Positions 1 to 64,000 of a stretch of 64,000 bases of DNA are shown here, one piece after another; positions within the stretch are counted from its first letter, which is position 1, and every line of letters begins with the position of its first letter. The translations under genes were made by a program, and so were the position numbers. The stretch spans positions 58,222 to 122,221 of the forward strand of contig JAJCZA010000022.1 of the NCBI GenBank assembly GCA_029262635.1, written 5' to 3'. The notes under the pieces were generated by a model. That model ran no database searches. It saw nothing but the letters and a program-made list of their open reading frames with translations, and was not told the origin of the DNA. This stretch comes from Vampirovibrionales bacterium (lineage in GTDB: Bacteria; Cyanobacteriota; Vampirovibrionia; Vampirovibrionales; Vampirovibrionaceae).

Positions 1-1307
1 ACATAAGCTGGCCTCGATCGGAGAAATTCAACTTTCGGTTTAAAACAAACACTCCCATCAAACTACCAAAAAGAAGAACAGCCAACGTGTAGAAGTCTGT
101 TCTCAAAGTCATAGCAAGAAGAAACACAACCAATGTTGTTACGAGTAGGCCAATACGGGGATGAGTCAAAATTGAAATCGAGAGGGAGAAGGCCGCCAAC
201 GGGAAAATATAAGGGGAAATATGGAACATATCAATTTGTGAATTAAAGGTTAAGCGTTGAGTCAGCATAAAAATGATAGTGAAAGCCACAGAAAGCGTCA
301 TAATCATGCTTGAATAGGAGGGTGAGAAGAAACGGCCACCATCATAAGCCCTCAAGTAGTTCCAAACCGTAATCGTAAAGAAAAATGTTAACAAAACCAC
401 ACCGAGGCAGGCAATTCCATTGATTCCTTTTACGGACTTACCAATGGTTTCCAGCGCGCTTTCCGTTACTGGTGTTACCCTCCTGCCTTTTTCTACAATA
501 ATTTCGCCCTTTTTGTATTTTCGAATCACGGGCACCACACGAGATTCAGCTTCATTTTTCAGGCGAATCATTTCTTTTTCATTAACCACCTGTGTGGGAA
601 TCAACACCGAGAACGCCAGTACCTCAGCGACTTCAGAGTTTTTTCTGCTTAGGTTGGACGGCATGACGGCCTTAATAATGGCTTCACGGTCCTCAAAATA
701 CTCTTCCTGTGTCAGTCCTCGCTTAAGAATTTTCTCTGAAACGACATAGTCGGTCGTTTCCTTAATCTTGTCCCAGTCCTCTTCGGAAAGTTTCTTTTTA
801 ATCAGCCGGTTAAAAACAATATCCGCCTTCGGGTTCTCGGATAGGGCTGCGATCCGGGCAAACGCTTCTTGTTTTTCCTCCCGTGACATTTCTTTATCAA
901 AAATTAACGCGGCCAGACTTTTGGTCAATAGATCGAGGTTGGCTATCACCTTTTGATTAAAATCATCCCGAGGCAAATAAACCGGTGAAGCATCGATTTT
1001 GAGCCGTGCCCGCTCGATGAGTTGCCGAGTTTCCCCGCTGTCCACTACTTCAATAGCATAAGGAGCATAAAAAGATTGTTTACTGATACCCCCTTCGTCG
1101 ATAGTTTTCTCAACGGCCAGATAGTCAAAACTTAAAATCGGAGAGAGCAGAAGAAAGGTAATGGCCCCAAAAATTAGGGTCCAACCTTTTTTTGAAAAAA
1201 TCGAGGTAAATAGTTTGTTCCACTGCCGACGTAACCGCTCGGAAAAAACCAATTCTTCTTCGATCAAGGGAACGGTTCCCTTATTTTCCTGATCCGATGG
1301 AGCCATA
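1..1307 (-). CDS. 7TM receptor with intracellular HD/HDIG phosphohydrolase domain; C-terminal end runs off the window start
   Basis: Reverse-strand translation starts with ATG at 1305-1307 (MAPSDQENKG...). There is a long soluble N-terminal region and then multiple hydrophobic helices toward position 1 (7TM-HD family architecture). The six-frame track misses it because the stop lies outside the window. Confidence 0.55.
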
Positions 1308-1496
1308 ATCTCTTGGGTTTCCTTGTAAAAAGCCTATTCTAACCATTATATACTCCTATTCTACCCGAATTTCCCCGATTTAAACTATTACATTCGTAGA
1401 CATATCATCTGTTCAGGTGATAGTCTCTCCCTTCTATTTGCCTATATACTGATTGTAAACAAAGTATTTTCAGATGGAATTGATGGAAGGTTAACC

Positions 1497-1721
1497 ATGT
1501 CAGACCACCCGGATGCCCATTCATTGGACTCTTTAACCAGCAATAGTCAACCCTGCTCCGAGGATATTAACGGTAAAGAGGGGACAACGAACCCTATTTT
1601 TCAGAACCCTAATTCAGCTCACCTAGAGAACATTTCTCTTTCCAGCTTAAAGCGTTTTCAGAAGCAGGCTCCTTTTAAAAAGGCCCGCTTTCAGGGGAAA
1701 GTAACGCCTTTAGAATTCTAA
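1497..1721 (+). CDS. small hydrophilic hypothetical protein (74 aa)
   Basis: ORF in a 500-bp intergenic gap, preceded by GGAAGG about 6 nt upstream of the ATG. No recognisable domain. Confidence 0.25.
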   Translation: MSDHPDAHSLDSLTSNSQPCSEDINGKEGTTNPIFQNPNSAHLENISLSSLKRFQKQAPFKKARFQGKVTPLEF

Positions 1722-1818
1722 TTCCTTTCTTCTTATTAAAAGCTTTAAACGCTTCGGTATCGACCCCAATCTGTGCTAATATGCCACTGTATTCAATTGT
1801 CCTTGGGGTTTATCACCA

Positions 1819-2469
1819 ATGGTTGTCTCACCCACCAATGCGCCAGTAGATAGTCTGCCAGAAACCGCTTCAAAACAAGATTGCCTTGACGTCATCGCTC
1901 AGCAAGCGGCTCAGTGTTCTCAATGCGATTTGCATACCGGGCGAACCCAGTCGGTTTTTTCGGATGGTAACCCTGAAGCGCCTCTTATGTTGATTGGCGA
2001 AGGCCCCGGTCAGCACGAGGATGAATCCGGTATTCCATTTGTCGGGCGGGCTGGTCAATTGCTGACCCAGATTTTGGCTTCTGTGGATATTGATCGGAAA
2101 ACCGACATTTACATTTGCAATATTGTCAAATGCCGCCCCCCACAAAACCGGGCCCCTGTTCCTGAGGAAATGGCCCGTTGCTTTTCTTTCTTAGAAGAGC
2201 AGATTCGTATTGTTCAACCCAAATACATCCTACTCGCTGGCGCAACAGCTATGAAAGGGGTTTTGGGGATAAAAACCGGTATTACCAAAGTACGGGGCCA
2301 ATGGTTTGACACACCTTACGGGAATGCGAAGGCGATGCCCATTTTCCACCCCTCTTATCTGTTGCGTTACGGTTCCAAAGAAAAATTTACTCCCAAGTGG
2401 TTCATGTGGCAAGATATGAAAGAAGTGAGACAAGTACTGGATGAGCTTAATTCAGCTTCAAATGCCTGA
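1819..2469 (+). CDS. udg: uracil-DNA glycosylase, family 4 (Fe-S type)
   Basis: Motifs GEGPGxxED, FVGRAGQLL and HPS(Y/A)LLR, plus Cys residues near the N-terminus, are typical of family-4 UDG. Confidence 0.85.
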   Translation: MVVSPTNAPVDSLPETASKQDCLDVIAQQAAQCSQCDLHTGRTQSVFSDGNPEAPLMLIGEGPGQHEDESGIPFVGRAGQLLTQILASVDIDRKTDIYICNIVKCRPPQNRAPVPEEMARCFSFLEEQIRIVQPKYILLAGATAMKGVLGIKTGITKVRGQWFDTPYGNAKAMPIFHPSYLLRYGSKEKFTPKWFMWQDMKEVRQVLDELNSASNA

Positions 2470-2482
2470 CTCTACACAATAG

Positions 2483-3088
2483 CTAGGTCGGAAAAACAGT
2501 AATGGCTTCCGGGTTTTCTGGACAGTGTTTTTGGCAGATCCCGCAGCCAGTGCAATCCTCACCCTGAACAAGAGGAAGCCCTTCTACCAGCTTAATGGCC
2601 TGCTCAGGAAGGGGGCAGACCTCATAACAGAGAGTACATTTAGAGCCTCGATAGGCTGTACACGTTAGCCGGTCGAGAACCGCAGTACCGACCTTGATTT
2701 GATTAATCGACTTTACCGGTAACAGGGCTTCTGTAGGGCAAGCCGTGATACAAGGGGTTCCTTCGCAAAGAAGGCAGGGGTGTTCTCGAAGGTTAACCAT
2801 TGCCGGCGTGCCATCAATAGCCTCTCCCGTCCCATAATGAACTGAAATGGCCTCATGAGGGCAGGCCATCGTACAGGCATCACATCGAGTACACAATGAG
2901 AGAAAGAGGGCTTCCATTTGAGCGCCAGGGGGACGAACAAAAGGCCGTTCTTTCAAGGGTTCGAGTACTTTTTCCGACTCCTTAAGCAAATGGCCCAGAA
3001 CCGACCGAAAACCATACTCGATAAACGATCGACGATCCACTCTTATCTCGGAGGTAAGCCTGTTAAGATCACGAAAACCATTACTCAT
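2483..3088 (-). CDS. 4Fe-4S poly-ferredoxin-type protein
   Basis: Four Cys clusters of the CxxCxxCxxxCP type (CTRCDACTMACP, CLLCEGTPCITACP, CTLCYEVCP, CTGCGICQKHCP). AAGGA RBS 5 nt upstream of the ATG on the minus strand. Confidence 0.75.
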   Translation of the reverse strand: MSNGFRDLNRLTSEIRVDRRSFIEYGFRSVLGHLLKESEKVLEPLKERPFVRPPGAQMEALFLSLCTRCDACTMACPHEAISVHYGTGEAIDGTPAMVNLREHPCLLCEGTPCITACPTEALLPVKSINQIKVGTAVLDRLTCTAYRGSKCTLCYEVCPLPEQAIKLVEGLPLVQGEDCTGCGICQKHCPENPEAITVFPT

Positions 3089-3108
3089 GTCCTTAGTCTA
3101 GCGAAAAC

Positions 3109-3127
3109 AAAGTGAAGTTAGAGAAAA
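3109..3127. repeat. 19-bp direct repeat copy 1 (AAAGTGAAGTTAGAGAAAA) upstream of tRNA-Arg
   Basis: Perfect 19/19 match with 3303-3321, read directly from the sequence. Confidence 0.9.
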
Positions 3128-3216
3128 ACCCTTAAAACCTTATTATTTACACCTTTTTTATAAAATTCTCTTTCAATTTCAACCAGCTTGTCCTAGAATA
3201 CCGTTCAAGAACCGAT

Positions 3217-3293
3217 GCGTCAGTAGCTCAGCTGGATAGAGTACTTGGCTTCGAACCAAGCGGTCGGGGGTTCGAATCCCTCCTGGCGTACCA
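3217..3293 (+). tRNA. tRNA-Arg (anticodon TCG), CCA encoded
   Basis: Cloverleaf read by hand: acceptor GCGTCAG/CTGGCGT (two G-U pairs), D-arm GCTC-AGCTGGATA-GAGT, anticodon stem CTTGG/CCAAG with loop CTTCGAA, T-arm GGGGG-TTCGAAT-CCCTC, terminal ACCA. Closely resembles E. coli tRNA-Arg(ACG) apart from the anticodon. Confidence 0.85.
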
Positions 3294-3302
3294 GTTCTTT
3301 AA

Positions 3303-3321
3303 AAAGTGAAGTTAGAGAAAA
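3303..3321. repeat. 19-bp direct repeat copy 2 downstream of tRNA-Arg
   Basis: Identical to 3109-3127. Confidence 0.9.
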
Positions 3322-3430
3322 TGTCCCGAGATCTTGAAGAAAGATTTATTGTAAAAAAGGGCTCGACTTAAAGAAAGCCCCTCTACTGCTCCCCAATTAG
3401 TTTAAATCGTTACTCTGCCCTACCCTATGT

Positions 3431-4177
3431 TTACCGAATCGAACACCGAACACCTTGGACTTGTAACTGCGACTTAACGTCATCCAATTCACTTCTTGAA
3501 AACGGTACGGCCCGCTTGGAAAAATCCGGATCAAGTAAATTGCCATTAACAAAGGGCTGAAGAATAAATCGTCCTTGAGGGGTTGTTGGCGAAACCCATT
3601 GCCCCATCTCAACCAAATCAGCCATGGTATGAAGGGGCCTAACTGCCGTCGTTCGGAATTCATAAGGAACACCCGATTGCTTGATTTGCCGAATGCTCTC
3701 CTCCAGTCGGGATTCCAGATGACTTGCTGACCCTTCATGACCTGTACCCGCAACCTGCTCATAATGCGCCAGTGGCATTTTAAAGTCCATGGCGATAAAG
3801 TCCACTAAGGACTGACTTAACACCTGTTTTAACACATCCGGACGACTACCATTGGTATCCAGCTTGGCTTTAAACCCCATAGCTTTCACCCGGTGTAAAA
3901 ACGGGATAAGCCCTTTTTGAAGAGTGGGCTCTCCCCCGCATAACACCACGCCATCCAAAACCGAGCGACGTTTTTCCAGAAAAGCGAACACACCTTCTTC
4001 GCTCCACTCGGTTACAGGCTTTGAATAGGCTCCCTGTTCGGCGGGAGGAAGCACCAGTTCTGGATTGTGACAGTAAGGACATCGGAAGTTACACCCTCGT
4101 GTAAACACCACTGCCGCCACACAGCCAGGGAAATCCGAAAACGAGTGCTTCAACAAGCCGCCAACCTGAAGGGTCAT
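3431..4177 (-). CDS. nrdG: anaerobic ribonucleoside-triphosphate reductase activating protein (radical SAM)
   Basis: CxxxCxxC radical-SAM motif (GCNFRCPYCHNPE) near the N-terminus. Translationally coupled to nrdD (4-nt overlap). Confidence 0.85.
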   Translation of the reverse strand: MTLQVGGLLKHSFSDFPGCVAAVVFTRGCNFRCPYCHNPELVLPPAEQGAYSKPVTEWSEEGVFAFLEKRRSVLDGVVLCGGEPTLQKGLIPFLHRVKAMGFKAKLDTNGSRPDVLKQVLSQSLVDFIAMDFKMPLAHYEQVAGTGHEGSASHLESRLEESIRQIKQSGVPYEFRTTAVRPLHTMADLVEMGQWVSPTTPQGRFILQPFVNGNLLDPDFSKRAVPFSRSELDDVKSQLQVQGVRCSIR

Positions 4178-6468
4178 ATGGCAACCTCAAACGGGCTCAG
4201 CTGTTCCAGTTCTGCTTCGTTCATGATCGATGTCAACGCGTAACCGCTATCCGGGTAAAACCAATCCGAGCTTTCCTGTGGGGTGTCATTGACCGAAAAC
4301 GTTTCCCGCAAGCCAAATTCCGCCCGTTTTCCATGGTTCCATTGTTTAACCGGCCGAAGATAGCCCACCACACGCGAGTAGACTTCCGCCTCTTCACCAC
4401 AGGTCGGACACTGGGGGTGCTGACCCGCTACATAGCCATGGGAAGGGCATACGCTAAATGTGGGGGTAACGGTAAAATAAGGGATTTCATAATTTTCACA
4501 CACGGTTTTAATAAACGAACGAACCGCATCTGAATCGCTAATTTCTTCACCGACAAAGACATGTGCCACCGTTCCTCCAGTGTACAGGGGTTGCAGGCGA
4601 TTTTGGTGATCCAGCGACTCAAAAATGTCATCCGTATAATTCACTGGCAAATGAGAGGAATTCGTATAAAACGGTTCGGAAGAGTAAGCCTCCTCATCAG
4701 AGGCCAGACCAGAGTTCGCAAAGGCAATATCAGGGTAACGTTTTTGATCCAGACGCGCCAGACGGTAGGCCGTCCCTTCAGCGGGTGTGGCTTCTAAATT
4801 ATACAGATTACCAGTTTCCTCCTGAAAATCCTGAAGCCGATCCCGCATAAACTCAAGCACCTCTTCTGCAAAACGAGCCCCTTCTTCATCGGCAATGGCT
4901 TTACCCAGTAAGTTCACACAGGCTTCATTCATCCCAACCAACCCAATGGTTGAAAAGTGATTATGCCAGTATTGCTCATAGCGTTTTAAAATGTCTCGCA
5001 AATAGAACTGGGTATACGGATACAGTCCTTTTTTCGTTAAACTTTCCAATATTTTTCGTTTAATTTCCAGACTGGTTTTCGCCATATCCATCAGCGCCGA
5101 CAACCGGTTAAAAAAGTCAGCCCGATCGGTTGATAAATAGCCAAGCCGAGGCAGGTTCATGGTCACCACGCCAATAGATCCCGTTAGCGGGTTGGCTCCA
5201 AACAGGCCGCCACCCCGACGATCCAGTTTTCGGGTGTCTAACCGAAGCCGACAACACATAGAGCGAGCATCCTCTGGCGACATGTCAGAATTCACAAAGT
5301 TTGCAAAGTACGCAATCCCGTATCGTGCAGTAACTTCCCATAACAGTTGCAGATTCGGGTTATCCCAGTCAAAATCTTTTCCCACATTATAGGTTGGGAT
5401 GGGAAAGGTAAAGACTCGTCCACGCGCATCGCCTTCTTTCATTACTTCCAGAAACGCTTGATTCAAGATATCCATTTCTGCCTGAAAATCGCCGTAGGTC
5501 TCGTTCTGATATTCGCCCCCAATAACCACGGGCTCACCTGCGTACATTTTAGGGACAATAAGATCCATAGTAATGTTGGTAAACGGCGTCTGAAATCCAA
5601 CCCGGGTCGGTACATTGACGTTAAACACAAATTCCTGAAGCGCCTGTTTTACTTCAGCATAACTGAGTTGATCGTACCGGATAAAAGGTGCGAGAAACGT
5701 GTCAAAATTAGCAAACGCTTGCGCCCCGGCAGCTTCACCCTGCAGCGTATAAAAGAAATTGACCATCTGGCCCAACGCCGTTCTGAAATGCTTGGCGGGC
5801 AAGCTTTCCGATTTTCCAGATGCTCCGGTAAACCCTTGGCGAAGCAGATCTTTTAAGTCCCAACCCACACAATAGACCGAGAGTTGATTCAAGTCGTGGA
5901 TATGCAAATCTCCTTCCTCATGAGCTTTTTTCACTTCGGCTGGATAAATTTTATTGAGCCAATAGGTCTTGCTCACCTCCGATGCGAGATAATTGTTTAA
6001 TCCCTGAAGCGAATAGGCCATATTACTGTTTTCATTTACCTGCCAATCAAGGCACTGCAAATAATCATCCACGAGATCCACCTGAGACGTGGAAACCCAC
6101 TGGCGCATGTTGGCATGTTGCTCTCGGTAGAGGATATAGGCTTTGGCAGTTTTTTTATACGGCGATTCTAGCAAAATAATTTCAACAATGTCCTGAATGG
6201 TTTCCACATCCGCCATGACAGGCCTTGTCTGCGTTTTTAACAGAAACAGCTGATTTTGCAAAATCGCCAGCGCTTTAATCACTAAGGTATTGGCGACTTT
6301 CTCGTCAAATTCGCCTGTGGCTTTTCCCGCTTTGATTAAGGCATTTAAAATTTTGTTGCTGTCAAACGGAACAATCTCACCATTTCTTTTTTTCACGTTG
6401 GAATTCATTAAACTCATATCGCTTGCACCTCTTTCTTTTTGCTCACTCAAAAGACCCAGCAAAATCAT
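4174..6468 (-). CDS. nrdD: anaerobic ribonucleoside-triphosphate reductase, class III, with N-terminal ATP-cone
   Basis: 764 aa. ATP-cone-like N-terminus (VKKRNGEIVPFDSNKI). Glycyl-radical C-terminus (RVVGYLRPVKQWNHGKRAEFGLRE) preceded by a Cys-rich Zn ribbon (CPSHG...CPTCG). Confidence 0.9.
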   Translation of the reverse strand: MILLGLLSEQKERGASDMSLMNSNVKKRNGEIVPFDSNKILNALIKAGKATGEFDEKVANTLVIKALAILQNQLFLLKTQTRPVMADVETIQDIVEIILLESPYKKTAKAYILYREQHANMRQWVSTSQVDLVDDYLQCLDWQVNENSNMAYSLQGLNNYLASEVSKTYWLNKIYPAEVKKAHEEGDLHIHDLNQLSVYCVGWDLKDLLRQGFTGASGKSESLPAKHFRTALGQMVNFFYTLQGEAAGAQAFANFDTFLAPFIRYDQLSYAEVKQALQEFVFNVNVPTRVGFQTPFTNITMDLIVPKMYAGEPVVIGGEYQNETYGDFQAEMDILNQAFLEVMKEGDARGRVFTFPIPTYNVGKDFDWDNPNLQLLWEVTARYGIAYFANFVNSDMSPEDARSMCCRLRLDTRKLDRRGGGLFGANPLTGSIGVVTMNLPRLGYLSTDRADFFNRLSALMDMAKTSLEIKRKILESLTKKGLYPYTQFYLRDILKRYEQYWHNHFSTIGLVGMNEACVNLLGKAIADEEGARFAEEVLEFMRDRLQDFQEETGNLYNLEATPAEGTAYRLARLDQKRYPDIAFANSGLASDEEAYSSEPFYTNSSHLPVNYTDDIFESLDHQNRLQPLYTGGTVAHVFVGEEISDSDAVRSFIKTVCENYEIPYFTVTPTFSVCPSHGYVAGQHPQCPTCGEEAEVYSRVVGYLRPVKQWNHGKRAEFGLRETFSVNDTPQESSDWFYPDSGYALTSIMNEAELEQLSPFEVAI

Positions 6469-6696
6469 CTTTCTCTTATTCTGTCGGAATCAATAACCCA
6501 CCTGTGTCGTCCCACGGATCGCTGATCAATTAAGCAACAATCTCATATACTACAGGTGGAAGATTATTATACAAACCAAAGCAACTCTTAGACAATTGCC
6601 TGTTCGGTTAGTACACTTGAGAGTAGTGGAATTTATCCGGTCAGTTTATAAAGCTTTAATGGCTCAAGACAAGACATTAGCAACAACCAAAACAAC

Positions 6697-9600
6697 TTAC
6701 TTTTTAGCTTTAGTGCCTGTTTTCTTTTTTCCAGAAAGTTGACTGACTGCGGATTGAGACCCTTGTTTCTGAGCGGGGGTGTTTTGTTGAAATAAGCTAT
6801 CGGTCTCATTAACGGGATGCTCAATTTGCTGAGCATCGGTAAGGGCTGTATTCACTCCACCTGAATGCTCGCCAGACAACAATTCAGGCGCCATTTGCCG
6901 CTCCACCTGAATTTCTATTTTTGCTCTGAAGAGCAAGGAGATAGTTTCTCGTTGAATCTCAAATGTCAGATTCTGGAACAGCTCAAAGGCTTCCCGCTTG
7001 TATTCCATCAACGGATCCTTCTGGCCGTAAGCCCGAAGGCCAATGCCCTCTCGAAGCGCATCCAGATTGTGCAAGTAGTCGATCCACTTGGAATCAATCA
7101 CTGAGAGTAAAATATCCCGTTCAATGCGTCGTAAAGGATGTTTATAATGGGTCAACTCTTCTTCTGTGAGGGTTTCTTCGAGCTTAATAACGCTTTCCTC
7201 ATCTTCATCTTCGGAAAGCCCTAGAAGCTTAATGCCATGGGTTTCGTCCAATTCAGCGGCCATGCGGCTTAGTTCAGCTTCAATATTCTCATACGTTTTT
7301 ACACCCTCCTTAATCAGAAAGTCAATTAAGGCGGGGTAGGTGTTTAGCTCTTCCAGTTTTTCATCGTTAACAAAAGCCAATTGAGGCACTTTGGCATGGA
7401 GGTTTGCCAGCAGGTCGGTAACCACTTCCTCTTCCCAGTCAGGAGACTCGCCTTCCGGGGTTAAATAAGCCGTGACACAGCGCTCCATTTCAAGTTCTAC
7501 CATATGCAGAATGCTTTCTCGAAGTTTATAGCCTTCCAGCACCCGCTTACGCTGTCCATAAATTAGTTTCCGCTGCTCGGTCAGCACGTCATCATATTTT
7601 AAAACGTTTTTTCGGATCTCAAAATGGTAAGCTTCAACCTTACGTTGAGCACCTTCAATAACCTTGGTGACCATGGGAGCGGTAATCGGCATGGTCTCGT
7701 CCACGTTAAGAAATTCCATGAGATCGGATACCTTTTGCCCACCAAAAATCCGCATGAGCGTATCTTCCAGCGACAGGTAAAAACGGGTGGAACCGGGATC
7801 GCCCTGACGAGCGGCTCGTCCACGAAGCTGGTTGTCAATTCGGCGAGATTCATGGCGCTCGGTTCCCAGAATATGCAAACCGCCCGCTTCAATCACTTTT
7901 TCTTTTTCGGCGTTGGTTATTTTTTCCTGCTCAAGAAAGACCGCATCAAATTCCTCTTGCGGAACAGCATCCAGATGACGACCCGCCTGAATAAAATGTT
8001 CTCGAGCCAGAAATTCCGGGTTGCCACCCAGCACAATATCCGTCCCTCGACCTGCCATATTTGTAGCGATAGTAACCCCGCCAAAGCGTCCAGCCTGAGC
8101 GACAATTGAAGCTTCCTGCTCATGATGCTTCGCATTCAGTACATGGTGTGGGATACCTTTTCGAATGGCTTGAACCACATCCGCCGTATCTGCCATGGCC
8201 AGTAAAAAGTCCCGATGTTCGGCCGGGATTTTTTTGTCTTTTGCGATTTTAGCCAGTTCATCCCCGGTGGCGGCTTCTGGGTTTTTTAGGAACGGGCGCA
8301 ATTGCTCCTGAAGTTCAGGTTTGCCTTCAAGTACTTTCGCCAGCCGGGTGGATTTACCCCGAAGGTGTTGGGTCATTTCTCGCGAACTGCTGAGCAGACT
8401 GGACAACCATTCAGACTTCTCAATCGAGGTGGTACCCACCAGAACAGGATTACCTTCTTGATGGCACTCCACAATCTCTTCAATGACTTTATAAAATTTC
8501 ACTTTTTCGGTTTTATAAATCACATCACCCTGATCAATCCGTTGATCAGGACGGTTAGTCGGAATCGCGGTGACTTCCAGATTATAGATTTTTCCAAATT
8601 CCGCTTCTTCAGTCAAGGCGGTTCCAGTCATACCAGAAAGTTTTGGGTAAAGTCGAAACAGGTTTTGGAATGTAATACTTGCCAACGTCTGGGTTTCGTC
8701 TTGAATATGCACCCCTTCTTTCGCTTCTACCGCTTGGTGCAAGCCATCACTCCAACGGCGACCTTCCATCATTCGGCCGGTAAACTCATCCACAATGACG
8801 ATTTCACCGTCTTTGACCACATAATCAATATCATGACGAAACAATTCCTTGGCTTTTAGGGCCTGAAGCAAGTGATGGGCAAAATTGGTGCGGGGATCAA
8901 ACAAATCATCCACCTGCAACATTTCCTGCGCCCGATCAATACCCTCTTCCGTCAAGATAATATTTTTAGCTTTTTCATCAATGGTGTAGTCTTCGCCCTC
9001 TTTCAGTTGAGGTGCCAGACGGGCCATAGCCTGATACGTTTCAGCCGATTGCTCCAACCGACCGCTGATAATCAGCGGTGTTCGGGCTTCATCAATCAGA
9101 ATACTGTCCACTTCGTCAATAATGGCGTAGTTATAAGGGCGTTGCACCATTTGGGTTTTAGAACCCGCCATGTTGTCTCGTAAATAATCAAAGCCAAATT
9201 CATTATTGGTGCCGTAAGTGATATCACTAGCGTAAGCCTGTTTCTTAGCCTGAAAACTATCAAAGCCACGCTGTTCGGACAATACAACACCCACAGTAAG
9301 CCCTAAAAAACGATAAACCTCACCCATCCACTCAGCGTCCCGCTTCGCAAGATAGTCGTTAACTGTAATGACATGAACCCCTTTCCCGGTCAGGGAATTT
9401 AAATAGGCAGGAAGGGTCGCAACAAGGGTTTTTCCTTCACCGGTTCGCATCTCAGAAATGCTGCCCTGATGAAGAATCATGCCCCCAATCATTTGAACAT
9501 CGTAATGGCGCAGACCAATCGTTCGGCGGCTCGCTTCCCGGACCACGGCAAAAGCTTCCGGAAGAATCCACTCAAGAGCTTCTTGCTCATATTTGTAATC

Positions 9601-9792
9601 TCGCTCTGGATCGGGATCACACGGTCGATCAGCCAGCTCTTTTCTAAATTGTTCTGTTTTTCCACGAAGCTCTTCGTCAGTTAGCGTTTCCAACTCGGCT
9701 TCAAATCGATTGATAATATCCAGAGTGGGTTCCAGTTTTTTAATTTTGCGTTCGTTGGGGTCGCCGAGTATTTTATTAATCCATTGGAGCAT
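6697..9792 (-). CDS. secA: preprotein translocase ATPase SecA
   Basis: 1031 aa, canonical SecA N-terminus (MLQWINKILGDPNERKIKKLEP) and DEAD-motor motifs. The C-terminus ends in a Lys-rich tail without the CxCxSGx8C(H/C) zinc finger. Confidence 0.95.
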   Translation of the reverse strand: MLQWINKILGDPNERKIKKLEPTLDIINRFEAELETLTDEELRGKTEQFRKELADRPCDPDPERDYKYEQEALEWILPEAFAVVREASRRTIGLRHYDVQMIGGMILHQGSISEMRTGEGKTLVATLPAYLNSLTGKGVHVITVNDYLAKRDAEWMGEVYRFLGLTVGVVLSEQRGFDSFQAKKQAYASDITYGTNNEFGFDYLRDNMAGSKTQMVQRPYNYAIIDEVDSILIDEARTPLIISGRLEQSAETYQAMARLAPQLKEGEDYTIDEKAKNIILTEEGIDRAQEMLQVDDLFDPRTNFAHHLLQALKAKELFRHDIDYVVKDGEIVIVDEFTGRMMEGRRWSDGLHQAVEAKEGVHIQDETQTLASITFQNLFRLYPKLSGMTGTALTEEAEFGKIYNLEVTAIPTNRPDQRIDQGDVIYKTEKVKFYKVIEEIVECHQEGNPVLVGTTSIEKSEWLSSLLSSSREMTQHLRGKSTRLAKVLEGKPELQEQLRPFLKNPEAATGDELAKIAKDKKIPAEHRDFLLAMADTADVVQAIRKGIPHHVLNAKHHEQEASIVAQAGRFGGVTIATNMAGRGTDIVLGGNPEFLAREHFIQAGRHLDAVPQEEFDAVFLEQEKITNAEKEKVIEAGGLHILGTERHESRRIDNQLRGRAARQGDPGSTRFYLSLEDTLMRIFGGQKVSDLMEFLNVDETMPITAPMVTKVIEGAQRKVEAYHFEIRKNVLKYDDVLTEQRKLIYGQRKRVLEGYKLRESILHMVELEMERCVTAYLTPEGESPDWEEEVVTDLLANLHAKVPQLAFVNDEKLEELNTYPALIDFLIKEGVKTYENIEAELSRMAAELDETHGIKLLGLSEDEDEESVIKLEETLTEEELTHYKHPLRRIERDILLSVIDSKWIDYLHNLDALREGIGLRAYGQKDPLMEYKREAFELFQNLTFEIQRETISLLFRAKIEIQVERQMAPELLSGEHSGGVNTALTDAQQIEHPVNETDSLFQQNTPAQKQGSQSAVSQLSGKKKTGTKAKK

Positions 9793-9988
9793 GGGGTACT
9801 CTCTCTTTTATCGCTAGTCTGAATCCTAAAATTCTAGCACAACTTCCTGTGAGACCCCACCTTTAAACAGAATTCCTAGAGAAGAATGTATGACTTTATT
9901 GATTTTAGACTGTTTGACGGGCATGAAAAATCAGCCGTCAAATGGCCTGACGAGGTCCAGAAATTACCCAATAGAGTTAACCTCTATT

Positions 9989-10942
9989 TTAGCTTGCGGC
10001 TTCTGCCCCACCAACCACTTCTAGAATTTCCTGGGTAATCGAAGCCTGACGCGCCTTGTTGTACTGAACAGTCAGCTTATCAAGCATATCCGACGCATTA
10101 TTGGTTGCGTTAGCCATAGCGGTCATCCGGGCTGCCAGTTCACTGGCAGAGGATTCTAATAATAGTGTATAAATAGCGTTACTCAGATACATGGGAATCA
10201 AAATATCCAACGTCTTAGCCGAACTAGGCTCCAATAAAAGCTCTGGTCGAATGTTACCTTCAGGCGTTTTTTGCTCTATATCGGTTGTCACATAGCCTTG
10301 GTCCGAACGAATTTCAGGCATATACTCCTCAATGAGTCCTTTCACCGGAAGCACTGGGGTCATTTGAATTTTGTAAGAAATCATCGACTGAAAATGGGTC
10401 GAGAGAATTTCAATACTATCAATTTCGCCCTTCAGAAACGCTTGGGTTAAGGTTTCGGAAATTAAATTCGCATCATGATGAGAGGGACTCGCCGTCATGT
10501 CCACCATTGAACCTAGTGACGACGATTCACTATAGCTGGAAAATGCAGTAGAAACCTTACGCCCAACCAAATAGAACTTAGGCGTGAGTCCCTTCTCTTT
10601 AAGGGCTTCTTCCAGCCGGAACATTTGACGGATGACATTCGAGTTAAAGCCACCACACAGTCCCCGGTCAGAGCTAATCACCACAATGCCAATATTTTTG
10701 ATTGGCTTTGGGCTCAAGAGTTCCGCATAACGGGTACCTTCCAACTCACCTACATGGTGCTTTATTTCGTTATAAACCTGAGTGAAAACACTTCGGAGCT
10801 CTTGCCCATAGGGGCGAGCCGTCTTTACGCGCATTTCCGCTTTTTTCACTTTGGCAGCAGCAACCATACGCATGGCCTGAGTGATTTTTTGCGTATTTTT
10901 AACGCTTTTAATACGTCGCCGAATGTCTTTCAGGTTCGCCAT
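9989..10942 (-). CDS. atpG: F1 ATP synthase gamma subunit
   Basis: MANLKDIRRRIKSVKNTQKITQAMRMVAAAK... and a conserved gamma C-terminus. Confidence 0.9.
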   Translation of the reverse strand: MANLKDIRRRIKSVKNTQKITQAMRMVAAAKVKKAEMRVKTARPYGQELRSVFTQVYNEIKHHVGELEGTRYAELLSPKPIKNIGIVVISSDRGLCGGFNSNVIRQMFRLEEALKEKGLTPKFYLVGRKVSTAFSSYSESSSLGSMVDMTASPSHHDANLISETLTQAFLKGEIDSIEILSTHFQSMISYKIQMTPVLPVKGLIEEYMPEIRSDQGYVTTDIEQKTPEGNIRPELLLEPSSAKTLDILIPMYLSNAIYTLLLESSASELAARMTAMANATNNASDMLDKLTVQYNKARQASITQEILEVVGGAEAAS

Positions 10943-10957
10943 GGATAGTTAGCCTCT

Positions 10958-12490
10958 CTAGTCTGCCTCTTTTCCGCTAAAAACAGTATCCCGAAACTTG
11001 GCAAAATGCTCAATGATCTTTGTCTGTTCTTCGTTGGAAGGTTTTTTCCCTTCGTTCAGGGTTTTCTCAATGTCAGCCAGATTCGCACTGAGATAAGCGA
11101 ACCACTGTTCTTTGAAATCCTGAATGTCTTTATTATCCACTTTATTCAGGACACCCTTGTCTCCGGCAAGGAGGATGGTGTACTGCTGAGCAACCGAGAG
11201 CGGACTGTAAATGGGCTGTTTCAGCAGTTCGACCAGTTTACTTCCCTTTAAAAGCTGGTTTTGGGTGGCCTGATCTAAATCACTGGCAAACTGGGCAAAG
11301 GCTTCTAATTCACGGAATTGCGCCAGATCAAGTCGAAGTTTTCCGGCAACCGACTTAATCGCTTTAGTTTGCGCGGCGCCACCAACCCGAGATACCGAAA
11401 TACCAGCGTTAATCGCGGGTCTAATACCCGCATTAAACAGATCTGACTCCAAGAAAATCTGACCATCGGTAATCGAAATAACGTTGGTGGGAATGTAGGC
11501 AGAAACGTCGCCAGCCTGAGTTTCAATAATGGGCAGTGCAGTAATACTGCCCGCACCCAGTTTATCACTTAATTTTGCGGCTCGTTCTAACAATCGGGAG
11601 TGAAGGTAGAAAACATCACCCGGATAAGCCTCTCGACCCGGTGGGCGACGAAGTAGCAAGCTGGTCGCACGATATGCCCAAGCGTGTTTGGTTAAATCAT
11701 CATACACACAGAGAACGTGTTTGCCCTGCTCCATAAAATACTCGGCCATGGCAACAGCGGCAAAAGGAGCCAAGAACTGAAGCGGCGCCGGATCAATGGC
11801 ACTTGCCGCAACAATAATCGTATAATCCATAGCACCCCGGTCTTCCAGCGTTTTCTGGATTTGGGCAACGGAACTAGATTTCTGACCAATGGCGCAATAG
11901 ATACAAATAACATCCTGCCCCTTCTGGTTCAGAATCGTATCAATAGCAATCGCGGTTTTACCGGTTTGTCGGTCACCAATAATCAGCTCTCGCTGGCCTC
12001 GACCAACAGGTGTCATGGCATCAATAGCAGTAATACCGGTTTGAAGAGGTTCATGAACGGATTTCCGCTCAATGATACCCGGCGCTTTTTTCTCAATCGG
12101 AACCTGAGTACAGTTTTCCAGGTTACCCTTATTATCCAGTGTCCGGCCTAGCGGATCCACAACCCGACCAATAAGGGCATCACCAACAGGAACGGAGGCG
12201 ATACGACCGGTTGATTTAACTAATTGACCCTCTTTTACGTGAATAAATTCACCCAAAACAACTGCACCGACGTTGTCCTCTTCCAGGTTCAGCACCATTC
12301 CCATGGTGTTGTGACCATCCTCAAATTCAATCAATTCACCGGCCATTGCCCCTCGAAGGCCATAGATGCGGACAATTCCGTCACCAACCTCCATGACGCT
12401 TCCGACGTTGCTAACCGACATTTCACTTTCGTAATCGGCCAGCTTATTTTTGAGTACAGAACTGATTTCTTCCGCTCTTAATGATGCCAT
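10958..12490 (-). CDS. atpA: F1 ATP synthase alpha subunit
   Basis: P-loop GDRQTGKT, 510 aa, typical alpha-subunit sequence. Confidence 0.95.
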
Positions 12491-12547
12491 TGTTCGTGTC
12501 CTTTGCGAGTCTCTGATTTCTCGATTAAAACTTTATGCTTAATTTGA

Positions 12548-13096
12548 TTAACTAACCTGTTTCTTAAGGGCATTGAGTTTCCCAGCAAAACTGCCGTCAA
12601 TGACCTTGTCTTGAACTTTAATAATGGCCCCCCCCAACAGGGTCGAGTCCACTTTACGGGTCACATTGACCTGCGAAAAACCGTACAGCGTTTTTAGCGT
12701 GTTGGCCAGACGGTCTTCCTGTTGAGCATCCAACTCAACGGCTGTCGTCACTTCAGCAATGCCGATATTATGATGTTGATGAACCATTTCCTCATATTTA
12801 TCGGCCACAATAGGAAGTAACGGGAAACGATCATTCTCCACCATTAGCTTTAGCAAATTGCTAATCGCCGGTAAAACTTTCGACTCAAATTGCTCTTTTA
12901 CAAAATTGAGCTTTTCAGCTTGTGGAATAGCCGGGTTCACCAGAAAAACGGTTAAATCTGGAGTCTCACTTAATACCACTTTCACAGCCCGCAAATCGTT
13001 CAGTATCGGATCAAGAAGATTCTGCTCATCAGCCAATTCAAATAGCGCCTTAGCGTAACGGGAGGCTATTTGTGTGTCTTCTACTTTGGCGGTCAT
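12548..13096 (-). CDS. atpH: F1 ATP synthase delta subunit (OSCP)
   Basis: 182 aa, an OSCP-like helical N-terminus, and its position between b and alpha. Confidence 0.8.
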   Translation of the reverse strand: MTAKVEDTQIASRYAKALFELADEQNLLDPILNDLRAVKVVLSETPDLTVFLVNPAIPQAEKLNFVKEQFESKVLPAISNLLKLMVENDRFPLLPIVADKYEEMVHQHHNIGIAEVTTAVELDAQQEDRLANTLKTLYGFSQVNVTRKVDSTLLGGAIIKVQDKVIDGSFAGKLNALKKQVS

Positions 13097-13111
13097 GAAT
13101 CCGAATCCTTT

Positions 13112-13672
13112 CTAGTGGGTGTGAGCTAATTCATTGATAAACGATTCAACAGAACGGCCTTTATCGTCATCCGACAAGTTAACTAACTCTTTTTGCGCAT
13201 CTTCAATTGAATCCAGCAACAGCCGTTTTTCCAGTGTTTTCATTGCTGAGCGCTGTTCCACTTCAATCCGTTTTTTGGACATTTCAACAATTTTGGAGGC
13301 GTCCCGTTGGGCGTCAGCTAAAATTTGTTCAGAAAGCGTTTCTGCCGACGTCTTAGCGTCATTCAAAATACTTTCTACTTCATCCGATAAATTTTTGGTC
13401 TGTTTTTTAATGGTATTGAGTTCTTTTAGCGCCGCCTTCTTCTCCTGTTCCAGTGTTTCCACTTCCTTACGGATCTTTTCCTGCTGTGTATCAAAAATAC
13501 CCAACAGGTTGAACTTTTTAACCACATAGACCAAAAGAACAAAGGCAATCGCAATATTAATGGCGTTTGTCGATAAAAGCCAGTCAAAGAAGCTAAGCCC
13601 CTCACCGTGACCTGCAGATAGCAGGAAAAGAGGCAACTGTTGAGTTTCTTGAATCGTTAAAAGCAGGTTCAT
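13112..13672 (-). CDS. atpF: F0 ATP synthase subunit b
   Basis: Single N-terminal TM helix followed by a long charged coiled coil. Located in the operon. Confidence 0.75.
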   Translation of the reverse strand: MNLLLTIQETQQLPLFLLSAGHGEGLSFFDWLLSTNAINIAIAFVLLVYVVKKFNLLGIFDTQQEKIRKEVETLEQEKKAALKELNTIKKQTKNLSDEVESILNDAKTSAETLSEQILADAQRDASKIVEMSKKRIEVEQRSAMKTLEKRLLLDSIEDAQKELVNLSDDDKGRSVESFINELAHTH

Positions 13673-13682
13673 TACCTATTTT

Positions 13683-14120
13683 TTATCCTTTAGATGCCGC
13701 CGGAACCTTGCCGGCTACTTTCTGAACAATTAAACGAGCTAACTCGCTTCGGTCTTCGGCTAATTTCTGGTAGGCGTTCTCTTGCCACGATGACAACTCA
13801 GTCATTTGAGCTTCCAGCTCTTTCGCTGCTTGTTGGCGGGCAGCGGTTAACGTCTCAAACGCCGATTCTTTGGCTTTTTGCCGAATTTCCTGAAGCACGA
13901 GGTGGGAACGCTTGCGTGCATCTTTTAGCCCTTGCTCATATTCAGCTTTCATCTTTTCCAAGTCAGCCAAATGTGTTTCGGTACTTTTTCGATCTTCTTC
14001 TTTTTTCCGCTCCCGTTCGGCTTTAATTTGACGAATGGGCTCAAAATAAACAGAACGCATTAACAGCATAAAGACAAAAAAGCTGATTATGACGACAATA
14101 AGTGTTCCATCAATTTCCAT
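13683..14120 (-). CDS. atpF2: F0 ATP synthase subunit b-prime (second b-type stator subunit)
   Basis: Same N-terminal TM plus coiled-coil architecture, 145 aa, directly downstream of atpE. The b/b-prime pair is as in cyanobacteria and chloroplasts. Confidence 0.7.
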   Translation of the reverse strand: MEIDGTLIVVIISFFVFMLLMRSVYFEPIRQIKAERERKKEEDRKSTETHLADLEKMKAEYEQGLKDARKRSHLVLQEIRQKAKESAFETLTAARQQAAKELEAQMTELSSWQENAYQKLAEDRSELARLIVQKVAGKVPAASKG

Positions 14121-14225
14121 GGGCTAGGAAAATCCTTTTGTATAACGCTTGCGAACAAACGTACTGCTGAAACTAAAAAATGAAGACCTTACCCTTGTAA
14201 CAAAAACAAGGGTAAAATCCAATGT

Positions 14226-14525
14226 TTAGTGCTGAGCGGTAGCTTCAATCGCTTGGTTAGCCGCATCAGCAACCGCTTCAGCGCTACCAAAGTCAACGAT
14301 ACCAAAGGCAATCAGAGCAAAGCTGACAAATCCAAAAAGACCCAAAAGCTCAACAACACCGAGAGTAATAAAGTATTGCGGGGTAATGTTGCCCTGAATC
14401 TCCGGCTGACGAGCGATACTATCGAAATAATGACCGGTCATTAAACCAATACCAATACCGGGTCCAATCCCTGCAAAAGCGACAGCGAGGGCTGTTCCTA
14501 AAAATGCGGCTGTTTGTGCATCCAT
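14226..14525 (-). CDS. atpE: F0 ATP synthase subunit c, with a roughly 20-aa hydrophilic C-terminal extension
   Basis: GIGPGIGIG glycine zipper in TM1, ARQPE loop, conserved Glu in TM2 (VVELLGL). 99 aa versus the usual 70-85. Confidence 0.9.
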   Translation of the reverse strand: MDAQTAAFLGTALAVAFAGIGPGIGIGLMTGHYFDSIARQPEIQGNITPQYFITLGVVELLGLFGFVSFALIAFGIVDFGSAEAVADAANQAIEATAQH

Positions 14526-14582
14526 TGTTCTGTTCTCTCCTTTGATGAATCTCTTAATAATTGATAACGTAAAAACAAAAAA

Positions 14583-15275
14583 TTAGTGTGCGTCGTGCTC
14601 TTCCACCATCAGTGCAATGTAAACCGCACTCAGGATAGAAAAAATATACGCTTGAACGACAGCAACGAAAAGTTCAAGGCCGATCACTAAAATCGGTGCC
14701 ACCAATGGCATAATTTTTAGTGCAAGTGTGGATAGAATCTCACCAACAAAAATATTGAAATAAAGACGAATAAGTAGCGACCCGGGCCGGGTAATGTGCT
14801 CGATCAGATTAAGCGGCGCAAAAGCCCAGTGAGGGTGAAAGTGATGATTAATAAACCCGCCAATACCGGTTCGTTTAATGGCCATCGCCATATACATAAA
14901 AACAGAAATAAGCGCCAGAGCGGTGGTCGTATTGATATCCGCAGTGGCGGCCATGAAACTGCCCTCTGGAATCAAACCATCAAATAAACGAAGTGGGAGT
15001 TGACCCATCAGGTTAGCAGTCAAAATAAACAGAAACATAGAACCAATAAAGAATAGATATCCATCACCTTTAGGGCCTGCAGTCGCCATGGTCATACTTC
15101 TGCATAGGTCATAAAAACTTTCGCCCACCGTCTGAAGCTTGGATGGGACTACCTGTAACTGCCGAGTAGTCATAAACGCGAAGGCCAAAAGAAACAACAT
15201 GCTCAACCAAGCGGTGATCAGAATGTTCATATGAACATCAAGCCCCAAAAGTGTAGTATGCCAGAAGTGGCCCAT
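14583..15275 (-). CDS. atpB: F0 ATP synthase subunit a
   Basis: 230 aa polytopic protein with the conserved Arg in the penultimate helix region (LIRLYFNIFVGE). Confidence 0.9.
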   Translation of the reverse strand: MGHFWHTTLLGLDVHMNILITAWLSMLFLLAFAFMTTRQLQVVPSKLQTVGESFYDLCRSMTMATAGPKGDGYLFFIGSMFLFILTANLMGQLPLRLFDGLIPEGSFMAATADINTTTALALISVFMYMAMAIKRTGIGGFINHHFHPHWAFAPLNLIEHITRPGSLLIRLYFNIFVGEILSTLALKIMPLVAPILVIGLELFVAVVQAYIFSILSAVYIALMVEEHDAH

Positions 15276-15299
15276 CGATTGTTTTCTCTCCTGTTGCTA

Positions 15300-15740
15300 T
15301 TAGTTCGCTTCCGCGGACGCTTTATATGGCGTGCTCTTAAATGCTTGTTTAACGTATTCGATTACCAAGCCTACTTTGTAGCTCAAAAACCCGCAAATGA
15401 CAATCCCTGTTTCTTGCAGTCGAAAATCACCAAGCATAACGATAATGTATGCCAAAAGAACCATTCTTGTAAGAGAAAACACAACTTGCTCTCGACCTTT
15501 TGGGTGTTCTGCACTAAACATAAGGCTTCCCATAAAGAATATACCAACACAAATACCGGCTAAGGCATATTTTAAAAAATGGGGTTCATAAATTGTAATA
15601 CTGATCAAAAACAAACTGGAAACCACCGCCATCCGAATCCAAAGGGTGCGTTTTAATTGTTTAAAGTCCATCGGCGGAGCGAGAAGGCATTTAAACGATT
15701 TTTGAATCGGGCTTTTAGGATTGTTTGGGTTGGCTGTCAT
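15300..15740 (-). CDS. atpI: ATP synthase protein I-like small membrane protein
   Basis: 146 aa with 3-4 TM helices, immediately upstream of atpB. Confidence 0.5.
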   Translation of the reverse strand: MTANPNNPKSPIQKSFKCLLAPPMDFKQLKRTLWIRMAVVSSLFLISITIYEPHFLKYALAGICVGIFFMGSLMFSAEHPKGREQVVFSLTRMVLLAYIIVMLGDFRLQETGIVICGFLSYKVGLVIEYVKQAFKSTPYKASAEAN

Positions 15741-15957
15741 CGTAAGAGTCTGTATTATCGGATTTCTTATCTTTTATTTTCTGAGCATAAACCAAGGAGC
15801 GTTTATACAGGATACCAATGCCGGCGAACATGCCTATAATAGCAAAAAGCACGGTCCACATCGGCGAGGCATCAAATTGGTTGTGTAACCAGGCTCCCAA
15901 GCCAATGCCCAGCAGGATAGGAATCAAAATTTGGAGGGCATAATCCATGGCGCTCAA
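15715..15957 (-). CDS. AtpZ/ATPase-gene1 family small membrane protein
   Basis: 80 aa with two TM helices (LQILIPILLGIGLGAWL / VLFAIIGMFAGIGILY). First gene of the atp operon and overlaps atpI by 26 nt. Confidence 0.5.
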   Translation of the reverse strand: MSAMDYALQILIPILLGIGLGAWLHNQFDASPMWTVLFAIIGMFAGIGILYKRSLVYAQKIKDKKSDNTDSYDDSQPKQS

Positions 15958-16084
15958 TCTGTTTTATCAATTAAAATGCTTTTGAGTGGACGCTTTGGGG
16001 TTACTTTAGTTAAAATGGAAGATAATGTAAACGGTCGTATTATTTGTCTTGTTATCCTTATTTTAGAATCAACGGAGGTGCCTG

Positions 16085-16588
16085 ATGGCCAAAGAGTCCA
16101 GTTTTGATATTGTTTCGGAGTTTGATCAGCAGGAATTGGTCAACGCTCTGGATCAAACCCGACGGGAATTAGCCACCCGCTATGACCTGAAAGACAAAGG
16201 CTCTACCATTGAACTGGTTGAGGATAAAGAAATTGTCATCACGACCACCGATGATTTTTCATTGCGCAGTATCATTGAGATTATGGAAATTAAAGTGGTC
16301 AAACGAGGTCTCAGCCCGTTAATTTTGAGTCAAGAAGCGCCTGTGGAAGACTCATTGGGGGGCAAAATCCGCCAGAAAATAACCTTAAAAAAAGGGATTG
16401 ATAAAGAGCAGGCGAAAAAAATTGTAGCCCACATCAAGGACACCAAACTCAAGGTTCAGCCCAGTATTCAGGGCGAGCAAGTTCGTGTCAGCGGTAAAGA
16501 CAAAGACACCTTACAGGAGGTCATGACCGGAGTGCGTAGTCAGGCTGAAGTCTGGAACATCCCTCTCCAATTCAACAACTACCGCTAA
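16085..16588 (+). CDS. yajQ: YajQ family nucleotide-binding protein (UPF0234)
   Basis: MAKESSFDIVSEFDQQELVNALDQTRRELATRYDLKDKGS is a near-canonical YajQ N-terminus. 167 aa. Confidence 0.85.
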   Translation: MAKESSFDIVSEFDQQELVNALDQTRRELATRYDLKDKGSTIELVEDKEIVITTTDDFSLRSIIEIMEIKVVKRGLSPLILSQEAPVEDSLGGKIRQKITLKKGIDKEQAKKIVAHIKDTKLKVQPSIQGEQVRVSGKDKDTLQEVMTGVRSQAEVWNIPLQFNNYR

Positions 16589-16647
16589 CAAACGGCAAAG
16601 CCGCTTTTACTTAAGACCTATGGCGTTATTCGCTATTAGAAAGAGCA

Positions 16648-17703
16648 TTAGAGCTTCAAGATAAAATCAGAGACGTCTTCGGAAAAGGACGTTTTAGAAA
16701 AAATCCCATTATGCTCTCCCGCAGAATAAACAATCAGCTTTTTCTGACACGTTAATTCTTGCTCTAAGGCCTGACCATGGCTCAGAGGACACAGTCTATC
16801 GTTTTCTCCATGAAGGATTAACGTAGGCGATTGTATTTTCTCTGCTTTATCGATGGAATCAAATCTCTGGGTGATTTTTTTAGAGACGGGAAACCACCAT
16901 TGAGGGATTTTTAAATTTTCTCTAAGCTCTTTAACAATATCAGGTAAACTTTTAAACGTCGAAGCAAGGATAACAGCTTTAAAGCGTCTCTTTGATGCAA
17001 CATGAACTGTCACAGCACCACCTAACGAGCAACCGATGGCCACTTGTTCAGAAACAGGAACACCTTTTTCTTCTAAATAATCACTGACCGCTTCCAAGGA
17101 TTCATAAAGCGATTTTTCAGACGATTCCCCTTGGCTTTTTCCATAACCGGGGTAGTCATAAACAAACAAGCCAAACCCTTTGTCTAACCAGGAGTTTTTA
17201 GAAGACTCTTCCCCTATTGTCGCTAATCCTATGCCCGCTAAAATGTTACCACTATTACCATTCGAAAAAACAAGGGTCGGCTTTCTTTCCTTTGCTGGAA
17301 AATAAAGCCCATATAACTCAGTGCCTGACTTTGATTTTAAATTAACTTCATTTATTTTATATTTTTCAGGGAGATGAACATATTGATCTTGACCTTTCGA
17401 ATATAGCAATTTGGATTCAATTTGAGCCCTTCTTTTTTCAGGCAGAACAAAGACAATACCCGATGCAAGACCTAAAGTTAGCTTCCCAATAAAACGGTTC
17501 ATTTTTTTACGAAAACCAGAACCCAATTTCGTTTTTTGGGATAAAGGCTTCCCTTGGAACTTGTCCGCTCCAAAATGAATAGAATCCATGGGATTAGATG
17601 TTATTTCAATAAGAGGAGGCAACGAAGGCGAAGCGTCCTTTAAAACACCTCTAACCTCTTGAAAAGAAGGTCTATTTGAAATGCTAATGCCGTCTATACC
17701 CAT
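16648..17703 (-). CDS. alpha/beta hydrolase fold protein with an N-terminal membrane/anchor region
   Basis: GCSLGG nucleophile elbow (GxSxG) and downstream Asp/His positions consistent with the fold. Confidence 0.7.
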   Translation of the reverse strand: MGIDGISISNRPSFQEVRGVLKDASPSLPPLIEITSNPMDSIHFGADKFQGKPLSQKTKLGSGFRKKMNRFIGKLTLGLASGIVFVLPEKRRAQIESKLLYSKGQDQYVHLPEKYKINEVNLKSKSGTELYGLYFPAKERKPTLVFSNGNSGNILAGIGLATIGEESSKNSWLDKGFGLFVYDYPGYGKSQGESSEKSLYESLEAVSDYLEEKGVPVSEQVAIGCSLGGAVTVHVASKRRFKAVILASTFKSLPDIVKELRENLKIPQWWFPVSKKITQRFDSIDKAEKIQSPTLILHGENDRLCPLSHGQALEQELTCQKKLIVYSAGEHNGIFSKTSFSEDVSDFILKL

Positions 17704-17758
17704 ACCACAAAGTCCTTAGATGTTAGTTATAAGCAAGTTAAAGAGAGTGCCTATTATA

Positions 17759-18250
17759 TTATGAACTAATAACTGAATCAATGACATCGCAGAGTGGGTC
17801 CGGGTCGTCAGTACCAATGCGGATTCGGCTGGCGTTTTTCAGGGTAAGTTCCACAGCGTCCAAGCCATCAACGTTATAAAGCCAGCCTCCGGGGAACCAG
17901 CGAATGCCCCAACCCATCCAAAAAGTGTTTCGTACTTTTTCACAGGAGACAACGTCGTCTAAAGCAATATGCTTGGTGTAAAGCCCAAGCCCAAAGCGGG
18001 CAGACAAACGTTTTTTGTTTCCATCAAGGGTGACCGTGAGCCCATAAATAAACAGGGACACCAAAGCCAGTAGCGCTAAAAGCCCAAGTGCAACGGCGAT
18101 ACTGGCATTACCTGCCTTGCAATAGACCGTTCCAAATAGCCCTAATCCGACACCCAAAAGTAAAGGCGCCCAAGTCCATCGAGCATACTGGGTATGTTGA
18201 TAAATGGGGGGCAACAGGGTATCGCTCATAACAAAAAAACTTTCTATCAT
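17759..18250 (-). CDS. membrane protein, possible bacterial PH-domain (YdbS-like) family
   Basis: Two adjacent TM helices followed by a roughly 80-aa soluble domain. No catalytic motifs. Confidence 0.4.
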   Translation of the reverse strand: MIESFFVMSDTLLPPIYQHTQYARWTWAPLLLGVGLGLFGTVYCKAGNASIAVALGLLALLALVSLFIYGLTVTLDGNKKRLSARFGLGLYTKHIALDDVVSCEKVRNTFWMGWGIRWFPGGWLYNVDGLDAVELTLKNASRIRIGTDDPDPLCDVIDSVISS

Positions 18251-18562
18251 TCATACGGGGCGGGAGACGCATTTTGTTCATTATCTCATTAATAACAAAG
18301 CAGAACAAAATAAAAGGGCAAGGATTAAAAGAGATTTAAAACAACCTCTCCTCTATTGATAGGAGAGAATAGGGTAAGAGAATGCATTTTGTCCGTTAGG
18401 CAATGGAACTTTGAAAGAGAGAGGGGGTTATTGTTAAATTTTATGAACCTGTCGCCGAAGCCATTGGTAAATCAGGAAAAAATCCACACACTCTTAAAAA
18501 GTAGTTCGGTTGGAAGCAAGCCTCTAAAACGGCTGAGTGATTTGAAAGAAGGATAGAGCCCC

Positions 18563-19267
18563 ATGATATTTAAAGGACGCGTAAGTAACGACGGCGATGG
18601 CATGATGATTGCCACCCGAGGCATGCTGGCGACGGTAAAACAAATAGAAACCCACACCACCAACATCGCTCACTTTGGCTTACCAGGGTACCAACGTAAA
18701 GAGGCGGTGGTCACATCGTTTGTTGAACACCTGGGCGCCAATGCCGTAGACGAAGTGGTCAGTACCGAGATTGGCCGTATCCGTAAAAGTAACAACCCAC
18801 TAGACTTTGCCTTACGGCACCCAGGCTACTTTCAGCATATGAACACTTCCGGCTCGATCGAGCTAACACGAGACGGCCGAATGAAGCTGGACAAAGACGG
18901 CAATCTGCTCTCGTTAGCAGGCCATAAAATTTTATCCGACGGTGGCTCGCCTATACAATTTACGTTTATCCCGAAAAATCCAGACCGGGATATTACCGTA
19001 TCCGCTGACGGCGAGATTAAAGTATTTCACGTAAAAACCCAGCAAATGGTGAACATGGGACGCATTGGCGTGGTCAGCCAAACCGGCACCATTGCCGACA
19101 AGGTAGATATTCGCCAAGGGCACGTCGAAGATTCCAACGTGTATCTGCAACAGGAATTTACCCGAGTGGTTCCCTTGCGACGCCAGTTTGAAGCCAACCG
19201 GCAAATTTTTATCACCCAAAGCGACGTCCTCTCCCGAACCATTCAGGAACTGGGACGACCTCAGTAA
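18563..19267 (+). CDS. flgF: flagellar basal-body rod protein FlgF-like
   Basis: N-terminal rod motif (TNIAHFGLPGYQRKE) and the C-terminal rod-family helix (SNVYLQQEFTRVVPLRRQFEANRQIFITQSDVLSRTI). Confidence 0.75.
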   Translation: MIFKGRVSNDGDGMMIATRGMLATVKQIETHTTNIAHFGLPGYQRKEAVVTSFVEHLGANAVDEVVSTEIGRIRKSNNPLDFALRHPGYFQHMNTSGSIELTRDGRMKLDKDGNLLSLAGHKILSDGGSPIQFTFIPKNPDRDITVSADGEIKVFHVKTQQMVNMGRIGVVSQTGTIADKVDIRQGHVEDSNVYLQQEFTRVVPLRRQFEANRQIFITQSDVLSRTIQELGRPQ

Positions 19268-19308
19268 CCTATTTAGCGTTTTAAATCTTCTGTAAGGAGA
19301 ACCCCGTT

Positions 19309-20019
19309 ATGCTACACCACATTATGAAATTTTCCGCCGACGCGGCCAATATGCAGTTTGATGTTCTGGATCGGGTCACACAAAACGTCGCGAATTTGAA
19401 CACCAATGGCTACAAAATCAAGCGATTTGATCAATACATGCGAAGCGATGGTGTGGTTAGCGGGGTTGAGCGGTTTGATTATACCCAGGGTTCCATTATG
19501 GTTACTCGCCGTCAGTTGGATGTGGCCTTAAAAGGTGAGGGGTTTATTCCCGTCACCCAACCCGACGGGCAAATTGCCTTTACCCGAGACGGTAGTTTTA
19601 CTCGAAACAGTGATGGGCTGATTATTACCAATCACGGCGATATTGTCGGCGATGGCATTCAACTGCCCGTAAACTACAAAAAAATCATCATTACAGAAAA
19701 CGGTGAAGTGAAAGTCCAACTTGATAACAAACTGGAACCGGAACAACTCGGTCAAATTAAACTGGTCAATTTTGCAAACCCGGAAGGACTGGAGTCCATT
19801 GGCCAAAATAAGCTGGTTGCCACGGAAAAATCGGGTGAAGCCGTGCCCATGACCGACGAGATGACCCAATTCAAACAAGGAGCACTGGAACGATCTAACG
19901 TCAACGTGTTTGCCCAGATTGATCAGGTCTTACGCCTAAATGCGGGACTGCTCTCTAATATGAAAATCGTGAAGTTCACAGATGACGTGTACCGACAGGC
20001 CACTAACCTGAAACAGTAA
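19309..20019 (+). CDS. flgG: flagellar distal rod protein FlgG
   Basis: NVANLNTNGYK N-terminal motif and SNVNVFAQIDQVLRLNAGLLSNMKIVKFTDDVYRQATNL C-terminal motif. Confidence 0.8.
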   Translation: MLHHIMKFSADAANMQFDVLDRVTQNVANLNTNGYKIKRFDQYMRSDGVVSGVERFDYTQGSIMVTRRQLDVALKGEGFIPVTQPDGQIAFTRDGSFTRNSDGLIITNHGDIVGDGIQLPVNYKKIIITENGEVKVQLDNKLEPEQLGQIKLVNFANPEGLESIGQNKLVATEKSGEAVPMTDEMTQFKQGALERSNVNVFAQIDQVLRLNAGLLSNMKIVKFTDDVYRQATNLKQ

Positions 20020-20051
20020 CTTGAACCCCCTATAAAAAAGAGGATAACAAC

Positions 20052-20402
20052 ATGGATCCTTTCGGAAAATTTAACCCCATCAGCAATGTACTTAATGCCA
20101 TTTCCAGTAATCAGAAACTGGTTTCTGGCAATGTTGCCAATGCCCATACACCCGGCTACACAGCTAAATCAACCACGTTTTCTCAATTGCTTTATAACCA
20201 ACACAGCCCGTTTGAAACAACGATGTCCAAGAAAATGGGTTCATCACTTCAGCCGCTGGGCACCATGGAAACCGGTGAAACGGTCAACATGAAACACGAG
20301 ATGATTACAATGCAGAAAAATATGTTGTTCTATAGCATGACCACCCGACGGGCGGCCTCAATTTTTAATATGCTCAGAACATCCAGCCAAATCGGGAGGT
20401 AA
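20052..20402 (+). CDS. flgB: flagellar proximal rod protein FlgB
   Basis: SGNVANAHTPGYTAK motif. 116 aa. Confidence 0.8.
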   Translation: MDPFGKFNPISNVLNAISSNQKLVSGNVANAHTPGYTAKSTTFSQLLYNQHSPFETTMSKKMGSSLQPLGTMETGETVNMKHEMITMQKNMLFYSMTTRRAASIFNMLRTSSQIGR

Positions 20403-20409
20403 TGGATAG

Positions 20410-20856
20410 ATGACACTTCAAAGCTCACTGGGCATAGCCGCACAAGGGCTCGACGCCGCTGGCGAACGGATGACTATCCATGCCAACAATATCGCCAACC
20501 TAACGACACCCAACTATCAACGAAAAATTCCTGTTCTCATGGAGAACAACGAAATGTCGTTTGAGAACATCATGGCACAAATGCGCAATGGCGTGATTCA
20601 AACCGGCATTAGTACGTCTCCCGGCGGGGTTCATATGGCAGGCTCCATTGCCGATAGCACGCCGGGGAAGCGAGTTTACAACCCAGGACACCCGGAAGCG
20701 GACAAAGACGGATTCGTTCAAGCCTCTAATGTCAATGTGTTAGCCGATATGTCAGATTCACTCTCCACTCAACGGGTCTACGAAGCGAATCTAGCGGTTA
20801 TTAGCATGGTAAAAGCCATGGCCAACCGGGCACTTGAAATCGGTCGAGGCCAATAA
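20410..20856 (+). CDS. flgC: flagellar proximal rod protein FlgC
   Basis: ANNIANLTTPNYQRK motif and C-terminal RVYEANLAVISMVKAMANRALEIGR. 148 aa. Confidence 0.85.
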   Translation: MTLQSSLGIAAQGLDAAGERMTIHANNIANLTTPNYQRKIPVLMENNEMSFENIMAQMRNGVIQTGISTSPGGVHMAGSIADSTPGKRVYNPGHPEADKDGFVQASNVNVLADMSDSLSTQRVYEANLAVISMVKAMANRALEIGRGQ

Positions 20857-20909
20857 GAGAGCCACTCATTTACTAACTAAAATAAAATACAAAGGAATTC
20901 CCCATCCCC

Positions 20910-21593
20910 ATGATGATTCAAGGCCCATCGCTATCTACCAGTTTTGCTCAATTAAAGGCCGGCGGCGGTATTAACGCGGTTGAAGGCCGGATGCAACAAC
21001 TGGAAATGATGATTAAAGCGGTAGAAGGGAATCGACAACAAACACCGATTTCCTTCAAGGCACAGCTTAATCAAGCTGCCCATCAACCGACTTTTACCTC
21101 AACCCTTCATGGCGTCGTTACGGATCAGATTCCCGGTGGCGCTCCAGTGCCTCCCCGATTCCCTGTCTCGTCGACTGCAACCATGTCTAAAAGCATGCGC
21201 GAGCGGATGGCTGTGTTACAGCCCCATATTACTGAATACAGTCAAAAATATGGGGTGGATAGTGCGCTGGTTAATGCGGTAATTCGACAGGAATCTGGGT
21301 TTAATCCGAATGCGGTTTCTAAAGCCGGTGCGCAAGGCCTAATGCAGTTAATGCCCGCCACAGCCAAAGGGTTGGGTGTAACGAATTCTCTGGATCCGAT
21401 CCAGAATCTGGACGGCGGTATTCGCTATCTAAAAAGCAAGCTTGATATGTACAACGGTAATGTTCCCCTGGCGCTAGCTTCCTACAACGCAGGTTCCGGT
21501 GCTGTTAAAAAATACAACGGGATTCCGCCGTATAAGGAAACTCAAAATTACGTAAAGTCAATTCTAACAGCTTACTTAAAAGAAAAAGCCTAA
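20910..21593 (+). CDS. flagellum-associated soluble lytic transglycosylase (SLT domain, SltF-like) with a roughly 110-aa N-terminal domain of unknown function
   Basis: SLT catalytic region ...IRQESGFNPNAVSKAGAQGLMQLMPATA...SYNAGSGAV (catalytic Glu in the ES motif). Sits between flgC and fliE. Confidence 0.75.
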   Translation: MMIQGPSLSTSFAQLKAGGGINAVEGRMQQLEMMIKAVEGNRQQTPISFKAQLNQAAHQPTFTSTLHGVVTDQIPGGAPVPPRFPVSSTATMSKSMRERMAVLQPHITEYSQKYGVDSALVNAVIRQESGFNPNAVSKAGAQGLMQLMPATAKGLGVTNSLDPIQNLDGGIRYLKSKLDMYNGNVPLALASYNAGSGAVKKYNGIPPYKETQNYVKSILTAYLKEKA

Positions 21594-21628
21594 AACAAGT
21601 TTAACCTCTGTAAAAAAGGACAAACATC

Positions 21629-21964
21629 ATGAATAATGGCTATATCCCCAAATTATCTCTCCCCACCCGAAACCCGGTTTCCATAAGCAATCCCATGTTT
21701 AACCCCGGAACACAGGGTGCCAATCCATTTGGCTCAGTGAATAAAACGTCGTTTAAAGATGTTATGCTCGACACGGTGGGCAAGGTTAATGATACCCTGG
21801 CAAAACCGGATACCATGATGATGGAAACCATTACCAATGGTACTCACGATGTTCACGATGTCATGTTGGCAGGAGCCAAAGCAGAGTTAACCATCACCAT
21901 TGCGGCTCAGTTAACCACTAAAGTAGTTCAGGCTTATGATCGAATTTTACAAATTCAGGTGTAG
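21629..21964 (+). CDS. fliE: flagellar hook-basal body complex protein FliE
   Basis: 111 aa. FliE-like helical sequence SFKDVMLDTVGKVNDTLAKPDTMMMETITNGTHDVHDVMLAGAKAELTITIAAQLTTKVVQAYDRILQIQV. Confidence 0.7.
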   Translation: MNNGYIPKLSLPTRNPVSISNPMFNPGTQGANPFGSVNKTSFKDVMLDTVGKVNDTLAKPDTMMMETITNGTHDVHDVMLAGAKAELTITIAAQLTTKVVQAYDRILQIQV

Positions 21965-22174
21965 CATTCAGGATTGGTTTACTCCCCCGTTCAGTGGGGT
22001 TCCTAAAGATAAGATCCTCTATGGAACCGATACGAAACCCGCTGTCCTTTAATATTATAGGAATAGGTCTAATTAATATTGCCGTAAAGCTGATTATCCG
22101 GAAAAATCAGCGTTTATGGGTACAATAAAAATAGAGAATCAAAATCAAGGGAATTAACTCAAGGAAGACCATTC

Positions 22175-23887
22175 GTGGCAAACCCCGTTCAAACTATTGT
22201 GGGACAGATCCAACAAAACCGTATGTTGGCTATTGGCTTGGCTGTAGCCGTAGTTTTGATTCTGGCGATTGGTGGTTTTATGCTCTTTTCTGGTGGTGGA
22301 AAAAGTAACGAAACCGGCGGAAAAAGCTGCAACAGACCACTGGATAAAGACCAGAAAAAGTTTGCCATGAAAGTCTCGCCTATTGGTAAAGCGGTGGAAA
22401 TACAAGCGCTTTTAGCCTCGGCCGGGATTACTCTGAATCGGGTGGACGACGATACAGGGAAAAAAGCAGATTTGAGCTTTGCGGATGGAACGACCCTTTG
22501 CCAAAGGGATACAGCCTTGATTTCTGTAGCCCAGTCGGGACTGCTTGATAAAAATATTGGACTGGAAATTTTTGAAAAAGGCGATCTAACGGCATCTCGC
22601 GAAGAAAAGCGAATTAAGCTAGTTCGGGCGCAACAGGGCGAGTTGGCCCGGCTCATTCGAAAACTAGATACCATTTCTGATGCGACGGTCAGTTTTTCCA
22701 TTCCAGAACACTCCATTTTTACCAAACAACAAAAAGCCATGTCCGTTACGGTTCAGGTCCGCACAAAAAACGGGGAACGTTTGACTCGGGATAAAGTGCG
22801 CACAGTTATTAATCTGGTAGTAGGAAGTGTTCAACAGGTAGACGCGCAACATGTGGCCTTATCCGACACCAACGGAAACACGTACAACAGTGTACTGGAC
22901 GCCTCCAGCGAATTTGGCCATAAAATGGAAGAGCGAGATCTCTACATGCGGGATAAAGTGGCCCGCCAGCTCAACCGATTAAGCGGCGTAGGCAATTACG
23001 TCGTTACCGTCAGCACCCAGCTTCGGGAAGAGGCGCAGGAAGTGATGACTCAAAGCTTTGATCCTAACGAGTCAGTGGTTTCTACACGACAGCGGTTTTC
23101 AGAAAATTTAAACGCCCGCTCCGGTAATGCTGGTTTATCCGGTGGTCCGGCGAGTGGCTTTGTACCCAACGAGCTAAAAACATCCACTTCGGGTCAAAGT
23201 TCATCGAACCGGGGCTATCGCCGGGAAGGTGAGGAAATCAGCTATGCCAACACCAAAACCCAGAAAATGGAAACCCGTATGCCAGGGATGATTGAGGATA
23301 TCTCCATTGCCGTAACTCTGGATGAAGATCATTTTCCTAAAGTGGTATTGGATACAGGCGAAAAAGTGGACATGGACACACGGGAACTCCAACGGCTAAT
23401 TGCCCGTTCGGCTAGCCCACGAGTAAACCCGAGCAACGTCAGCATTGCCCGAATCAGTTTTGGCAAAAGTTCGGCCACTCCCATTCAAAAGACTTCGGAA
23501 AACGTAGCCACCAAAGAACCTGTCGATTATATGCCTTATGCTGTCGGTGCGGTTTTGGTCATGCTGGCTTTTCTCCTATTCATGTTTCGGGGGACGTCAA
23601 AAGATCCCAAGGCAGAGCTCAATGAACAGGAGATTCAACGACTTCAAGAAGTCGCCAACCAACAGCAACAACAACTTCAGGCAACACAACAACAAACTCA
23701 ACTGCTTATGGAGGCACAACAGCAACAGTTATCCGATCCCACGACAGACAATGCAGGCAGTTTAGCTGGAGGTACTGAAGTTGGCTTACAGCAAACGCTA
23801 GGCGAAATTAAAGAGGTTATTGAGGAAGAGGAACTGGATGATGAAGAAATTGATTCGCAAATCCGAAGCTGGATTGAGTCTTCTTAA
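22175..23887 (+). CDS. fliF: flagellar MS-ring protein FliF
   Basis: 570 aa with GTG start. N-terminal TM, RBM/YscJ-like periplasmic region, second TM near the C-terminus, then an acidic C-terminal FliG-binding tail (EEEELDDEEIDSQIRSWIESS). A Gln-rich low-complexity stretch precedes the tail. Confidence 0.9.
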   Translation: MANPVQTIVGQIQQNRMLAIGLAVAVVLILAIGGFMLFSGGGKSNETGGKSCNRPLDKDQKKFAMKVSPIGKAVEIQALLASAGITLNRVDDDTGKKADLSFADGTTLCQRDTALISVAQSGLLDKNIGLEIFEKGDLTASREEKRIKLVRAQQGELARLIRKLDTISDATVSFSIPEHSIFTKQQKAMSVTVQVRTKNGERLTRDKVRTVINLVVGSVQQVDAQHVALSDTNGNTYNSVLDASSEFGHKMEERDLYMRDKVARQLNRLSGVGNYVVTVSTQLREEAQEVMTQSFDPNESVVSTRQRFSENLNARSGNAGLSGGPASGFVPNELKTSTSGQSSSNRGYRREGEEISYANTKTQKMETRMPGMIEDISIAVTLDEDHFPKVVLDTGEKVDMDTRELQRLIARSASPRVNPSNVSIARISFGKSSATPIQKTSENVATKEPVDYMPYAVGAVLVMLAFLLFMFRGTSKDPKAELNEQEIQRLQEVANQQQQQLQATQQQTQLLMEAQQQQLSDPTTDNAGSLAGGTEVGLQQTLGEIKEVIEEEELDDEEIDSQIRSWIESS

Positions 23888-24052
23888 GAGAAATAACGTA
23901 TTGGCTTCTCTAATTTTTTTATTAAAAAACAGGCCAAAAGGATGAACAGGCAAAGAATATAGGCTAATATAATAAAAAGAGCAATTCCGTTTTTAAGGGC
24001 GGTTTTTCCAATTTAAAAGAACGTTTTAAAGGTAAAAAGAGAGAAAGAGCAA

Positions 24053-24682
24053 ATGACCATTCACGAACTTCAGGGCGAACAACTGGCAGAAACTTGGCGT
24101 GACCGGGTTGTAAAACGAATGGAAGCAAAAGACGCTTCATCAGAAGAGATTGAAGAATCGGCGTTTATTATTTATAACCTATCCAAAGCGGTGGTTGAGT
24201 CACTTAAAAGTGAGCCCACAATCCAGTTACCAGGCCGTGCTGAAACGTTAATCCTGGATAGAGAGGAAGGGGAATTTATTCTGGAGTTGTTTGTGCGAAG
24301 TATTCTAAATATGACCAACCAACTACGGGAAGTTCAAGCCACTGTAGAAATGGACTGGGATAGCCGAAAAAATGTGCTGGAACAGGCCGCCTGGGAAGTC
24401 TTAATTCTTTCCAAGATCGTATTCGCCAGTTCTAAATTACCAGGAAAAGCTCAGATACTTTTGAAAAGCGAAGAAGACATGTTTCTGATCATGCGAAAAA
24501 GCACGGACGAAATTCTAAAACGTCATTTACCGAAAGGAGCCAGCTTAAGAAAAAAAGCAGAAATGACGCTAGCAGGCGGCACCAGTTTAACGAAATTTGA
24601 GATGGCCTCTAGAACCGCAGTCGCTTTGTACAAATCCTTTCAGGACCAATTAGGTTTATCGTCTGATGGAGGGAAAAAGTAA
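24053..24682 (+). CDS. hypothetical soluble protein in the fliF-fliH interval
   Basis: 209 aa, helical, no motif I can assign. Sits where fliG is normally found. Confidence 0.5.
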   Translation: MTIHELQGEQLAETWRDRVVKRMEAKDASSEEIEESAFIIYNLSKAVVESLKSEPTIQLPGRAETLILDREEGEFILELFVRSILNMTNQLREVQATVEMDWDSRKNVLEQAAWEVLILSKIVFASSKLPGKAQILLKSEEDMFLIMRKSTDEILKRHLPKGASLRKKAEMTLAGGTSLTKFEMASRTAVALYKSFQDQLGLSSDGGKK

Positions 24683-24685
24683 TTT

Positions 24686-25219
24686 ATGGCCGAAACGGGT
24701 CACATTGAAGGATTTTCACCAGAAAGCGTGATCTCAAAGTTGATTCAACGCTATACGGAGCGCTTGAAAAAATCGCCTCTCTCGCCTGAAGATCAAGCTG
24801 GTATTGTTGACTTAATGTCTCAATTTACCGAAATTGCGTCACAACTCATTGCCCAACAACAGGAAGATATTTTGGTTCAGGGCGAAGCCCCGCCGAAAGA
24901 AAGAAAACCTTTACCCTTTGATGGACCACGAGCCCGGCAAGCCATGTTTTTATTTTCCGATGCGGTGTATTACACGTTAATCAAATGTCATAAAATGAAA
25001 ATCCCAAAGGAACTACATATCCAGTTTTCTCAACAAGTGGCACAACAAGTCTTCGAGGAAGCTAAACGACTGATTTTAACAGTGCACTATGAACAATCGG
25101 ATATGTCGAAAAAAGATCAAATTCAATTTATGAATCAGACCGCCCTCAAGTCACTGCGTTATTTTGTGGGTGAGTATAAAAAACAGGCCGAAACGGAAAG
25201 CGGAGGTAATGTTTCATGA
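24686..25219 (+). CDS. hypothetical protein, novel domain (paralogous to the N-terminal half of the next gene)
   Basis: 177 aa. Shares collinear motifs with 25216-26364: SPEDQA...QF..IA.Q, MFLF...VYY..LK, QVF...K.L.L., QI.[FY][MV]NQTA...L.Y[FY]V.EY.K. Confidence 0.5.
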   Translation: MAETGHIEGFSPESVISKLIQRYTERLKKSPLSPEDQAGIVDLMSQFTEIASQLIAQQQEDILVQGEAPPKERKPLPFDGPRARQAMFLFSDAVYYTLIKCHKMKIPKELHIQFSQQVAQQVFEEAKRLILTVHYEQSDMSKKDQIQFMNQTALKSLRYFVGEYKKQAETESGGNVS

Positions 25220-26364
25220 CCGACGCTCCCCAGATACCACCTGTTTCTTTACAACCTATTGACGGATTTAACCCGGAACAGGTGATCCTCGAATTAGGCC
25301 AACGCTTTGAAGTCAAACTGAAAAAAGAATCTCTTTCTCCTGAGGATCAAGCTTATTTACTTGGATTCATTAACCAATTTGCCCAGATTGCTGCTCAGCA
25401 AATTCTGGAACAACGAATGATTGAAGTACCCCCCGAGGCCTCACGTGAAGGGTTCTCGTCCCTTCCTTATACCGGCGTAAGCGCAGGGCAGACCATGTTC
25501 CTTTTTTGCGAAGGGGTTTACTACGCCGTACTCAAAGGCTGGAAAATGGGTTTGCCTCAAGATTTCCATACCCAGCTAGCTGGCAGCGTTGCCCAACATG
25601 TGTTTGATACAACGAAACAACTGGTTTTGTCGACCCAGGGACAGGAACTGACGCCAGAATATCAGATTACTGAAGAACAGCAGATTGCCTATGTAAACCA
25701 AACGGCCGAAAGTGCCTTGCTTTACTATGTTAATGAGTATGAAAAGACCAATGGGCCATTTAACCCAGAGGAACGAGTCGTTGAAGAGGAGCTAGAGGCT
25801 CCTGAAATAGTAACCGATGAACCAAGGGTTGAAGCCAAGCCATTACCACCACAGCCCGTCCAATCAAACGTTCCGGCAGGAAGCCGGGAGCAACATACAA
25901 AATATGCGGCGTTGGCTTTGCTCTTAACCACATTGAAACCTAGTCAACAACAGAAAATTTTTCAGCAATTTACACCCGAAGAGCAGCAGGTTATGAATTA
26001 TTACGCCTTACCGCAAAATGTAGAGCGGGTGCTGGACATTCATCAGGTAACCGAACATCTGATGAAGCTAAAGAAGCAAATTAAAGCCGATCATACCTCC
26101 ATAGCATCCCGCTCAATGGCTAATCGAGCGATTGAGGAAATGACTCAGGTTTATCCAAAGGAAAACCTAATCGCCTATGTGAACCATGAACGGCCCAAAA
26201 TAAAAAAATATCTTGAATCATCTTTTGCAACAACGGATAAGATGGACCCCATGTCACTTTTTACTGCGACAGACGAAACTCAAAACGAAGCAAAAGACGA
26301 CCAGAGTTTGTCATCAAAAGTTGAGTCGGTTCTTCATCGCTTTCTGTCACAACAGGTGAGTTAA
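25216..26364 (+). CDS. two-domain hypothetical protein: N-terminal copy of the novel domain plus a C-terminal region resembling the FliG N-terminal / MgtE-N helical domain
   Basis: The N-terminal 190 aa parallel the previous ORF. The C-terminal segment AALALLLTTLKPSQQQKIFQQFTPEEQQVMNYYAL resembles the FliG-N start (AAILL.SLGPE.AA.V.K.L..EE...L). No FliG middle or C-terminal torque motifs are present. Confidence 0.5.
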   Translation: MTDAPQIPPVSLQPIDGFNPEQVILELGQRFEVKLKKESLSPEDQAYLLGFINQFAQIAAQQILEQRMIEVPPEASREGFSSLPYTGVSAGQTMFLFCEGVYYAVLKGWKMGLPQDFHTQLAGSVAQHVFDTTKQLVLSTQGQELTPEYQITEEQQIAYVNQTAESALLYYVNEYEKTNGPFNPEERVVEEELEAPEIVTDEPRVEAKPLPPQPVQSNVPAGSREQHTKYAALALLLTTLKPSQQQKIFQQFTPEEQQVMNYYALPQNVERVLDIHQVTEHLMKLKKQIKADHTSIASRSMANRAIEEMTQVYPKENLIAYVNHERPKIKKYLESSFATTDKMDPMSLFTATDETQNEAKDDQSLSSKVESVLHRFLSQQVS

Positions 26365-26389
26365 TGCCCCAAAAGGGAATCATTAGAAA

Positions 26390-27094
26390 ATGATCATTAA
26401 ACGAAACAAAGCCAATCAAACCCAGTCCTCTAACCTCTCTAGCGACGGGAAAAATGCCAGTGAAACGGACCAGAGCCAGTCTCTTAACTGGACTCAGGAT
26501 AATCTGGAAAAAGGATTGGTTCAGGAGCGTCGCATGGGGCCCCGTGAAAATCGCCGAGACGGGTTTCGACGATTGGAAGATAAGAACTTAATCAGCCGGG
26601 CTCACGAAGAGGCCAACGCCATTCGGGAAAACGCTAAACGGGAAGGCTTTGAAGAAGGGTTAGACGAAGCACAGGAAGAAATTCAGCACTTAAAAAAGGT
26701 TTTGGAAGAACTCATGATTTCCCGTGAAACCGTGCTGGAGTCAGTGGTCGATGATATTGCCCCCATTGCGGTCGAAATTGCCGAACGAATTATCAAGACC
26801 GAAGTGGCGTGCGACGATGAGTTGATTATGGGCATTGTCAACGACACCCTGCAAAAAGTTAGCCGAAAAACAAAAAGTATTTTGATTAAGATTCATCCAG
26901 AAGATGTATCTCTGGTCAAAGAAAATTTAAAAGCCAATCCAATCCCTAATATGGATGCTGAAATTATGGTCATGGATGATCCGGTCGTGGATCGAGGAAG
27001 CTGCATTGTAGAGACCAACAGCGGCCTCATTGACGCGTCGTTTTCAACCCGAATAGAAATTTTGAAGAAACTGTTTGGCACGAACTCACCCTGA
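26390..27094 (+). CDS. fliH: flagellar export ATPase regulator FliH-like (FliH/SctL family)
   Basis: Central charged coiled coil (ISRAHEEANAIRENAKREGFEEGLDEAQEEIQHLKK) followed by a FliH C-terminal-like domain. Located immediately before flhA. Confidence 0.6.
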   Translation: MIIKRNKANQTQSSNLSSDGKNASETDQSQSLNWTQDNLEKGLVQERRMGPRENRRDGFRRLEDKNLISRAHEEANAIRENAKREGFEEGLDEAQEEIQHLKKVLEELMISRETVLESVVDDIAPIAVEIAERIIKTEVACDDELIMGIVNDTLQKVSRKTKSILIKIHPEDVSLVKENLKANPIPNMDAEIMVMDDPVVDRGSCIVETNSGLIDASFSTRIEILKKLFGTNSP

Positions 27095-27256
27095 AAAAAT
27101 AAAATTAAGAAAAGCAACCCTGAATTGAGACTCAATTCAAATACTATTTAAAGCAGATGTTTTTTTAAAAGAAGTAAGACAAAATAAAACGTAAGAGAAC
27201 GTGATTGGGTTTAACGGGTTTTAAAAAACCCAGAGAAAGAAACAAAAGGAGAGTCG

Positions 27257-29383
27257 GTGGCACACCCTCAGGCACCACAACAGCAACAAGGCGGCGGACA
27301 AGCCTTTTCCATGCCGCCTCTAACAGAAGTCCTTCTGGCGTTTCTGGTTCTTGGACTTGTCCTGATTATTATTATGCCGCTTCCGGCCTGGATGATTGAC
27401 GGCATTATCTCCATGAACGTGTCTCTTGGCATCATCCTCCTAATGATGTCCCTCTACGTCGAGAAAGCACTGGATATGGCAGCATTTCCCTCGATTATTG
27501 TTGTCGGCACCATGATGCGGCTAGCCTTAGGGATTGCCACCACCCGATCCATTTTAGCCAACGGCATGGCTGGGGACATGGTCGAGGCCTTCGGGAACTT
27601 CGTAACCGGAGGAAACCTGATTGTCGGGGCGGTGGTCTTTATCATCATTACCATTGTTCAGTTTATGGTAATTACCAAGGGTTCCGAGCGTATCGCAGAA
27701 GTTGGCGCCCGATTTGCCCTGGACGCTATGCCGGGAAAGCAAATGACTATTGATGCGGATTTTAACTCTGGGCTGATTTCTCCAGAAGAAGCCATTAAAC
27801 GACGAGAAGACCTCCAACGAGAATCCGCTCTCTACGGCTCCATGGATGGTGCCATGAAATTCGTCAAAGGAGATTCCATTGCCGGTATTATCATTACCAT
27901 CATCAACATTATTGGTGGGTTAAGCATCGGAATGGGCATGAAAGAACTAGCCTTTGACGAGGCCATTAGCAAATATACACTATTAACCATCGGAGATGGT
28001 TTGGCCGCCCAGATTCCCGCTCTGCTGATGGCCATTGCGTCCGGTTTGATGATGACCCGTTCTACGGCATCTGGCACCAGTTTGGGTAAAGACCTTTTTG
28101 AACAGGTTCAAAGCAAGCCTTATGGTTTGATTTTCTCCGCGATTTTTCTCGCCGTCATTGTCGCAACAGCAAGCTATACTGGTTTAGCCTGGTGGGCGTT
28201 TTTAATTGTTGTTTTCATTCTTGTCGGGATTGCTTTTAGTGTGTTTCTCGCCACAGACGTTCAGCAACAATTGGGCCAATTAGAACAAACCAAACAGAAC
28301 ATGTCGGAACTGATTAACCCGAACCGAATGTATGAAAAGCTAGGCGTCGACGTCTTAAGTCTTCAGGTCGGTAATGATCTGCTGAGAATCGCTGACCCTG
28401 AGCAAGAGGGCCAACTACTGGGTAAAATTGCCGGATTACGCTCTCGCCTAACCGACGAGCTTGGTTTTATTCTCCCCAACGTCCGAATTATGGACAGCTT
28501 GAGTTTGGGCCCTCAAGAGTACTTAATTTCCATCCGGAATAACCCGGTAGCCACAGGAAACGTCTATCCTGATCGGTATATGATTACCAGCGCTCTATTT
28601 GAGTCGGTTGGCCTCCAGCCCCCAGAGGGTGCGATGCGAGATAAAGACCCGACTTATGGCACTGACGCTTACTGGTTACTGCCCGATGAAATTCCGACCG
28701 AACTCCAGGATAGAGCGATTGAAGCGACAGATGCCATTATCGCCCACCTGGCCGAAGTGGTTATTAAGTATGTGGATGATGTGATGACAAAAATGGACGT
28801 ACTGAAGCTAATGGAGCTGGTACGTCAGCAGGATCAGTCTCTGGTTCAGGAATTGGTTCCCTCCATTGTAACGCCCAACGACTTGCGTAAGATTTTCGTT
28901 AACCTGATTCAGGAAAAAGTCTCTATTAAAGATATTATGTTTGTTTTTGAACGCTTGAGCGACTATGCCCGCTTTAGCAAAGAGCCTGATGTCCTTTCTG
29001 AACGGCTCCGGGCGGCATTAGGCCGACAAATCTGCTTGAACAATTCAGAAAATAAAACCATGTACGCCGTCACCCTATCCAATGACTGGGAAAAAATGCT
29101 CGATGACAGTTGTCAGCGAACCGAGCTAGGCACCATGTTCCTGCTAAATCCACTTCAGGTTCAGGAACTGATTGAAACGACCGCAGAAACACTGCGTTCC
29201 GTTCAGGACTCTTATAACCGGATGCCCGTCGTCCTTTGCTCGCCCCGAATCCGATTGCCATTATATCAATTACTGGATCGTCATATTCCCATGGTGGTCG
29301 TCATGTCTTATAGCGAACTAATTCCAGAAATTCAAGTGCAAGCCGTTGGAGCCATTGGCGGCGGTGGCATGGATGACCTATAA
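27257..29383 (+). CDS. flhA: flagellar export gate protein FlhA (FlhA/SctV family)
   Basis: 708 aa. Conserved FHIPEP region (ITKGSERIAEVGARFALDAMPGKQMTIDAD, FVKGDSIAGIIITIINIIGG) and a cytoplasmic C-terminal domain. Confidence 0.95.
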   Translation: MAHPQAPQQQQGGGQAFSMPPLTEVLLAFLVLGLVLIIIMPLPAWMIDGIISMNVSLGIILLMMSLYVEKALDMAAFPSIIVVGTMMRLALGIATTRSILANGMAGDMVEAFGNFVTGGNLIVGAVVFIIITIVQFMVITKGSERIAEVGARFALDAMPGKQMTIDADFNSGLISPEEAIKRREDLQRESALYGSMDGAMKFVKGDSIAGIIITIINIIGGLSIGMGMKELAFDEAISKYTLLTIGDGLAAQIPALLMAIASGLMMTRSTASGTSLGKDLFEQVQSKPYGLIFSAIFLAVIVATASYTGLAWWAFLIVVFILVGIAFSVFLATDVQQQLGQLEQTKQNMSELINPNRMYEKLGVDVLSLQVGNDLLRIADPEQEGQLLGKIAGLRSRLTDELGFILPNVRIMDSLSLGPQEYLISIRNNPVATGNVYPDRYMITSALFESVGLQPPEGAMRDKDPTYGTDAYWLLPDEIPTELQDRAIEATDAIIAHLAEVVIKYVDDVMTKMDVLKLMELVRQQDQSLVQELVPSIVTPNDLRKIFVNLIQEKVSIKDIMFVFERLSDYARFSKEPDVLSERLRAALGRQICLNNSENKTMYAVTLSNDWEKMLDDSCQRTELGTMFLLNPLQVQELIETTAETLRSVQDSYNRMPVVLCSPRIRLPLYQLLDRHIPMVVVMSYSELIPEIQVQAVGAIGGGGMDDL

Positions 29384-29418
29384 TAGACGACGTCTTGTCT
29401 AAATAATTTGAACCACGA

Positions 29419-30093
29419 ATGCTTCACTATACAGCTTGTCTGGCTAGTTCCTTTGATGGAAAAATTGCGCCAGCTCATACGCATCAATATGTCCGGATTG
29501 GTTCGGACAGGGATATTTCCCATTTAATCCGGTTACGAGGGGAGTTTGACGCCCTTCTTATGGGTGGTTCTACGTTTCGAGCCTATCCCAAGCGGCATAA
29601 AAGCGAAGAAGGTTCTCATCGGCCGATTCATGCGATTCTAACCCGAGGGGGCGACAATATATTAGCGGCTCTACCCCCAGAATCCCCGCTTTTTAAAGAA
29701 CAATCATCTGATCAAGCTGTCCCCATAGTCGTGTTTGCCCAGCGATGCCCCTCCATCGACCAACAGGCCAAATATCCCGATTCAATCCAGTGGGTTGAGA
29801 CTGGTGAAACGGCCCTCCAGCAATTGAACATTATTGATCAAACCTTGCACGAGATGGGGTGTTCTAATGGATTAGTCGAAGGCGGCGGACAAATAATGGC
29901 ACTGTTTTTAGAAGCAAAGGCATTGAGAGAGATGTACTTAACCCTGTGCCCTTTATTTCTGGGTGGACAAGATGCCCCTAATCTACTTTCCGGTACCGAA
30001 TTTCAATTAAAAGACGCCCCTCGCATGGAGCTTATGGAAGTGAGCCAACAGGGCCACGAATTGTTTTTACGGGTAACGTTTCAGTACACCTGA
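29419..30093 (+). CDS. RibD C-terminal domain / dihydrofolate-reductase-like reductase family protein
   Basis: LMGGSTF and LVEGGGQIMALFLE are Rossmann-like motifs typical of the RibD_C/DHFR-like family. Confidence 0.65.
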   Translation: MLHYTACLASSFDGKIAPAHTHQYVRIGSDRDISHLIRLRGEFDALLMGGSTFRAYPKRHKSEEGSHRPIHAILTRGGDNILAALPPESPLFKEQSSDQAVPIVVFAQRCPSIDQQAKYPDSIQWVETGETALQQLNIIDQTLHEMGCSNGLVEGGGQIMALFLEAKALREMYLTLCPLFLGGQDAPNLLSGTEFQLKDAPRMELMEVSQQGHELFLRVTFQYT

Positions 30094-30108
30094 AGCGCTT
30101 TCAAATGC

Positions 30109-30810
30109 TTAACCACCAGTAATTTTTCCGCTGGCCGCATCAACAGTGGAAGCGCTTAAGTCGGTTTTGTACTCCGGATCAATCAGAATATTTAAAACAA
30201 TTTCTTTTTGAGTATCTAGAGGATTTAATTCAAAACCAATTCGATGTTCATACGTTTTCCAGTTGTATAAAATATGCTTAATGATTCCTGGAAAATCATA
30301 TTCCTTATCTTTATGTGTTGCGGTCAATGTATATTCACGATCTTGGGTCATTGCGAGGATTGGATGTTCGGATTTAAATAAAAGTCCCAATCCTTGAGTT
30401 GTTGCATTTTCAGCGGAAAATTCTTGTTGATCGCCATGGCGAAGCTCAAAAGAAGCCGGTTTTCGCTCTATTGATCTCAAATTTTTATGAAGCTTTCGTT
30501 GAATCGGAGTGCAAAGGTGAACCGTACTTCCATCTCCTTCATAAACAACATGTTTTAAAACTTGAACCGAGGCTGTTTCGTATAACCCTTCCGATTCCAG
30601 GTCATTGTCGCCATCTTTTTTTACTTTCATGTTTTCAGGAAAAATATAAATTCTAGAACCAATCGGTAAAACCGTATCACCCCGACGTTTTACACCAACA
30701 TAAATACGGAATTCCGTATCGCTAACATCTTCCACCTCGACATGGCAGTGAACACAGATATTGGACTTAATTTGAAATTTAGCGCGAAGCGTTCGCATTT
30801 TTAGACTCAT
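30109..30810 (-). CDS. hypothetical protein (weak PilZ-like features at the N-terminus)
   Basis: RTLRAKF ... DVSDTEF could be a degenerate RxxxR / DxSxxG pair, but the GG is missing. Otherwise no assignment. Confidence 0.35.
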   Translation of the reverse strand: MSLKMRTLRAKFQIKSNICVHCHVEVEDVSDTEFRIYVGVKRRGDTVLPIGSRIYIFPENMKVKKDGDNDLESEGLYETASVQVLKHVVYEGDGSTVHLCTPIQRKLHKNLRSIERKPASFELRHGDQQEFSAENATTQGLGLLFKSEHPILAMTQDREYTLTATHKDKEYDFPGIIKHILYNWKTYEHRIGFELNPLDTQKEIVLNILIDPEYKTDLSASTVDAASGKITGG

Positions 30811-30894
30811 GATTTATTTATCATAACATAGGGACACCAGACTCAAAAGAGGTTAAAACCTTTTGCAAGTGCCTTTGTAAAACAAATTGTTTTT

Positions 30895-31893
30895 TTAAAA
30901 ATTTTCTTTTATCGGAAGAAAGGGACGAATAGTAAATAGATCAGGTTGGGTGGGATCCACTAGAATCCGAACCACAGCCACGTCGGGCGAGCCAAAAATA
31001 TTCACCCGCGTAAAATTTCGAACCAACTCATCGGCAGCTTTACCGTTTGAATGCCGTAAGGGTTTATCCACCTTGAAAAAATGGGCATCACCGTGAACCA
31101 ACAGAACTTGCCCATTGAACGCCGGAACCCGTTTTTTGAGAAGAGCATGAAAATCACTGAGCCCAGAGCGATCCGACTCTTTGGCATAAAACAACGGCAA
31201 GGCGTGCATGAATATTACCACACCGGAAAGATGCTGACGCTCCGCCTCGTCAAAGGCTTGATTTAACCATTTCATGTTGGCCTTGTTGCGTTGTTTAAAT
31301 TCCTTTTTGCTGCCATGTTTCTTTTGTCGGTTGTTATTACTGCCCACCTGATGAACCGCTACAAAGAGAATTTTTTCCTTTTGCCAGCGGCTATTTTCGG
31401 TAAATACCGGGAACGCTTTATCCACATCACCTTGGCGAATAAACCCATCGGGCTGAGGCGCAAGAGGCTCTGTAAAAAACAATTCCCGAATTTTTTTTAG
31501 ACGTTCTACCGGCCTATAGCTTCCACAGACAAACCGGTGACAATCCGTCCACTCGTTGTCGCCCGGTGTATAAACAAACGGGTGAGTGAATTGCCGGAAG
31601 AGAGCCTGAACTTTTTTATAGCTTCTGTCACTGCACAAGCTTTTTCCGCTTTTTATATCTCCAACATGAACACTAAAAGCTGGCTGGTATGTGTTTAAAG
31701 ACTGAATTAAACGCTCAACACGCTGAACATCACCCGGCTCATAAGGTATATCTCCAAAAGCAGCAAACTCAAAGGCGTTAACACCCTCCGAAAAGGCAGG
31801 ACTTAATCCCAACAGGTAAAAATAGGTTATAAATAAGAGGATTAAGCTTCCTAACGTTCTAAACCGTTGGGTCATCGTGCGGATCCGTTTCAT
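30895..31893 (-). CDS. secreted calcineurin-like metallophosphoesterase
   Basis: Signal-peptide-like N-terminus, GD...GDxxxxG...GDNEW...metal-binding motif order typical of MPP. Confidence 0.7.
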   Translation of the reverse strand: MKRIRTMTQRFRTLGSLILLFITYFYLLGLSPAFSEGVNAFEFAAFGDIPYEPGDVQRVERLIQSLNTYQPAFSVHVGDIKSGKSLCSDRSYKKVQALFRQFTHPFVYTPGDNEWTDCHRFVCGSYRPVERLKKIRELFFTEPLAPQPDGFIRQGDVDKAFPVFTENSRWQKEKILFVAVHQVGSNNNRQKKHGSKKEFKQRNKANMKWLNQAFDEAERQHLSGVVIFMHALPLFYAKESDRSGLSDFHALLKKRVPAFNGQVLLVHGDAHFFKVDKPLRHSNGKAADELVRNFTRVNIFGSPDVAVVRILVDPTQPDLFTIRPFLPIKENF

Positions 31894-32025
31894 TATTCAT
31901 GGCTCTCTAAAAAAACGCTTTGATAGTTTACTGAAAATTAAGAGTAAATACTATATGATAGCACCCGTTACCCGTTAATTATAAACGGGTTGGTACAACT
32001 TCTCTAAATAGAAGGATATTCAACG

Positions 32026-33189
32026 ATGCAACATCCCCCACTGGAGTTAATTAAAGGGCATGCCACAGGTGAAGGAACCCAACGATTTGTAGGACGAGGA
32101 GTTAAGCCGTCCCCAGAAGCCATTCGTATTGCAAAGGGACATATGCGACCATTTGGGGCAGAGCCACTTTGGTTAAGCAGTTTGGGAATGGGATCTTACT
32201 TGGGTGAAACAAATAAAGAAACCGACACATTGGTCACTCAGGCCGTCGTTCGATCCGTGGAATCCGGCGCTATTAACGTTATTGATACGGCTATTAATTA
32301 CCGTCACCAAAAAGCGGAACGAGCCATTGGTAAAGCTTTAAAACAACTAACCACCAACGGTGTTCATCGGGAAGAACTCTTTATCTGCAGTAAAAATGGG
32401 TACCTGGCCCCAGATATGGATTCAGGCTTATCTCCCCGGGATTATATCCAACGAGAAATCATTGATAGCGGGGCCGCAACACCATCTGATATTGCCAATG
32501 GGAGCCACTGCATGTCGTCAGGTTACTTGAATCATCAATTGGATTGTTCACGAGCCAACCTTGGGATTGAAACCCTGGATTTGATGTATCTGCATAATGC
32601 CGCCGAGGCACAAATTCCGGCCGTCGGTCGAACGGTGTTTATGGAACGTTTGAAAGAGGCTTTTACTTTTTATGAACAAGCCCGACAAGAGAATCGGATC
32701 CGATTCTATGGTCTGGCTTCGTGGGATTGCTTCCGGTCAGAACCGATAGAAGCTTCCACCTATCTGAACTTGGAAACTATTGTTCAGTTAGCAGAAGAAG
32801 TGGGCGGAAGCGGGCACGGGTTCCGGTTTGTTCAAGTGCCGTTTAACCTAGTCTTTACAGAAGCGGGTACTCTATTAAGCCAGACGCTTTCAGACTCGGA
32901 TCATACCAGCGAGAAAATAACGTTCCTTGAGGCCGCGTTACGTTTAAGAATCGGTGTTTTTACCAGTGTCCCTCTCCTACAAGGTCAGCTACTGGGGCAA
33001 AATCTCCCCTCGTTTGAGGAAATGAATTCTCCGGCGCAGTCTTGTCTTCAGTTTGTTCGCTCCCACCCCGGTGTTTTAGCCCCCTTAGTCGGGCATAAAC
33101 ATTCGGCACATGTAGAGGAAAATATTAAGGTAGCTATAGTGTCGCCTATCGCGACTGAACAACTCGGTCAAATACTGGCGGCACTTTAG
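32026..33189 (+). CDS. aldo/keto reductase family oxidoreductase
   Basis: IDTAINYRHQKAERAIGKAL and downstream AKR barrel motifs. Confidence 0.8.
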   Translation: MQHPPLELIKGHATGEGTQRFVGRGVKPSPEAIRIAKGHMRPFGAEPLWLSSLGMGSYLGETNKETDTLVTQAVVRSVESGAINVIDTAINYRHQKAERAIGKALKQLTTNGVHREELFICSKNGYLAPDMDSGLSPRDYIQREIIDSGAATPSDIANGSHCMSSGYLNHQLDCSRANLGIETLDLMYLHNAAEAQIPAVGRTVFMERLKEAFTFYEQARQENRIRFYGLASWDCFRSEPIEASTYLNLETIVQLAEEVGGSGHGFRFVQVPFNLVFTEAGTLLSQTLSDSDHTSEKITFLEAALRLRIGVFTSVPLLQGQLLGQNLPSFEEMNSPAQSCLQFVRSHPGVLAPLVGHKHSAHVEENIKVAIVSPIATEQLGQILAAL

Positions 33190-33209
33190 AGTATTCTACT
33201 GAGCTTCTT

Positions 33210-33977
33210 TTACGACACTTCTCCGGGACGGGTCAGGATCTCGAGTTGGTTTCCTTCGGTAACAAGAAACATATCGGCCACATGGGCAGACAGACTGCCA
33301 TCTTTCATTTTTTGTGTCCAGCCGTCCTCGGTTTCCGCCCATTCACCAGACTTACCCAAGCTCATCATAGACATCACCACAAAAGCCATGCCTTTTTCCA
33401 CCGGAATCACATGGGTCAGCTCGTCAGGGTTATTCATGATGACCGGCGCATCGTGAAGGGCTTTGCCGATGCCGGTACCAAAACTGTCCTTGACCAAGGT
33501 TAATTGATAAGACACGGCAATTTCGGACATCCAATGAGCAATGTCGTTGAGACTCTCGATGGTCCGTCCTGCCAATTGGTGCATGATTTGTTCTGTACCC
33601 GTCAGCAAGCGTTGAATCTCCTTAGGAGGCGAATCTCCCAAGTAAACCGTCCGGGCCGCTTTTCCATGTAACCCTCGGCATTCGCTTCCGATGGCCACAC
33701 TCACCACATCGCCCGCCTTAAGCAGCCGTTCTACGGATGGCGGACCATTGACGGTTTCGTCGTTAATAGAAACACAAATGGCGTGGCCAAACCTATCAAA
33801 GGATTTAAACGGAGCTGACGACCGTTTTTCCGCCAGCAGACGGTTGGCTAATTCATCCAGCGCCATGGTCGTCATGCCCGGCTGAGCGGCGTTGACAATT
33901 GCGTCACACACCCAGCCTGCCGCTTGACCCGCCTGACGCAACGATTTTAGATCTGTATTGCTTTTAACAAGGCCCAT
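33210..33977 (-). CDS. map: methionine aminopeptidase type I
   Basis: 255 aa. Pita-bread fold metal ligands in the usual order (D...D...H...E...E context: GHGIG-like FGTGIGKALHD). Confidence 0.9.
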   Translation of the reverse strand: MGLVKSNTDLKSLRQAGQAAGWVCDAIVNAAQPGMTTMALDELANRLLAEKRSSAPFKSFDRFGHAICVSINDETVNGPPSVERLLKAGDVVSVAIGSECRGLHGKAARTVYLGDSPPKEIQRLLTGTEQIMHQLAGRTIESLNDIAHWMSEIAVSYQLTLVKDSFGTGIGKALHDAPVIMNNPDELTHVIPVEKGMAFVVMSMMSLGKSGEWAETEDGWTQKMKDGSLSAHVADMFLVTEGNQLEILTRPGEVS

Positions 33978-35154
33978 AATTTTTGACTCTGATCAGTGCT
34001 TTTCGAGCGGCCCGAATGGTTTCAAGACAGACAAAGGGATCTTCGTGGATGACGGAAATATGCCCCATTTTCCGGCCAGGCCGTGCTTCTGCTTTGCCGT
34101 ATAAATAAAGCTTAACGCCGGGAAAGGCATCAAGTTGGCGCCAATCCGGTTCCTGACCATCCACCCATAAATCGCCCATAATATTAGCCATGGCCCCAGG
34201 AGTGACTTGGGAGGTATCGCCCAAAGGCAAACCGCAAACGGCACGGACGTGCAAATCAAACTGACTACTCCGATGGGTTTCCATGCTGATGTGTCCAGAG
34301 TTATGGGGTCGGGGTGCCATTTCGTTGACCAGTAGTTGTTTGTCTTTGGTAATAAAAAACTCAAGACAAACAATACCAACCATATCCAGCTCTTTTAGCA
34401 GGCCAAAGGTCGTTTCAATGGCTCCTTTTTCCACATCGTCCATCTCAGCACCAGCAGAAACCGTGACATCCAAAATATTTTTCTCATGAAAATTTTGAAA
34501 AACACCCAAATGCGCCATACTACCATCGTGCCCTCGTACAGCTACCACAGAACACTCGGCTTCAAAATCGATAAATTTTTCCAGAATCCATTCACCCTCC
34601 GGTCCCACTATATTCAGCGCTGTGGAAAGATCATCCGAGGAGAACAGTACCTGTTGACCCTTTCCATCGTATCCCATAGTGGTCGTTTTTAACACCGAAG
34701 GATAACCAAGACGGTGAACGGCTTGGGTTAAATCGTCTGGTGTTTTGATCACCTCGAACGGGGGGACCGAATAGCCCCGTTTCTGAAAAAACGTTTTTTC
34801 CTCAATGCGGTTTTGCGAGGTAATCAGGGCATTAGGGCCAGGGTACATCTGGGTATGGTGCTCCAGAACTTCCACCGCTTGCCGAGGGATATTCTCAAAT
34901 TCGAGAGTGACCACTTCGACAGAACGGGCAAATGTTTTCAGCGCCTCTACGTCATCAAACAACCCGACAGTAACCCGATCTGCCAACTTACAGGCTGGAG
35001 CGTCCGCATCTGGCGAAAACACGTGCACGCGATAGCCCATCTTCTGAGCCGACTCAATAAACATCATCCCTAACTGCCCGCCACCCAGTATACCAATACG
35101 CCCTCCGGGCAGAACCGTTTTTCTCATTGATGCTTCAAGGGGAATGTCACTCAT
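33964..35154 (-). CDS. purK: N5-carboxyaminoimidazole ribonucleotide synthase
   Basis: ATP-grasp protein with a PurK-like N-terminus ([12 protein letters not shown]). Directly downstream of purE with a 4-nt overlap. Confidence 0.85.
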
Positions 35155-35657
35155 GATAATTTGTCCTTTAACACACGAGCGCTTTGTTGCTCTCGGTAAG
35201 CCTTTAAGGGGGCCTTAAATTCCGGGTGGGCGTTGGCTACGATAGACGCAGCCAGCAGGGCCGAATTGACAGCACCGGCCTTACCAATGGCCAGAGTGCC
35301 AACAGCAATTCCAGCAGGCATTTGGACAATAGACAGCAGGGAATCCATCCCTTTTAATACCCGGCTTTCAACCGGAACACCAAGTACAGGTAACGGGGTG
35401 TAAGCGGCCACCATTCCGGGCAGATGAGCCGCACCGCCCGCACCGGCGATAATCACCTCAATTCCTCGAGCTTCAGCTTCTTTAGCAAAGAATGCCATTT
35501 TATCCGGGGTTCGATGAGCAGAAATAATATCGCACTCATGAGAAATACCTAATTCGGACAGGGTTTCATCCACATGCCTCATGGTTTCCCAATCTGATTT
35601 GCTCCCCATAATGACAGCAACAAGAGGCTTCTTACCGGTATTTGATGTTTTATCCAA
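35151..35657 (-). CDS. purE: N5-carboxyaminoimidazole ribonucleotide mutase
   Basis: [14 protein letters not shown]...[13 protein letters not shown] are canonical PurE motifs. Confidence 0.9.
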
Positions 35658-35806
35658 GGGGTTACTCCAAACGGATTGATTTTTTTAGTTTTTAGAACGA
35701 ATCATTTTATTTTATCTCGATTCCGGGCTTCTGTTAATCAGTAGCTTTTATTTTCTATTGGTTTATTTTTTAGACATAATGGAATGGACTGAACATACGG
35801 TTATCG

Positions 35807-37543
35807 ATGTATAAGGGATTATTATTCATGAACTCGGTTGTTATTGCGCTTGGCGCTATGGCTCTTTTCTACTTTTTTGGCTATCGCTTCTGGTCAAAGA
35901 AACTGGAGAAAACGGTTTTTCAACTTTCACCCGATGAGCAAACGCCTGCTAATAACCCTGAGCTACAAGACGGCATTGACTATGTGCCAACAAACCGACA
36001 GATTCTTTGGGGGCACCACTACACCTCCATTGCCGGGGCAGCACCTATTATTGGGCCAGCCGTGGCTGTATTTTGGGGATGGGTGCCCGCTATTCTCTGG
36101 ATTGTTTTTGGCACAATTTTTATTGGTGCCGTCCATGATTTCTCTACTCTGGCCCTGTCTGCTCGACATCAAGGACACACCATGGCCGATATTGCCGGAC
36201 ATATGATTCACCCTCGGGTTCGAACCCTATTTCAAATTGTAATTTATTTCCTAATCTGGGTAGTACTAGCCGTTTTTGGTATTGCCATTGGCGTGCTGTT
36301 TGATCATTATCCAGCGACCGTGATCCCCGTGAATTTCCAAATTGTTGTAGCCGTCGTGATTGGCTTTCTCCTTCACCGTAAGGGGGCCAATATTCTGATT
36401 CCCTCTATTATCGCTCTGATTTTGCTTTACGCCATGATTCCGGTGGGGCTATCGTTCCCTGTTCAATTTTCCCCCTGGCATATCATGGGGATAGAGCTGA
36501 CGGCACCAACTATTTGGGCGATTCTGTTATTAATTTATGCCGCTATTGCCAGTATTCTACCGGTTTGGGCGCTTCTTCAACCTCGGGATTATATTAACTC
36601 GCATCAACTTATTGTTGGGCTTTCCCTACTACTGCTAGGGTTGTTCGTTTTACATCCCGACATGCAGGCACCGGCCATCAACACTCAAGCCACGGGGGCA
36701 CCGCCCTTGTTTCCTTTGATTTTTGTAACCATTGCCTGTGGTGCCATTTCCGGATTTCACGGACTGGTTTCCAGTGGAACCACATCAAAACAGTTAAACA
36801 ACATGAAAGACGTCCGAGCCATTGGATACGGTGGTATGTTGGGCGAAGGCATGCTGGCCGTCATTGCAACCATTGCTGTGGCCGCCGGGCTAACGAATTG
36901 GGGCGAGCACTACCATAACTGGAACGCTTCAGGATTAACCGCGATTGCCAAATTTGCCGAAGGTTCGGGTAATTTTATCGCCGCTTTAGGGTTCTCTACA
37001 GAGGCGGGGCAAGCGCTGGTAGCCATTTTAGCGATTTCTTTTGCCGCGACCAGCATGGACACCGGGGCTCGGATTCAGCGATTTATTGTGGCTGAGCTGG
37101 GACAATCCCTGAAGCAGGACTGGATGGCAAACCGGTATATCGCAACCGCCATTGCGGTGCTTCCAGCGATCCCACTCGTCATTGCCGGAAGTTCTGCCTA
37201 TGGACCGCTTTGGCTACTTTTTGGCACTACCAATCAGTTGGTAGGAGGCATGAGCCTGCTTGTTTTGTTTGTTTATCTTTTCCGGGCAAAAAAGCCGTTG
37301 ATGATGATCGCAGTCCCCATGATTTTTGTTATTTTAATGACGACAGCCGCCATGGTGTTTAATCTTTATGATTGGATCGCTCATCTGGGCGTTGAGGGAA
37401 CTCAGGCCAACGGGCTAACGGTTATTATTGCCAGTGCCATTCTCGTACTGGAAATTTGGATGATTGTTGAGGCGGTGATTATCCTGAAGAAATTGCGACA
37501 AGAGCGACGAGAAATACAAACGACTAGTACCATTCTTTCGTAA
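35807..37543 (+). CDS. cstA: carbon starvation protein CstA family transporter
   Basis: 578 aa polytopic. CstA N-terminal signature (WGHHYTSIAGAAPIIGPAVAV, GAVHDF). Confidence 0.9.
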   Translation: MYKGLLFMNSVVIALGAMALFYFFGYRFWSKKLEKTVFQLSPDEQTPANNPELQDGIDYVPTNRQILWGHHYTSIAGAAPIIGPAVAVFWGWVPAILWIVFGTIFIGAVHDFSTLALSARHQGHTMADIAGHMIHPRVRTLFQIVIYFLIWVVLAVFGIAIGVLFDHYPATVIPVNFQIVVAVVIGFLLHRKGANILIPSIIALILLYAMIPVGLSFPVQFSPWHIMGIELTAPTIWAILLLIYAAIASILPVWALLQPRDYINSHQLIVGLSLLLLGLFVLHPDMQAPAINTQATGAPPLFPLIFVTIACGAISGFHGLVSSGTTSKQLNNMKDVRAIGYGGMLGEGMLAVIATIAVAAGLTNWGEHYHNWNASGLTAIAKFAEGSGNFIAALGFSTEAGQALVAILAISFAATSMDTGARIQRFIVAELGQSLKQDWMANRYIATAIAVLPAIPLVIAGSSAYGPLWLLFGTTNQLVGGMSLLVLFVYLFRAKKPLMMIAVPMIFVILMTTAAMVFNLYDWIAHLGVEGTQANGLTVIIASAILVLEIWMIVEAVIILKKLRQERREIQTTSTILS

Positions 37544-38567
37544 GTGGTTCTTCAAACTGCTTTCCGGGTTTCAAAATATAGCGTCCAAACCACCGGGAAA
37601 GGCTAAGGGGCAAATAAAAAAATAGACAGTAAAACGAAAACTTCTCAAGCCAGAAAGATTGCCCAGGAAGCGAGGAGGCCACTTCAATACGCCGCCCATC
37701 ATACGAAAGAATGGTTCCAGGCACTCTATTTTTAATCGGGGAAGACGTTTCCTTGGAGACCGTTATTCGTGGAATCAGCACCATTGTGCGTTTACCCAAC
37801 GGACTCGATAAAAAGCTGTAGCTATCCAGCCAGGGCCGAAGCCCTTGAGCCCGGTTAACCACAGTTTGAGGTGGCTTACTCCAGTAAATATTGCCATCCT
37901 CCAATTCAATCGCTGGAAAATAACGGGCCTGGGTTGCATCTTGAGGTGTACCCCCAGGAAAAGGATCTTGGGCAAAAAGGGAGATCAGCTCCGGAACACT
38001 CGCCTCTGCCGCTTTTCCACATTTTGCTCGCAGGTGACCACCAGTATCATTCGGGGCAATATTAACCTTCTTCTGCAGCAAAATGGGCCCTTCATCAATG
38101 CCTTCTGTCATCCAATGAAAGGTCACGCCGCTTTCTCCTTCACCTTCAGCGATAGCAGAAGTATACGGATTAGGACCTCGGTGGTCCGGGAGTAATGAGG
38201 GGTGGCAGTTAACGGCTTTCAAATCACCTCGATTGAGCAAGTGGGGCTTAATAATTTCGCCCCACGAACCAAAAAGCAGGTAATCCGGCTTAAGTTCTTC
38301 CAGTATTTCTGTAAATCGATAGCTATTTGCGCTAGGGCAAGTTACATCAATAAGATCGCTTTCTTGGGCCCTCTTTTTCACCCGTTGCTCAAGTCGGCGG
38401 TCATAGTCATCCGTGGTGTTTTTATTTTTCGGTTGAGATGACCAGCGAAAAACGCCAATAAGTTGGCACTTTTTTTGTTCTTCCAGCTCTAATAGCCCGT
38501 TGAGCAAGGAAAGACCTAGGCATCCATAGCCTAATAGTAATAAACGAGGGCTGTTTTCTATCATCAT
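37524..38567 (-). CDS. formyltransferase family protein with Fmt-like C-terminal domain (possible methionyl-tRNA formyltransferase)
   Basis: Catalytic N/H/D triad context (NCHPSLLPDHRGPNP ... DEGPIL) and a C-terminal beta-barrel-like region (RAQGLRPW...). The 3-prime end overlaps the cstA 3-prime end convergently by 20 nt. Confidence 0.65.
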   Translation of the reverse strand: MMIENSPRLLLLGYGCLGLSLLNGLLELEEQKKCQLIGVFRWSSQPKNKNTTDDYDRRLEQRVKKRAQESDLIDVTCPSANSYRFTEILEELKPDYLLFGSWGEIIKPHLLNRGDLKAVNCHPSLLPDHRGPNPYTSAIAEGEGESGVTFHWMTEGIDEGPILLQKKVNIAPNDTGGHLRAKCGKAAEASVPELISLFAQDPFPGGTPQDATQARYFPAIELEDGNIYWSKPPQTVVNRAQGLRPWLDSYSFLSSPLGKRTMVLIPRITVSKETSSPIKNRVPGTILSYDGRRIEVASSLPGQSFWLEKFSFYCLFFYLPLSLSRWFGRYILKPGKQFEEPLTKEWY

Positions 38568-38577
38568 CTTGCTCAGT

Positions 38578-39237
38578 CTAGGGTAGAAGAAAGTAAATCG
38601 ATATATTCAGGACCATTTTTAACATTGGAGGGCGCTTCGGTGTTCTCTCTTTAAGGGGGGTAATAGAAACACCGTCAATGGCCATCAGCTCCTCGGATTG
38701 AGCAACTTGATGAACCACGTGGGCCAAGTCAGAGTAGGAACCGGTTAAAATCAACTGGAAAGGGTGGCGGGATAAACGAACCGGCGCATGAGAAAAAGGG
38801 AGCCGGTCAAGGGTTTCAGTTTTTACCGGGCGCTTCTGGATCGGAGTGGGGAGGTTCAAGCGAGAAAGGCTAATTTGCCGAATTATTTTCAAAGCGCTTT
38901 GGTCAAGAGGCTGGTTATTAAAACGCTTCGGAAATCGAACTGGAAAATAAACCGTTTCGACTAATTGGTTCTGGATGGTTATGAAGGCTTTTTTCTTATG
39001 AGACAAAGTCTGTCGTTCTATAAACAAGGTTTTATCCAGTACTGTTACCTTATCCAAAGCCGGTTGGATCAGAAAAAACCAGCCTCCCACAATAAAAAGA
39101 AGAAACACTAAGAATAAACCAAGCATCCGGGGTTCAAAACAAACCTTCAGAATGACTTTCTTAAACCCTTCGCCACTGCTTTCGCCTACCCGTGGAGGCA
39201 ATTCAAAAAAACGAATCAGCCATGTCCTTATCATCAA
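38578..39237 (-). CDS. PilO/GspM-like bitopic membrane protein
   Basis: Single TM (LGLFLVFLLFIVGGWFFLI) then a periplasmic helical and ferredoxin-like region. Coupled to the upstream PilM-PilN fusion by a 4-nt overlap. Confidence 0.45.
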   Translation of the reverse strand: MMIRTWLIRFFELPPRVGESSGEGFKKVILKVCFEPRMLGLFLVFLLFIVGGWFFLIQPALDKVTVLDKTLFIERQTLSHKKKAFITIQNQLVETVYFPVRFPKRFNNQPLDQSALKIIRQISLSRLNLPTPIQKRPVKTETLDRLPFSHAPVRLSRHPFQLILTGSYSDLAHVVHQVAQSEELMAIDGVSITPLKERTPKRPPMLKMVLNISIYFLLP

Positions 39238-40757
39238 AGCTTCTCCAGTTTCGACAAGGGAGACACAATATGCCAGTGATGATAATGGGTTGAGTGTGGG
39301 TGAAGCAGATTCTGCTCTTCGCGTGTTGTTACAGATAGGTTAAGAGGCTCCAGAGCTGTGTTTAAAGCCTTAGCAAAGAAGGTCACCGACTGTTTTGAAG
39401 AGGTCTCTCCTTCCATGGAAATCGAAAGCGGCCCGGTTGAAGACGCCAGACGAAGCCGCATTCGGTTCATCTGCATCGTTTTTGGAAAGTCTTTTGCTGC
39501 GTGGATGATGATATTATTCATCGCAATATTATGTTTTAGCCTTTTGGAAATAAAAAGTTGATGAGAAACAGCTTGAAAAGACTCGGCAGATAATTCACGG
39601 TCAATTTTATCCACTTGGCGTGTGACCTGGCTGAGCTGGGTTTCTTTCTCGGCCACGGCAAAATGAACAAGCAGAGAAAGAAAGAGAACAACGATAAAGG
39701 CAAACGCGTTGACCATAATGAGAGATTTAAATAATTTTCGGCGAACATTAGCCAATGCAAGAAACTCTTCTTCGTTTTGAAGGCCCCAGTCAATAAAGGG
39801 AAGACCCGAATATTCCGTATAAAAAGCCCCGCCAATGGCCTCAAGAGAACAAGGGTACTCTCCATCGCCTTCTCCGCGAGAACGTAACGACCCTTCAGTC
39901 TGGGAAATCAAGGTCACTTTATCGGTTAAATCCAGTGTTTCCAAAAGTTCTTTCGATGAAAAGTGTTCCGTATTATCCACACAAACAATCGAAGGGTAGT
40001 TTTTTATCACTTTATTGCCACTCACAAGGGAGGAAGACTTCAAAGAGGAAGGCCTTAATTGCTTCCCTTCAAGAAAATCCTGAATGTCTTCCTTAAGCAT
40101 CTGAAGAGCGCCCTGAGCGTCCTCACTCTGAGGGATAGGAACTTCTATGACCCGAAACATCTGTGTTCCCTGAAATTTGGCCGCAGAAAAGAGGTGATCT
40201 GAAATGGTCATCAACAACCAGGGTTTCTCCGAATCCAAAATAGGTTCGATGGCACCCGTAGCGATAAGCCCTCGGAGAATAGAGAAATAGTTTAAGTCAA
40301 TGGCAATAAGCGGGGTTCTATTCTGATGGAAAATACGAATGTATTTATCAATTTCTTCCTTGGGGTAAGCACTATACAAAACCCGTCCATTTCCTAATTG
40401 AACCCAGTCCAATTGGATCGGGGACTCTTTAAACAGTGATTTTTCACGGACTTTACCTAATAATTTTTTATAGATTTCATCATCTGAAAGTTTAGTGGGC
40501 ATAACACATTCACGTGTGAAAAAGCTAGGCAACACAAGAACCGTTGGGGTCGAAATAGGAATACGATGCGCTTCGTAAAGCACTTTCAGGATTTCGGCCA
40601 TTTCAGCCTCATTGCCCATGAGTCGGCTATCCATATCGAAGAAAACAGGAAATGACCCGGCACGCTCAATTTCAGCCTGTTTTTCCTGAATTTTTATAAT
40701 TTCAACACAATCCAGAGAAGGTGAAATATTAACGCATACCAGTGATTTTGAAGTCAT
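39234..40757 (-). CDS. PilM-PilN fusion (actin-like cytoplasmic ATPase-fold domain + TM + periplasmic domain; GspL-like architecture)
   Basis: N-terminus LVCVNISPSLDCVEIIKIQ resembles the PilM start (VGLDIGSSSIK). An internal TM (MVNAFAFIVVLFLSLLVHFAV) near aa 345 is followed by a roughly 140-aa periplasmic region. Confidence 0.5.
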   Translation of the reverse strand: MTSKSLVCVNISPSLDCVEIIKIQEKQAEIERAGSFPVFFDMDSRLMGNEAEMAEILKVLYEAHRIPISTPTVLVLPSFFTRECVMPTKLSDDEIYKKLLGKVREKSLFKESPIQLDWVQLGNGRVLYSAYPKEEIDKYIRIFHQNRTPLIAIDLNYFSILRGLIATGAIEPILDSEKPWLLMTISDHLFSAAKFQGTQMFRVIEVPIPQSEDAQGALQMLKEDIQDFLEGKQLRPSSLKSSSLVSGNKVIKNYPSIVCVDNTEHFSSKELLETLDLTDKVTLISQTEGSLRSRGEGDGEYPCSLEAIGGAFYTEYSGLPFIDWGLQNEEEFLALANVRRKLFKSLIMVNAFAFIVVLFLSLLVHFAVAEKETQLSQVTRQVDKIDRELSAESFQAVSHQLFISKRLKHNIAMNNIIIHAAKDFPKTMQMNRMRLRLASSTGPLSISMEGETSSKQSVTFFAKALNTALEPLNLSVTTREEQNLLHPHSTHYHHWHIVSPLSKLEKL

Positions 40758-50977: not shown

Positions 50978-52185
50978 AAGGCGGCAGGTGTTGCAGCGGC
51001 CTCCGAGAGTCGGGCCGTGATTTTATACCGGGAAATATTTAGGAGAATACCCATCATCAATAACGAAATAATGAGCGACGTTCCCCCGTAACTAACAAAG
51101 GGCAGGGTAACCCCCGTCACAGGCATCATACCAATGGCAACGGAAATATTCATAATCGCTTGCAGAGTCAAGGTCGTGGTAATGCCGAAAGCCAGCATCT
51201 GGCCAAACGTACTGGGACAGTTCATTGCGATGGTGAATCCTCGCCAGGCAATGAAACCGAATAAAGCCATAATAATCAGACCACCAAAAAGCCCCCATTC
51301 CTCACAGATAACCGAAAAGATAAAGTCAGTATAAGGAAAGGGTAGGTAAGCCAGTTTTTCGATAGAGTGACCATACCCTAAGCCGAATAATCCGCCCGAA
51401 CCAATAGCAAAATAAGAATGAATCAGATTGTAGCCTTTATCCTGAGGGTCTCCCCAAGGATCCAGCCAACCCGTGATGCGTCGCCACTGGTATTCAGTCG
51501 CCATAATTTTATTCATCATCTTGTAGCCAATTAACGAACCGCCAATAAACAGAAACGTCAGAGGAAACCCACCAAGAAACAGCATAACCACGCTTAACAG
51601 GCCAATAATAATAGAAACACTCAAGCTAGGTTGCTGATAGATCAAAAAAATCATCATGGAAATAAGAAACATGTTCACCACAAAGGTCATCGAGATAATT
51701 TTTCGCTGACTGGCAACTTGCGCCATTAGAATCGCCGCCGAAAGCTTGGCTAAATCCGAAGGCTGAAACTGGAATCCAAACGGCAGAGGAATCCATCGTT
51801 CACTGCCGTTGGCCGTGACCCCGATGACCATGGTCAGCCCCAACAGACAAATCGAGATAATCGCCCAAAGTTTAGCCGTACTTCGCCAAAATTGAAAATT
51901 TACGCGGGAGATAACAAACATAAGAATAAAGCCGGCAACGGCAAATAGAATCTGTTTATTGACAATGGTAAAACTATTGCCTGTCTCCAGTTGAGCTTCA
52001 TGAGCGCTGGCCGAAAACACAGAAGCCAACCCCATGCCAACCAGTACAAAAATGGCCAACGTCAGTGGACGATCCATGGCTGTTACTCGTGTTTCATGGG
52101 TTACCTGAACATCCGAATCAACTGGCTTGGGAGCTGTTGGCGGTTTGTTATGTTTTCTTCGGCGTGGATTCGTAATAAGTTCCAT
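50974..52185 (-). CDS. ftsW: FtsW/RodA/SpoVE (SEDS) family peptidoglycan polymerase
   Basis: SEDS signature near the C-terminus (GSGGLFGLGYGHS...LPFPYTDFIFSVI) and 10 TM helices. Located between murD and murG. Confidence 0.85.
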   Translation of the reverse strand: MELITNPRRRKHNKPPTAPKPVDSDVQVTHETRVTAMDRPLTLAIFVLVGMGLASVFSASAHEAQLETGNSFTIVNKQILFAVAGFILMFVISRVNFQFWRSTAKLWAIISICLLGLTMVIGVTANGSERWIPLPFGFQFQPSDLAKLSAAILMAQVASQRKIISMTFVVNMFLISMMIFLIYQQPSLSVSIIIGLLSVVMLFLGGFPLTFLFIGGSLIGYKMMNKIMATEYQWRRITGWLDPWGDPQDKGYNLIHSYFAIGSGGLFGLGYGHSIEKLAYLPFPYTDFIFSVICEEWGLFGGLIIMALFGFIAWRGFTIAMNCPSTFGQMLAFGITTTLTLQAIMNISVAIGMMPVTGVTLPFVSYGGTSLIISLLMMGILLNISRYKITARLSEAAATPAAL

Positions 52186-52291
52186 AGAATGGCAGGCAAC
52201 TCCCCGGCTATGACCGGTTGTTTATCATTAATCAGTGAAACAAACAGTTAGGGGCAACGCGTTTTCTCTGGTTCTCTATCCGTAGGGTAAC

Positions 52292-53776
52292 CTAAGTCTG
52301 GTGGGTGTGGATTTTATCAGCGTTACTCTTAATATTGTACACGAACCTTTTAAAGGCTTCGCCTCGTTCTTCAAAATTCTTATAATGGTCAAAACTGGCA
52401 CATGCAGGAGAAAAGAGAATCGGCTCTCCTTGCGAAAGGGTAATGGCTTTTTTTACAGCCTCTTCCAGATTATCAGCAGGATAGAACGAAGTGAATCCAC
52501 CCTGTTTAAAGGCTTCGGCAAAACGCTCTTTTTCTTCGCCTATCAATACAACAGCTTGGGCATGAGACTGAACAGCTTTCACAAAGCGTTCAAGCGGTTC
52601 ATTTTTCCCCCGTCCGCCCGCAATGATAATAACCTTCCTGTCGCCAAACGCTTGAAGAGCTGAAATAGCCGCATCCGTGTTGGTGGCTTTTGAGTCGTTA
52701 TAGAATGAAGGGCCTTCAATAGGTCCTTCCACTCGTTCCAGACGATGTTCTACACCCTTAAATGCCAAACAAGAGTCAATAATCTGTTCTTTAGAAACAC
52801 CGGACAGGTGGGCTGCCGCAATGGCGGCCATCACATTATCCTGATTGTGCTCGCCCAACACGTGAAGCTTTTGAACAGGAAACAGATCGACCGGTGGCTG
52901 ACTTTCTATCTCAAGCACGATCATGCCATTGGCCTGAACAGAGATTCGGTTTTTCTGCTGTTGAAAAACTGGGGATGTGGCCGGGTTTCGGGAAAACACA
53001 AACACATGGGCCTGAGTGTGCTGAATAATGGTTTCCGAAAGCGGATCATCCGCGTTTAAAATCGCCCATTGAGGCGACTGTTTACCGGTGAATAAACGTA
53101 ATTTAGCCCGGGTATAGGCTTCTATCGAGCCGTGCCAATTCAGGTGATCGGGCGTTAGATTTAAAAAGACAGCTATATCAGCGGTTAAGGTCGGAGAAAA
53201 TGCCAGCTGAAAAGAGCTGAGTTCAACCACCAGAGCCTCCGGCGGTAGATAATTCTCTCGTCTATCGTTAAGGCAGGTCATAACCGGATAGCCAATATTG
53301 CCACAGGCCGGAGCGTTCTTTCCAGCGCTCTGAAGTGTATTGGCCAAAAGGGTAGTGGTGGTGGTTTTTCCGTTGGTACCGGTAATACCAATCCACTTCG
53401 CTTTTTGCTCGCCTCGACTTTTATTTTCCCGATAAGCCAGCTCCACTTCGCTGATAACTTCCAATCCGCTAACTTTCAGTTGATTAACAACCGGATTAGA
53501 AGGGAGGATTCCCGGACTAATCACCACTTGCGGCGCATGGGTGTACACTTGCTTACTATGACCACCCATTTCCAATAGGCACCCCAGGGCTTCCAGACTC
53601 TCTCGTTGAGCCGCGTTGGTGGGGGTTGCCGGGAGGACATCACTCAAAAAAACCTGACCGCCATGACGCAAAACATAGTCCGCTACAGAAATACCGCTTC
53701 TCGACAGGCCCAGTACCGTGATCGGCCGGTTATCCCACTCAGGTGAAGGTAAATTTGTCGTAGAAGAATGTGGCAT
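52292..53776 (-). CDS. murD: UDP-N-acetylmuramoylalanine--D-glutamate ligase
   Basis: ITGTNGKTTTTTL P-loop. Mur ligase domain order. Confidence 0.9.
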   Translation of the reverse strand: MPHSSTTNLPSPEWDNRPITVLGLSRSGISVADYVLRHGGQVFLSDVLPATPTNAAQRESLEALGCLLEMGGHSKQVYTHAPQVVISPGILPSNPVVNQLKVSGLEVISEVELAYRENKSRGEQKAKWIGITGTNGKTTTTTLLANTLQSAGKNAPACGNIGYPVMTCLNDRRENYLPPEALVVELSSFQLAFSPTLTADIAVFLNLTPDHLNWHGSIEAYTRAKLRLFTGKQSPQWAILNADDPLSETIIQHTQAHVFVFSRNPATSPVFQQQKNRISVQANGMIVLEIESQPPVDLFPVQKLHVLGEHNQDNVMAAIAAAHLSGVSKEQIIDSCLAFKGVEHRLERVEGPIEGPSFYNDSKATNTDAAISALQAFGDRKVIIIAGGRGKNEPLERFVKAVQSHAQAVVLIGEEKERFAEAFKQGGFTSFYPADNLEEAVKKAITLSQGEPILFSPACASFDHYKNFEERGEAFKRFVYNIKSNADKIHTHQT

Positions 53777-54778
53777 CTACCCATTGTACAGCAAGACAGC
53801 CGTGGTACATAGCAGGGCCTGAAAAAAAATAAAACTGCCGACCACCCGATTTTCGCTCCAGCCACACAGCTCAAAATGATGATGAATGGGACTCATTTTA
53901 AAAATCCGTTTGCCGGTCAGTTTAAATGAAGCCACCTGAAGAATAACTGACAGGGCTTCGATTAAAAACACAGCCCCAATCAGAATAAGCCAAACCTCTG
54001 ACTGGGACAAAACGGCCATAGTGCCAAGGGCTCCGCCAAGGGCTAAACTACCCGTATCTCCCATGAAGATCTTAGCCGGACGCATATTGAAAAAGAAAAA
54101 GGCAAGCAAGGCGCCGGTTAAAACAATGCAAAAGTTGGCTAAGTCAGGATATGATGGGGCGTGGGTTGGATCCTGATATCCGCCACTAAAGATTAATGCG
54201 AACGCTAATAGAGAAATAATCGCGGTTCCCCCTGCCAGCCCATCAAGCCCGTCGGTTAAATTAACCGCATTCGAGGTACCCGTGACGATAAACATCGAAA
54301 AAACAGGATAAAGCCAGCCCAATTCTAACGCACCCCAATTAAAAACAGCGATTTGTGTAACCGGGAAGGCCGCCATCATATAGAACCCAACGCCAAGTCC
54401 ACAGAGCGCCTGAATCAACAATTTAGCGTAACCCGAAAGGCCCTTGTTCTGTTTTTTTGCAATTTTTAGATAGTCATCCAGAAATCCGAGTCCCGCCAAA
54501 AGGAGCGTTACACCCAATGTAATCCCGTACTCTGTGGAAAGCAGACTATTACCATCAAGCCACGAAATGACCGGAACACCCATAAGAACACCGATGATAA
54601 CGATAACGCCGCCAGACGTTGGGGTCCCTTCTTTGGCTTGATGATGTTGAGGGCCATCTTCTCGGATATATTGGCCCATCATTTTCCGTTTTAAAAACCA
54701 AATATATAGCGGCATTAGCACCATGACAACCAGAAAAGGGATCAAACCCATTAATGCGTAGTGGATACGAAGATCCAT
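53777..54778 (-). CDS. mraY: phospho-N-acetylmuramoyl-pentapeptide transferase
   Basis: Start placed at the internal ATG (MDLRIHYALMGLIP...). The 75-codon upstream extension in the ORF track overlaps murF and has no MraY homology. Conserved NAVNLTDGLDGL and MGDTGSLALGG motifs. Confidence 0.9.
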   Translation of the reverse strand: MDLRIHYALMGLIPFLVVMVLMPLYIWFLKRKMMGQYIREDGPQHHQAKEGTPTSGGVIVIIGVLMGVPVISWLDGNSLLSTEYGITLGVTLLLAGLGFLDDYLKIAKKQNKGLSGYAKLLIQALCGLGVGFYMMAAFPVTQIAVFNWGALELGWLYPVFSMFIVTGTSNAVNLTDGLDGLAGGTAIISLLAFALIFSGGYQDPTHAPSYPDLANFCIVLTGALLAFFFFNMRPAKIFMGDTGSLALGGALGTMAVLSQSEVWLILIGAVFLIEALSVILQVASFKLTGKRIFKMSPIHHHFELCGWSENRVVGSFIFFQALLCTTAVLLYNG

Positions 54779-54807
54779 GGTATGTTTTGTCCTTTTTCTT
54801 CTATGTT

Positions 54808-56250
54808 CTAAGGGGTTAAAAAGGCTTCCGGGATTTTTTCCAGTGCGTAGACACGGGAACCTTTCAAATAAAGATTGCAATTCTCCAGCGCTCGTCCCGA
54901 AGTCTGTAACGATTCTAACAGGGATTTTGCCATCTCGGCAGGAGTGCCTCTTAAGGTTTGGATTGGATAATCGGCCGATTTCCGGGCAGTTGACTCTACC
55001 CAAGGGGCTTCATCGCCCACTAAAAACAGAGCGTCAATCCCTTTTTGCTGGCCAAGCCACTGTCCCAATTTCTGATGCTCGGTTTCAGACCGTGCGTCCA
55101 ATTCTTTCATGCCCCCTAAGATTAAAAAACGTTTTTGGTCTCCTGAATGACCTTGCAAAAAGGCGGATAGTGACGCTCGGACACTCTCCGGGTTCGCATT
55201 GTAAGCGTCGTTAACTACTCGAACTCGCTGAAAGCCCTCTAAAAAATAAGTTTTTCCTCGGCCTTCGCTTGGAACAAACTGCGCCAGTCCTTTTGCGACT
55301 TTGGAAAGAGGGAGTTCAAGACGTTCGCCAACTTTGATAACAGCCAGAGCGTTTGCAATCATATGATCACCAGGAACTGAAAGTTGAAACGTTTTTCCAC
55401 AATAACAAAATGAAGTTTTTTCGTTGGCAAAAAGCGTTCGGTTTTCTGCTTCCGCAAGCGAATAAACCCGCTGTTCGCCCGACCAAGCCAACTGGGCGGT
55501 TTCCATCAGACGGGCATCATCGCCATTGAGAATGGCAACACCCGTGGCTGGATCCATGCCCTCAAAAATTTCACACTTGGCTTGAGCAATATTTTCGAGT
55601 GAGCCCAAGCGGCCAATATGTGCCGAACCCACGTTAATAATGAGGGCCATATCCGGTTCCGCGTATCGAGAAAGCAAAGCAATTTCGCCCAGCCCTCGCA
55701 TGCCCATTTCCACGATCATCAGTTGCGTTTCAGGCTGAATACTTAACAGGGTCTGACTAACTCCAACTTCGTTGTTGAAGTTTTTCTGAGTACATTGGGT
55801 CGGTAATAACGACGAAAAGACGGTAAAGAGCATTTCCTTGGTGGTGGTTTTTCCAGAACTGCCCGTAAGTGCCAGAATGGTTGCTCCCATACGGCGCCGG
55901 TGCCATTGGGCTAAAGCCAAATAGGTTTCAGTGGTATCGGAAACCACAATAACGGGGAGAGGGGCTTTCCATTCAGAATATTTCTTAAGCCAGTGTTCGG
56001 CAACAAAGGCGCCTCCGGCACCTTGAGCAAACGCACGGTCTAAAAAGTCATGGCCATCAAAACTTTCGCCAAGAAGGGGTAAATACCAATCGCCCGCTTT
56101 TAAGGTTCGAGAATCGGTCGAGAGGCCATAGTTTTTTTCTGATCTCAAAGGCCAACTCAGGGTTCGAACGGCTAGAGCCGAAGTAGCTTTTAACAGTTCA
56201 TCTCCAGTGAATCGAGCGTCTATTTTGGAGGACATATTTCCTTGGGACAT
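54808..56250 (-). CDS. murF: UDP-N-acetylmuramoyl-tripeptide--D-alanyl-D-alanine ligase
   Basis: LTGSSGKTTTKEM P-loop. Mur ligase three-domain layout. Confidence 0.85.
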   Translation of the reverse strand: MSQGNMSSKIDARFTGDELLKATSALAVRTLSWPLRSEKNYGLSTDSRTLKAGDWYLPLLGESFDGHDFLDRAFAQGAGGAFVAEHWLKKYSEWKAPLPVIVVSDTTETYLALAQWHRRRMGATILALTGSSGKTTTKEMLFTVFSSLLPTQCTQKNFNNEVGVSQTLLSIQPETQLMIVEMGMRGLGEIALLSRYAEPDMALIINVGSAHIGRLGSLENIAQAKCEIFEGMDPATGVAILNGDDARLMETAQLAWSGEQRVYSLAEAENRTLFANEKTSFCYCGKTFQLSVPGDHMIANALAVIKVGERLELPLSKVAKGLAQFVPSEGRGKTYFLEGFQRVRVVNDAYNANPESVRASLSAFLQGHSGDQKRFLILGGMKELDARSETEHQKLGQWLGQQKGIDALFLVGDEAPWVESTARKSADYPIQTLRGTPAEMAKSLLESLQTSGRALENCNLYLKGSRVYALEKIPEAFLTP

Positions 56251-56258
56251 ACCACAAA

Positions 56259-56588
56259 TTACATTCCTTCCCGGATACGAGTGCCATAAACCAGACTAAG
56301 AGTCAGTTCATCAGCAGATTGCTCTCGAGAAAAGAGAACACCACTCACTTTCGCGTCTCTTAAGGAAGCACCATTTAATTTGGCCATACTGAGATCTTGG
56401 CCTCGAAGATCGGAAGAGCGGAGGTAAGCCCCTGTCAAATCGGCTGATTTCAAATTGTATTTGCGAAGATCATACCCTCGGAGATGTGCATTGGTTAAGT
56501 CGACCGAACCTCCAAGGCTTTCAACATAGGCATTATACTCCTTCGCTTTTTCTTCCTGAATTAGTTCAAGTGCTTTTGCGTCTGCCAT
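56259..56588 (-). CDS. pentapeptide-repeat protein
   Basis: Tandem A(D/N)LxG pentapeptides (ADLTGAYLRSSDLRGQDLSMAKLNGASLRDAKVSG). Confidence 0.7.
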   Translation of the reverse strand: MADAKALELIQEEKAKEYNAYVESLGGSVDLTNAHLRGYDLRKYNLKSADLTGAYLRSSDLRGQDLSMAKLNGASLRDAKVSGVLFSREQSADELTLSLVYGTRIREGM

Positions 56589-57092
56589 AATCGAGTTCCT
56601 TATTATCTCACTTGTTTTCTATTATACTCAGAATGACAGAAAGCGTCTTGTTTCAATCTGATGCAATGGTTCCGTCCGTGATTTTTCAAAACAGAATAGC
56701 CATTGCCCCTTGCTGTTAAAAATGGTAAATAACTGGGCTACTACAGTTATTGGTTATTAGACTTTAGGGTATGATATTGTCTGTAAAGGGATGTTAGCCG
56801 CAAGGAAGCGCTCTACTTTTGTTGGTCAAAGGTTTGTTGTTTTCATGCTGAATAAAATCGTTTTTAAAACGTTTTCCCTGATAAAAACCTGTTTAACGTC
56901 AGTCAAAGCTCAGGTATAGAGGAAAGAGAAGTAGAAGAAAATTCAAGAAAAAGTGTGGGTGTTTAAGGAAAAAGACCCGTTTTATAAAAAAGAGAAAGGA
57001 AGGTGATGGTCGCTTAATCGGATATTTTTTAATCTGCCGATAAAAAAATACCGTAAAATAATTTTTGAAACCATTGAACACATATTTTAAAA

Positions 57093-57126
57093 AGCCGCTC
57101 ATCATGAAAAAGAAGCGGCTTTTTTG
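57093..57126. terminator. rho-independent terminator hairpin in the long AT-rich intergenic region
   Basis: AGCCGCT-catcatgaaaaaga-AGCGGCT followed by TTTTTT and preceded by AAAAA, so it could work on either strand. Confidence 0.45.
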
Positions 57127-57321
57127 ATAGTGGGCCAGTTTAAGTTTTTCTTGCTCCTCTGCCATTCCGGCAAAGGCGGGAGTTAAGACCAACGCAGTTG
57201 GCTTTGTTTAGGACCGAAGTCGAAAACGCCACAATCTTCTGTTTTTAGCTTTTACTGGTGTATGGTATAAGTATAAATTTATTCAAGAACTCCAATTTTA
57301 AATTGGAGAGGTATTAAGGAG

Positions 57322-57810
57322 TTGCTCGTGTTGGTTCGTCCAACGTTTATTGTGGAAGATATTACAGCATTTTCGCTGGATCTCTTGCGGGAAAAAGGAA
57401 TTCAAGGCTTTATTTTTGACTTGGATAATACCCTAATGGCACCCCATACGGGTATCATCGAAGCCTACATGCAGGAGTGGCTAATTTTGATTACCCAAGA
57501 GGGCTTTAAAACCATTTGTGTAACCAATAATAAACGATCTCACTACTATAATGCCGCGGAAAAGGTGATTAATATGCCCGTTATCGGCCATGCGAGAAAG
57601 CCAGCCAGAGAGCCTCTACTCAAGGCGGTGGATCTCTTGGAGCTCACACCGGAACAGGTGCTTGTTGTTGGTGATCGACCTTTAACCGACATTTTGGGGG
57701 GCGAGCGTATTGGCGCCTACACCATGCTGTGCGATCCCTTGACCAAACTGACCGAACCTCCGACCATTCAGTTTTTACGAAAGCTGGAACGGCTGTTTGT
57801 AAAGTCCTAA
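57322..57810 (+). CDS. HAD-superfamily phosphatase, subfamily IIIA (YqeG-like)
   Basis: DLDNTL motif I, VGDRPLTDI motif IV. Alternative (TTG/GTG) start in the ORF track, so the true start is uncertain. Confidence 0.7.
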   Translation: MLVLVRPTFIVEDITAFSLDLLREKGIQGFIFDLDNTLMAPHTGIIEAYMQEWLILITQEGFKTICVTNNKRSHYYNAAEKVINMPVIGHARKPAREPLLKAVDLLELTPEQVLVVGDRPLTDILGGERIGAYTMLCDPLTKLTEPPTIQFLRKLERLFVKS

Positions 57811-57854
57811 ACAACATGCTAAATCTTCAAGCGTTTAACCAACCCAATCAACCC

Positions 57855-59039
57855 ATGACCCTCATTGGGTTGATGTCCGGCACGTCTATGGATGGGGTGG
57901 ACGGCTGTTGCGTCTCATTGCTCCAAACAGCAAAAGGACACCTAGAAGCTAATATTTTAGGCACGGCTTCGCTAAAATTTCCAGAACCGTTGAGAAAAAA
58001 ACTGGCGGGAGTCGTAAGCGTCTCCGAAACGGATCTAGCCACCCTATGCACGCTCAACATGGAGTTAGGTGAGCTTTTTGCAAACACAGCACTAGCGGTG
58101 GTCAAAAAAAATAATCTGTCACTTCAGTCCATTAACGCGATTGGCTCCCACGGGCAGACCCTCTATCATATTCCGCCTGGAACACAATCTCCTTTGGAGG
58201 AGACACCACTGACCCCAAGCACACTTCAACTAGGTGAGCCTTCGGTAATTGCGGAACGGACGGGCATTTTAACCGTGGCGGATTTTCGCCCCCGAGACAT
58301 GGCCGCTGGCGGACAAGGGGCGCCGTTGGTGTGTCTGGCGGATCAACTATTATTTCAAGTGCCGGATCAAACCCGTTGCATCCAGAATATTGGCGGTATC
58401 GCGAACGTGACCGTTTTGCCCTCAAACCAGAGCGCTTCTGAGGAAAACGGTTTATCTGTGCCCATCGCGTTTGATACAGGGCCGGGAAATATGCTGATTG
58501 ATGAGGCGATGAACTATCTTTACGGTAAACCGTTGGATTGGGATGGAAACATCGCCGCCCAGGGAAAGGTTTGTCAAGAGCTTCTGTCGCATCTACTTGG
58601 AGAGGCTTACCTTCAGCTTCCGCCGCCAAAAACAACTGGACGAGAAGCTTTTGGGCGTTCGTTTACTTTGAATGTCCTTCAACGCTTTTCTCATGTGCCA
58701 AAAGCCGATATGATAACCACCCTGACGCGTTACACAGCAAAAACGATTGTGGACGCCTATAAGAATTTTATTTTGCCTCACCAAGCGGTAAATGAGGTAA
58801 TTATAGGTGGTGGTGGGACCTATAATCAAACGTTAATGCGTTTTATTTCAGAAGAATTTAAGAGCGAGTCACCCCAGACTCAAATTAAAACCCACGAAGA
58901 TTACGGAATCCCGAACCAGTATAAAGAAGCGTTGGCTTTTGCTGTTTTGGCCTGGGCCACGCTAAAGGGCCTGCCAGGTAACGTCCCCTCATGTACCGGC
59001 GCCCACCATGGCGCTATTTTGGGTAAGATCTGTTTTTAA
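57855..59039 (+). CDS. anmK: anhydro-N-acetylmuramic acid kinase
   Basis: LIGLMSGTSMDGVD N-terminus. Start placed at the Met just before this motif rather than the upstream extension that overlaps the HAD gene. Confidence 0.85.
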   Translation: MTLIGLMSGTSMDGVDGCCVSLLQTAKGHLEANILGTASLKFPEPLRKKLAGVVSVSETDLATLCTLNMELGELFANTALAVVKKNNLSLQSINAIGSHGQTLYHIPPGTQSPLEETPLTPSTLQLGEPSVIAERTGILTVADFRPRDMAAGGQGAPLVCLADQLLFQVPDQTRCIQNIGGIANVTVLPSNQSASEENGLSVPIAFDTGPGNMLIDEAMNYLYGKPLDWDGNIAAQGKVCQELLSHLLGEAYLQLPPPKTTGREAFGRSFTLNVLQRFSHVPKADMITTLTRYTAKTIVDAYKNFILPHQAVNEVIIGGGGTYNQTLMRFISEEFKSESPQTQIKTHEDYGIPNQYKEALAFAVLAWATLKGLPGNVPSCTGAHHGAILGKICF

Positions 59040-59045
59040 TTTGGT

Positions 59046-60290
59046 TTAATCAAGTTGCGGACTATCGTCTACAGGGTAAAGGCAACTGTGAATACCAGAA
59101 ATCAAACAGACCAGTGGAATGGCAAGTAAAAACCCTAGTGCGCCAATAAGCTGGGTACAAATCAGCAACGATAAGAGAATAAGTACAGGGTGAATATCTA
59201 ACCGGCCACCATAGATTCGGGGCAAAAACCACCGTTGCTTAATCACATAGAAGCCGGCAAGAAGACTAAAGATAACTAACATGGTAATCGGTTCTCCCGA
59301 AAAAATAAGAACCACAGCGCTGGGAAGAGCGCCGACCCATGGCCCAATAGCAGGAATAACAGAACAAATAGCAAAAAAGAAACTCAGGAATCCGGAAAAA
59401 TCAACATCGAGCAACAGGTAAACACCATAAAGCATAGCACCCGATAGAATCGCCGTCATGACCTGAACCTTTAACAGGGTAAAAAACAGAAAGTGGGTCG
59501 CATCCAGATAACGCGCCATCTTCTTACTCACTTTTGGATTCATAAGCCCGATGAAACCGCGTCGAAGTGATTCTCCATCCAGTAAAAAATAGAACAACAA
59601 CACAAAACCGGTTAAGCCATAGACCAGCCCTGTCAGGGAAGTGGTTAAAAAATCCAACACATTTGAAAAAGCAGACGTAGCCACATTTCGGAAGAACAGA
59701 ACCAGCTGACCTAAAGCGGTTTCAGAAGCTTTTAAGGAACGGTTGAGGTCATTTTCTTGATCCTGGACAACGGGATGAGAAGGGATGGCCTGAGTCTCGT
59801 TGTCTAAAATTGTCATAACGGCTTTAGGCTGGGCGGGGATGGAAGATAGTTTTATTTTAGACCAGTAATCCAGTTGTTTTTGTACTTGGGAGTAATAAGA
59901 AGGCAAAGCCTTAACAAAGCCTCCCACCTGTGTAATAACTACAGGAAAAATCTGACTGGTCGCAACAACCAGCAACAGAACAAATCCGACAAAAACAACG
60001 ACCACAGAAACCAACCGAAAACGGAGTCCCAGAGAAGGAAGTTTATTTAAACTCGATTTTAAACGGTCGGGCACTATTTTTTTAAACTGGGCTTCAAGCC
60101 AGTTAACCGGCCCCAATAAGATGTAACAGGCAAATAGAACACCCGCAAACAGGGTGACCAGTTCACTCAGGTAGGTTATCCCCTGAAAAACGATAAACAA
60201 GAAAAACAAAACGCACAAAAACAGCATATTCCGTCGAACAGTTTTGTTCAAACGATTAATCTGGCCAGCTATTTCATCGACAGGTTTCAT
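59046..60290 (-). CDS. AI-2E family transporter (PerM/UPF0118)
   Basis: Polytopic, with the family motif region (VIPAIGPWVGALPSAVV). Confidence 0.8.
   Translation of the reverse strand: MKPVDEIAGQINRLNKTVRRNMLFLCVLFFLFIVFQGITYLSELVTLFAGVLFACYILLGPVNWLEAQFKKIVPDRLKSSLNKLPSLGLRFRLVSVVVVFVGFVLLLVVATSQIFPVVITQVGGFVKALPSYYSQVQKQLDYWSKIKLSSIPAQPKAVMTILDNETQAIPSHPVVQDQENDLNRSLKASETALGQLVLFFRNVATSAFSNVLDFLTTSLTGLVYGLTGFVLLFYFLLDGESLRRGFIGLMNPKVSKKMARYLDATHFLFFTLLKVQVMTAILSGAMLYGVYLLLDVDFSGFLSFFFAICSVIPAIGPWVGALPSAVVLIFSGEPITMLVIFSLLAGFYVIKQRWFLPRIYGGRLDIHPVLILLSLLICTQLIGALGFLLAIPLVCLISGIHSCLYPVDDSPQLD

Positions 60291-64000: not shown

Follow-up and report, generated by a model that had tools for sequence, protein, structure and literature searches.

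A perfect 19-bp direct repeat around a tRNA-Arg gene of a Vampirovibrio-like bacterium: a candidate relic of an integrated element and its young local duplicate

The DNA analyzed here, a window of 64,000 nucleotides from a Vampirovibrionales genome, carries two perfect copies of a 19-bp sequence, AAAGTGAAGTTAGAGAAAA, in direct orientation on either side of a tRNA-Arg(TCG) gene. The explanation that we favor, and to which we give slightly better than even chances, is that the locus holds the remnant of an element that integrated at a recombination hotspot beside the tRNA gene, together with a young local duplicate of 19 bp. The copy located 3′ of the tRNA (copy 2) would belong to the remnant, and the copy on the ferredoxin side (copy 1) would be the duplicate. 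What appears to be unusual at this locus is that a block of backbone genes ending in nrdG now adjoins an old tRNA/ferredoxin pair; the tRNA probably did not enter an operon. The features of the locus are listed in Table 1.

Table 1. Features of the tRNA-Arg locus, in window positions (a dot in the strand column marks the repeat copies)
Feature	Position	Strand	Basis and remarks
NapG/MauM-like ferredoxin gene	2483-3088	-	201 aa, four Cys clusters; divergent from tRNA, convergent with UDG gene
19-mer copy 1	3109-3127	.	Between ferredoxin gene and tRNA promoter; 20 nt to ferredoxin ATG (3088)
Putative tRNA promoter	3171-3199	+	-35 TTTCAA, 17-nt spacer, -10 TAGAAT; assigned by resemblance to consensus
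tRNA-Arg(TCG) gene, encoded CCA	3217-3293	+	ARAGORN; Rfam RF00005, 65.6 bits
tRNA 3′ flank, GTTCTTTAA	3294-3302	+	Common to window, L007 and L010
19-mer copy 2	3303-3321	.	Starts 9 nt past tRNA 3′ (CCA) end; 109 nt beyond nrdG stop
Remnant ORF, 16 codons (MSRDLEERFIVKKGST*)	3321-3371	+	First 11 nt, ATGTCCCGAGA, match the tRNA-abutting ORF of L010 at its start
Predicted intrinsic nrdG terminator	3353-3381	-	GGGGCU stem, AGCCC, then U6; from fold of minus-strand RNA and sequence
nrdG, anaerobic RNR activase gene	3431-4177	-	Pfam Radical_SAM and Fer4_12; homologues named NrdG; convergent with tRNA
nrdD, anaerobic ribonucleotide reductase gene	4174-6468	-	Pfam NRDD 3e-204 and ATP-cone; overlaps nrdG by 4 nt

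Exactly two copies of the 19-mer are present on the plus strand, and a third is absent from the 64-kb window even when up to three mismatches are allowed (0.03 expected). The flanks of the two copies are unrelated, with identity ending at both edges of the 19-mer. In a census, across the whole window, of all exact direct repeats that are 12 nt or longer and no more than 1 kb apart, the 19-mer was the longest and the runner-up measured 15 nt. In 200 first-order Markov simulations, the longest repeat of this type never exceeded 17 nt. The census and the simulations together indicate that the repeat is real and non-random. The first-pass annotation, which had described perfect 19-bp direct repeats flanking a tRNA-Arg(TCG) and considered them unlikely to arise by chance, is thus upheld on both points, and ARAGORN and Rfam both identify the tRNA at 3217-3293 on the plus strand. 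It had, however, placed the second copy over the 5′ UTR of the ferredoxin gene, which exchanges the two: the copy in the 5′ region of the ferredoxin gene is copy 1, and copy 2 lies past the tRNA. The 19-mer begins with AAA and ends with AAAA, and the final base of copy 2 is the A of the ATG of the remnant ORF. Copy 1 is placed 175 bp from copy 2, and one repeat with the promoter and the tRNA makes up a unit of 194 bp.

A scan of viral contigs with the 19-mer gave two matches, both within AT-rich coding regions of phages and without a tRNA there, which were judged to be due to chance. Viral contig scans with the tRNA flank and with a pattern of the 19-mer plus the ORF start returned no matches.

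The repeat might in principle be an artifact, produced by a chance match or by a chimeric assembly in which two genomes of the sample were joined across a tRNA common to both, and this is highly improbable. Chance is excluded by the counts given above, and each copy is present on its own contig in the independent Logan assembly of run SRR15505515. The two Logan contigs (L001 and L015) both end at position 3253 in the anticodon loop and overlap by 1 nt, and the join across the tRNA comes from the MAG assembly alone. Logan assemblies are, to our understanding, k=31 graphs, and a break at 3253 would be expected of such a graph if a second tRNA in the sample shared the 59-nt core 3224-3282 and had a different acceptor stem. 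In addition, a single contig from a different metagenome (L010, described below) carries the ferredoxin gene on one side of an identical tRNA and a homologous flank on its right. The GC content is alike on the two sides of the tRNA (45.2% and 45.4%), and both sides are similarly diverged from the same relative genome.

To place the locus among its relatives, a large protein search was made with the window ferredoxin. The closest orthologues are 75% (P0002), 69% (P0003) and 68% (P0004) identical and the rest 63% or less; a scan of a species-representative genome collection with the same protein gave only distant relatives of 26-38% identity. The contigs of the three closest relatives are referred to here as L007, L010 (the same as L016, SPJJ01050276.1) and L008. 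In all three, a tRNA-Arg gene is divergent from the orthologous ferredoxin gene, at a distance of 132 nt in L007, 387 nt in L010 and 107 nt in L008, compared with 128 nt in the window. The promoter block, CTTGTCCTA-AAT, is unchanged in the alignment of all four genomes (window, L007, L008 and L010) except for one base of the -10 hexamer. On the other side of the ferredoxin gene, synteny with the UDG gene is kept in L007, L008 (with one extra gene between), L010, L012 and L019, and the long L008 contig continues the synteny through 7TMR-HD, YbeY and DAGK. No tRNA was found upstream of the ferredoxin in L012, L013, L020-L023 and L025, where identity is 57%-63% and the upstream region is readable, nor on the L019 and L024 contigs, which barely reach upstream of the gene. 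The L008 genome (JBDIVN) has been classed as Cyanobacteria, family Vampirovibrionaceae (PMC11465946), and on this classification the clade formed by the window and its three relatives is Vampirovibrio-like or Vampirovibrionaceae-like. The divergent tRNA-Arg/ferredoxin pair is old and ancestral in this clade.

The tRNA genes at this position are not all the same. The window tRNA-Arg is identical in sequence to that of L010. Its acceptor stem, as read from the letters of 3217-3293, contains two G-U wobbles, at 1-72 and 4-69. In the L007 tRNA, the 3′ strand of the acceptor is unchanged but the 5′ strand differs, so that the second wobble is found at 5-68. At the orthologous position of the Vampirovibrionaceae MAG JBDIVN (L008, 5817-5893), with the same promoter block and again divergent from the ferredoxin gene, the tRNA-Arg has the anticodon ACG instead of TCG; it is about 84% identical to the TCG tRNA, counted by hand from the alignment. 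The ACG anticodon represents either an anticodon switch or the replacement of the gene at a conserved locus.

These comparisons bear directly on the proposal of the first-pass annotation, in which an existing nrdD-nrdG-ferredoxin operon received a tRNA segment, with the 19-mer as the target-site duplication. The tRNA is indeed bracketed exactly by the direct repeats, and nrdD, nrdG and the ferredoxin gene share a strand, but such an insertion now seems very hard to sustain. When the nrdG-ferredoxin junction was looked for in related genomes, as that annotation had suggested, the tRNA turned out to be present in L007, L008 and L010, all without the 19-mer pair and none with nrdG or nrdD adjacent to the tRNA. 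The tRNA/ferredoxin pair would then predate its adjacency to nrdDG, genes that the nearest relative has at another place. Between the repeats (3128-3302) there are only the promoter and the tRNA; neither terminal inverted repeats nor a mobility gene was found. The usual target duplications of transposases are 2-14 bp, and 19 bp is longer. Moreover, a duplication as old as the juxtaposition could not remain 19/19 while the spacer diverged fully. The notion of a footprint of insertion or recombination thus survives broadly, as a rearrangement scar, and the synteny of the relatives speaks against its specific form, a tRNA inserted into an operon with a target-site duplication.

The operon itself is doubtful, and nrdDG is more plausibly a unit of its own. 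The predicted nrdG terminator precedes copy 2 in the direction of nrdG transcription, and a promoter-like site, TTGTCT-18-TATAAT, was found by eye upstream of nrdD. The ferredoxin gene is parted from nrdG by a gap of 342 nt, which holds both the tRNA gene on the opposite strand and this terminator. Nor is the gene order conserved: no nrdG was found upstream of the ferredoxin in any fetched locus that reaches upstream. It is on these grounds, the terminator, the promoter-like site, the gap with its opposing tRNA and the synteny, that the nrdD-nrdG-ferredoxin operon of the first-pass annotation is questioned. The 5′ leader of nrdD (6484-6552, minus strand) contains, downstream of TTGTCT-18-TATAAT, an 8-nt inverted repeat, CCACCTGT ... 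ACAGGTGG. The inverted repeat has no Rfam match and no NrdR box and may be a regulatory leader structure.

The DNA located 3′ of the tRNA is variable. The neighboring gene is nrdG in the window, a 90-aa ORF in L007 and an HTH/recombinase-like ORF in L010; in L008, about 700 nt of non-coding DNA are followed by a peptidase gene. Because the 3′ neighbor differs in all four genomes, this position is likely to be a hotspot of rearrangement or recombination. The genes nrdD and nrdG adjoin the tRNA/ferredoxin pair in this genome only, among the four examined. In GCA_029262655.1, the MAG of the nearest relative (L007), they are found on a different contig (L014), between a fatty-acid desaturase gene and scdA. 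The proteins encoded there are the closest matches to those of the window (NrdD 86% and NrdG 59% identical). The 3′ flank of nrdG has no visible homology to L014. To the right of nrdDG, the window continues as backbone rather than as an island, with secA, the ATP synthase (atp) operon and the genes of the flagellar rod, FliF and FlhA. The flagellar cluster (18563-29383; rod proteins, FliF and FlhA) adjoins the ATP synthase operon and would fit a motile Vampirovibrio-like organism.

The relationship of copy 2 to the relatives is informative. Identity among the window, L007 and L010 extends across the 3′ end of the tRNA and the adjoining GTTCTTTAA, and homology with L007 ends exactly at that point. 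Beyond GTTCTTTAA only the window and L010 are alike, with 19/22 bases in common between GTGAAGTTAGAGAAAATGTCCC and GTAAAGTAAGAGAAAATGCCCC. The local alignment of the two reaches a score of 29, against 13.3 ± 2.2 in shuffled sequences, of which 0/2000 attain 29; L007 and L008 score at chance level against the copy-2 module. The L010 counterpart of copy 2, TAGGTAAAGTAAGAGAAAA, occupies the same position and matches at 15/19, with 4/19 positions different. Since the module, that is, the 19/22 match and ATGTCCCGAGA, is shared with L010 at a point where L007 homology has stopped, copy 2 is probably the older of the two copies. The module was found in this one relative only, and a metagenome scan with the tRNA 3′ end and its flank returned the L010 contig alone.

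In L010, the module leads directly into an ORF, ATGTCCCGAGAC..., MSRDMPPKESEEWLGLKVASELYGYSRKTLLRWCKG.... The window keeps the first four codons of an ORF of this type (MSRD, ATGTCCCGAGA), after which the reading frame comes to a dead end in the nrdG terminator; no further similarity to the L010 ORF was detected anywhere in the 64-kb window. The Pfam matches of the L010 ORF are all below the cutoffs (Phage_int_SAM_1, E=0.014; HTH_28, E=0.017; HTH_17, E=0.06). It is laid out as an N-terminal HTH, a core-binding-like segment and a 'KKPQRVYPVRKTSLRPEEFKRWL' linker, which in our reading weakly suggests the N terminus of an integrase. For the first 216 aa, no homologue was found in a search of 5.8 billion proteins, in PHROGs, in NCBIfam, among PDB sequences or, by tblastn, in phage genomes. 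Over the next 89 residues (217-305), the ORF matches the middle portion of proteins from an unrelated 460-aa family (P0198 and relatives) at 91% identity. That family has no Pfam domain and is rich in Ala and Arg, which seems to set it apart from the remainder of the ORF. As these residues belong to an unrelated family, the L010 contig appears to be chimeric beyond about residue 216 of the ORF (nt 1-268 of the contig). We infer that the ORF is a recombinase gene and that an integrated element accounts for the module; copy 2 is then best read as a relic of the leader or of an attachment arm of an element that was once present at the tRNA and has mostly been deleted since.

Two further observations concern these sequences. 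In L010 (900-945), the ORF start is flanked by a direct duplication of 8 bp, ATGCCCCC-ATGTCCCGAGAC-ATGCCCCC, a further instance of small local duplication within the module. In the window, the only recombinase gene seen (62984-63841; Phage_integrase 2e-44, Phage_int_SAM_1 3e-16) follows a PilT-like T2SSE ATPase gene. We read it as a recombinase of the XerC/D type rather than the integrase of a mobile element, and a BLASTP comparison of its product with the L010 ORF was not significant.

The presence of a recombinase-like ORF start against copy 2, both in the window and in L010, also raises the question of whether the 19-mers are attL/attR-like sites. The 194-bp unit would then have been inserted recently, or have replaced the resident tRNA, as a recombinase-delimited and perhaps excisable cassette. 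In geometry, the locus corresponds to an integrated segment bounded by direct repeats of att-like length, and identity between the window and L010 is 100% for the tRNA but only about 70% for the ferredoxin. Homology with the unoccupied type of site (L007) ends right after the tRNA and GTTCTTTAA, as an att core would predict. We nevertheless regard this explanation as unlikely. The tRNA with the same promoter is already at the site in relatives that lack the repeat, and the 19-mer, which contains no tRNA sequence and encloses nothing but the tRNA and its promoter, differs in this from the classical att sites of tRNA genes. On inspection, the 19-mer has none of the internal dyad symmetry expected for the core site of a tyrosine recombinase. 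No fragment of the tRNA was found elsewhere in the 64 kb, and no intact recombinase gene is nearby, the only one of the window being that at 62984-63841. Both Logan contigs pass through their 19-mer unbranched, with no sign of heterogeneity in the population. A stronger version, in which the 19-mers are live sites, the tRNA-Arg and its promoter form an excisable cassette of 194 bp, and the tyrosine recombinase is encoded elsewhere in the genome or has been lost, is considerably less probable still. If it were true, the locus would be a minimal "tRNA gene cassette," an element of a kind that, to our knowledge, has not been described in bacteria. The junctions of such an active pair would read CTAGCGAAAAC-19mer-TGTCCCGAGA at the empty site and GTTCTTTAA-19mer-ACCCTTAAAA in the circle.

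For copy 1, no recognizable counterpart exists at the corresponding position of L007, L008 or L010. An inverted match (17/24) and a direct match (11/14) in L010 were considered as equivalents of copy 1 and rejected, as both are at the level of chance for AT-rich DNA and one is inside a coding ORF. The ferredoxin-tRNA spacers of the window, L007, L008 and L010 have no significant mutual similarity. With the spacers diverged beyond recognition, and with the copy-2 module itself changed at four positions in L010, a pair that still matches at 19/19 has to be young. Copy 1 must, on this comparison, be lineage-specific and much younger than the juxtaposition of the tRNA and the ferredoxin gene.

Perfect identity amid unrelated flanks could also be the result of selection. 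The 19-mers would in that case be two binding sites of one protein, either a regulator of the divergent promoters or a lost recombinase with arm-type sites, and selection or gene conversion could in principle hold two functional sites identical. Copy 1 is located in the divergent promoter region, where it overlaps a weak promoter-like sequence, TAGAGA-16-TATTAT, and the position of copy 2 is partly conserved in L010. This explanation, too, we consider doubtful. Copy 1 occurs in none of the three relatives, and copy 2 is likewise missing from L007 and L008, which nevertheless possess the same promoter and gene pair; nothing is conserved at the TAGAGA-16-TATTAT sequence. That copy 2 is conserved in L010 can be put down to its position as the leader of an ORF, and in the window that ORF is dead. 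The 19-mer itself is no palindrome, and the NrdR box (the 16-bp palindrome acaCwAtATaTwGtgt) has no match in the window with up to three mismatches. At the level of RNA, Rfam detects only the tRNA at the locus down to E=1, and folds around the 19-mer are no more stable than those of shuffled sequence (z = 0.55 and -0.09). On the minus strand, the centroid structure leaves the 19-mer unpaired; on the plus strand, the 19-mer pairs only weakly, with the A/U-rich sequence beside it. The first-pass annotation had offered a duplicated regulatory or processing element as its alternative. Conservation lends this no support, copy 1 being without a counterpart in the relatives, and what is left of it is a possible role for the two copies as a pair. 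No function is required or demonstrated for the 19-mers.

How a young copy 1 could have arisen in the setting of an element remnant has to be considered separately. Duplication of a target site or an att site needs inserted DNA between the repeats. Here the DNA between them, the promoter and the tRNA, is the conserved part. We infer that copy 1 was produced by a short templated copy during repair or replication (template switch, filler DNA) or by duplication and deletion in two steps. The idea of a templated patch is suggested by the A-runs at the ends of the 19-mer, together with the lack of a better single-step route.

The sequence of events that we favor would be as follows. The old pair of tRNA-Arg(TCG) and divergent ferredoxin gene stays in place, while the DNA just 3′ of the tRNA recombines. 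An element integrates at the tRNA, with a left end formed by the module (the 19-mer and the start codon) that leads an ORF resembling HTH proteins and tyrosine recombinases, as in L010. A deletion or rearrangement then strips away all but four codons of the ORF and brings the backbone block secA-nrdD-nrdG next to the tRNA, and copy 2 remains as the relic of the element's leader or attachment arm. Very recently, during the remodeling of the locus, copy 2 would have been duplicated into the ferredoxin-tRNA spacer to give copy 1. The most likely route is a templated patch or template switch in repair, for which the A-runs may have served as microhomology, or the two-step route, in which the 194-bp unit would first be duplicated in tandem and one tRNA copy would then be lost.

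The locus can be compared with several known systems. Tyrosine-integrase elements reportedly integrate at the 3′ ends of tRNA genes and leave behind integrase pseudogenes and att fragments. Like the degenerate islands and prophage remnants found at tRNA genes, the locus is variable in the tRNA 3′ flank, has a recombinase-like ORF abutting the tRNA in one relative, retains only the first ORF codons in the window and loses homology with an "empty" relative a few bases past the tRNA. It differs from them in that the window repeat contains no tRNA sequence and brackets the tRNA rather than an island, that the integrase identity of the L010 ORF is below threshold and that no second island end is found in the window. 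With the target-site duplications of transposons it has in common a short perfect direct repeat immediately flanking a discrete segment. In contrast to these, the segment has no inverted ends or transposase and is present at the same site in relatives free of the repeat, and the repeat measures 19 bp.

A parallel for copy 1 may be offered by templated (filler) or template-switch duplications. These likewise involve a short tract in direct orientation, with a source a few hundred bases away and no flanking homology; here, in addition, homopolymer microhomologies bound the 19-mer and the locus is visibly rearranged. The difference is that the mechanism is deduced in the present case from genomes without the ancestral, pre-insertion sequence. 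The arm-type integrase sites of attP (lambda-like P and P′ arms) are similar in being short repeated sites on both sides of a core, here one that contains the tRNA, next to the start of a recombinase gene. However, the left side in the window is chromosomal ferredoxin DNA, the repeat is 19 bp compared with about 10 bp, and the sites are known here from sequence alone.

The locus also offers a caution in the reading of bacterial genomes. Genes on the same strand around a tRNA do not necessarily form an operon, and a perfect repeat on both sides of a segment is not necessarily a target-site duplication. The 19-bp pair would matter more only if it were an active substrate of recombination. If the favored explanation of an element remnant with a young duplicate is true, the locus would be a small worked example of a tRNA gene that serves as a long-lived breakpoint. 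Across the clade, the tRNA and the gene upstream of it would have stayed fixed while everything 3′ of the tRNA was exchanged, with a few codons of an element gene and a stray short duplicate left behind.

What the first reader, a model, noticed from the sequence alone, without database searches (positions are those of the whole stretch)
18563..29383. Compact flagellar core cluster with unusual gene complement: rod + SLT + fliE + fliF ... fliH directly followed by flhA, with no fliI/fliJ
Gene order is flgF-flgG-flgB-flgC-SLT-fliE-fliF-(3 unknowns)-fliH-flhA, all co-directional with short gaps. The usual fliH-fliI-fliJ arrangement is absent: fliH abuts flhA, and a RibD_C-like reductase follows. 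No fliG, fliM, fliN, fliP/Q/R, flhB, hook or filament genes are in the window.

The rod PG-hydrolase is an SLT-type enzyme with its own N-terminal domain rather than a FlgJ glucosaminidase. Together these suggest a non-enterobacterial flagellar system with scattered loci, possibly from a poorly studied phylum.
Basis: partly seen in the sequence, partly recalled or inferred. Interest (0 to 1): 0.5.

Follow-up and report, generated by a model that had tools for sequence, protein, structure and literature searches.

The report
Divergent flagellar core operon of Melainabacteria
This is a real, strongly conserved operon of non-photosynthetic cyanobacteria (Vampirovibrionia) that encodes the membrane ring, rod and export gate of a flagellum-like machine, has a lineage-specific protein in place of the rotor protein FliG, and may not serve swimming.

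Summary
Window 18563-29383 encodes flgF-flgG-flgB-flgC-SLT-fliE-fliF-(3 ORFs)-fliH-flhA, followed by a RibD_C gene, and the window holds no other flagellar gene.

The organism is a Vampirovibrionales (Melainabacteria) MAG. The same cluster is syntenic in five other Vampirovibrionales loci and twelve Gastranaerophilales loci. In some Gastranaerophilales fliI directly follows flhA, so fliH-flhA adjacency is ancestral and the missing fliI is a local relocation.

The three "unknowns" are one family. The 382-aa protein sits in the fliG slot and combines a novel N-terminal helical domain with a C-terminal FliG_N-like fold. The 209-aa and 177-aa ORFs are free-standing paralogs of that N-domain. No FliG middle or torque-generating C domain is detectable.

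This FlhA clade lacks the near-universal Tyr of the GYXLI switch motif (0/134, against 61/67 canonical FlhAs).

Published tables show that V. chlorellavorus carries a complete canonical flagellar gene set alongside this one. Most Gastranaerophilales keep such a subset without filament genes.

My best reading is a second, probably non-rotary, flagellum-derived type III apparatus. I rate it a new variant of a known kind, interest 0.6.

The parts
18435..18462 (+). Candidate sigma-28 (FliA/SigD)-type promoter, TAAA-N15-GCCGAAGC, about 100 nt upstream of flgF
   Evidence: This is the only TAAA-N15-GCCGA match in the 64-kb window (0.67 expected by chance in the whole window). The block TTGTTAAATTTTATGAACCTnTCGCCGAA is conserved upstream of flgF in L002 and L085, and partly in L001 and L086. 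No comparable site lies in the other intergenic gaps. It is a consensus match plus a phylogenetic footprint. Function was not shown.
18563..19267 (+). FlgF/FlgG-like distal rod protein, 234 aa
   Evidence: Pfam LlgE_F_G_D1 (E = 5e-9) and Flg_bbr_C (E = 3.5e-6). It is 49-54% identical to orthologs in L001 and L002.
19309..20019 (+). FlgG-like distal rod protein, 236 aa
   Evidence: Pfam LlgE_F_G_D1, E = 1e-18. It is 52-58% identical to orthologs.
20052..20402 (+). FlgB-like proximal rod protein, 116 aa
   Evidence: Pfam Flg_bb_rod, weak, E = 1.3e-3. Position is conserved and orthologs are 51-55% identical.
20410..20856 (+). FlgC proximal rod protein, 148 aa
   Evidence: Pfam Flg_bbr_C (E = 1e-9) and Flg_bb_rod. 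Orthologs are 64-66% identical.
20910..21593 (+). Rod-associated lytic transglycosylase: SLT domain at residues 107-214, preceded by a signal-less N-terminal region of about 100 aa
   Evidence: Pfam SLT, E = 1e-33. The translation shows no hydrophobic N-terminal signal. The gene is syntenic in Vampirovibrionales and Gastranaerophilales. Export through the T3SS, as for FlgJ, is inferred.
21629..21964 (+). FliE, the adaptor between MS ring and rod, 111 aa
   Evidence: Pfam FliE, E = 1e-15.
22175..23887 (+). FliF MS-ring protein, 570 aa, ending in ...IDSQIRSWIESS
   Evidence: Pfam YscJ_FliF plus YscJ_FliF_C. The C-terminal motif [IL][KR][SN]WIE is conserved in all 14 cluster FliFs (the window's and 13 from related loci) and resembles the [ILMV]R.W[ILM] end of five canonical FliFs.
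24053..24682 (+). Free-standing paralog 1 of the N-terminal domain of protein X, 209 aa
   Evidence: No Pfam family. Orthologs are present in L001, L085 and L086 (alignment A4) and absent in L002. hhalign of A4 against the X family gives probability 99.4%, E = 1.5e-21, over X residues 13-173.
24686..25219 (+). Free-standing paralog 2 of the X N-terminal domain, 177 aa. This is a recent duplication seen only in this lineage.
   Evidence: BLASTP against X residues 15-177 gives 42% identity, E = 7e-39. Its stop overlaps the X start codon by 4 nt.
25216..26364 (+). Protein X, 382 aa, in the fliG position. It has a novel helical N-domain (about residues 20-180), a Pro-rich disordered linker, a FliG_N-like C-domain (about 224-340) and a terminal helix.
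   Evidence: - No FliG Pfam hit.
- The family has 168 representatives at 50% clustering.
- It is homologous over its full length to the 307-347-aa proteins in the same slot of Gastranaerophilales (hhalign 99.6%).
- Members hit FliG-clan families: MgtE_N 21, FliG_M 17, FliG_N 11 of 86.
- The best PDB profile hit is A. aeolicus FliG, E = 0.011.
- The N-domain has no significant structural match.
26390..27094 (+). FliH, the tether and regulator of the T3SS ATPase, 234 aa
   Evidence: Pfam FliH, E = 2e-24.
27257..29383 (+). FlhA export-gate protein, 708 aa, with GNDLL in place of the GYXLI motif and Ala in place of Thr490
   Evidence: Pfam FHIPEP, E = 3e-205. The PDB search shows it closer to FlhA than to SctV, most clearly in the cytoplasmic domain: 181 bits to B. 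subtilis FlhA_C against 93 bits or less to SctV_C. The motif positions were set by alignment to Salmonella FlhA and counted.
29419..30093 (+). RibD_C-like reductase, a conserved downstream neighbour whose membership in the system is uncertain
   Evidence: Pfam RibD_C, E = 3.5e-15. It follows flhA in all five other Vampirovibrionales loci but not in Gastranaerophilales, where fliI or other genes follow.

Best explanation
The region is the conserved core operon of a divergent flagellar-type type III secretion and basal-body apparatus, characteristic of class Vampirovibrionia (Melainabacteria).

Shown directly:
- It encodes an MS ring (FliF), an adaptor and rod (FliE, FlgB, FlgC and two FlgF/G-like proteins), a signal-less SLT peptidoglycan lytic enzyme, FliH and the export-gate protein FlhA.
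- In the fliG slot lies a lineage-specific protein, X, made of a novel N-terminal helical domain and a C-terminal FliG_N-like domain.
- Two free-standing copies of the X N-domain are encoded just upstream.

Inferred:
- The FliG_N-like domain of X docks on the conserved C-terminal ...[IL][KR][SN]WIE helix of FliF.
- The novel X domain and its paralogs build the cytoplasmic platform that FliG_M/C and FliM provide in true flagella, and FliH-FliI docks there.
- X has no recognisable FliG middle or torque-generating C domain, so the machine is probably not driven by stators.
- This FlhA clade has lost the Tyr of the GYXLI switch motif and, in Vampirovibrionales, Thr490 of the chaperone dimple. It therefore probably does not switch to chaperoned filament-type substrates and exports rod/hook-type or other cargo.

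The remaining parts (FliI, FliJ, FlhB, FliOPQR, a FliN-like SpoA protein, a FlgE-like protein) are encoded elsewhere. In V. chlorellavorus this set coexists with a complete canonical flagellar set. In most Gastranaerophilales a partial flagellar gene subset of this kind persists without filament genes. The likeliest role is therefore a separate, non-motility structure for protein export or cell-envelope spanning.
For: Gene content and distribution:
- Gene identities come from the Pfam scans.
- Synteny holds in five Vampirovibrionales loci and twelve Gastranaerophilales loci.
- fliH-flhA-fliI is the order in L004 and L056.
- ACD20 gene numbering G0015-G0028 in Di Rienzi 2013 matches the cluster (PMC3787301).
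- FlhA is 63-82% identical across the two orders, against 33-40% for nearly all the other FlhAs retrieved (46% for the orphan in L013), and the cluster's FlhAs form a tight clade on a long stem.

Protein X:
- The X family has 168 representatives.
- The C-domain is FliG_N-like.
- The N-domain paralogy is well supported.
- The FliF C-terminal motif is conserved.

FlhA motifs:
- Tyr369 is present in 61/67 canonical FlhAs (plus 2 Phe) and in 0/134 of this clade.
- Thr490 is present in 67/67 canonical FlhAs and 1/122 Vampirovibrionales-type sequences.
- The role of GYXLI in rod/hook-to-filament switching and chaperone binding is taken from bioRxiv 10.1101/2023.11.25.568686.

Published gene inventories:
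- V. chlorellavorus Table S3 lists duplicate fliE, fliF, fliH, flhA, flhB, fliPQR, flgB, flgC and flgE, but one fliG, fliM, flgH, flgI, flgK, flgL and fliD (PMC4451040).
- Partial sets are retained in genomes without complete flagella (PMC3787301; PMC4040986; bioRxiv 10.64898/2026.04.24.720558).
Against: - I could not inventory the whole genome that contains the window, so a second canonical set in this organism is not shown.
- The two-set picture rests on one published annotation table and on statements about partial gene sets, not on my own phylogenies.
- Absence of a FliG_C-like domain is absence of detection only.
- Gastranaerophilales FlhA keeps Thr490.
- Six of 67 canonical FlhAs also lack Tyr369, and two of those six carry Phe.
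- The sigma-28-like promoter would fit ordinary flagellar regulation.
- No cargo, outer-membrane component or phenotype is known.
Confidence: 0.6

Rival explanations
1. This is an ordinary flagellar locus. It would be one of several scattered loci that together build a single, normal, rotating flagellum, and X would be a very divergent but functional FliG.
For: - The literature annotates these genes simply as flagellar genes.
- X sits exactly between fliF and fliH, has a FliG-fold domain, and FliF keeps its FliG-binding-like C-terminus.
- A sigma-28-like motif lies upstream.
- The window genome was not shown to have a second set.
Against: - V. chlorellavorus has a separate flgBC-fliEFGHI operon with a recognisable fliG, and its own flhA, fliPQR and flhB. 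This cluster is therefore redundant for that flagellum.
- The FliG-like domain of X is at the C-terminus and matches FliG_N best. No FliG_M or FliG_C was detected in X, and only 2 of 86 family members gave even a weak FliG_C hit.
- Partial flagellar gene subsets of this kind persist in genomes lacking filament, cap, junction and L/P-ring genes.
- FlhA lacks the GYXLI Tyr in 134 of 134 sequences.
Confidence: 0.25
2. This is a decaying relic of a lost flagellum with no function of its own, analogous to gene remnants left by reductive evolution.
For: Soo 2014 and Di Rienzi 2013 interpret partial sets in gut Melainabacteria as flagellar loss or ongoing genome reduction.
Against: - All 13 ORFs are intact, with tight spacing.
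- Gene order is conserved across two orders.
- FlhA is 63-82% identical across orders.
- X has 168 cluster representatives and nearly invariant residues.
- The upstream motif is conserved.

These features indicate purifying selection.
Confidence: 0.05
3. This is a non-flagellar (injectisome-type) T3SS locus mis-read as flagellar.
For: - The full-length FlhA scores almost as well against one SctV (7alw, 362 bits) as against Vibrio FlhA (366-376 bits).
- From my own knowledge of injectisome loci, not checked here, SLT-type enzymes are typical of them.
- One X-N paralog ortholog has a weak CopN_3rd hit, E = 0.009.
Against: - Flagellum-specific rod proteins FlgB, FlgC, FlgF/G and FliE are present, and FliF carries the FliF_C domain.
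- The FlhA cytoplasmic domain is much closer to FlhA_C (181 bits) than to SctV_C (93 bits or less).
- No secretin, SctD, needle or translocon genes are in the window.
Confidence: 0.03

Closest known systems
Canonical bacterial flagellum: the fliE-fliF-fliG-fliH-fliI-fliJ and flgB-flgC operons of Firmicutes and Spirochaetes type
   Same: It has FliF, FliE, FlgB, FlgC, FlgF/G, FliH and FlhA homologs. Gene order around fliE-fliF-[slot]-fliH is the same. The FliF C-terminal motif is retained, and the slot protein carries a FliG_N-like fold.
   Different: - There is no recognisable FliG_M or FliG_C.
- The FliG-like domain is C-terminal and fused to a novel domain that also exists as free-standing paralogs.
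- flhA is inserted between fliH and fliI.
- The FlhA GYXLI Tyr is lost, and Thr490 is lost in Vampirovibrionales.
- No L/P-ring, junction, cap or filament genes are linked.
- Partial flagellar gene subsets of this kind persist in genomes said to lack filament genes.
Secondary (dual) flagellar systems, such as the lateral flagella of Vibrio, Aeromonas and Bradyrhizobium
   Same: A second paralogous set of flagellar core genes coexists with a primary flagellar set in one genome (V. chlorellavorus).
   Different: From my own knowledge, not checked in a paper here, described secondary systems are complete flagella with their own FliG, FliM, FliN, stators, hook-associated proteins and flagellin. 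In the published table for V. chlorellavorus those genes are single-copy, apart from a second motAB pair that is not assigned to either set.
Ancestral Myxococcales-type NF-T3SS intermediate (Abby & Rocha 2012, PMC3459982)
   Same: Both are flagellum-derived T3SS that lack elements essential for motility and lack a secretin. The Myxococcales form was proposed to act in protein translocation.
   Different: That system already has NF-T3SS-specific features and no flagellar rod. This one keeps the full flagellar rod, FliE and FliF, and its FlhA is of FlhA type rather than SctV type. If it is an exaptation, it would be an independent one.
Buchnera aphidicola flagellar basal bodies without filament (PMC8109811)
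   Same: Basal-body and export genes are retained and presumably expressed in the absence of a filament, and a transport role has been suggested.
   Different: As I understand it (not checked here), the Buchnera set is the reduced remnant of the organism's only canonical flagellum. Here the set is a distinct paralogous lineage with a re-built FliG-slot protein, and it can coexist with a full flagellum.

Membership tests
Bacterial flagellum (motility organelle) | MS-ring protein FliF with YscJ_FliF and FliF_C domains | tested here: met
   Pfam E = 1e-28 and 3e-13.
Bacterial flagellum (motility organelle) | Axial rod proteins FliE, FlgB, FlgC, FlgF, FlgG | tested here: met
   Pfam hits for all five, with FlgB weak. 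Orthologs are conserved.
Bacterial flagellum (motility organelle) | FlhA-type export gate, as opposed to SctV type | tested here: met
   FHIPEP E = 3e-205. FlhA_C scores 181 bits against 93 bits or less for SctV_C.
Bacterial flagellum (motility organelle) | Rotor protein FliG with N, M and torque-generating C domains | tested here: not met
   No FliG Pfam hit for X. Only a single FliG_N-like domain is found, at the C-terminus. FliG_C hits occur in 2 of 86 members, at E >= 0.055.
Bacterial flagellum (motility organelle) | Conserved GYXLI motif and Thr490 dimple of FlhA_C, used for switching to filament-type substrates | tested here: not met
   The window has GNDLL and Ala. Tyr is present in 0/134 sequences of the clade against 61/67 canonical FlhAs. 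Thr490 is present in 1/122 Vampirovibrionales-type sequences against 67/67 canonical.
Bacterial flagellum (motility organelle) | FliM/FliN C ring, MotAB stators, hook, junction, cap and flagellin belonging to the same set | not testable with these tools
   None of these is in the window or within about 10 kb of it. Published tables suggest these genes are single-copy or absent for this set.
Non-flagellar T3SS (injectisome) | Secretin SctC, SctD ring, needle SctF and SctV-type gate | tested here: not met
   No such genes are in the window. The gate is FlhA-like and flagellar rod genes are present.
Secondary or lateral flagellar system | A complete second set including its own FliG, FliM, stators and flagellin | tested here: inconclusive
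   No FliG is in the cluster. V. chlorellavorus Table S3 lists only one fliG, fliM, fliD, flgK and flgL. I did not inventory genomes myself.
FliG family (for protein X) | FliG_N fold that binds the FliF C-terminus | tested here: met
FliG family (for protein X) | N-M-C domain order, with the EHPQR motif in the middle domain and the charged torque helix in the C domain | tested here: not met
   The FliG-like domain is C-terminal. The N-terminal 180 aa is a different helical domain with no FliG match.

The most novel reading that the evidence does not exclude
Vampirovibrionia carry a lineage-wide, independently evolved derivative of the flagellum. It would be a non-rotating MS-ring, rod (and hook) and export apparatus. 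Its rotor protein has been reduced to a FliF-anchoring FliG_N module fused to a new platform domain. Its FlhA no longer switches to filament substrates. It works alongside, or in most gut lineages instead of, a true flagellum. That would make it a second natural experiment, besides the injectisome, in turning a flagellum into a different machine.
Probability: 0.4. Interest if true: 0.8.

Novelty: new variant of a known kind. Interest (0 to 1): 0.6.

Why it matters
How the flagellum was re-used to make other machines is known from essentially one lineage, the injectisome, whose intermediates are scarce. A widely conserved flagellum-type apparatus that keeps rod and MS ring but has lost the torque-generating part of FliG and the FlhA switch motif would be an independent case, and a testable one. 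It can be compared directly with the canonical flagellum in the same cell, because V. chlorellavorus is available in co-culture.

It would also re-interpret the "incomplete flagella" repeatedly reported in human-gut Gastranaerophilales as a functional system rather than decay. That bears on claims about their motility.

The X family gives a natural dissection of FliG: an anchoring module without the motor module.

Tried and rejected
- Single-sequence and 8-sequence profile searches of X against the PDB gave nothing useful.
- hhalign of X against six real FliGs taken from fetched loci was weak: probability 1-44%.
- A homolog search with the 209-aa ORF found only the ORF itself. Its relatives came from synteny instead.
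- Sigma-70 promoter and terminator scans were at chance level. No convincing sigma-54 site was found.
- L013 encodes the next-closest FlhA, at 46% identity. It has no flagellar neighbours, and the 449-aa ORF after it is not an ATPase.
- The afdb50 fold library was unavailable.
- I could not retrieve canonical Melainabacteria flagellar proteins with the capped searches. The duplication was therefore not tested by my own phylogeny.
- Literature searches found no paper that describes this cluster as a distinct second system.

Full report
**1. Observation.**
ORF listing and Pfam scans confirm the reported gene order at the reported coordinates. The order is FlgF-like (18563-19267), FlgG-like (19309-20019), FlgB (20052-20402), FlgC (20410-20856), an SLT lytic transglycosylase (20910-21593), FliE (21629-21964) and FliF (22175-23887). 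Three ORFs without Pfam families follow (24053-24682, 24686-25219, 25216-26364), then FliH (26390-27094), FlhA (27257-29383) and a RibD_C reductase (29419-30093). All are co-directional with short gaps.

Scans of every other sizeable ORF in the window show housekeeping genes only: NrdDG, SecA, F-type ATP synthase, purEK, CstA, the dcw cluster, an SNF2 helicase, AI-2E transporters, PilT and XerC-like proteins. About 10 kb beyond each window end holds no flagellar gene either.

**2. Provenance and conservation.**
FlhA has more than 120 database clusters at 68-82% identity. Those that carry names are labelled Vampirovibrio, Vampirovibrionales, Melainabacteria or Cyanobacteria. The window matches a Logan assembly of SRR15505515 and an NCBI MAG.

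Five other Vampirovibrionales loci were fetched, including two V. chlorellavorus assemblies. All show flgF-flgG-flgB-(RDD in V. chlorellavorus)-flgC-SLT-fliE-fliF-[0-1 small ORF]-[361-390-aa ORF]-fliH-flhA-(small ORF)-RibD_C.

A scan of species-representative genomes found twelve Gastranaerophilales or Melainabacteria loci with FlhA at 63-66% identity and the same core, (flgC)-SLT-fliE-fliF-[307-347-aa ORF]-fliH-flhA. In L004 and L056 a T3SS ATPase gene (ATP-synt_ab plus T3SS_ATPase_C) directly follows flhA.

Di Rienzi et al. 2013 give gene numbers for ACD20: G0015 and G0016 flgG, G0018 flgC, G0021 fliF, G0023 fliH, G0024 flhA, G0025 fliI, G0028 flgE (PMC3787301). These fit the cluster gene for gene. 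The fliH-flhA junction is therefore an ancestral feature of this class, with flhA sitting between fliH and fliI. The absence of fliI and fliJ here reflects a break after flhA in Vampirovibrionales.

**3. The three unknown ORFs are one family.**
- The 177-aa ORF is 42% identical to residues 15-177 of the 382-aa ORF, called X here (E = 7e-39).
- The 209-aa ORF and its orthologs in L001, L085 and L086 (alignment A4) match the N-terminal domain of the X family by profile-profile comparison (probability 99.4%, E = 1.5e-21).
- X from Vampirovibrionales and the protein in the same slot of Gastranaerophilales are homologous over their full length (hhalign 99.6%, E = 1.4e-23).
- An exhaustive HMM search of 1.84 billion representative proteins found 168 family members, all about 300-430 aa or fragments, and no canonical FliG.

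**4. X carries a FliG_N-like domain but is not a FliG.**
The AF2 model of X (pLDDT 73) shows a confident N-terminal helical bundle at residues 20-180, a disordered Pro-rich linker, and a helical C-terminal domain at residues 224-340 followed by a final helix.

Sequence evidence for a FliG link is weak but recurrent. It consists of the following results.
- Among 86 family members, 21 hit MgtE_N, 17 hit FliG_M, 11 hit FliG_N (best E = 3e-6) and 2 hit FliG_C. All four families belong to the FliG clan, and no other family recurs.
- The 86-sequence profile's best PDB hit is A. aeolicus FliG (E = 0.011).
- hhalign against six real FliGs gives 44% probability to the middle domain and 17% to the N domain.

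- two FliG_M chains
- one FliG_C chain

The FliF proteins of this cluster end in a strictly conserved ...[IL][KR][SN]WIE motif. It resembles the C-terminal helix of five canonical FliFs in my loci, which in the published complexes is the FliG_N-binding element.

I infer that X anchors to FliF through this domain. The rest of FliG, meaning the FliM-binding middle domain and the stator-facing C domain, is not detectable. A different domain sits at the N-terminus instead, and it is also encoded as one or two stand-alone proteins.

**5. FlhA is of flagellar type but has lost a switch motif.**
Against the PDB, the protein scores best with FlhAs. The cytoplasmic domain scores 181, 146 and 138 bits with B. 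subtilis, H. pylori and Salmonella FlhA_C, against 93 bits or less with SctV_C.

I aligned the window protein to Salmonella FlhA and to 200 further sequences: 121 Vampirovibrionales-type, 11 Gastranaerophilales, L013 and 67 from other phyla.
- Tyr369 of the GYXLI motif is Tyr in 61 of 67 canonical FlhAs, plus 2 Phe. It is never Tyr or Phe in the 134 sequences of this clade, where it is N, G, A, S, T or V. Position 372 is always Leu in the clade.
- Thr490 is invariant in the 67 canonical sequences. It is present in 1 of 122 Vampirovibrionales-type sequences and retained in the 11 Gastranaerophilales sequences.

[quoted passage not shown] That Thr490 forms part of the chaperone-binding dimple of FlhA_C is from my own knowledge of the Salmonella literature and was not checked in a paper here.

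A rough NJ tree puts the clade as a tight group on a long stem, apart from all other FlhAs sampled, with the orphan L013 as sister. The tree has no support values and no SctV outgroup.

**6. This is a second set, not a piece of the one flagellum.**
Table S3 of Soo et al. 2015 lists, for V. chlorellavorus, a canonical operon flgB-flgC-fliE-fliF-fliG-fliH-fliI. It also lists fliP-fliQ-fliR-flhB-flhA, flgL-K-N-J-I-H-A-G-G, fliN-M-L-motB-motA, fliD and fliS (PMC4451040).

In addition it lists the present cluster, flgF-flgG-flgB-flgC-fliE-fliF ... fliH-flhA, together with a second flhB, fliR-Q-P-O-spoA, a second fliJ and flgE, and (from Table S2) a second FliI/YscN. The authors treat all of these as one flagellum.

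Three further papers describe partial sets.
- Di Rienzi et al. report 13 flagellar genes shared by all four genomes they analysed. These are mostly the present cluster plus fliPQR and flhB. One of the four genomes, MEL.A1, lacks filament, cap, junction and L/P-ring genes.
- Soo et al. 2014 report that six of nine Gastranaerophilales genomes keep only a subset.
- A 2026 preprint says about 75% of Gastranaerophilales genomes keep only genes such as flhB, fliI and flgG, "postulated" to act in secretion.

I found no paper that recognises a distinct paralogous system, its FliG-slot family or the FlhA motif change.

**7. Regulation.**
The only TAAA-N15-GCCGA match in the window lies 100 nt upstream of flgF (18435-18458). 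The block is conserved in L002 and L085 and partly in V. chlorellavorus. V. chlorellavorus encodes a sigma-28 homolog. This is a candidate FliA/SigD promoter and no more than that.

Sigma-70-like promoter and terminator matches are at chance level.

**8. Mechanism and confidence.**
Shown: the gene content, synteny, paralogy, fold resemblance and motif changes described above.

Inferred: FliF forms the MS ring. X docks on its C-terminus through the FliG_N-like domain. The X N-domain and its free paralogs form the cytoplasmic platform that recruits FliH-FliI. FlhA, with FlhB and FliPQR encoded elsewhere, exports FliE, FlgB, FlgC, FlgF and FlgG, and also the signal-less SLT enzyme in a FlgJ-like manner, to build a rod through the peptidoglycan. 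With no FliG_C and no functional GYXLI/Thr490 switch, the apparatus probably neither rotates nor proceeds to filament assembly.

I put 0.6 on this separate, non-motility reading and about 0.9 on the weaker statement that this is the conserved Melainabacteria flagellar-type core operon.

Rival readings:
- An ordinary locus of a single flagellum with a very divergent FliG: 0.25.
- A decaying relic: 0.05.
- An injectisome: 0.03.

**9. Novelty and score.**
The genes are already annotated as flagellar in published genomes, so the cluster itself is not new. Four things appear to be undescribed:
- recognition of this cluster as a distinct, conserved second system;
- the X family, a FliG_N-only module fused to a novel domain that is duplicated up to three times;
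- flhA inserted between fliH and fliI;
- the clade-wide loss of the FlhA GYXLI Tyr.

I rate it a new variant of a known kind, interest 0.6.

Noticed in passing
L002:12281-13117: Directly after flhA in GCA_019751815 lies a 278-aa ORF with a FHIPEP hit. It resembles FlhA residues 387-578 at 26% identity, so it looks like a free-standing FlhA_C-like paralog. L085 has a 180-aa ORF with no Pfam hit at the same place. Di Rienzi's list of 13 shared genes also contains a second 'flhA' in ACD20.
   Followed up: no
L013:9986-12091: A MAG labelled Gammaproteobacteria encodes an FlhA 46% identical to the window's. It shares the non-Tyr motif (GSNLL) and Ala at position 490. It has no flagellar neighbours: SecF and FtsZ lie upstream, and five large ORFs without Pfam hits lie downstream. 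It is the sister of the Melainabacteria clade in the NJ tree.
   Followed up: partly
window 29419-30093: A RibD_C-like reductase follows flhA after 35 nt. It is conserved in that position in all five other Vampirovibrionales loci but not in Gastranaerophilales. Whether it is co-transcribed or functionally linked is unknown.
   Followed up: partly
L001:3501-4010 and L086:3486-3995: In both V. chlorellavorus assemblies an RDD-domain membrane protein gene is inserted between flgB and flgC. It is absent from the window, L002 and L085.
   Followed up: no
window 23987-24009: A terminator-like hairpin with a T-run (CCGTTTTTAAGGGCGG TTTTTCC) lies in the 165-nt fliF to 209-aa-ORF gap. It may split the cluster into two transcription units. 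Terminator-like sites overall are at chance frequency.
   Followed up: no
window 38578-40757 and 61871-62980: Type IV pilus-related genes are present: a 219-aa ORF with weak PilO and T2SSM_b hits next to a 507-aa ORF without Pfam hits, and a PilT-like T2SSE ATPase (369 aa) followed by a XerC/D-type recombinase.
   Followed up: no
window 9989-15740: An F-type ATP synthase operon (gamma, alpha, delta, b, b', a, plus a small ORF) lies on the minus strand just upstream of the flagellar cluster. The same neighbourhood (ATP synthase and YajQ) flanks the cluster in L002 and partly in L085, so the chromosomal context is conserved.
   Followed up: partly
window 42817-44947 and 48515-49519: Three sizeable ORFs (403, 311 and 334 aa) have no Pfam family at E <= 0.001. 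They flank a 1070-aa SNF2-family helicase (44944-48156).
   Followed up: no

What the first reader, a model, noticed from the sequence alone, without database searches (positions are those of the whole stretch)
24053..26364. Three uncharacterised genes occupy the fliG slot between fliF and fliH, including a duplicated novel domain and a FliG-N-like tail
In almost all flagellar loci fliF is followed directly by fliG, whose N-terminal domain binds the acidic FliF C-terminus. That tail is present here.

Instead there are three ORFs of 209, 177 and 382 aa. The 177-aa protein and the first 190 aa of the 382-aa protein are clear paralogs, with collinear motifs SPEDQA, MFLF..VYY, QVF and NQTA...Y[FY]V.EY.K, and I do not recognise the domain.

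The last 160 aa of the 382-aa protein start with a segment (AALALLLTTLKPSQQQKIFQQFTPEEQQVM) that looks like the start of the FliG N-terminal / MgtE-N helical domain. No ORF in the window carries FliG middle or C-terminal torque motifs.

This could be a lineage-specific re-engineering of the MS-ring/C-ring interface, or a set of export-apparatus accessory proteins. Either would be undescribed.
Basis: partly seen in the sequence, partly recalled or inferred. Interest (0 to 1): 0.8.

Follow-up and report, generated by a model that had tools for sequence, protein, structure and literature searches.

The report
FliG substitute in second flagellar cluster
In a flagellum-like gene cluster of a non-photosynthetic relative of cyanobacteria, the rotor protein FliG is replaced by a conserved protein that keeps only a FliG-like ring-binding module, fused to a new helical domain that occurs three times here, which points to a flagellum-derived machine that is probably not an ordinary motor.

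Summary
Three intact, tightly packed ORFs (209, 177 and 382 aa) lie between fliF and fliH. The 177-aa protein and the N-terminal half of the 382-aa protein are 42% identical. The 209-aa protein is a third, older paralog of the same helical domain ("D"). D has no Pfam match and no specific match to a solved structure.

The C-terminal domain of the 382-aa protein ("Y") belongs to the FliG/MgtE_N superfamily. This rests on family-wide Pfam hits, profile-profile alignment, a PDB profile search and fold search. Each test is weak to moderate alone, but they agree. No FliG C-terminal torque domain exists anywhere in the 64 kb.

Y is the conserved core. It sits in the fliF–fliH slot in every related locus fetched, all from Melainabacteria (Vampirovibrionales and a low-GC group). 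About 170 cluster representatives were found.

Published gene tables show that Vampirovibrio chlorellavorus has this cluster plus a separate canonical fliF-fliG-fliH cluster. Non-flagellated gut Melainabacteria appear to keep this cluster without FliG, FliM, FliN, MotAB or filament genes.

Best reading: Y anchors to the FliF tail, and D domains build a new cytoplasmic platform of a non-rotary, flagellum-derived export apparatus. I found no description of it.

The parts
18563..21964 (+). Upstream part of the same cluster: flgF (18563-19267), flgG (19309-20019), flgB (20052-20402), flgC (20410-20856), an SLT lytic transglycosylase (20910-21593) and fliE (21629-21964).
   Evidence: ORF list. Pfam SLT 1e-33 and FliE 1e-15. 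Precomputed Pfam LlgE_F_G_D1 and Flg_bbr_C on the identical contig. The same gene order occurs in L001, L003, L007, L010 and L012.
22175..23887 (+). fliF (MS-ring protein, 570 aa), a divergent 'set-B' type.
   Evidence: Pfam YscJ_FliF 1e-28 and YscJ_FliF_C 3e-13. TIGR00206 fliF scores 95 bits, below its 129.75 cut-off, but aligns to model position 552 of 555, that is through the C-terminal tail. At least 120 ortholog clusters at 42-55% identity are named Vampirovibrio, Vampirovibrionales or Melainabacteria.
23783..23884 (+). FliF C-terminal acidic/amphipathic tail (...LQQTLGEIKEVIEEEELDDEEIDSQIRSWIESS), the presumed docking peptide for the FliG-like domain of Y.
   Evidence: The tail is conserved in four aligned orthologs. 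The last 8 residues are IKSWIESS or a near variant in about 100 of 120 ortholog clusters. Salmonella FliF ends ALVIRQWMSNDHE (6scn_A), sharing the [IV][KR]xW[IM] core. Binding itself is inferred, not tested.
24053..24682 (+). X: 209-aa stand-alone D-domain protein (D domain about residues 1-156, followed by a poorly conserved tail). It is an ancient paralog of the Y N-domain.
   Evidence: hhalign of X family against Y family: 97.5%, E=7e-12. D-HMM 5.6e-15. Positional orthologs in L001, L003, L005, L007 and L010. No Pfam or NCBIfam hit.
24686..25219 (+). D2: 177-aa stand-alone D-domain protein, a duplicate of the Y N-domain specific to this sublineage.
   Evidence: 42% identity to Y residues 15-177, E=7e-39. 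Its nearest relatives are the N-domains of P0001 and P0002. The sister genome L014 has an upstream ORF ending ...LLYFVGEYTK...* that overlaps the Y start. D2 is absent from L001, L003, L005, L007, L010, L011 and L012.
25258..25770 (+). Y residues 15-185: the D domain, a bundle of five long helices with a short hairpin.
25771..25881 (+). Y residues 186-222: proline- and acid-rich disordered linker, variable in length between homologs.
   Evidence: pLDDT below 50 for residues 187-217. The region is gap-rich and variable in alignment A1. It is much shorter in the roughly 320-aa Y' group.
25882..26238 (+). Y residues 223-341: FliG/MgtE_N-superfamily domain (KYAALALLLTTLKPSQQQKIFQQFTPEEQQ...), containing the near-invariant ERP motif (residues 325-327, nt 26188-26196).
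   Evidence: Pfam scans of 102 family members: MgtE_N 27 members, FliG_M 20, FliG_N 17 (best E 3e-6); every other family shown 3 or fewer. hmmsearch of the family profile against the PDB: top hit of 177,635 sequences is full-length FliG 3hjl_A, E=0.01. hhalign against FliG_N: 76-80%, P about 2e-5; against full FliG: 74%, P=2.8e-5, with ERP aligned on EHPQ. Reversed-template controls give P>=0.0075. Foldseek of the domain model: 10 of 21 hits, including ranks 1-4, are FliG, but none is significant alone.
26299..26361 (+). Y residues 362-382: conserved C-terminal amphipathic helix (LSSKVESVLHRFLSQQVS; family consensus LPPKVEAALxRYLxQKVS), after a disordered stretch. Its partner is unknown.
   Evidence: Helix 367-381 in both models. 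Conserved in alignments A1, A3 and A5.
26390..29383 (+). fliH (26390-27094) and flhA (27257-29383), the downstream members of the operon.
   Evidence: Pfam FliH 2e-24. FHIPEP is recorded on the identical contig. fliF-(X)-Y-fliH-flhA order is conserved in all related loci.

Best explanation
The locus is the core of a second, paralogous flagellar-type basal-body cluster ('set B') that is characteristic of Melainabacteria. In it, the gene in the fliG position encodes Y, a FliG derivative.

Y keeps a FliG_N-like armadillo-type module, possibly extending into the first helices of FliG_M with an E-R-P motif where FliG has EHPQ. Y lacks the FliG C-terminal torque domain. It carries a new N-terminal five-helix domain (D) on a flexible proline-rich linker.

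Proposed mechanism:
1. The FliG-like module co-folds with the invariant FliF C-terminal helix (...LDxQIKSWIESS), as FliG_N does with FliF_C. This places one Y per FliF under the MS ring.
2. The tethered D domains, together with the free D-domain paralogs X and (in this genome) D2, pack into a cytoplasmic ring or platform. This platform takes the place of FliG_MC, FliM and FliN.
3. The platform positions FliH, and through it the export ATPase, next to the FlhA ring.
4. The apparatus exports rod-type substrates and does not generate torque.

Shown here: gene order, paralogy, conservation, FliG-superfamily membership of the C-domain, and absence of FliG_C. Inferred: binding of Y to the FliF tail, D-D assembly, FliH docking and non-rotary function.
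For: Position and operon structure: X, D2, Y and fliH are separated by 3, -4 and 25 nt. Y lies between fliF and fliH in every related locus: L001, L003, L005, L007, L010, L011, L012 and L013. D and Y-C HMMs hit nothing else in the window or in the flanks.

FliG-superfamily C-domain:
- Pfam scans of members gave MgtE_N 27, FliG_M 20 and FliG_N 17 of 102 members, best E 3e-6, with every other family shown at 3 or fewer.
- The top PDB sequence hit is full-length FliG 3hjl, E=0.01.
- hhalign gave P about 2e-5, against P>=0.0075 for reversed controls.
- Foldseek ranks 1-4 are FliG chains, including a FliGn:FliFc complex.

Partner peptide: the FliF extreme C-terminus is almost invariant across about 120 ortholog clusters and shares [IV][KR]xW[IM] with Salmonella FliF.

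D as a modular, self-associating unit: the locus holds 1, 2 or 3 D-domain ORFs depending on lineage. There is a split D | FliG-like form (L013), many stand-alone Y-C-only and D-only proteins, and D-D tandem fusions.

No torque domain: there is no FliG_M or FliG_C in the 64 kb.

Non-rotary reading, from the literature:
- V. chlorellavorus has this cluster type plus a separate canonical fliF-fliG-fliH-fliI cluster with fliM, fliN and motAB (PMC4451040 Table S3). L010 from a Vampirovibrio sp. confirms the match, including the extra gene between flgB and flgC.
- The 13 flagellar genes shared by all four first Melainabacteria genomes are this cluster. One of those genomes (MEL.A1) lacks filament, cap, junction and L/P rings (PMC3787301).
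- Four non-flagellated Gastranaerophilales keep FlgB/C/F/G, FliE, FlhA, FlhB, FliI, FliJ, FliP and FliR. No FliG, FliM, FliN, MotA, MotB, FlgE, FliC or FliD is listed for them. FliE and FlhA are four gene numbers apart, as expected for fliE-fliF-Y-fliH-flhA (PMC4040986 supplement).
Against: - No single test of the FliG relationship is decisive for the window protein itself. Pfam FliG_N scores 14 bits against a 25-bit cut-off, Foldseek E-values are 0.8-9, and hhalign probability is 74-80%.
- Whether the domain descends from FliG_N or FliG_M cannot be settled, because these repeats are homologous to each other.
- Binding to FliF, D-D assembly and FliH docking are untested. No complex prediction could be run.
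- The absence of motor genes comes from published tables of draft genomes that used automatic annotation. The same tables fail to list FliF and FliH, so divergent FliM or Mot proteins could also have been missed.
- V. chlorellavorus has two motAB pairs and a second fliK-flgD-flgE set. A rotating second organelle is therefore not excluded in Vampirovibrionales.
- I could not examine the rest of the genome that this window comes from.
Confidence: 0.45

Rival explanations
1. X, D2 and Y form a working but unconventional rotor. The D domain has functionally replaced FliG_M/C and interacts with a dedicated stator (a second MotAB pair). Set B would then be a second, rotating flagellum with a new torque-generating interface.
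For: V. chlorellavorus lists two motB-motA pairs, a second fliK-flgD-flgE set, a second fliPQR with fliO and a spoA (FliN-like) gene, in addition to the canonical set. L012 has fliI, a FliK-like gene and a hook-like gene directly downstream of flhA. Y keeps an E-R-P motif aligned with the FliM-binding EHPQ of FliG_M.
Against: No FliG_C-like domain or torque-helix signature was found in X, D2, Y or the window. Published tables list the cluster in genomes for which no MotA, MotB, FliM, FliN, hook or filament genes are given. Only one polar flagellum has been described for V. chlorellavorus (PMC4451040). D is a bundle of long helices unlike FliG_MC.
Confidence: 0.15
2. The D-domain proteins are substrate-specific export chaperones or gate-accessory factors (functionally like FliS, FliT or FlgN). 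Y tethers them at the MS ring near FlhA. They would not be structural ring components.
For: The D domain is a helical bundle of about 160-180 aa. The genes are adjacent to, and apparently co-transcribed with, fliH and flhA. The copy number varies between lineages, as might be expected for accessory factors. fliS and fliT lie close to the cluster in L005.
Against: No Pfam, NCBIfam, PDB-sequence or fold match to FliS, FliT, FlgN or any chaperone was found. One D copy is almost always covalently fused to the FliG-like anchor. That gives a stoichiometry tied to FliF and fits a structural role better. The fold searches list only the best 50-60 matches, so a weak chaperone-like similarity is not strictly excluded.
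Confidence: 0.2
3. The cluster is a decaying remnant of a flagellar system. The three ORFs would be degenerate fragments of fliG with no function.
For: Earlier papers treated the partial flagellar gene sets of gut Melainabacteria as the result of loss. The sequences are too diverged for standard FliG models.
Against: All ORFs are intact and tightly packed. About 170 representatives at 50% identity share the same two-domain architecture and motifs. The D domain folds confidently. The FliF tail is nearly invariant. D2 is retained in a sister genome whose Y is 58-59% identical. D does not align to any part of FliG.
Confidence: 0.03

Closest known systems
FliG, the flagellar rotor/switch protein (Pfam FliG_N PF14842, FliG_M PF14841, FliG_C PF01706)
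   Same: Y is encoded directly after fliF and before fliH. It has an armadillo-like helical module with the FliG_N-type start (K-x-A-A-L-x-L-L-L...L....Q..I/L...F/L...E) that aligns to FliG residues about 11-154. Its presumed partner is a conserved FliF C-terminal helix with the same [IV][KR]xW[IM] core.
   Different: The FliG-like module is at the C-terminus, not the N-terminus. There is no FliG_C torque domain and no complete FliG_M. A 170-aa unrelated helical domain and a Pro-rich linker precede the module. Free paralogs of the new domain are encoded alongside. Standard FliG models do not reach their thresholds on the window protein.
SctK (with the SctD cytoplasmic domain) of injectisome type III secretion systems
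   Same: SctK is a helical, roughly 200-aa protein encoded between the FliF homolog (sctJ) and the FliH homolog (sctL). It occupies the position that FliG has in flagella and links the membrane ring to the sorting platform in a non-rotating, flagellum-related machine (from general knowledge of injectisomes). X is a 209-aa helical protein in the equivalent slot.
   Different: No sequence or fold match to SctK appeared among the matches listed. The cluster has flagellar rod genes (flgB, C, F, G and fliE) and a full-length FliF rather than SctJ/SctD, and there is no secretin or needle gene in the window. Anchoring here would be through a FliG_N-like module on the FliF tail, which injectisomes lack.
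MgtE N-terminal domain (PF03448; the same superfamily as FliG domains)
   Same: It is the most frequent weak Pfam match across the Y family (27 of 102 members). MgtE 2yvy appears in the PDB profile search at E=1.6.
   Different: There is no CBS or transporter domain. The genomic context is purely flagellar. The match probably reflects the shared repeat fold rather than a functional link.
Secondary (dual) flagellar systems, such as the lateral/polar systems of Vibrio and Aeromonas or fla1/fla2 of Rhodobacter (from general knowledge)
   Same: A second full set of basal-body and export-gate genes is present in one genome, as listed for V. chlorellavorus.
   Different: Known secondary systems each carry their own canonical FliG, FliM and FliN. 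Here the FliG slot holds Y, and the system appears to persist without motor genes in some lineages.
Flagellar basal bodies kept without motility in Buchnera (from general knowledge)
   Same: Retention of a flagellar export and basal-body gene set in non-motile bacteria, proposed to act as a protein exporter.
   Different: Buchnera keeps canonical fliG, fliM and fliN. The Melainabacteria cluster has a remodelled FliG-slot protein and a new domain family.

Membership tests
FliG (canonical rotor protein) | FliG_N domain recognised by the Pfam model at its gathering score | tested here: not met
   The window protein scores 14.1 bits, E=0.074, against a cut-off of 25 bits. 17 of 102 family members give weak FliG_N hits, best E 3e-6.
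FliG (canonical rotor protein) | FliG_M domain with the EHPQR FliM-binding motif | tested here: inconclusive
   The near-invariant E325-R326(-P327) aligns on EHPQ of Salmonella FliG in hhalign (74% probability). 20 of 102 members give weak FliG_M hits. Only about 40 residues follow the motif before a disordered stretch, so a full ARM_M is unlikely.
FliG (canonical rotor protein) | FliG_C domain with the charged torque helix that contacts MotA | tested here: not met
   No FliG_C was found in X, D2 or Y, and only 3 of 102 members give a weak hit. hhalign of D against FliG_MC gives P=0.065. tblastn and HMM searches found none in the window.
FliG (canonical rotor protein) | Gene located immediately downstream of fliF and upstream of fliH | tested here: met
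FliG (canonical rotor protein) | N-terminal domain binds and co-folds with the FliF C-terminal peptide | not testable with these tools
   Only single-chain prediction was available. Indirect support comes from the conserved FliF tail and from a FliGn:FliFc complex (5tdy) among the top fold matches.
FliG/MgtE_N superfamily (armadillo-like helical repeat) | Profile and fold similarity to members of the superfamily, above other families | tested here: met
   The three superfamily models are the only Pfam families hit by more than 3 of 102 members among those shown. FliG 3hjl is the top PDB profile hit at E=0.01. hhalign gives P about 2e-5 against reversed controls of >=0.0075. Foldseek ranks 1-4 are FliG. 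This holds at family level. For the window protein alone the signals are sub-threshold.
Flagellar-type type III export/basal-body cluster | FliF, FliH, FlhA, FliE and rod proteins FlgB/C/F/G encoded together | tested here: met
Flagellar motor (rotary organelle) | Dedicated stator (MotAB) and switch proteins (FliM, FliN) belonging to the same system | not testable with these tools
   None lies in the 64-kb window or in 10 kb beyond either end. The rest of the genome could not be searched. Published tables list none in non-flagellated relatives that keep the cluster.
Injectisome SctK | Sequence or fold similarity to SctK, together with injectisome genes (secretin, needle, SctD) | tested here: not met
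Flagellar export chaperones (FliS, FliT, FlgN) | Match to the Pfam or NCBIfam models, or to their four-helix folds | tested here: not met
   No such hits at E<=1, and none in the fold-search lists.

The most novel reading that the evidence does not exclude
Melainabacteria, from predatory Vampirovibrio to gut Gastranaerophilales, carry an independently evolved, non-rotary secretion machine derived from the flagellum. In it FliG has been cut down to its FliF-binding module and fused to a new domain family (D). The free and tethered D copies would form a previously unknown type of cytoplasmic sorting platform. This would be a second, independent route from flagellum to secretion system, parallel to the origin of the injectisome, where FliG was also lost and SctK took its slot.
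Probability: 0.3. Interest if true: 0.85.

Novelty: new variant of a known kind. Interest (0 to 1): 0.68.

Why it matters
FliG is one of the most universal flagellar proteins. It links the MS ring, the switch complex and the stator. Here a conserved, widely distributed basal-body cluster retains the FliF-binding end of FliG. It discards the torque domain and adds a new, multiplied helical domain.

This gives a natural dissection of the MS-ring/C-ring interface. It also gives a concrete candidate for how a flagellar export apparatus can be converted into something that is not a motor.

It reinterprets the "partial flagellar gene sets" long noted in gut Melainabacteria as a maintained system rather than debris. 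It also defines two new protein families (the D domain, and the D plus FliG-like fusion) that current annotation leaves as hypothetical proteins.

The question is directly testable by complex prediction, cryo-tomography of Vampirovibrio and phyletic profiling.

Tried and rejected
1. Single-protein Pfam and NCBIfam scans of the three ORFs gave only sub-threshold noise apart from FliG_N.
2. Word-indexed homolog searches found only 6 Y homologs and no X homolog. Exhaustive HMM search and synteny were needed.
3. Small Y profiles against PDB sequences gave no FliG hit, only a designed armadillo protein. The 102-sequence profile was needed.
5. hhalign of D against FliG_N, FliG_MC and full FliG gave nothing.
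6. The FliF-tail profile against the PDB gave no FliF_C peptide hit. The canonical tail was confirmed separately.
7. A search for domain fusions that might reveal D's function found only D-D tandems, longer linkers and one low-complexity false positive.
8. Looking for other flagellar genes in the window and 10 kb beyond each end found none.
9. The promoter/terminator scan around the operon was at chance level.
10. The metagenome scan returned one short, redundant locus. The A6 alignment was too diverse for that tool.
11. Literature searches for a description of a FliG substitute or a second flagellar system in Melainabacteria found none. The flagella sheet of the Di Rienzi supplement is truncated in the held copy.
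12. I could not determine whether the genome of this window has a canonical fliG.
Full report
**What is at the coordinates**

The + strand between 18.5 and 29.4 kb carries one flagellar-type cluster:
- flgF, flgG, flgB, flgC
- an SLT transglycosylase
- fliE
- fliF (22175-23887)
- three ORFs of 209 aa (X, 24053-24682), 177 aa (D2, 24686-25219) and 382 aa (Y, 25216-26364)
- fliH (26390-27094) and flhA (27257-29383)

X, D2, Y and fliH are separated by 3, -4 and 25 nt, so they are very probably co-translated from one transcript. None of the three ORFs matches any Pfam or NCBIfam model at threshold.

**Paralogy**

D2 and Y residues 15-177 are 42% identical over 164 aa (E=7e-39). The 209-aa ORF carries the same domain in a more diverged form:
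- Profile-profile comparison of the X family with the Y family gives 97.5% probability, E=7e-12 over 152 columns.
- An HMM built only from Y N-domains hits X at 5.6e-15.
- BLASTP of X hits the N-domain of one Y homolog at 1.8e-13.

The window therefore encodes three copies of one domain, which I call D.

**Structure**

An AlphaFold2 model of Y (7-sequence alignment, mean pLDDT 73) has these parts:
- a confident N-terminal bundle of five long helices, residues 20-180, pLDDT about 77-93
- a disordered Pro-rich linker, residues 187-217
- a second domain of eight short helices, residues 224-340
- a disordered stretch, then a terminal helix at 367-381

**Is the C-terminal domain FliG-like?**

For the window protein alone the signal is weak: Pfam FliG_N E=0.074, residues 232-259. 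Several independent family-level tests agree.

1. I collected the family with an exhaustive HMM search of 1.84 billion representatives. It returned 172 hits at E<=1e-3, 74 of them at E<=1e-30. I then scanned 102 full-length members one by one against Pfam. MgtE_N was hit by 27 members, FliG_M by 20 and FliG_N by 17 (best E 3e-6). No other family shown was hit by more than 3.
2. The 102-sequence profile searched against all 177,635 distinct PDB sequences has full-length FliG of Aquifex (3hjl_A) as its top hit, E=0.01. MgtE (2yvy) also appears.
3. I ran hhalign of the Y C-domain alignment (100 sequences) against FliG sequences recovered from PDB entries. Against FliG_N it gives 76-80% probability, P=1.4-2.2e-5. 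Against full FliG it gives 74%, P=2.8e-5, covering FliG residues 11-154. Reversed-template controls give P>=0.0075.
4. A separate model of Y residues 218-382 (pLDDT 70) has only 21 Foldseek matches in the PDB at E<=10. Ten of them are FliG chains, including ranks 1-4, and these include the FliGn:FliFc complex 5tdy. None is individually significant.

In the hhalign alignment, the only nearly invariant residues of the whole family (E325, R326, followed by P) fall on the EHPQ motif of FliG_M. This is a lead, not a proof. FliG_N, FliG_M and MgtE_N are mutually homologous repeats, so which one is the ancestor cannot be decided.

The D domain shows no similarity to any part of FliG (P>=0.065). There is no FliG_C in the three ORFs or anywhere in the window.

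**The FliF tail**

The last 34 residues of FliF (...LQQTLGEIKEVIEEEELDDEEIDSQIRSWIESS) are conserved in aligned orthologs. Among 120 FliF ortholog clusters, the last eight residues are IKSWIESS or a near variant in about 100. Salmonella FliF ends ALVIRQWMSNDHE (6scn_A), which shares the [IV][KR]xW[IM] core. The TIGR00206 fliF model aligns to within three positions of its end. Such conservation of an extreme C-terminus implies a conserved partner. The FliG-like module of Y is the obvious candidate, but binding was not tested.

**Distribution and architecture**

Related loci carry the same order, fliE-fliF-(X)-Y-fliH-flhA.

| Locus or protein | Source | Genes between fliF and fliH |
|---|---|---|
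| window (= L004) | this contig | X + D2 + Y |
| L001/L006 | Vampirovibrionales MAG, JBDIVN010000015 | X + Y |
| L003, L005 | ENA metagenomes | X + Y |
| L007 | MAG labelled Coleofasciculaceae | X + Y |
| L010 | Vampirovibrio sp., GCA_041737375.1 | X + Y |
| L011 | FliF 42% identical | Y only |
| L012 | low-GC "Y'" group, 322 aa, short linker | Y' only |
| L013 | ENA metagenome | separate D and FliG-like ORFs with ATGA overlap |
| P0192, P0227, P0240 | representative proteins | tandem D-D fusions |

- In L012, fliI, a FliK-like gene and a hook-like gene follow flhA.
- Many stand-alone D-only and FliG-like-only proteins also exist.
- D2 occurs only in this sublineage. Its nearest relatives are the N-domains of P0001 and P0002.
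- In the sister genome (Y 58-59% identical), the ORF upstream of Y ends ...LLYFVGEYTK...* and overlaps the Y start. D2 is therefore maintained, not a one-off.
- The D and Y-C HMMs hit nothing else in the window or in any flank.

Record titles of homologs place all of this in Melainabacteria (Vampirovibrionales).

**This is a second system**

The gene table of Vampirovibrio chlorellavorus (PMC4451040 Table S3) lists two sets of core genes.
- The canonical set is flgB-flgC-fliE-fliF-fliG-fliH-fliI, fliN-fliM-fliL-motB-motA, fliPQR-flhB-flhA, and the L/P-ring and junction genes.
- The second set has flgF-flgG-flgB-(gene)-flgC-(gene)-fliE-fliF and fliH-flhA. This is the window's order. L010 shows the extra gene between flgB and flgC is an RDD-domain gene, and the other is the SLT gene.
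- Only one fliG and one fliM are listed. A canonical fliG elsewhere in the present genome is therefore likely, but I could not test it.

In Di Rienzi et al. 2013 (PMC3787301), 13 flagellar genes are shared by all four first Melainabacteria genomes. Eight lie on one ACD20 scaffold: G0015 and G0016 flgG, G0018 flgC, G0021 fliF, [G0022 unnamed], G0023 fliH, G0024 flhA, G0025 fliI and G0028 flgE. This is the L012 architecture, with the unnamed gene in the Y slot. The shared set includes MEL.A1, which lacks filament, cap, junction and L/P rings.

In Soo et al. 2014 (PMC4040986 supplementary table), four non-flagellated Gastranaerophilales keep FlgB/C/F/G, FliE, FlhA, FlhB, FliI, FliJ, FliP and FliR. 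No FliG, FliM, FliN, MotA, MotB, FlgD, FlgE, FlgH/I, FliC, FliD or FlgK/L is listed for them. FliE and FlhA are four gene numbers apart in three of those genomes, as expected for fliE-fliF-Y-fliH-flhA with the three middle genes unrecognised. This last step is my inference from gene numbering, and automatic annotation of draft genomes can miss diverged genes.

**Mechanism proposed**

Y is a FliG derivative reduced to the MS-ring-binding module. That module docks on the FliF tail. The D domain, on a flexible linker, together with the free D paralogs (X everywhere in Vampirovibrionales, plus D2 here), forms the cytoplasmic structure that replaces FliG_MC, FliM and FliN. This structure positions FliH and the ATPase at the FlhA ring. 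Because the torque domain is missing, and because the cluster appears to persist without stator, switch and filament genes, the apparatus is more likely an exporter than a motor.

- Shown: synteny, paralogy, conservation, FliG-superfamily membership, absence of FliG_C.
- Inferred: all protein-protein contacts and the non-rotary function.

Rivals:
- an unconventional rotor using a second MotAB pair (V. chlorellavorus has two)
- tethered export chaperones
- a decaying remnant, which the conservation data contradict

**Comparison with known systems**

The closest family is FliG, but two of its defining features fail or are unclear. The C-domain test is not met, and the M-domain test is inconclusive. 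Y should therefore not be filed as FliG, only as a member of the FliG/MgtE_N superfamily.

Functionally, the nearest analogy is SctK in injectisomes: a helical protein in the same gene slot of a non-rotating, flagellum-related machine. There is no sequence or fold support for homology with SctK.

I found no paper describing the D domain, the Y architecture or a FliG-less second flagellar cluster in Melainabacteria. Earlier work treats these genes as partial flagellar sets.

**Verdict**

I rate this a new variant of a known kind of system, carrying two new protein families. Interest is 0.68. The main uncertainty is functional (exporter or motor) and could be resolved by complex prediction, phyletic profiling and tomography.

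Noticed in passing
window 23651-23726 (FliF residues about 493-517): A glutamine-rich helix (QQQQQLQATQQQTQLLMEAQQQQ) lies between the second transmembrane segment and the acidic tail of FliF. It is almost invariant in four orthologs that are otherwise about 45% identical in this region. This is unusual conservation for a low-complexity stretch. It may be a coiled-coil spacer or an interaction site.
   Followed up: partly
window 29419-30093 (+): A RibD_C-domain (dihydrofolate-reductase-like) gene follows flhA directly, or with one gene between, in the window, L001, L003 and L010 (on the opposite strand in L010). The linkage to the flagellar-type cluster is conserved and unexplained.
   Followed up: no
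window 30109-30810 (-): A 233-aa ORF with no Pfam hit even at E<=0.5. By eye it has RxxxR (RSIER) and N-x-T-x-x-G (NATTQG) motifs reminiscent of PilZ c-di-GMP receptors, next to the flagellar-type cluster. The resemblance is unverified.
   Followed up: partly
window 20910-21593 (+): The rod operon carries a stand-alone SLT lytic transglycosylase with a 100-aa N-terminal extension between flgC and fliE, in the place where a FlgJ-type rod-cap/muramidase might be expected. It is conserved in L001, L010 and L012.
   Followed up: no
L010 7667-8191: In Vampirovibrio sp., an RDD-domain membrane protein gene is inserted between flgB and flgC of the same cluster. This matches the unannotated gene number in the V. 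chlorellavorus table. It is absent from the window.
   Followed up: no
L013 1-992; proteins P0192, P0227, P0240: Natural variants of the family exist. In L013 the D domain and the FliG-like domain are separate ORFs with an ATGA overlap (it could also be an assembly frameshift). The three proteins are 400-490 aa with two tandem D domains and no FliG-like domain.
   Followed up: partly
window 38578-40757 (-) and 61871-63841 (+): A weak PilO/T2SS-M-like ORF (E=0.004) sits next to a 507-aa ORF with no family, possibly type IV pilus assembly genes. Separately, a T2SSE/PilT-like ATPase gene is followed by a tyrosine recombinase gene.
   Followed up: no
L005 6841-8672 (-): In one relative, fliS and fliT, an unannotated 326-aa gene and a Fic-domain gene lie just downstream of flhA of this cluster. 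This may link filament-type chaperones to set B in that lineage.
   Followed up: no
window 53777-55003 and 54808-56250 (-): The mechanical ORF for the MraY-like glycosyltransferase overlaps the upstream Mur ligase ORF by about 200 nt. The gene call on the identical contig is shorter (333 aa), so the true start is probably internal.
   Followed up: no
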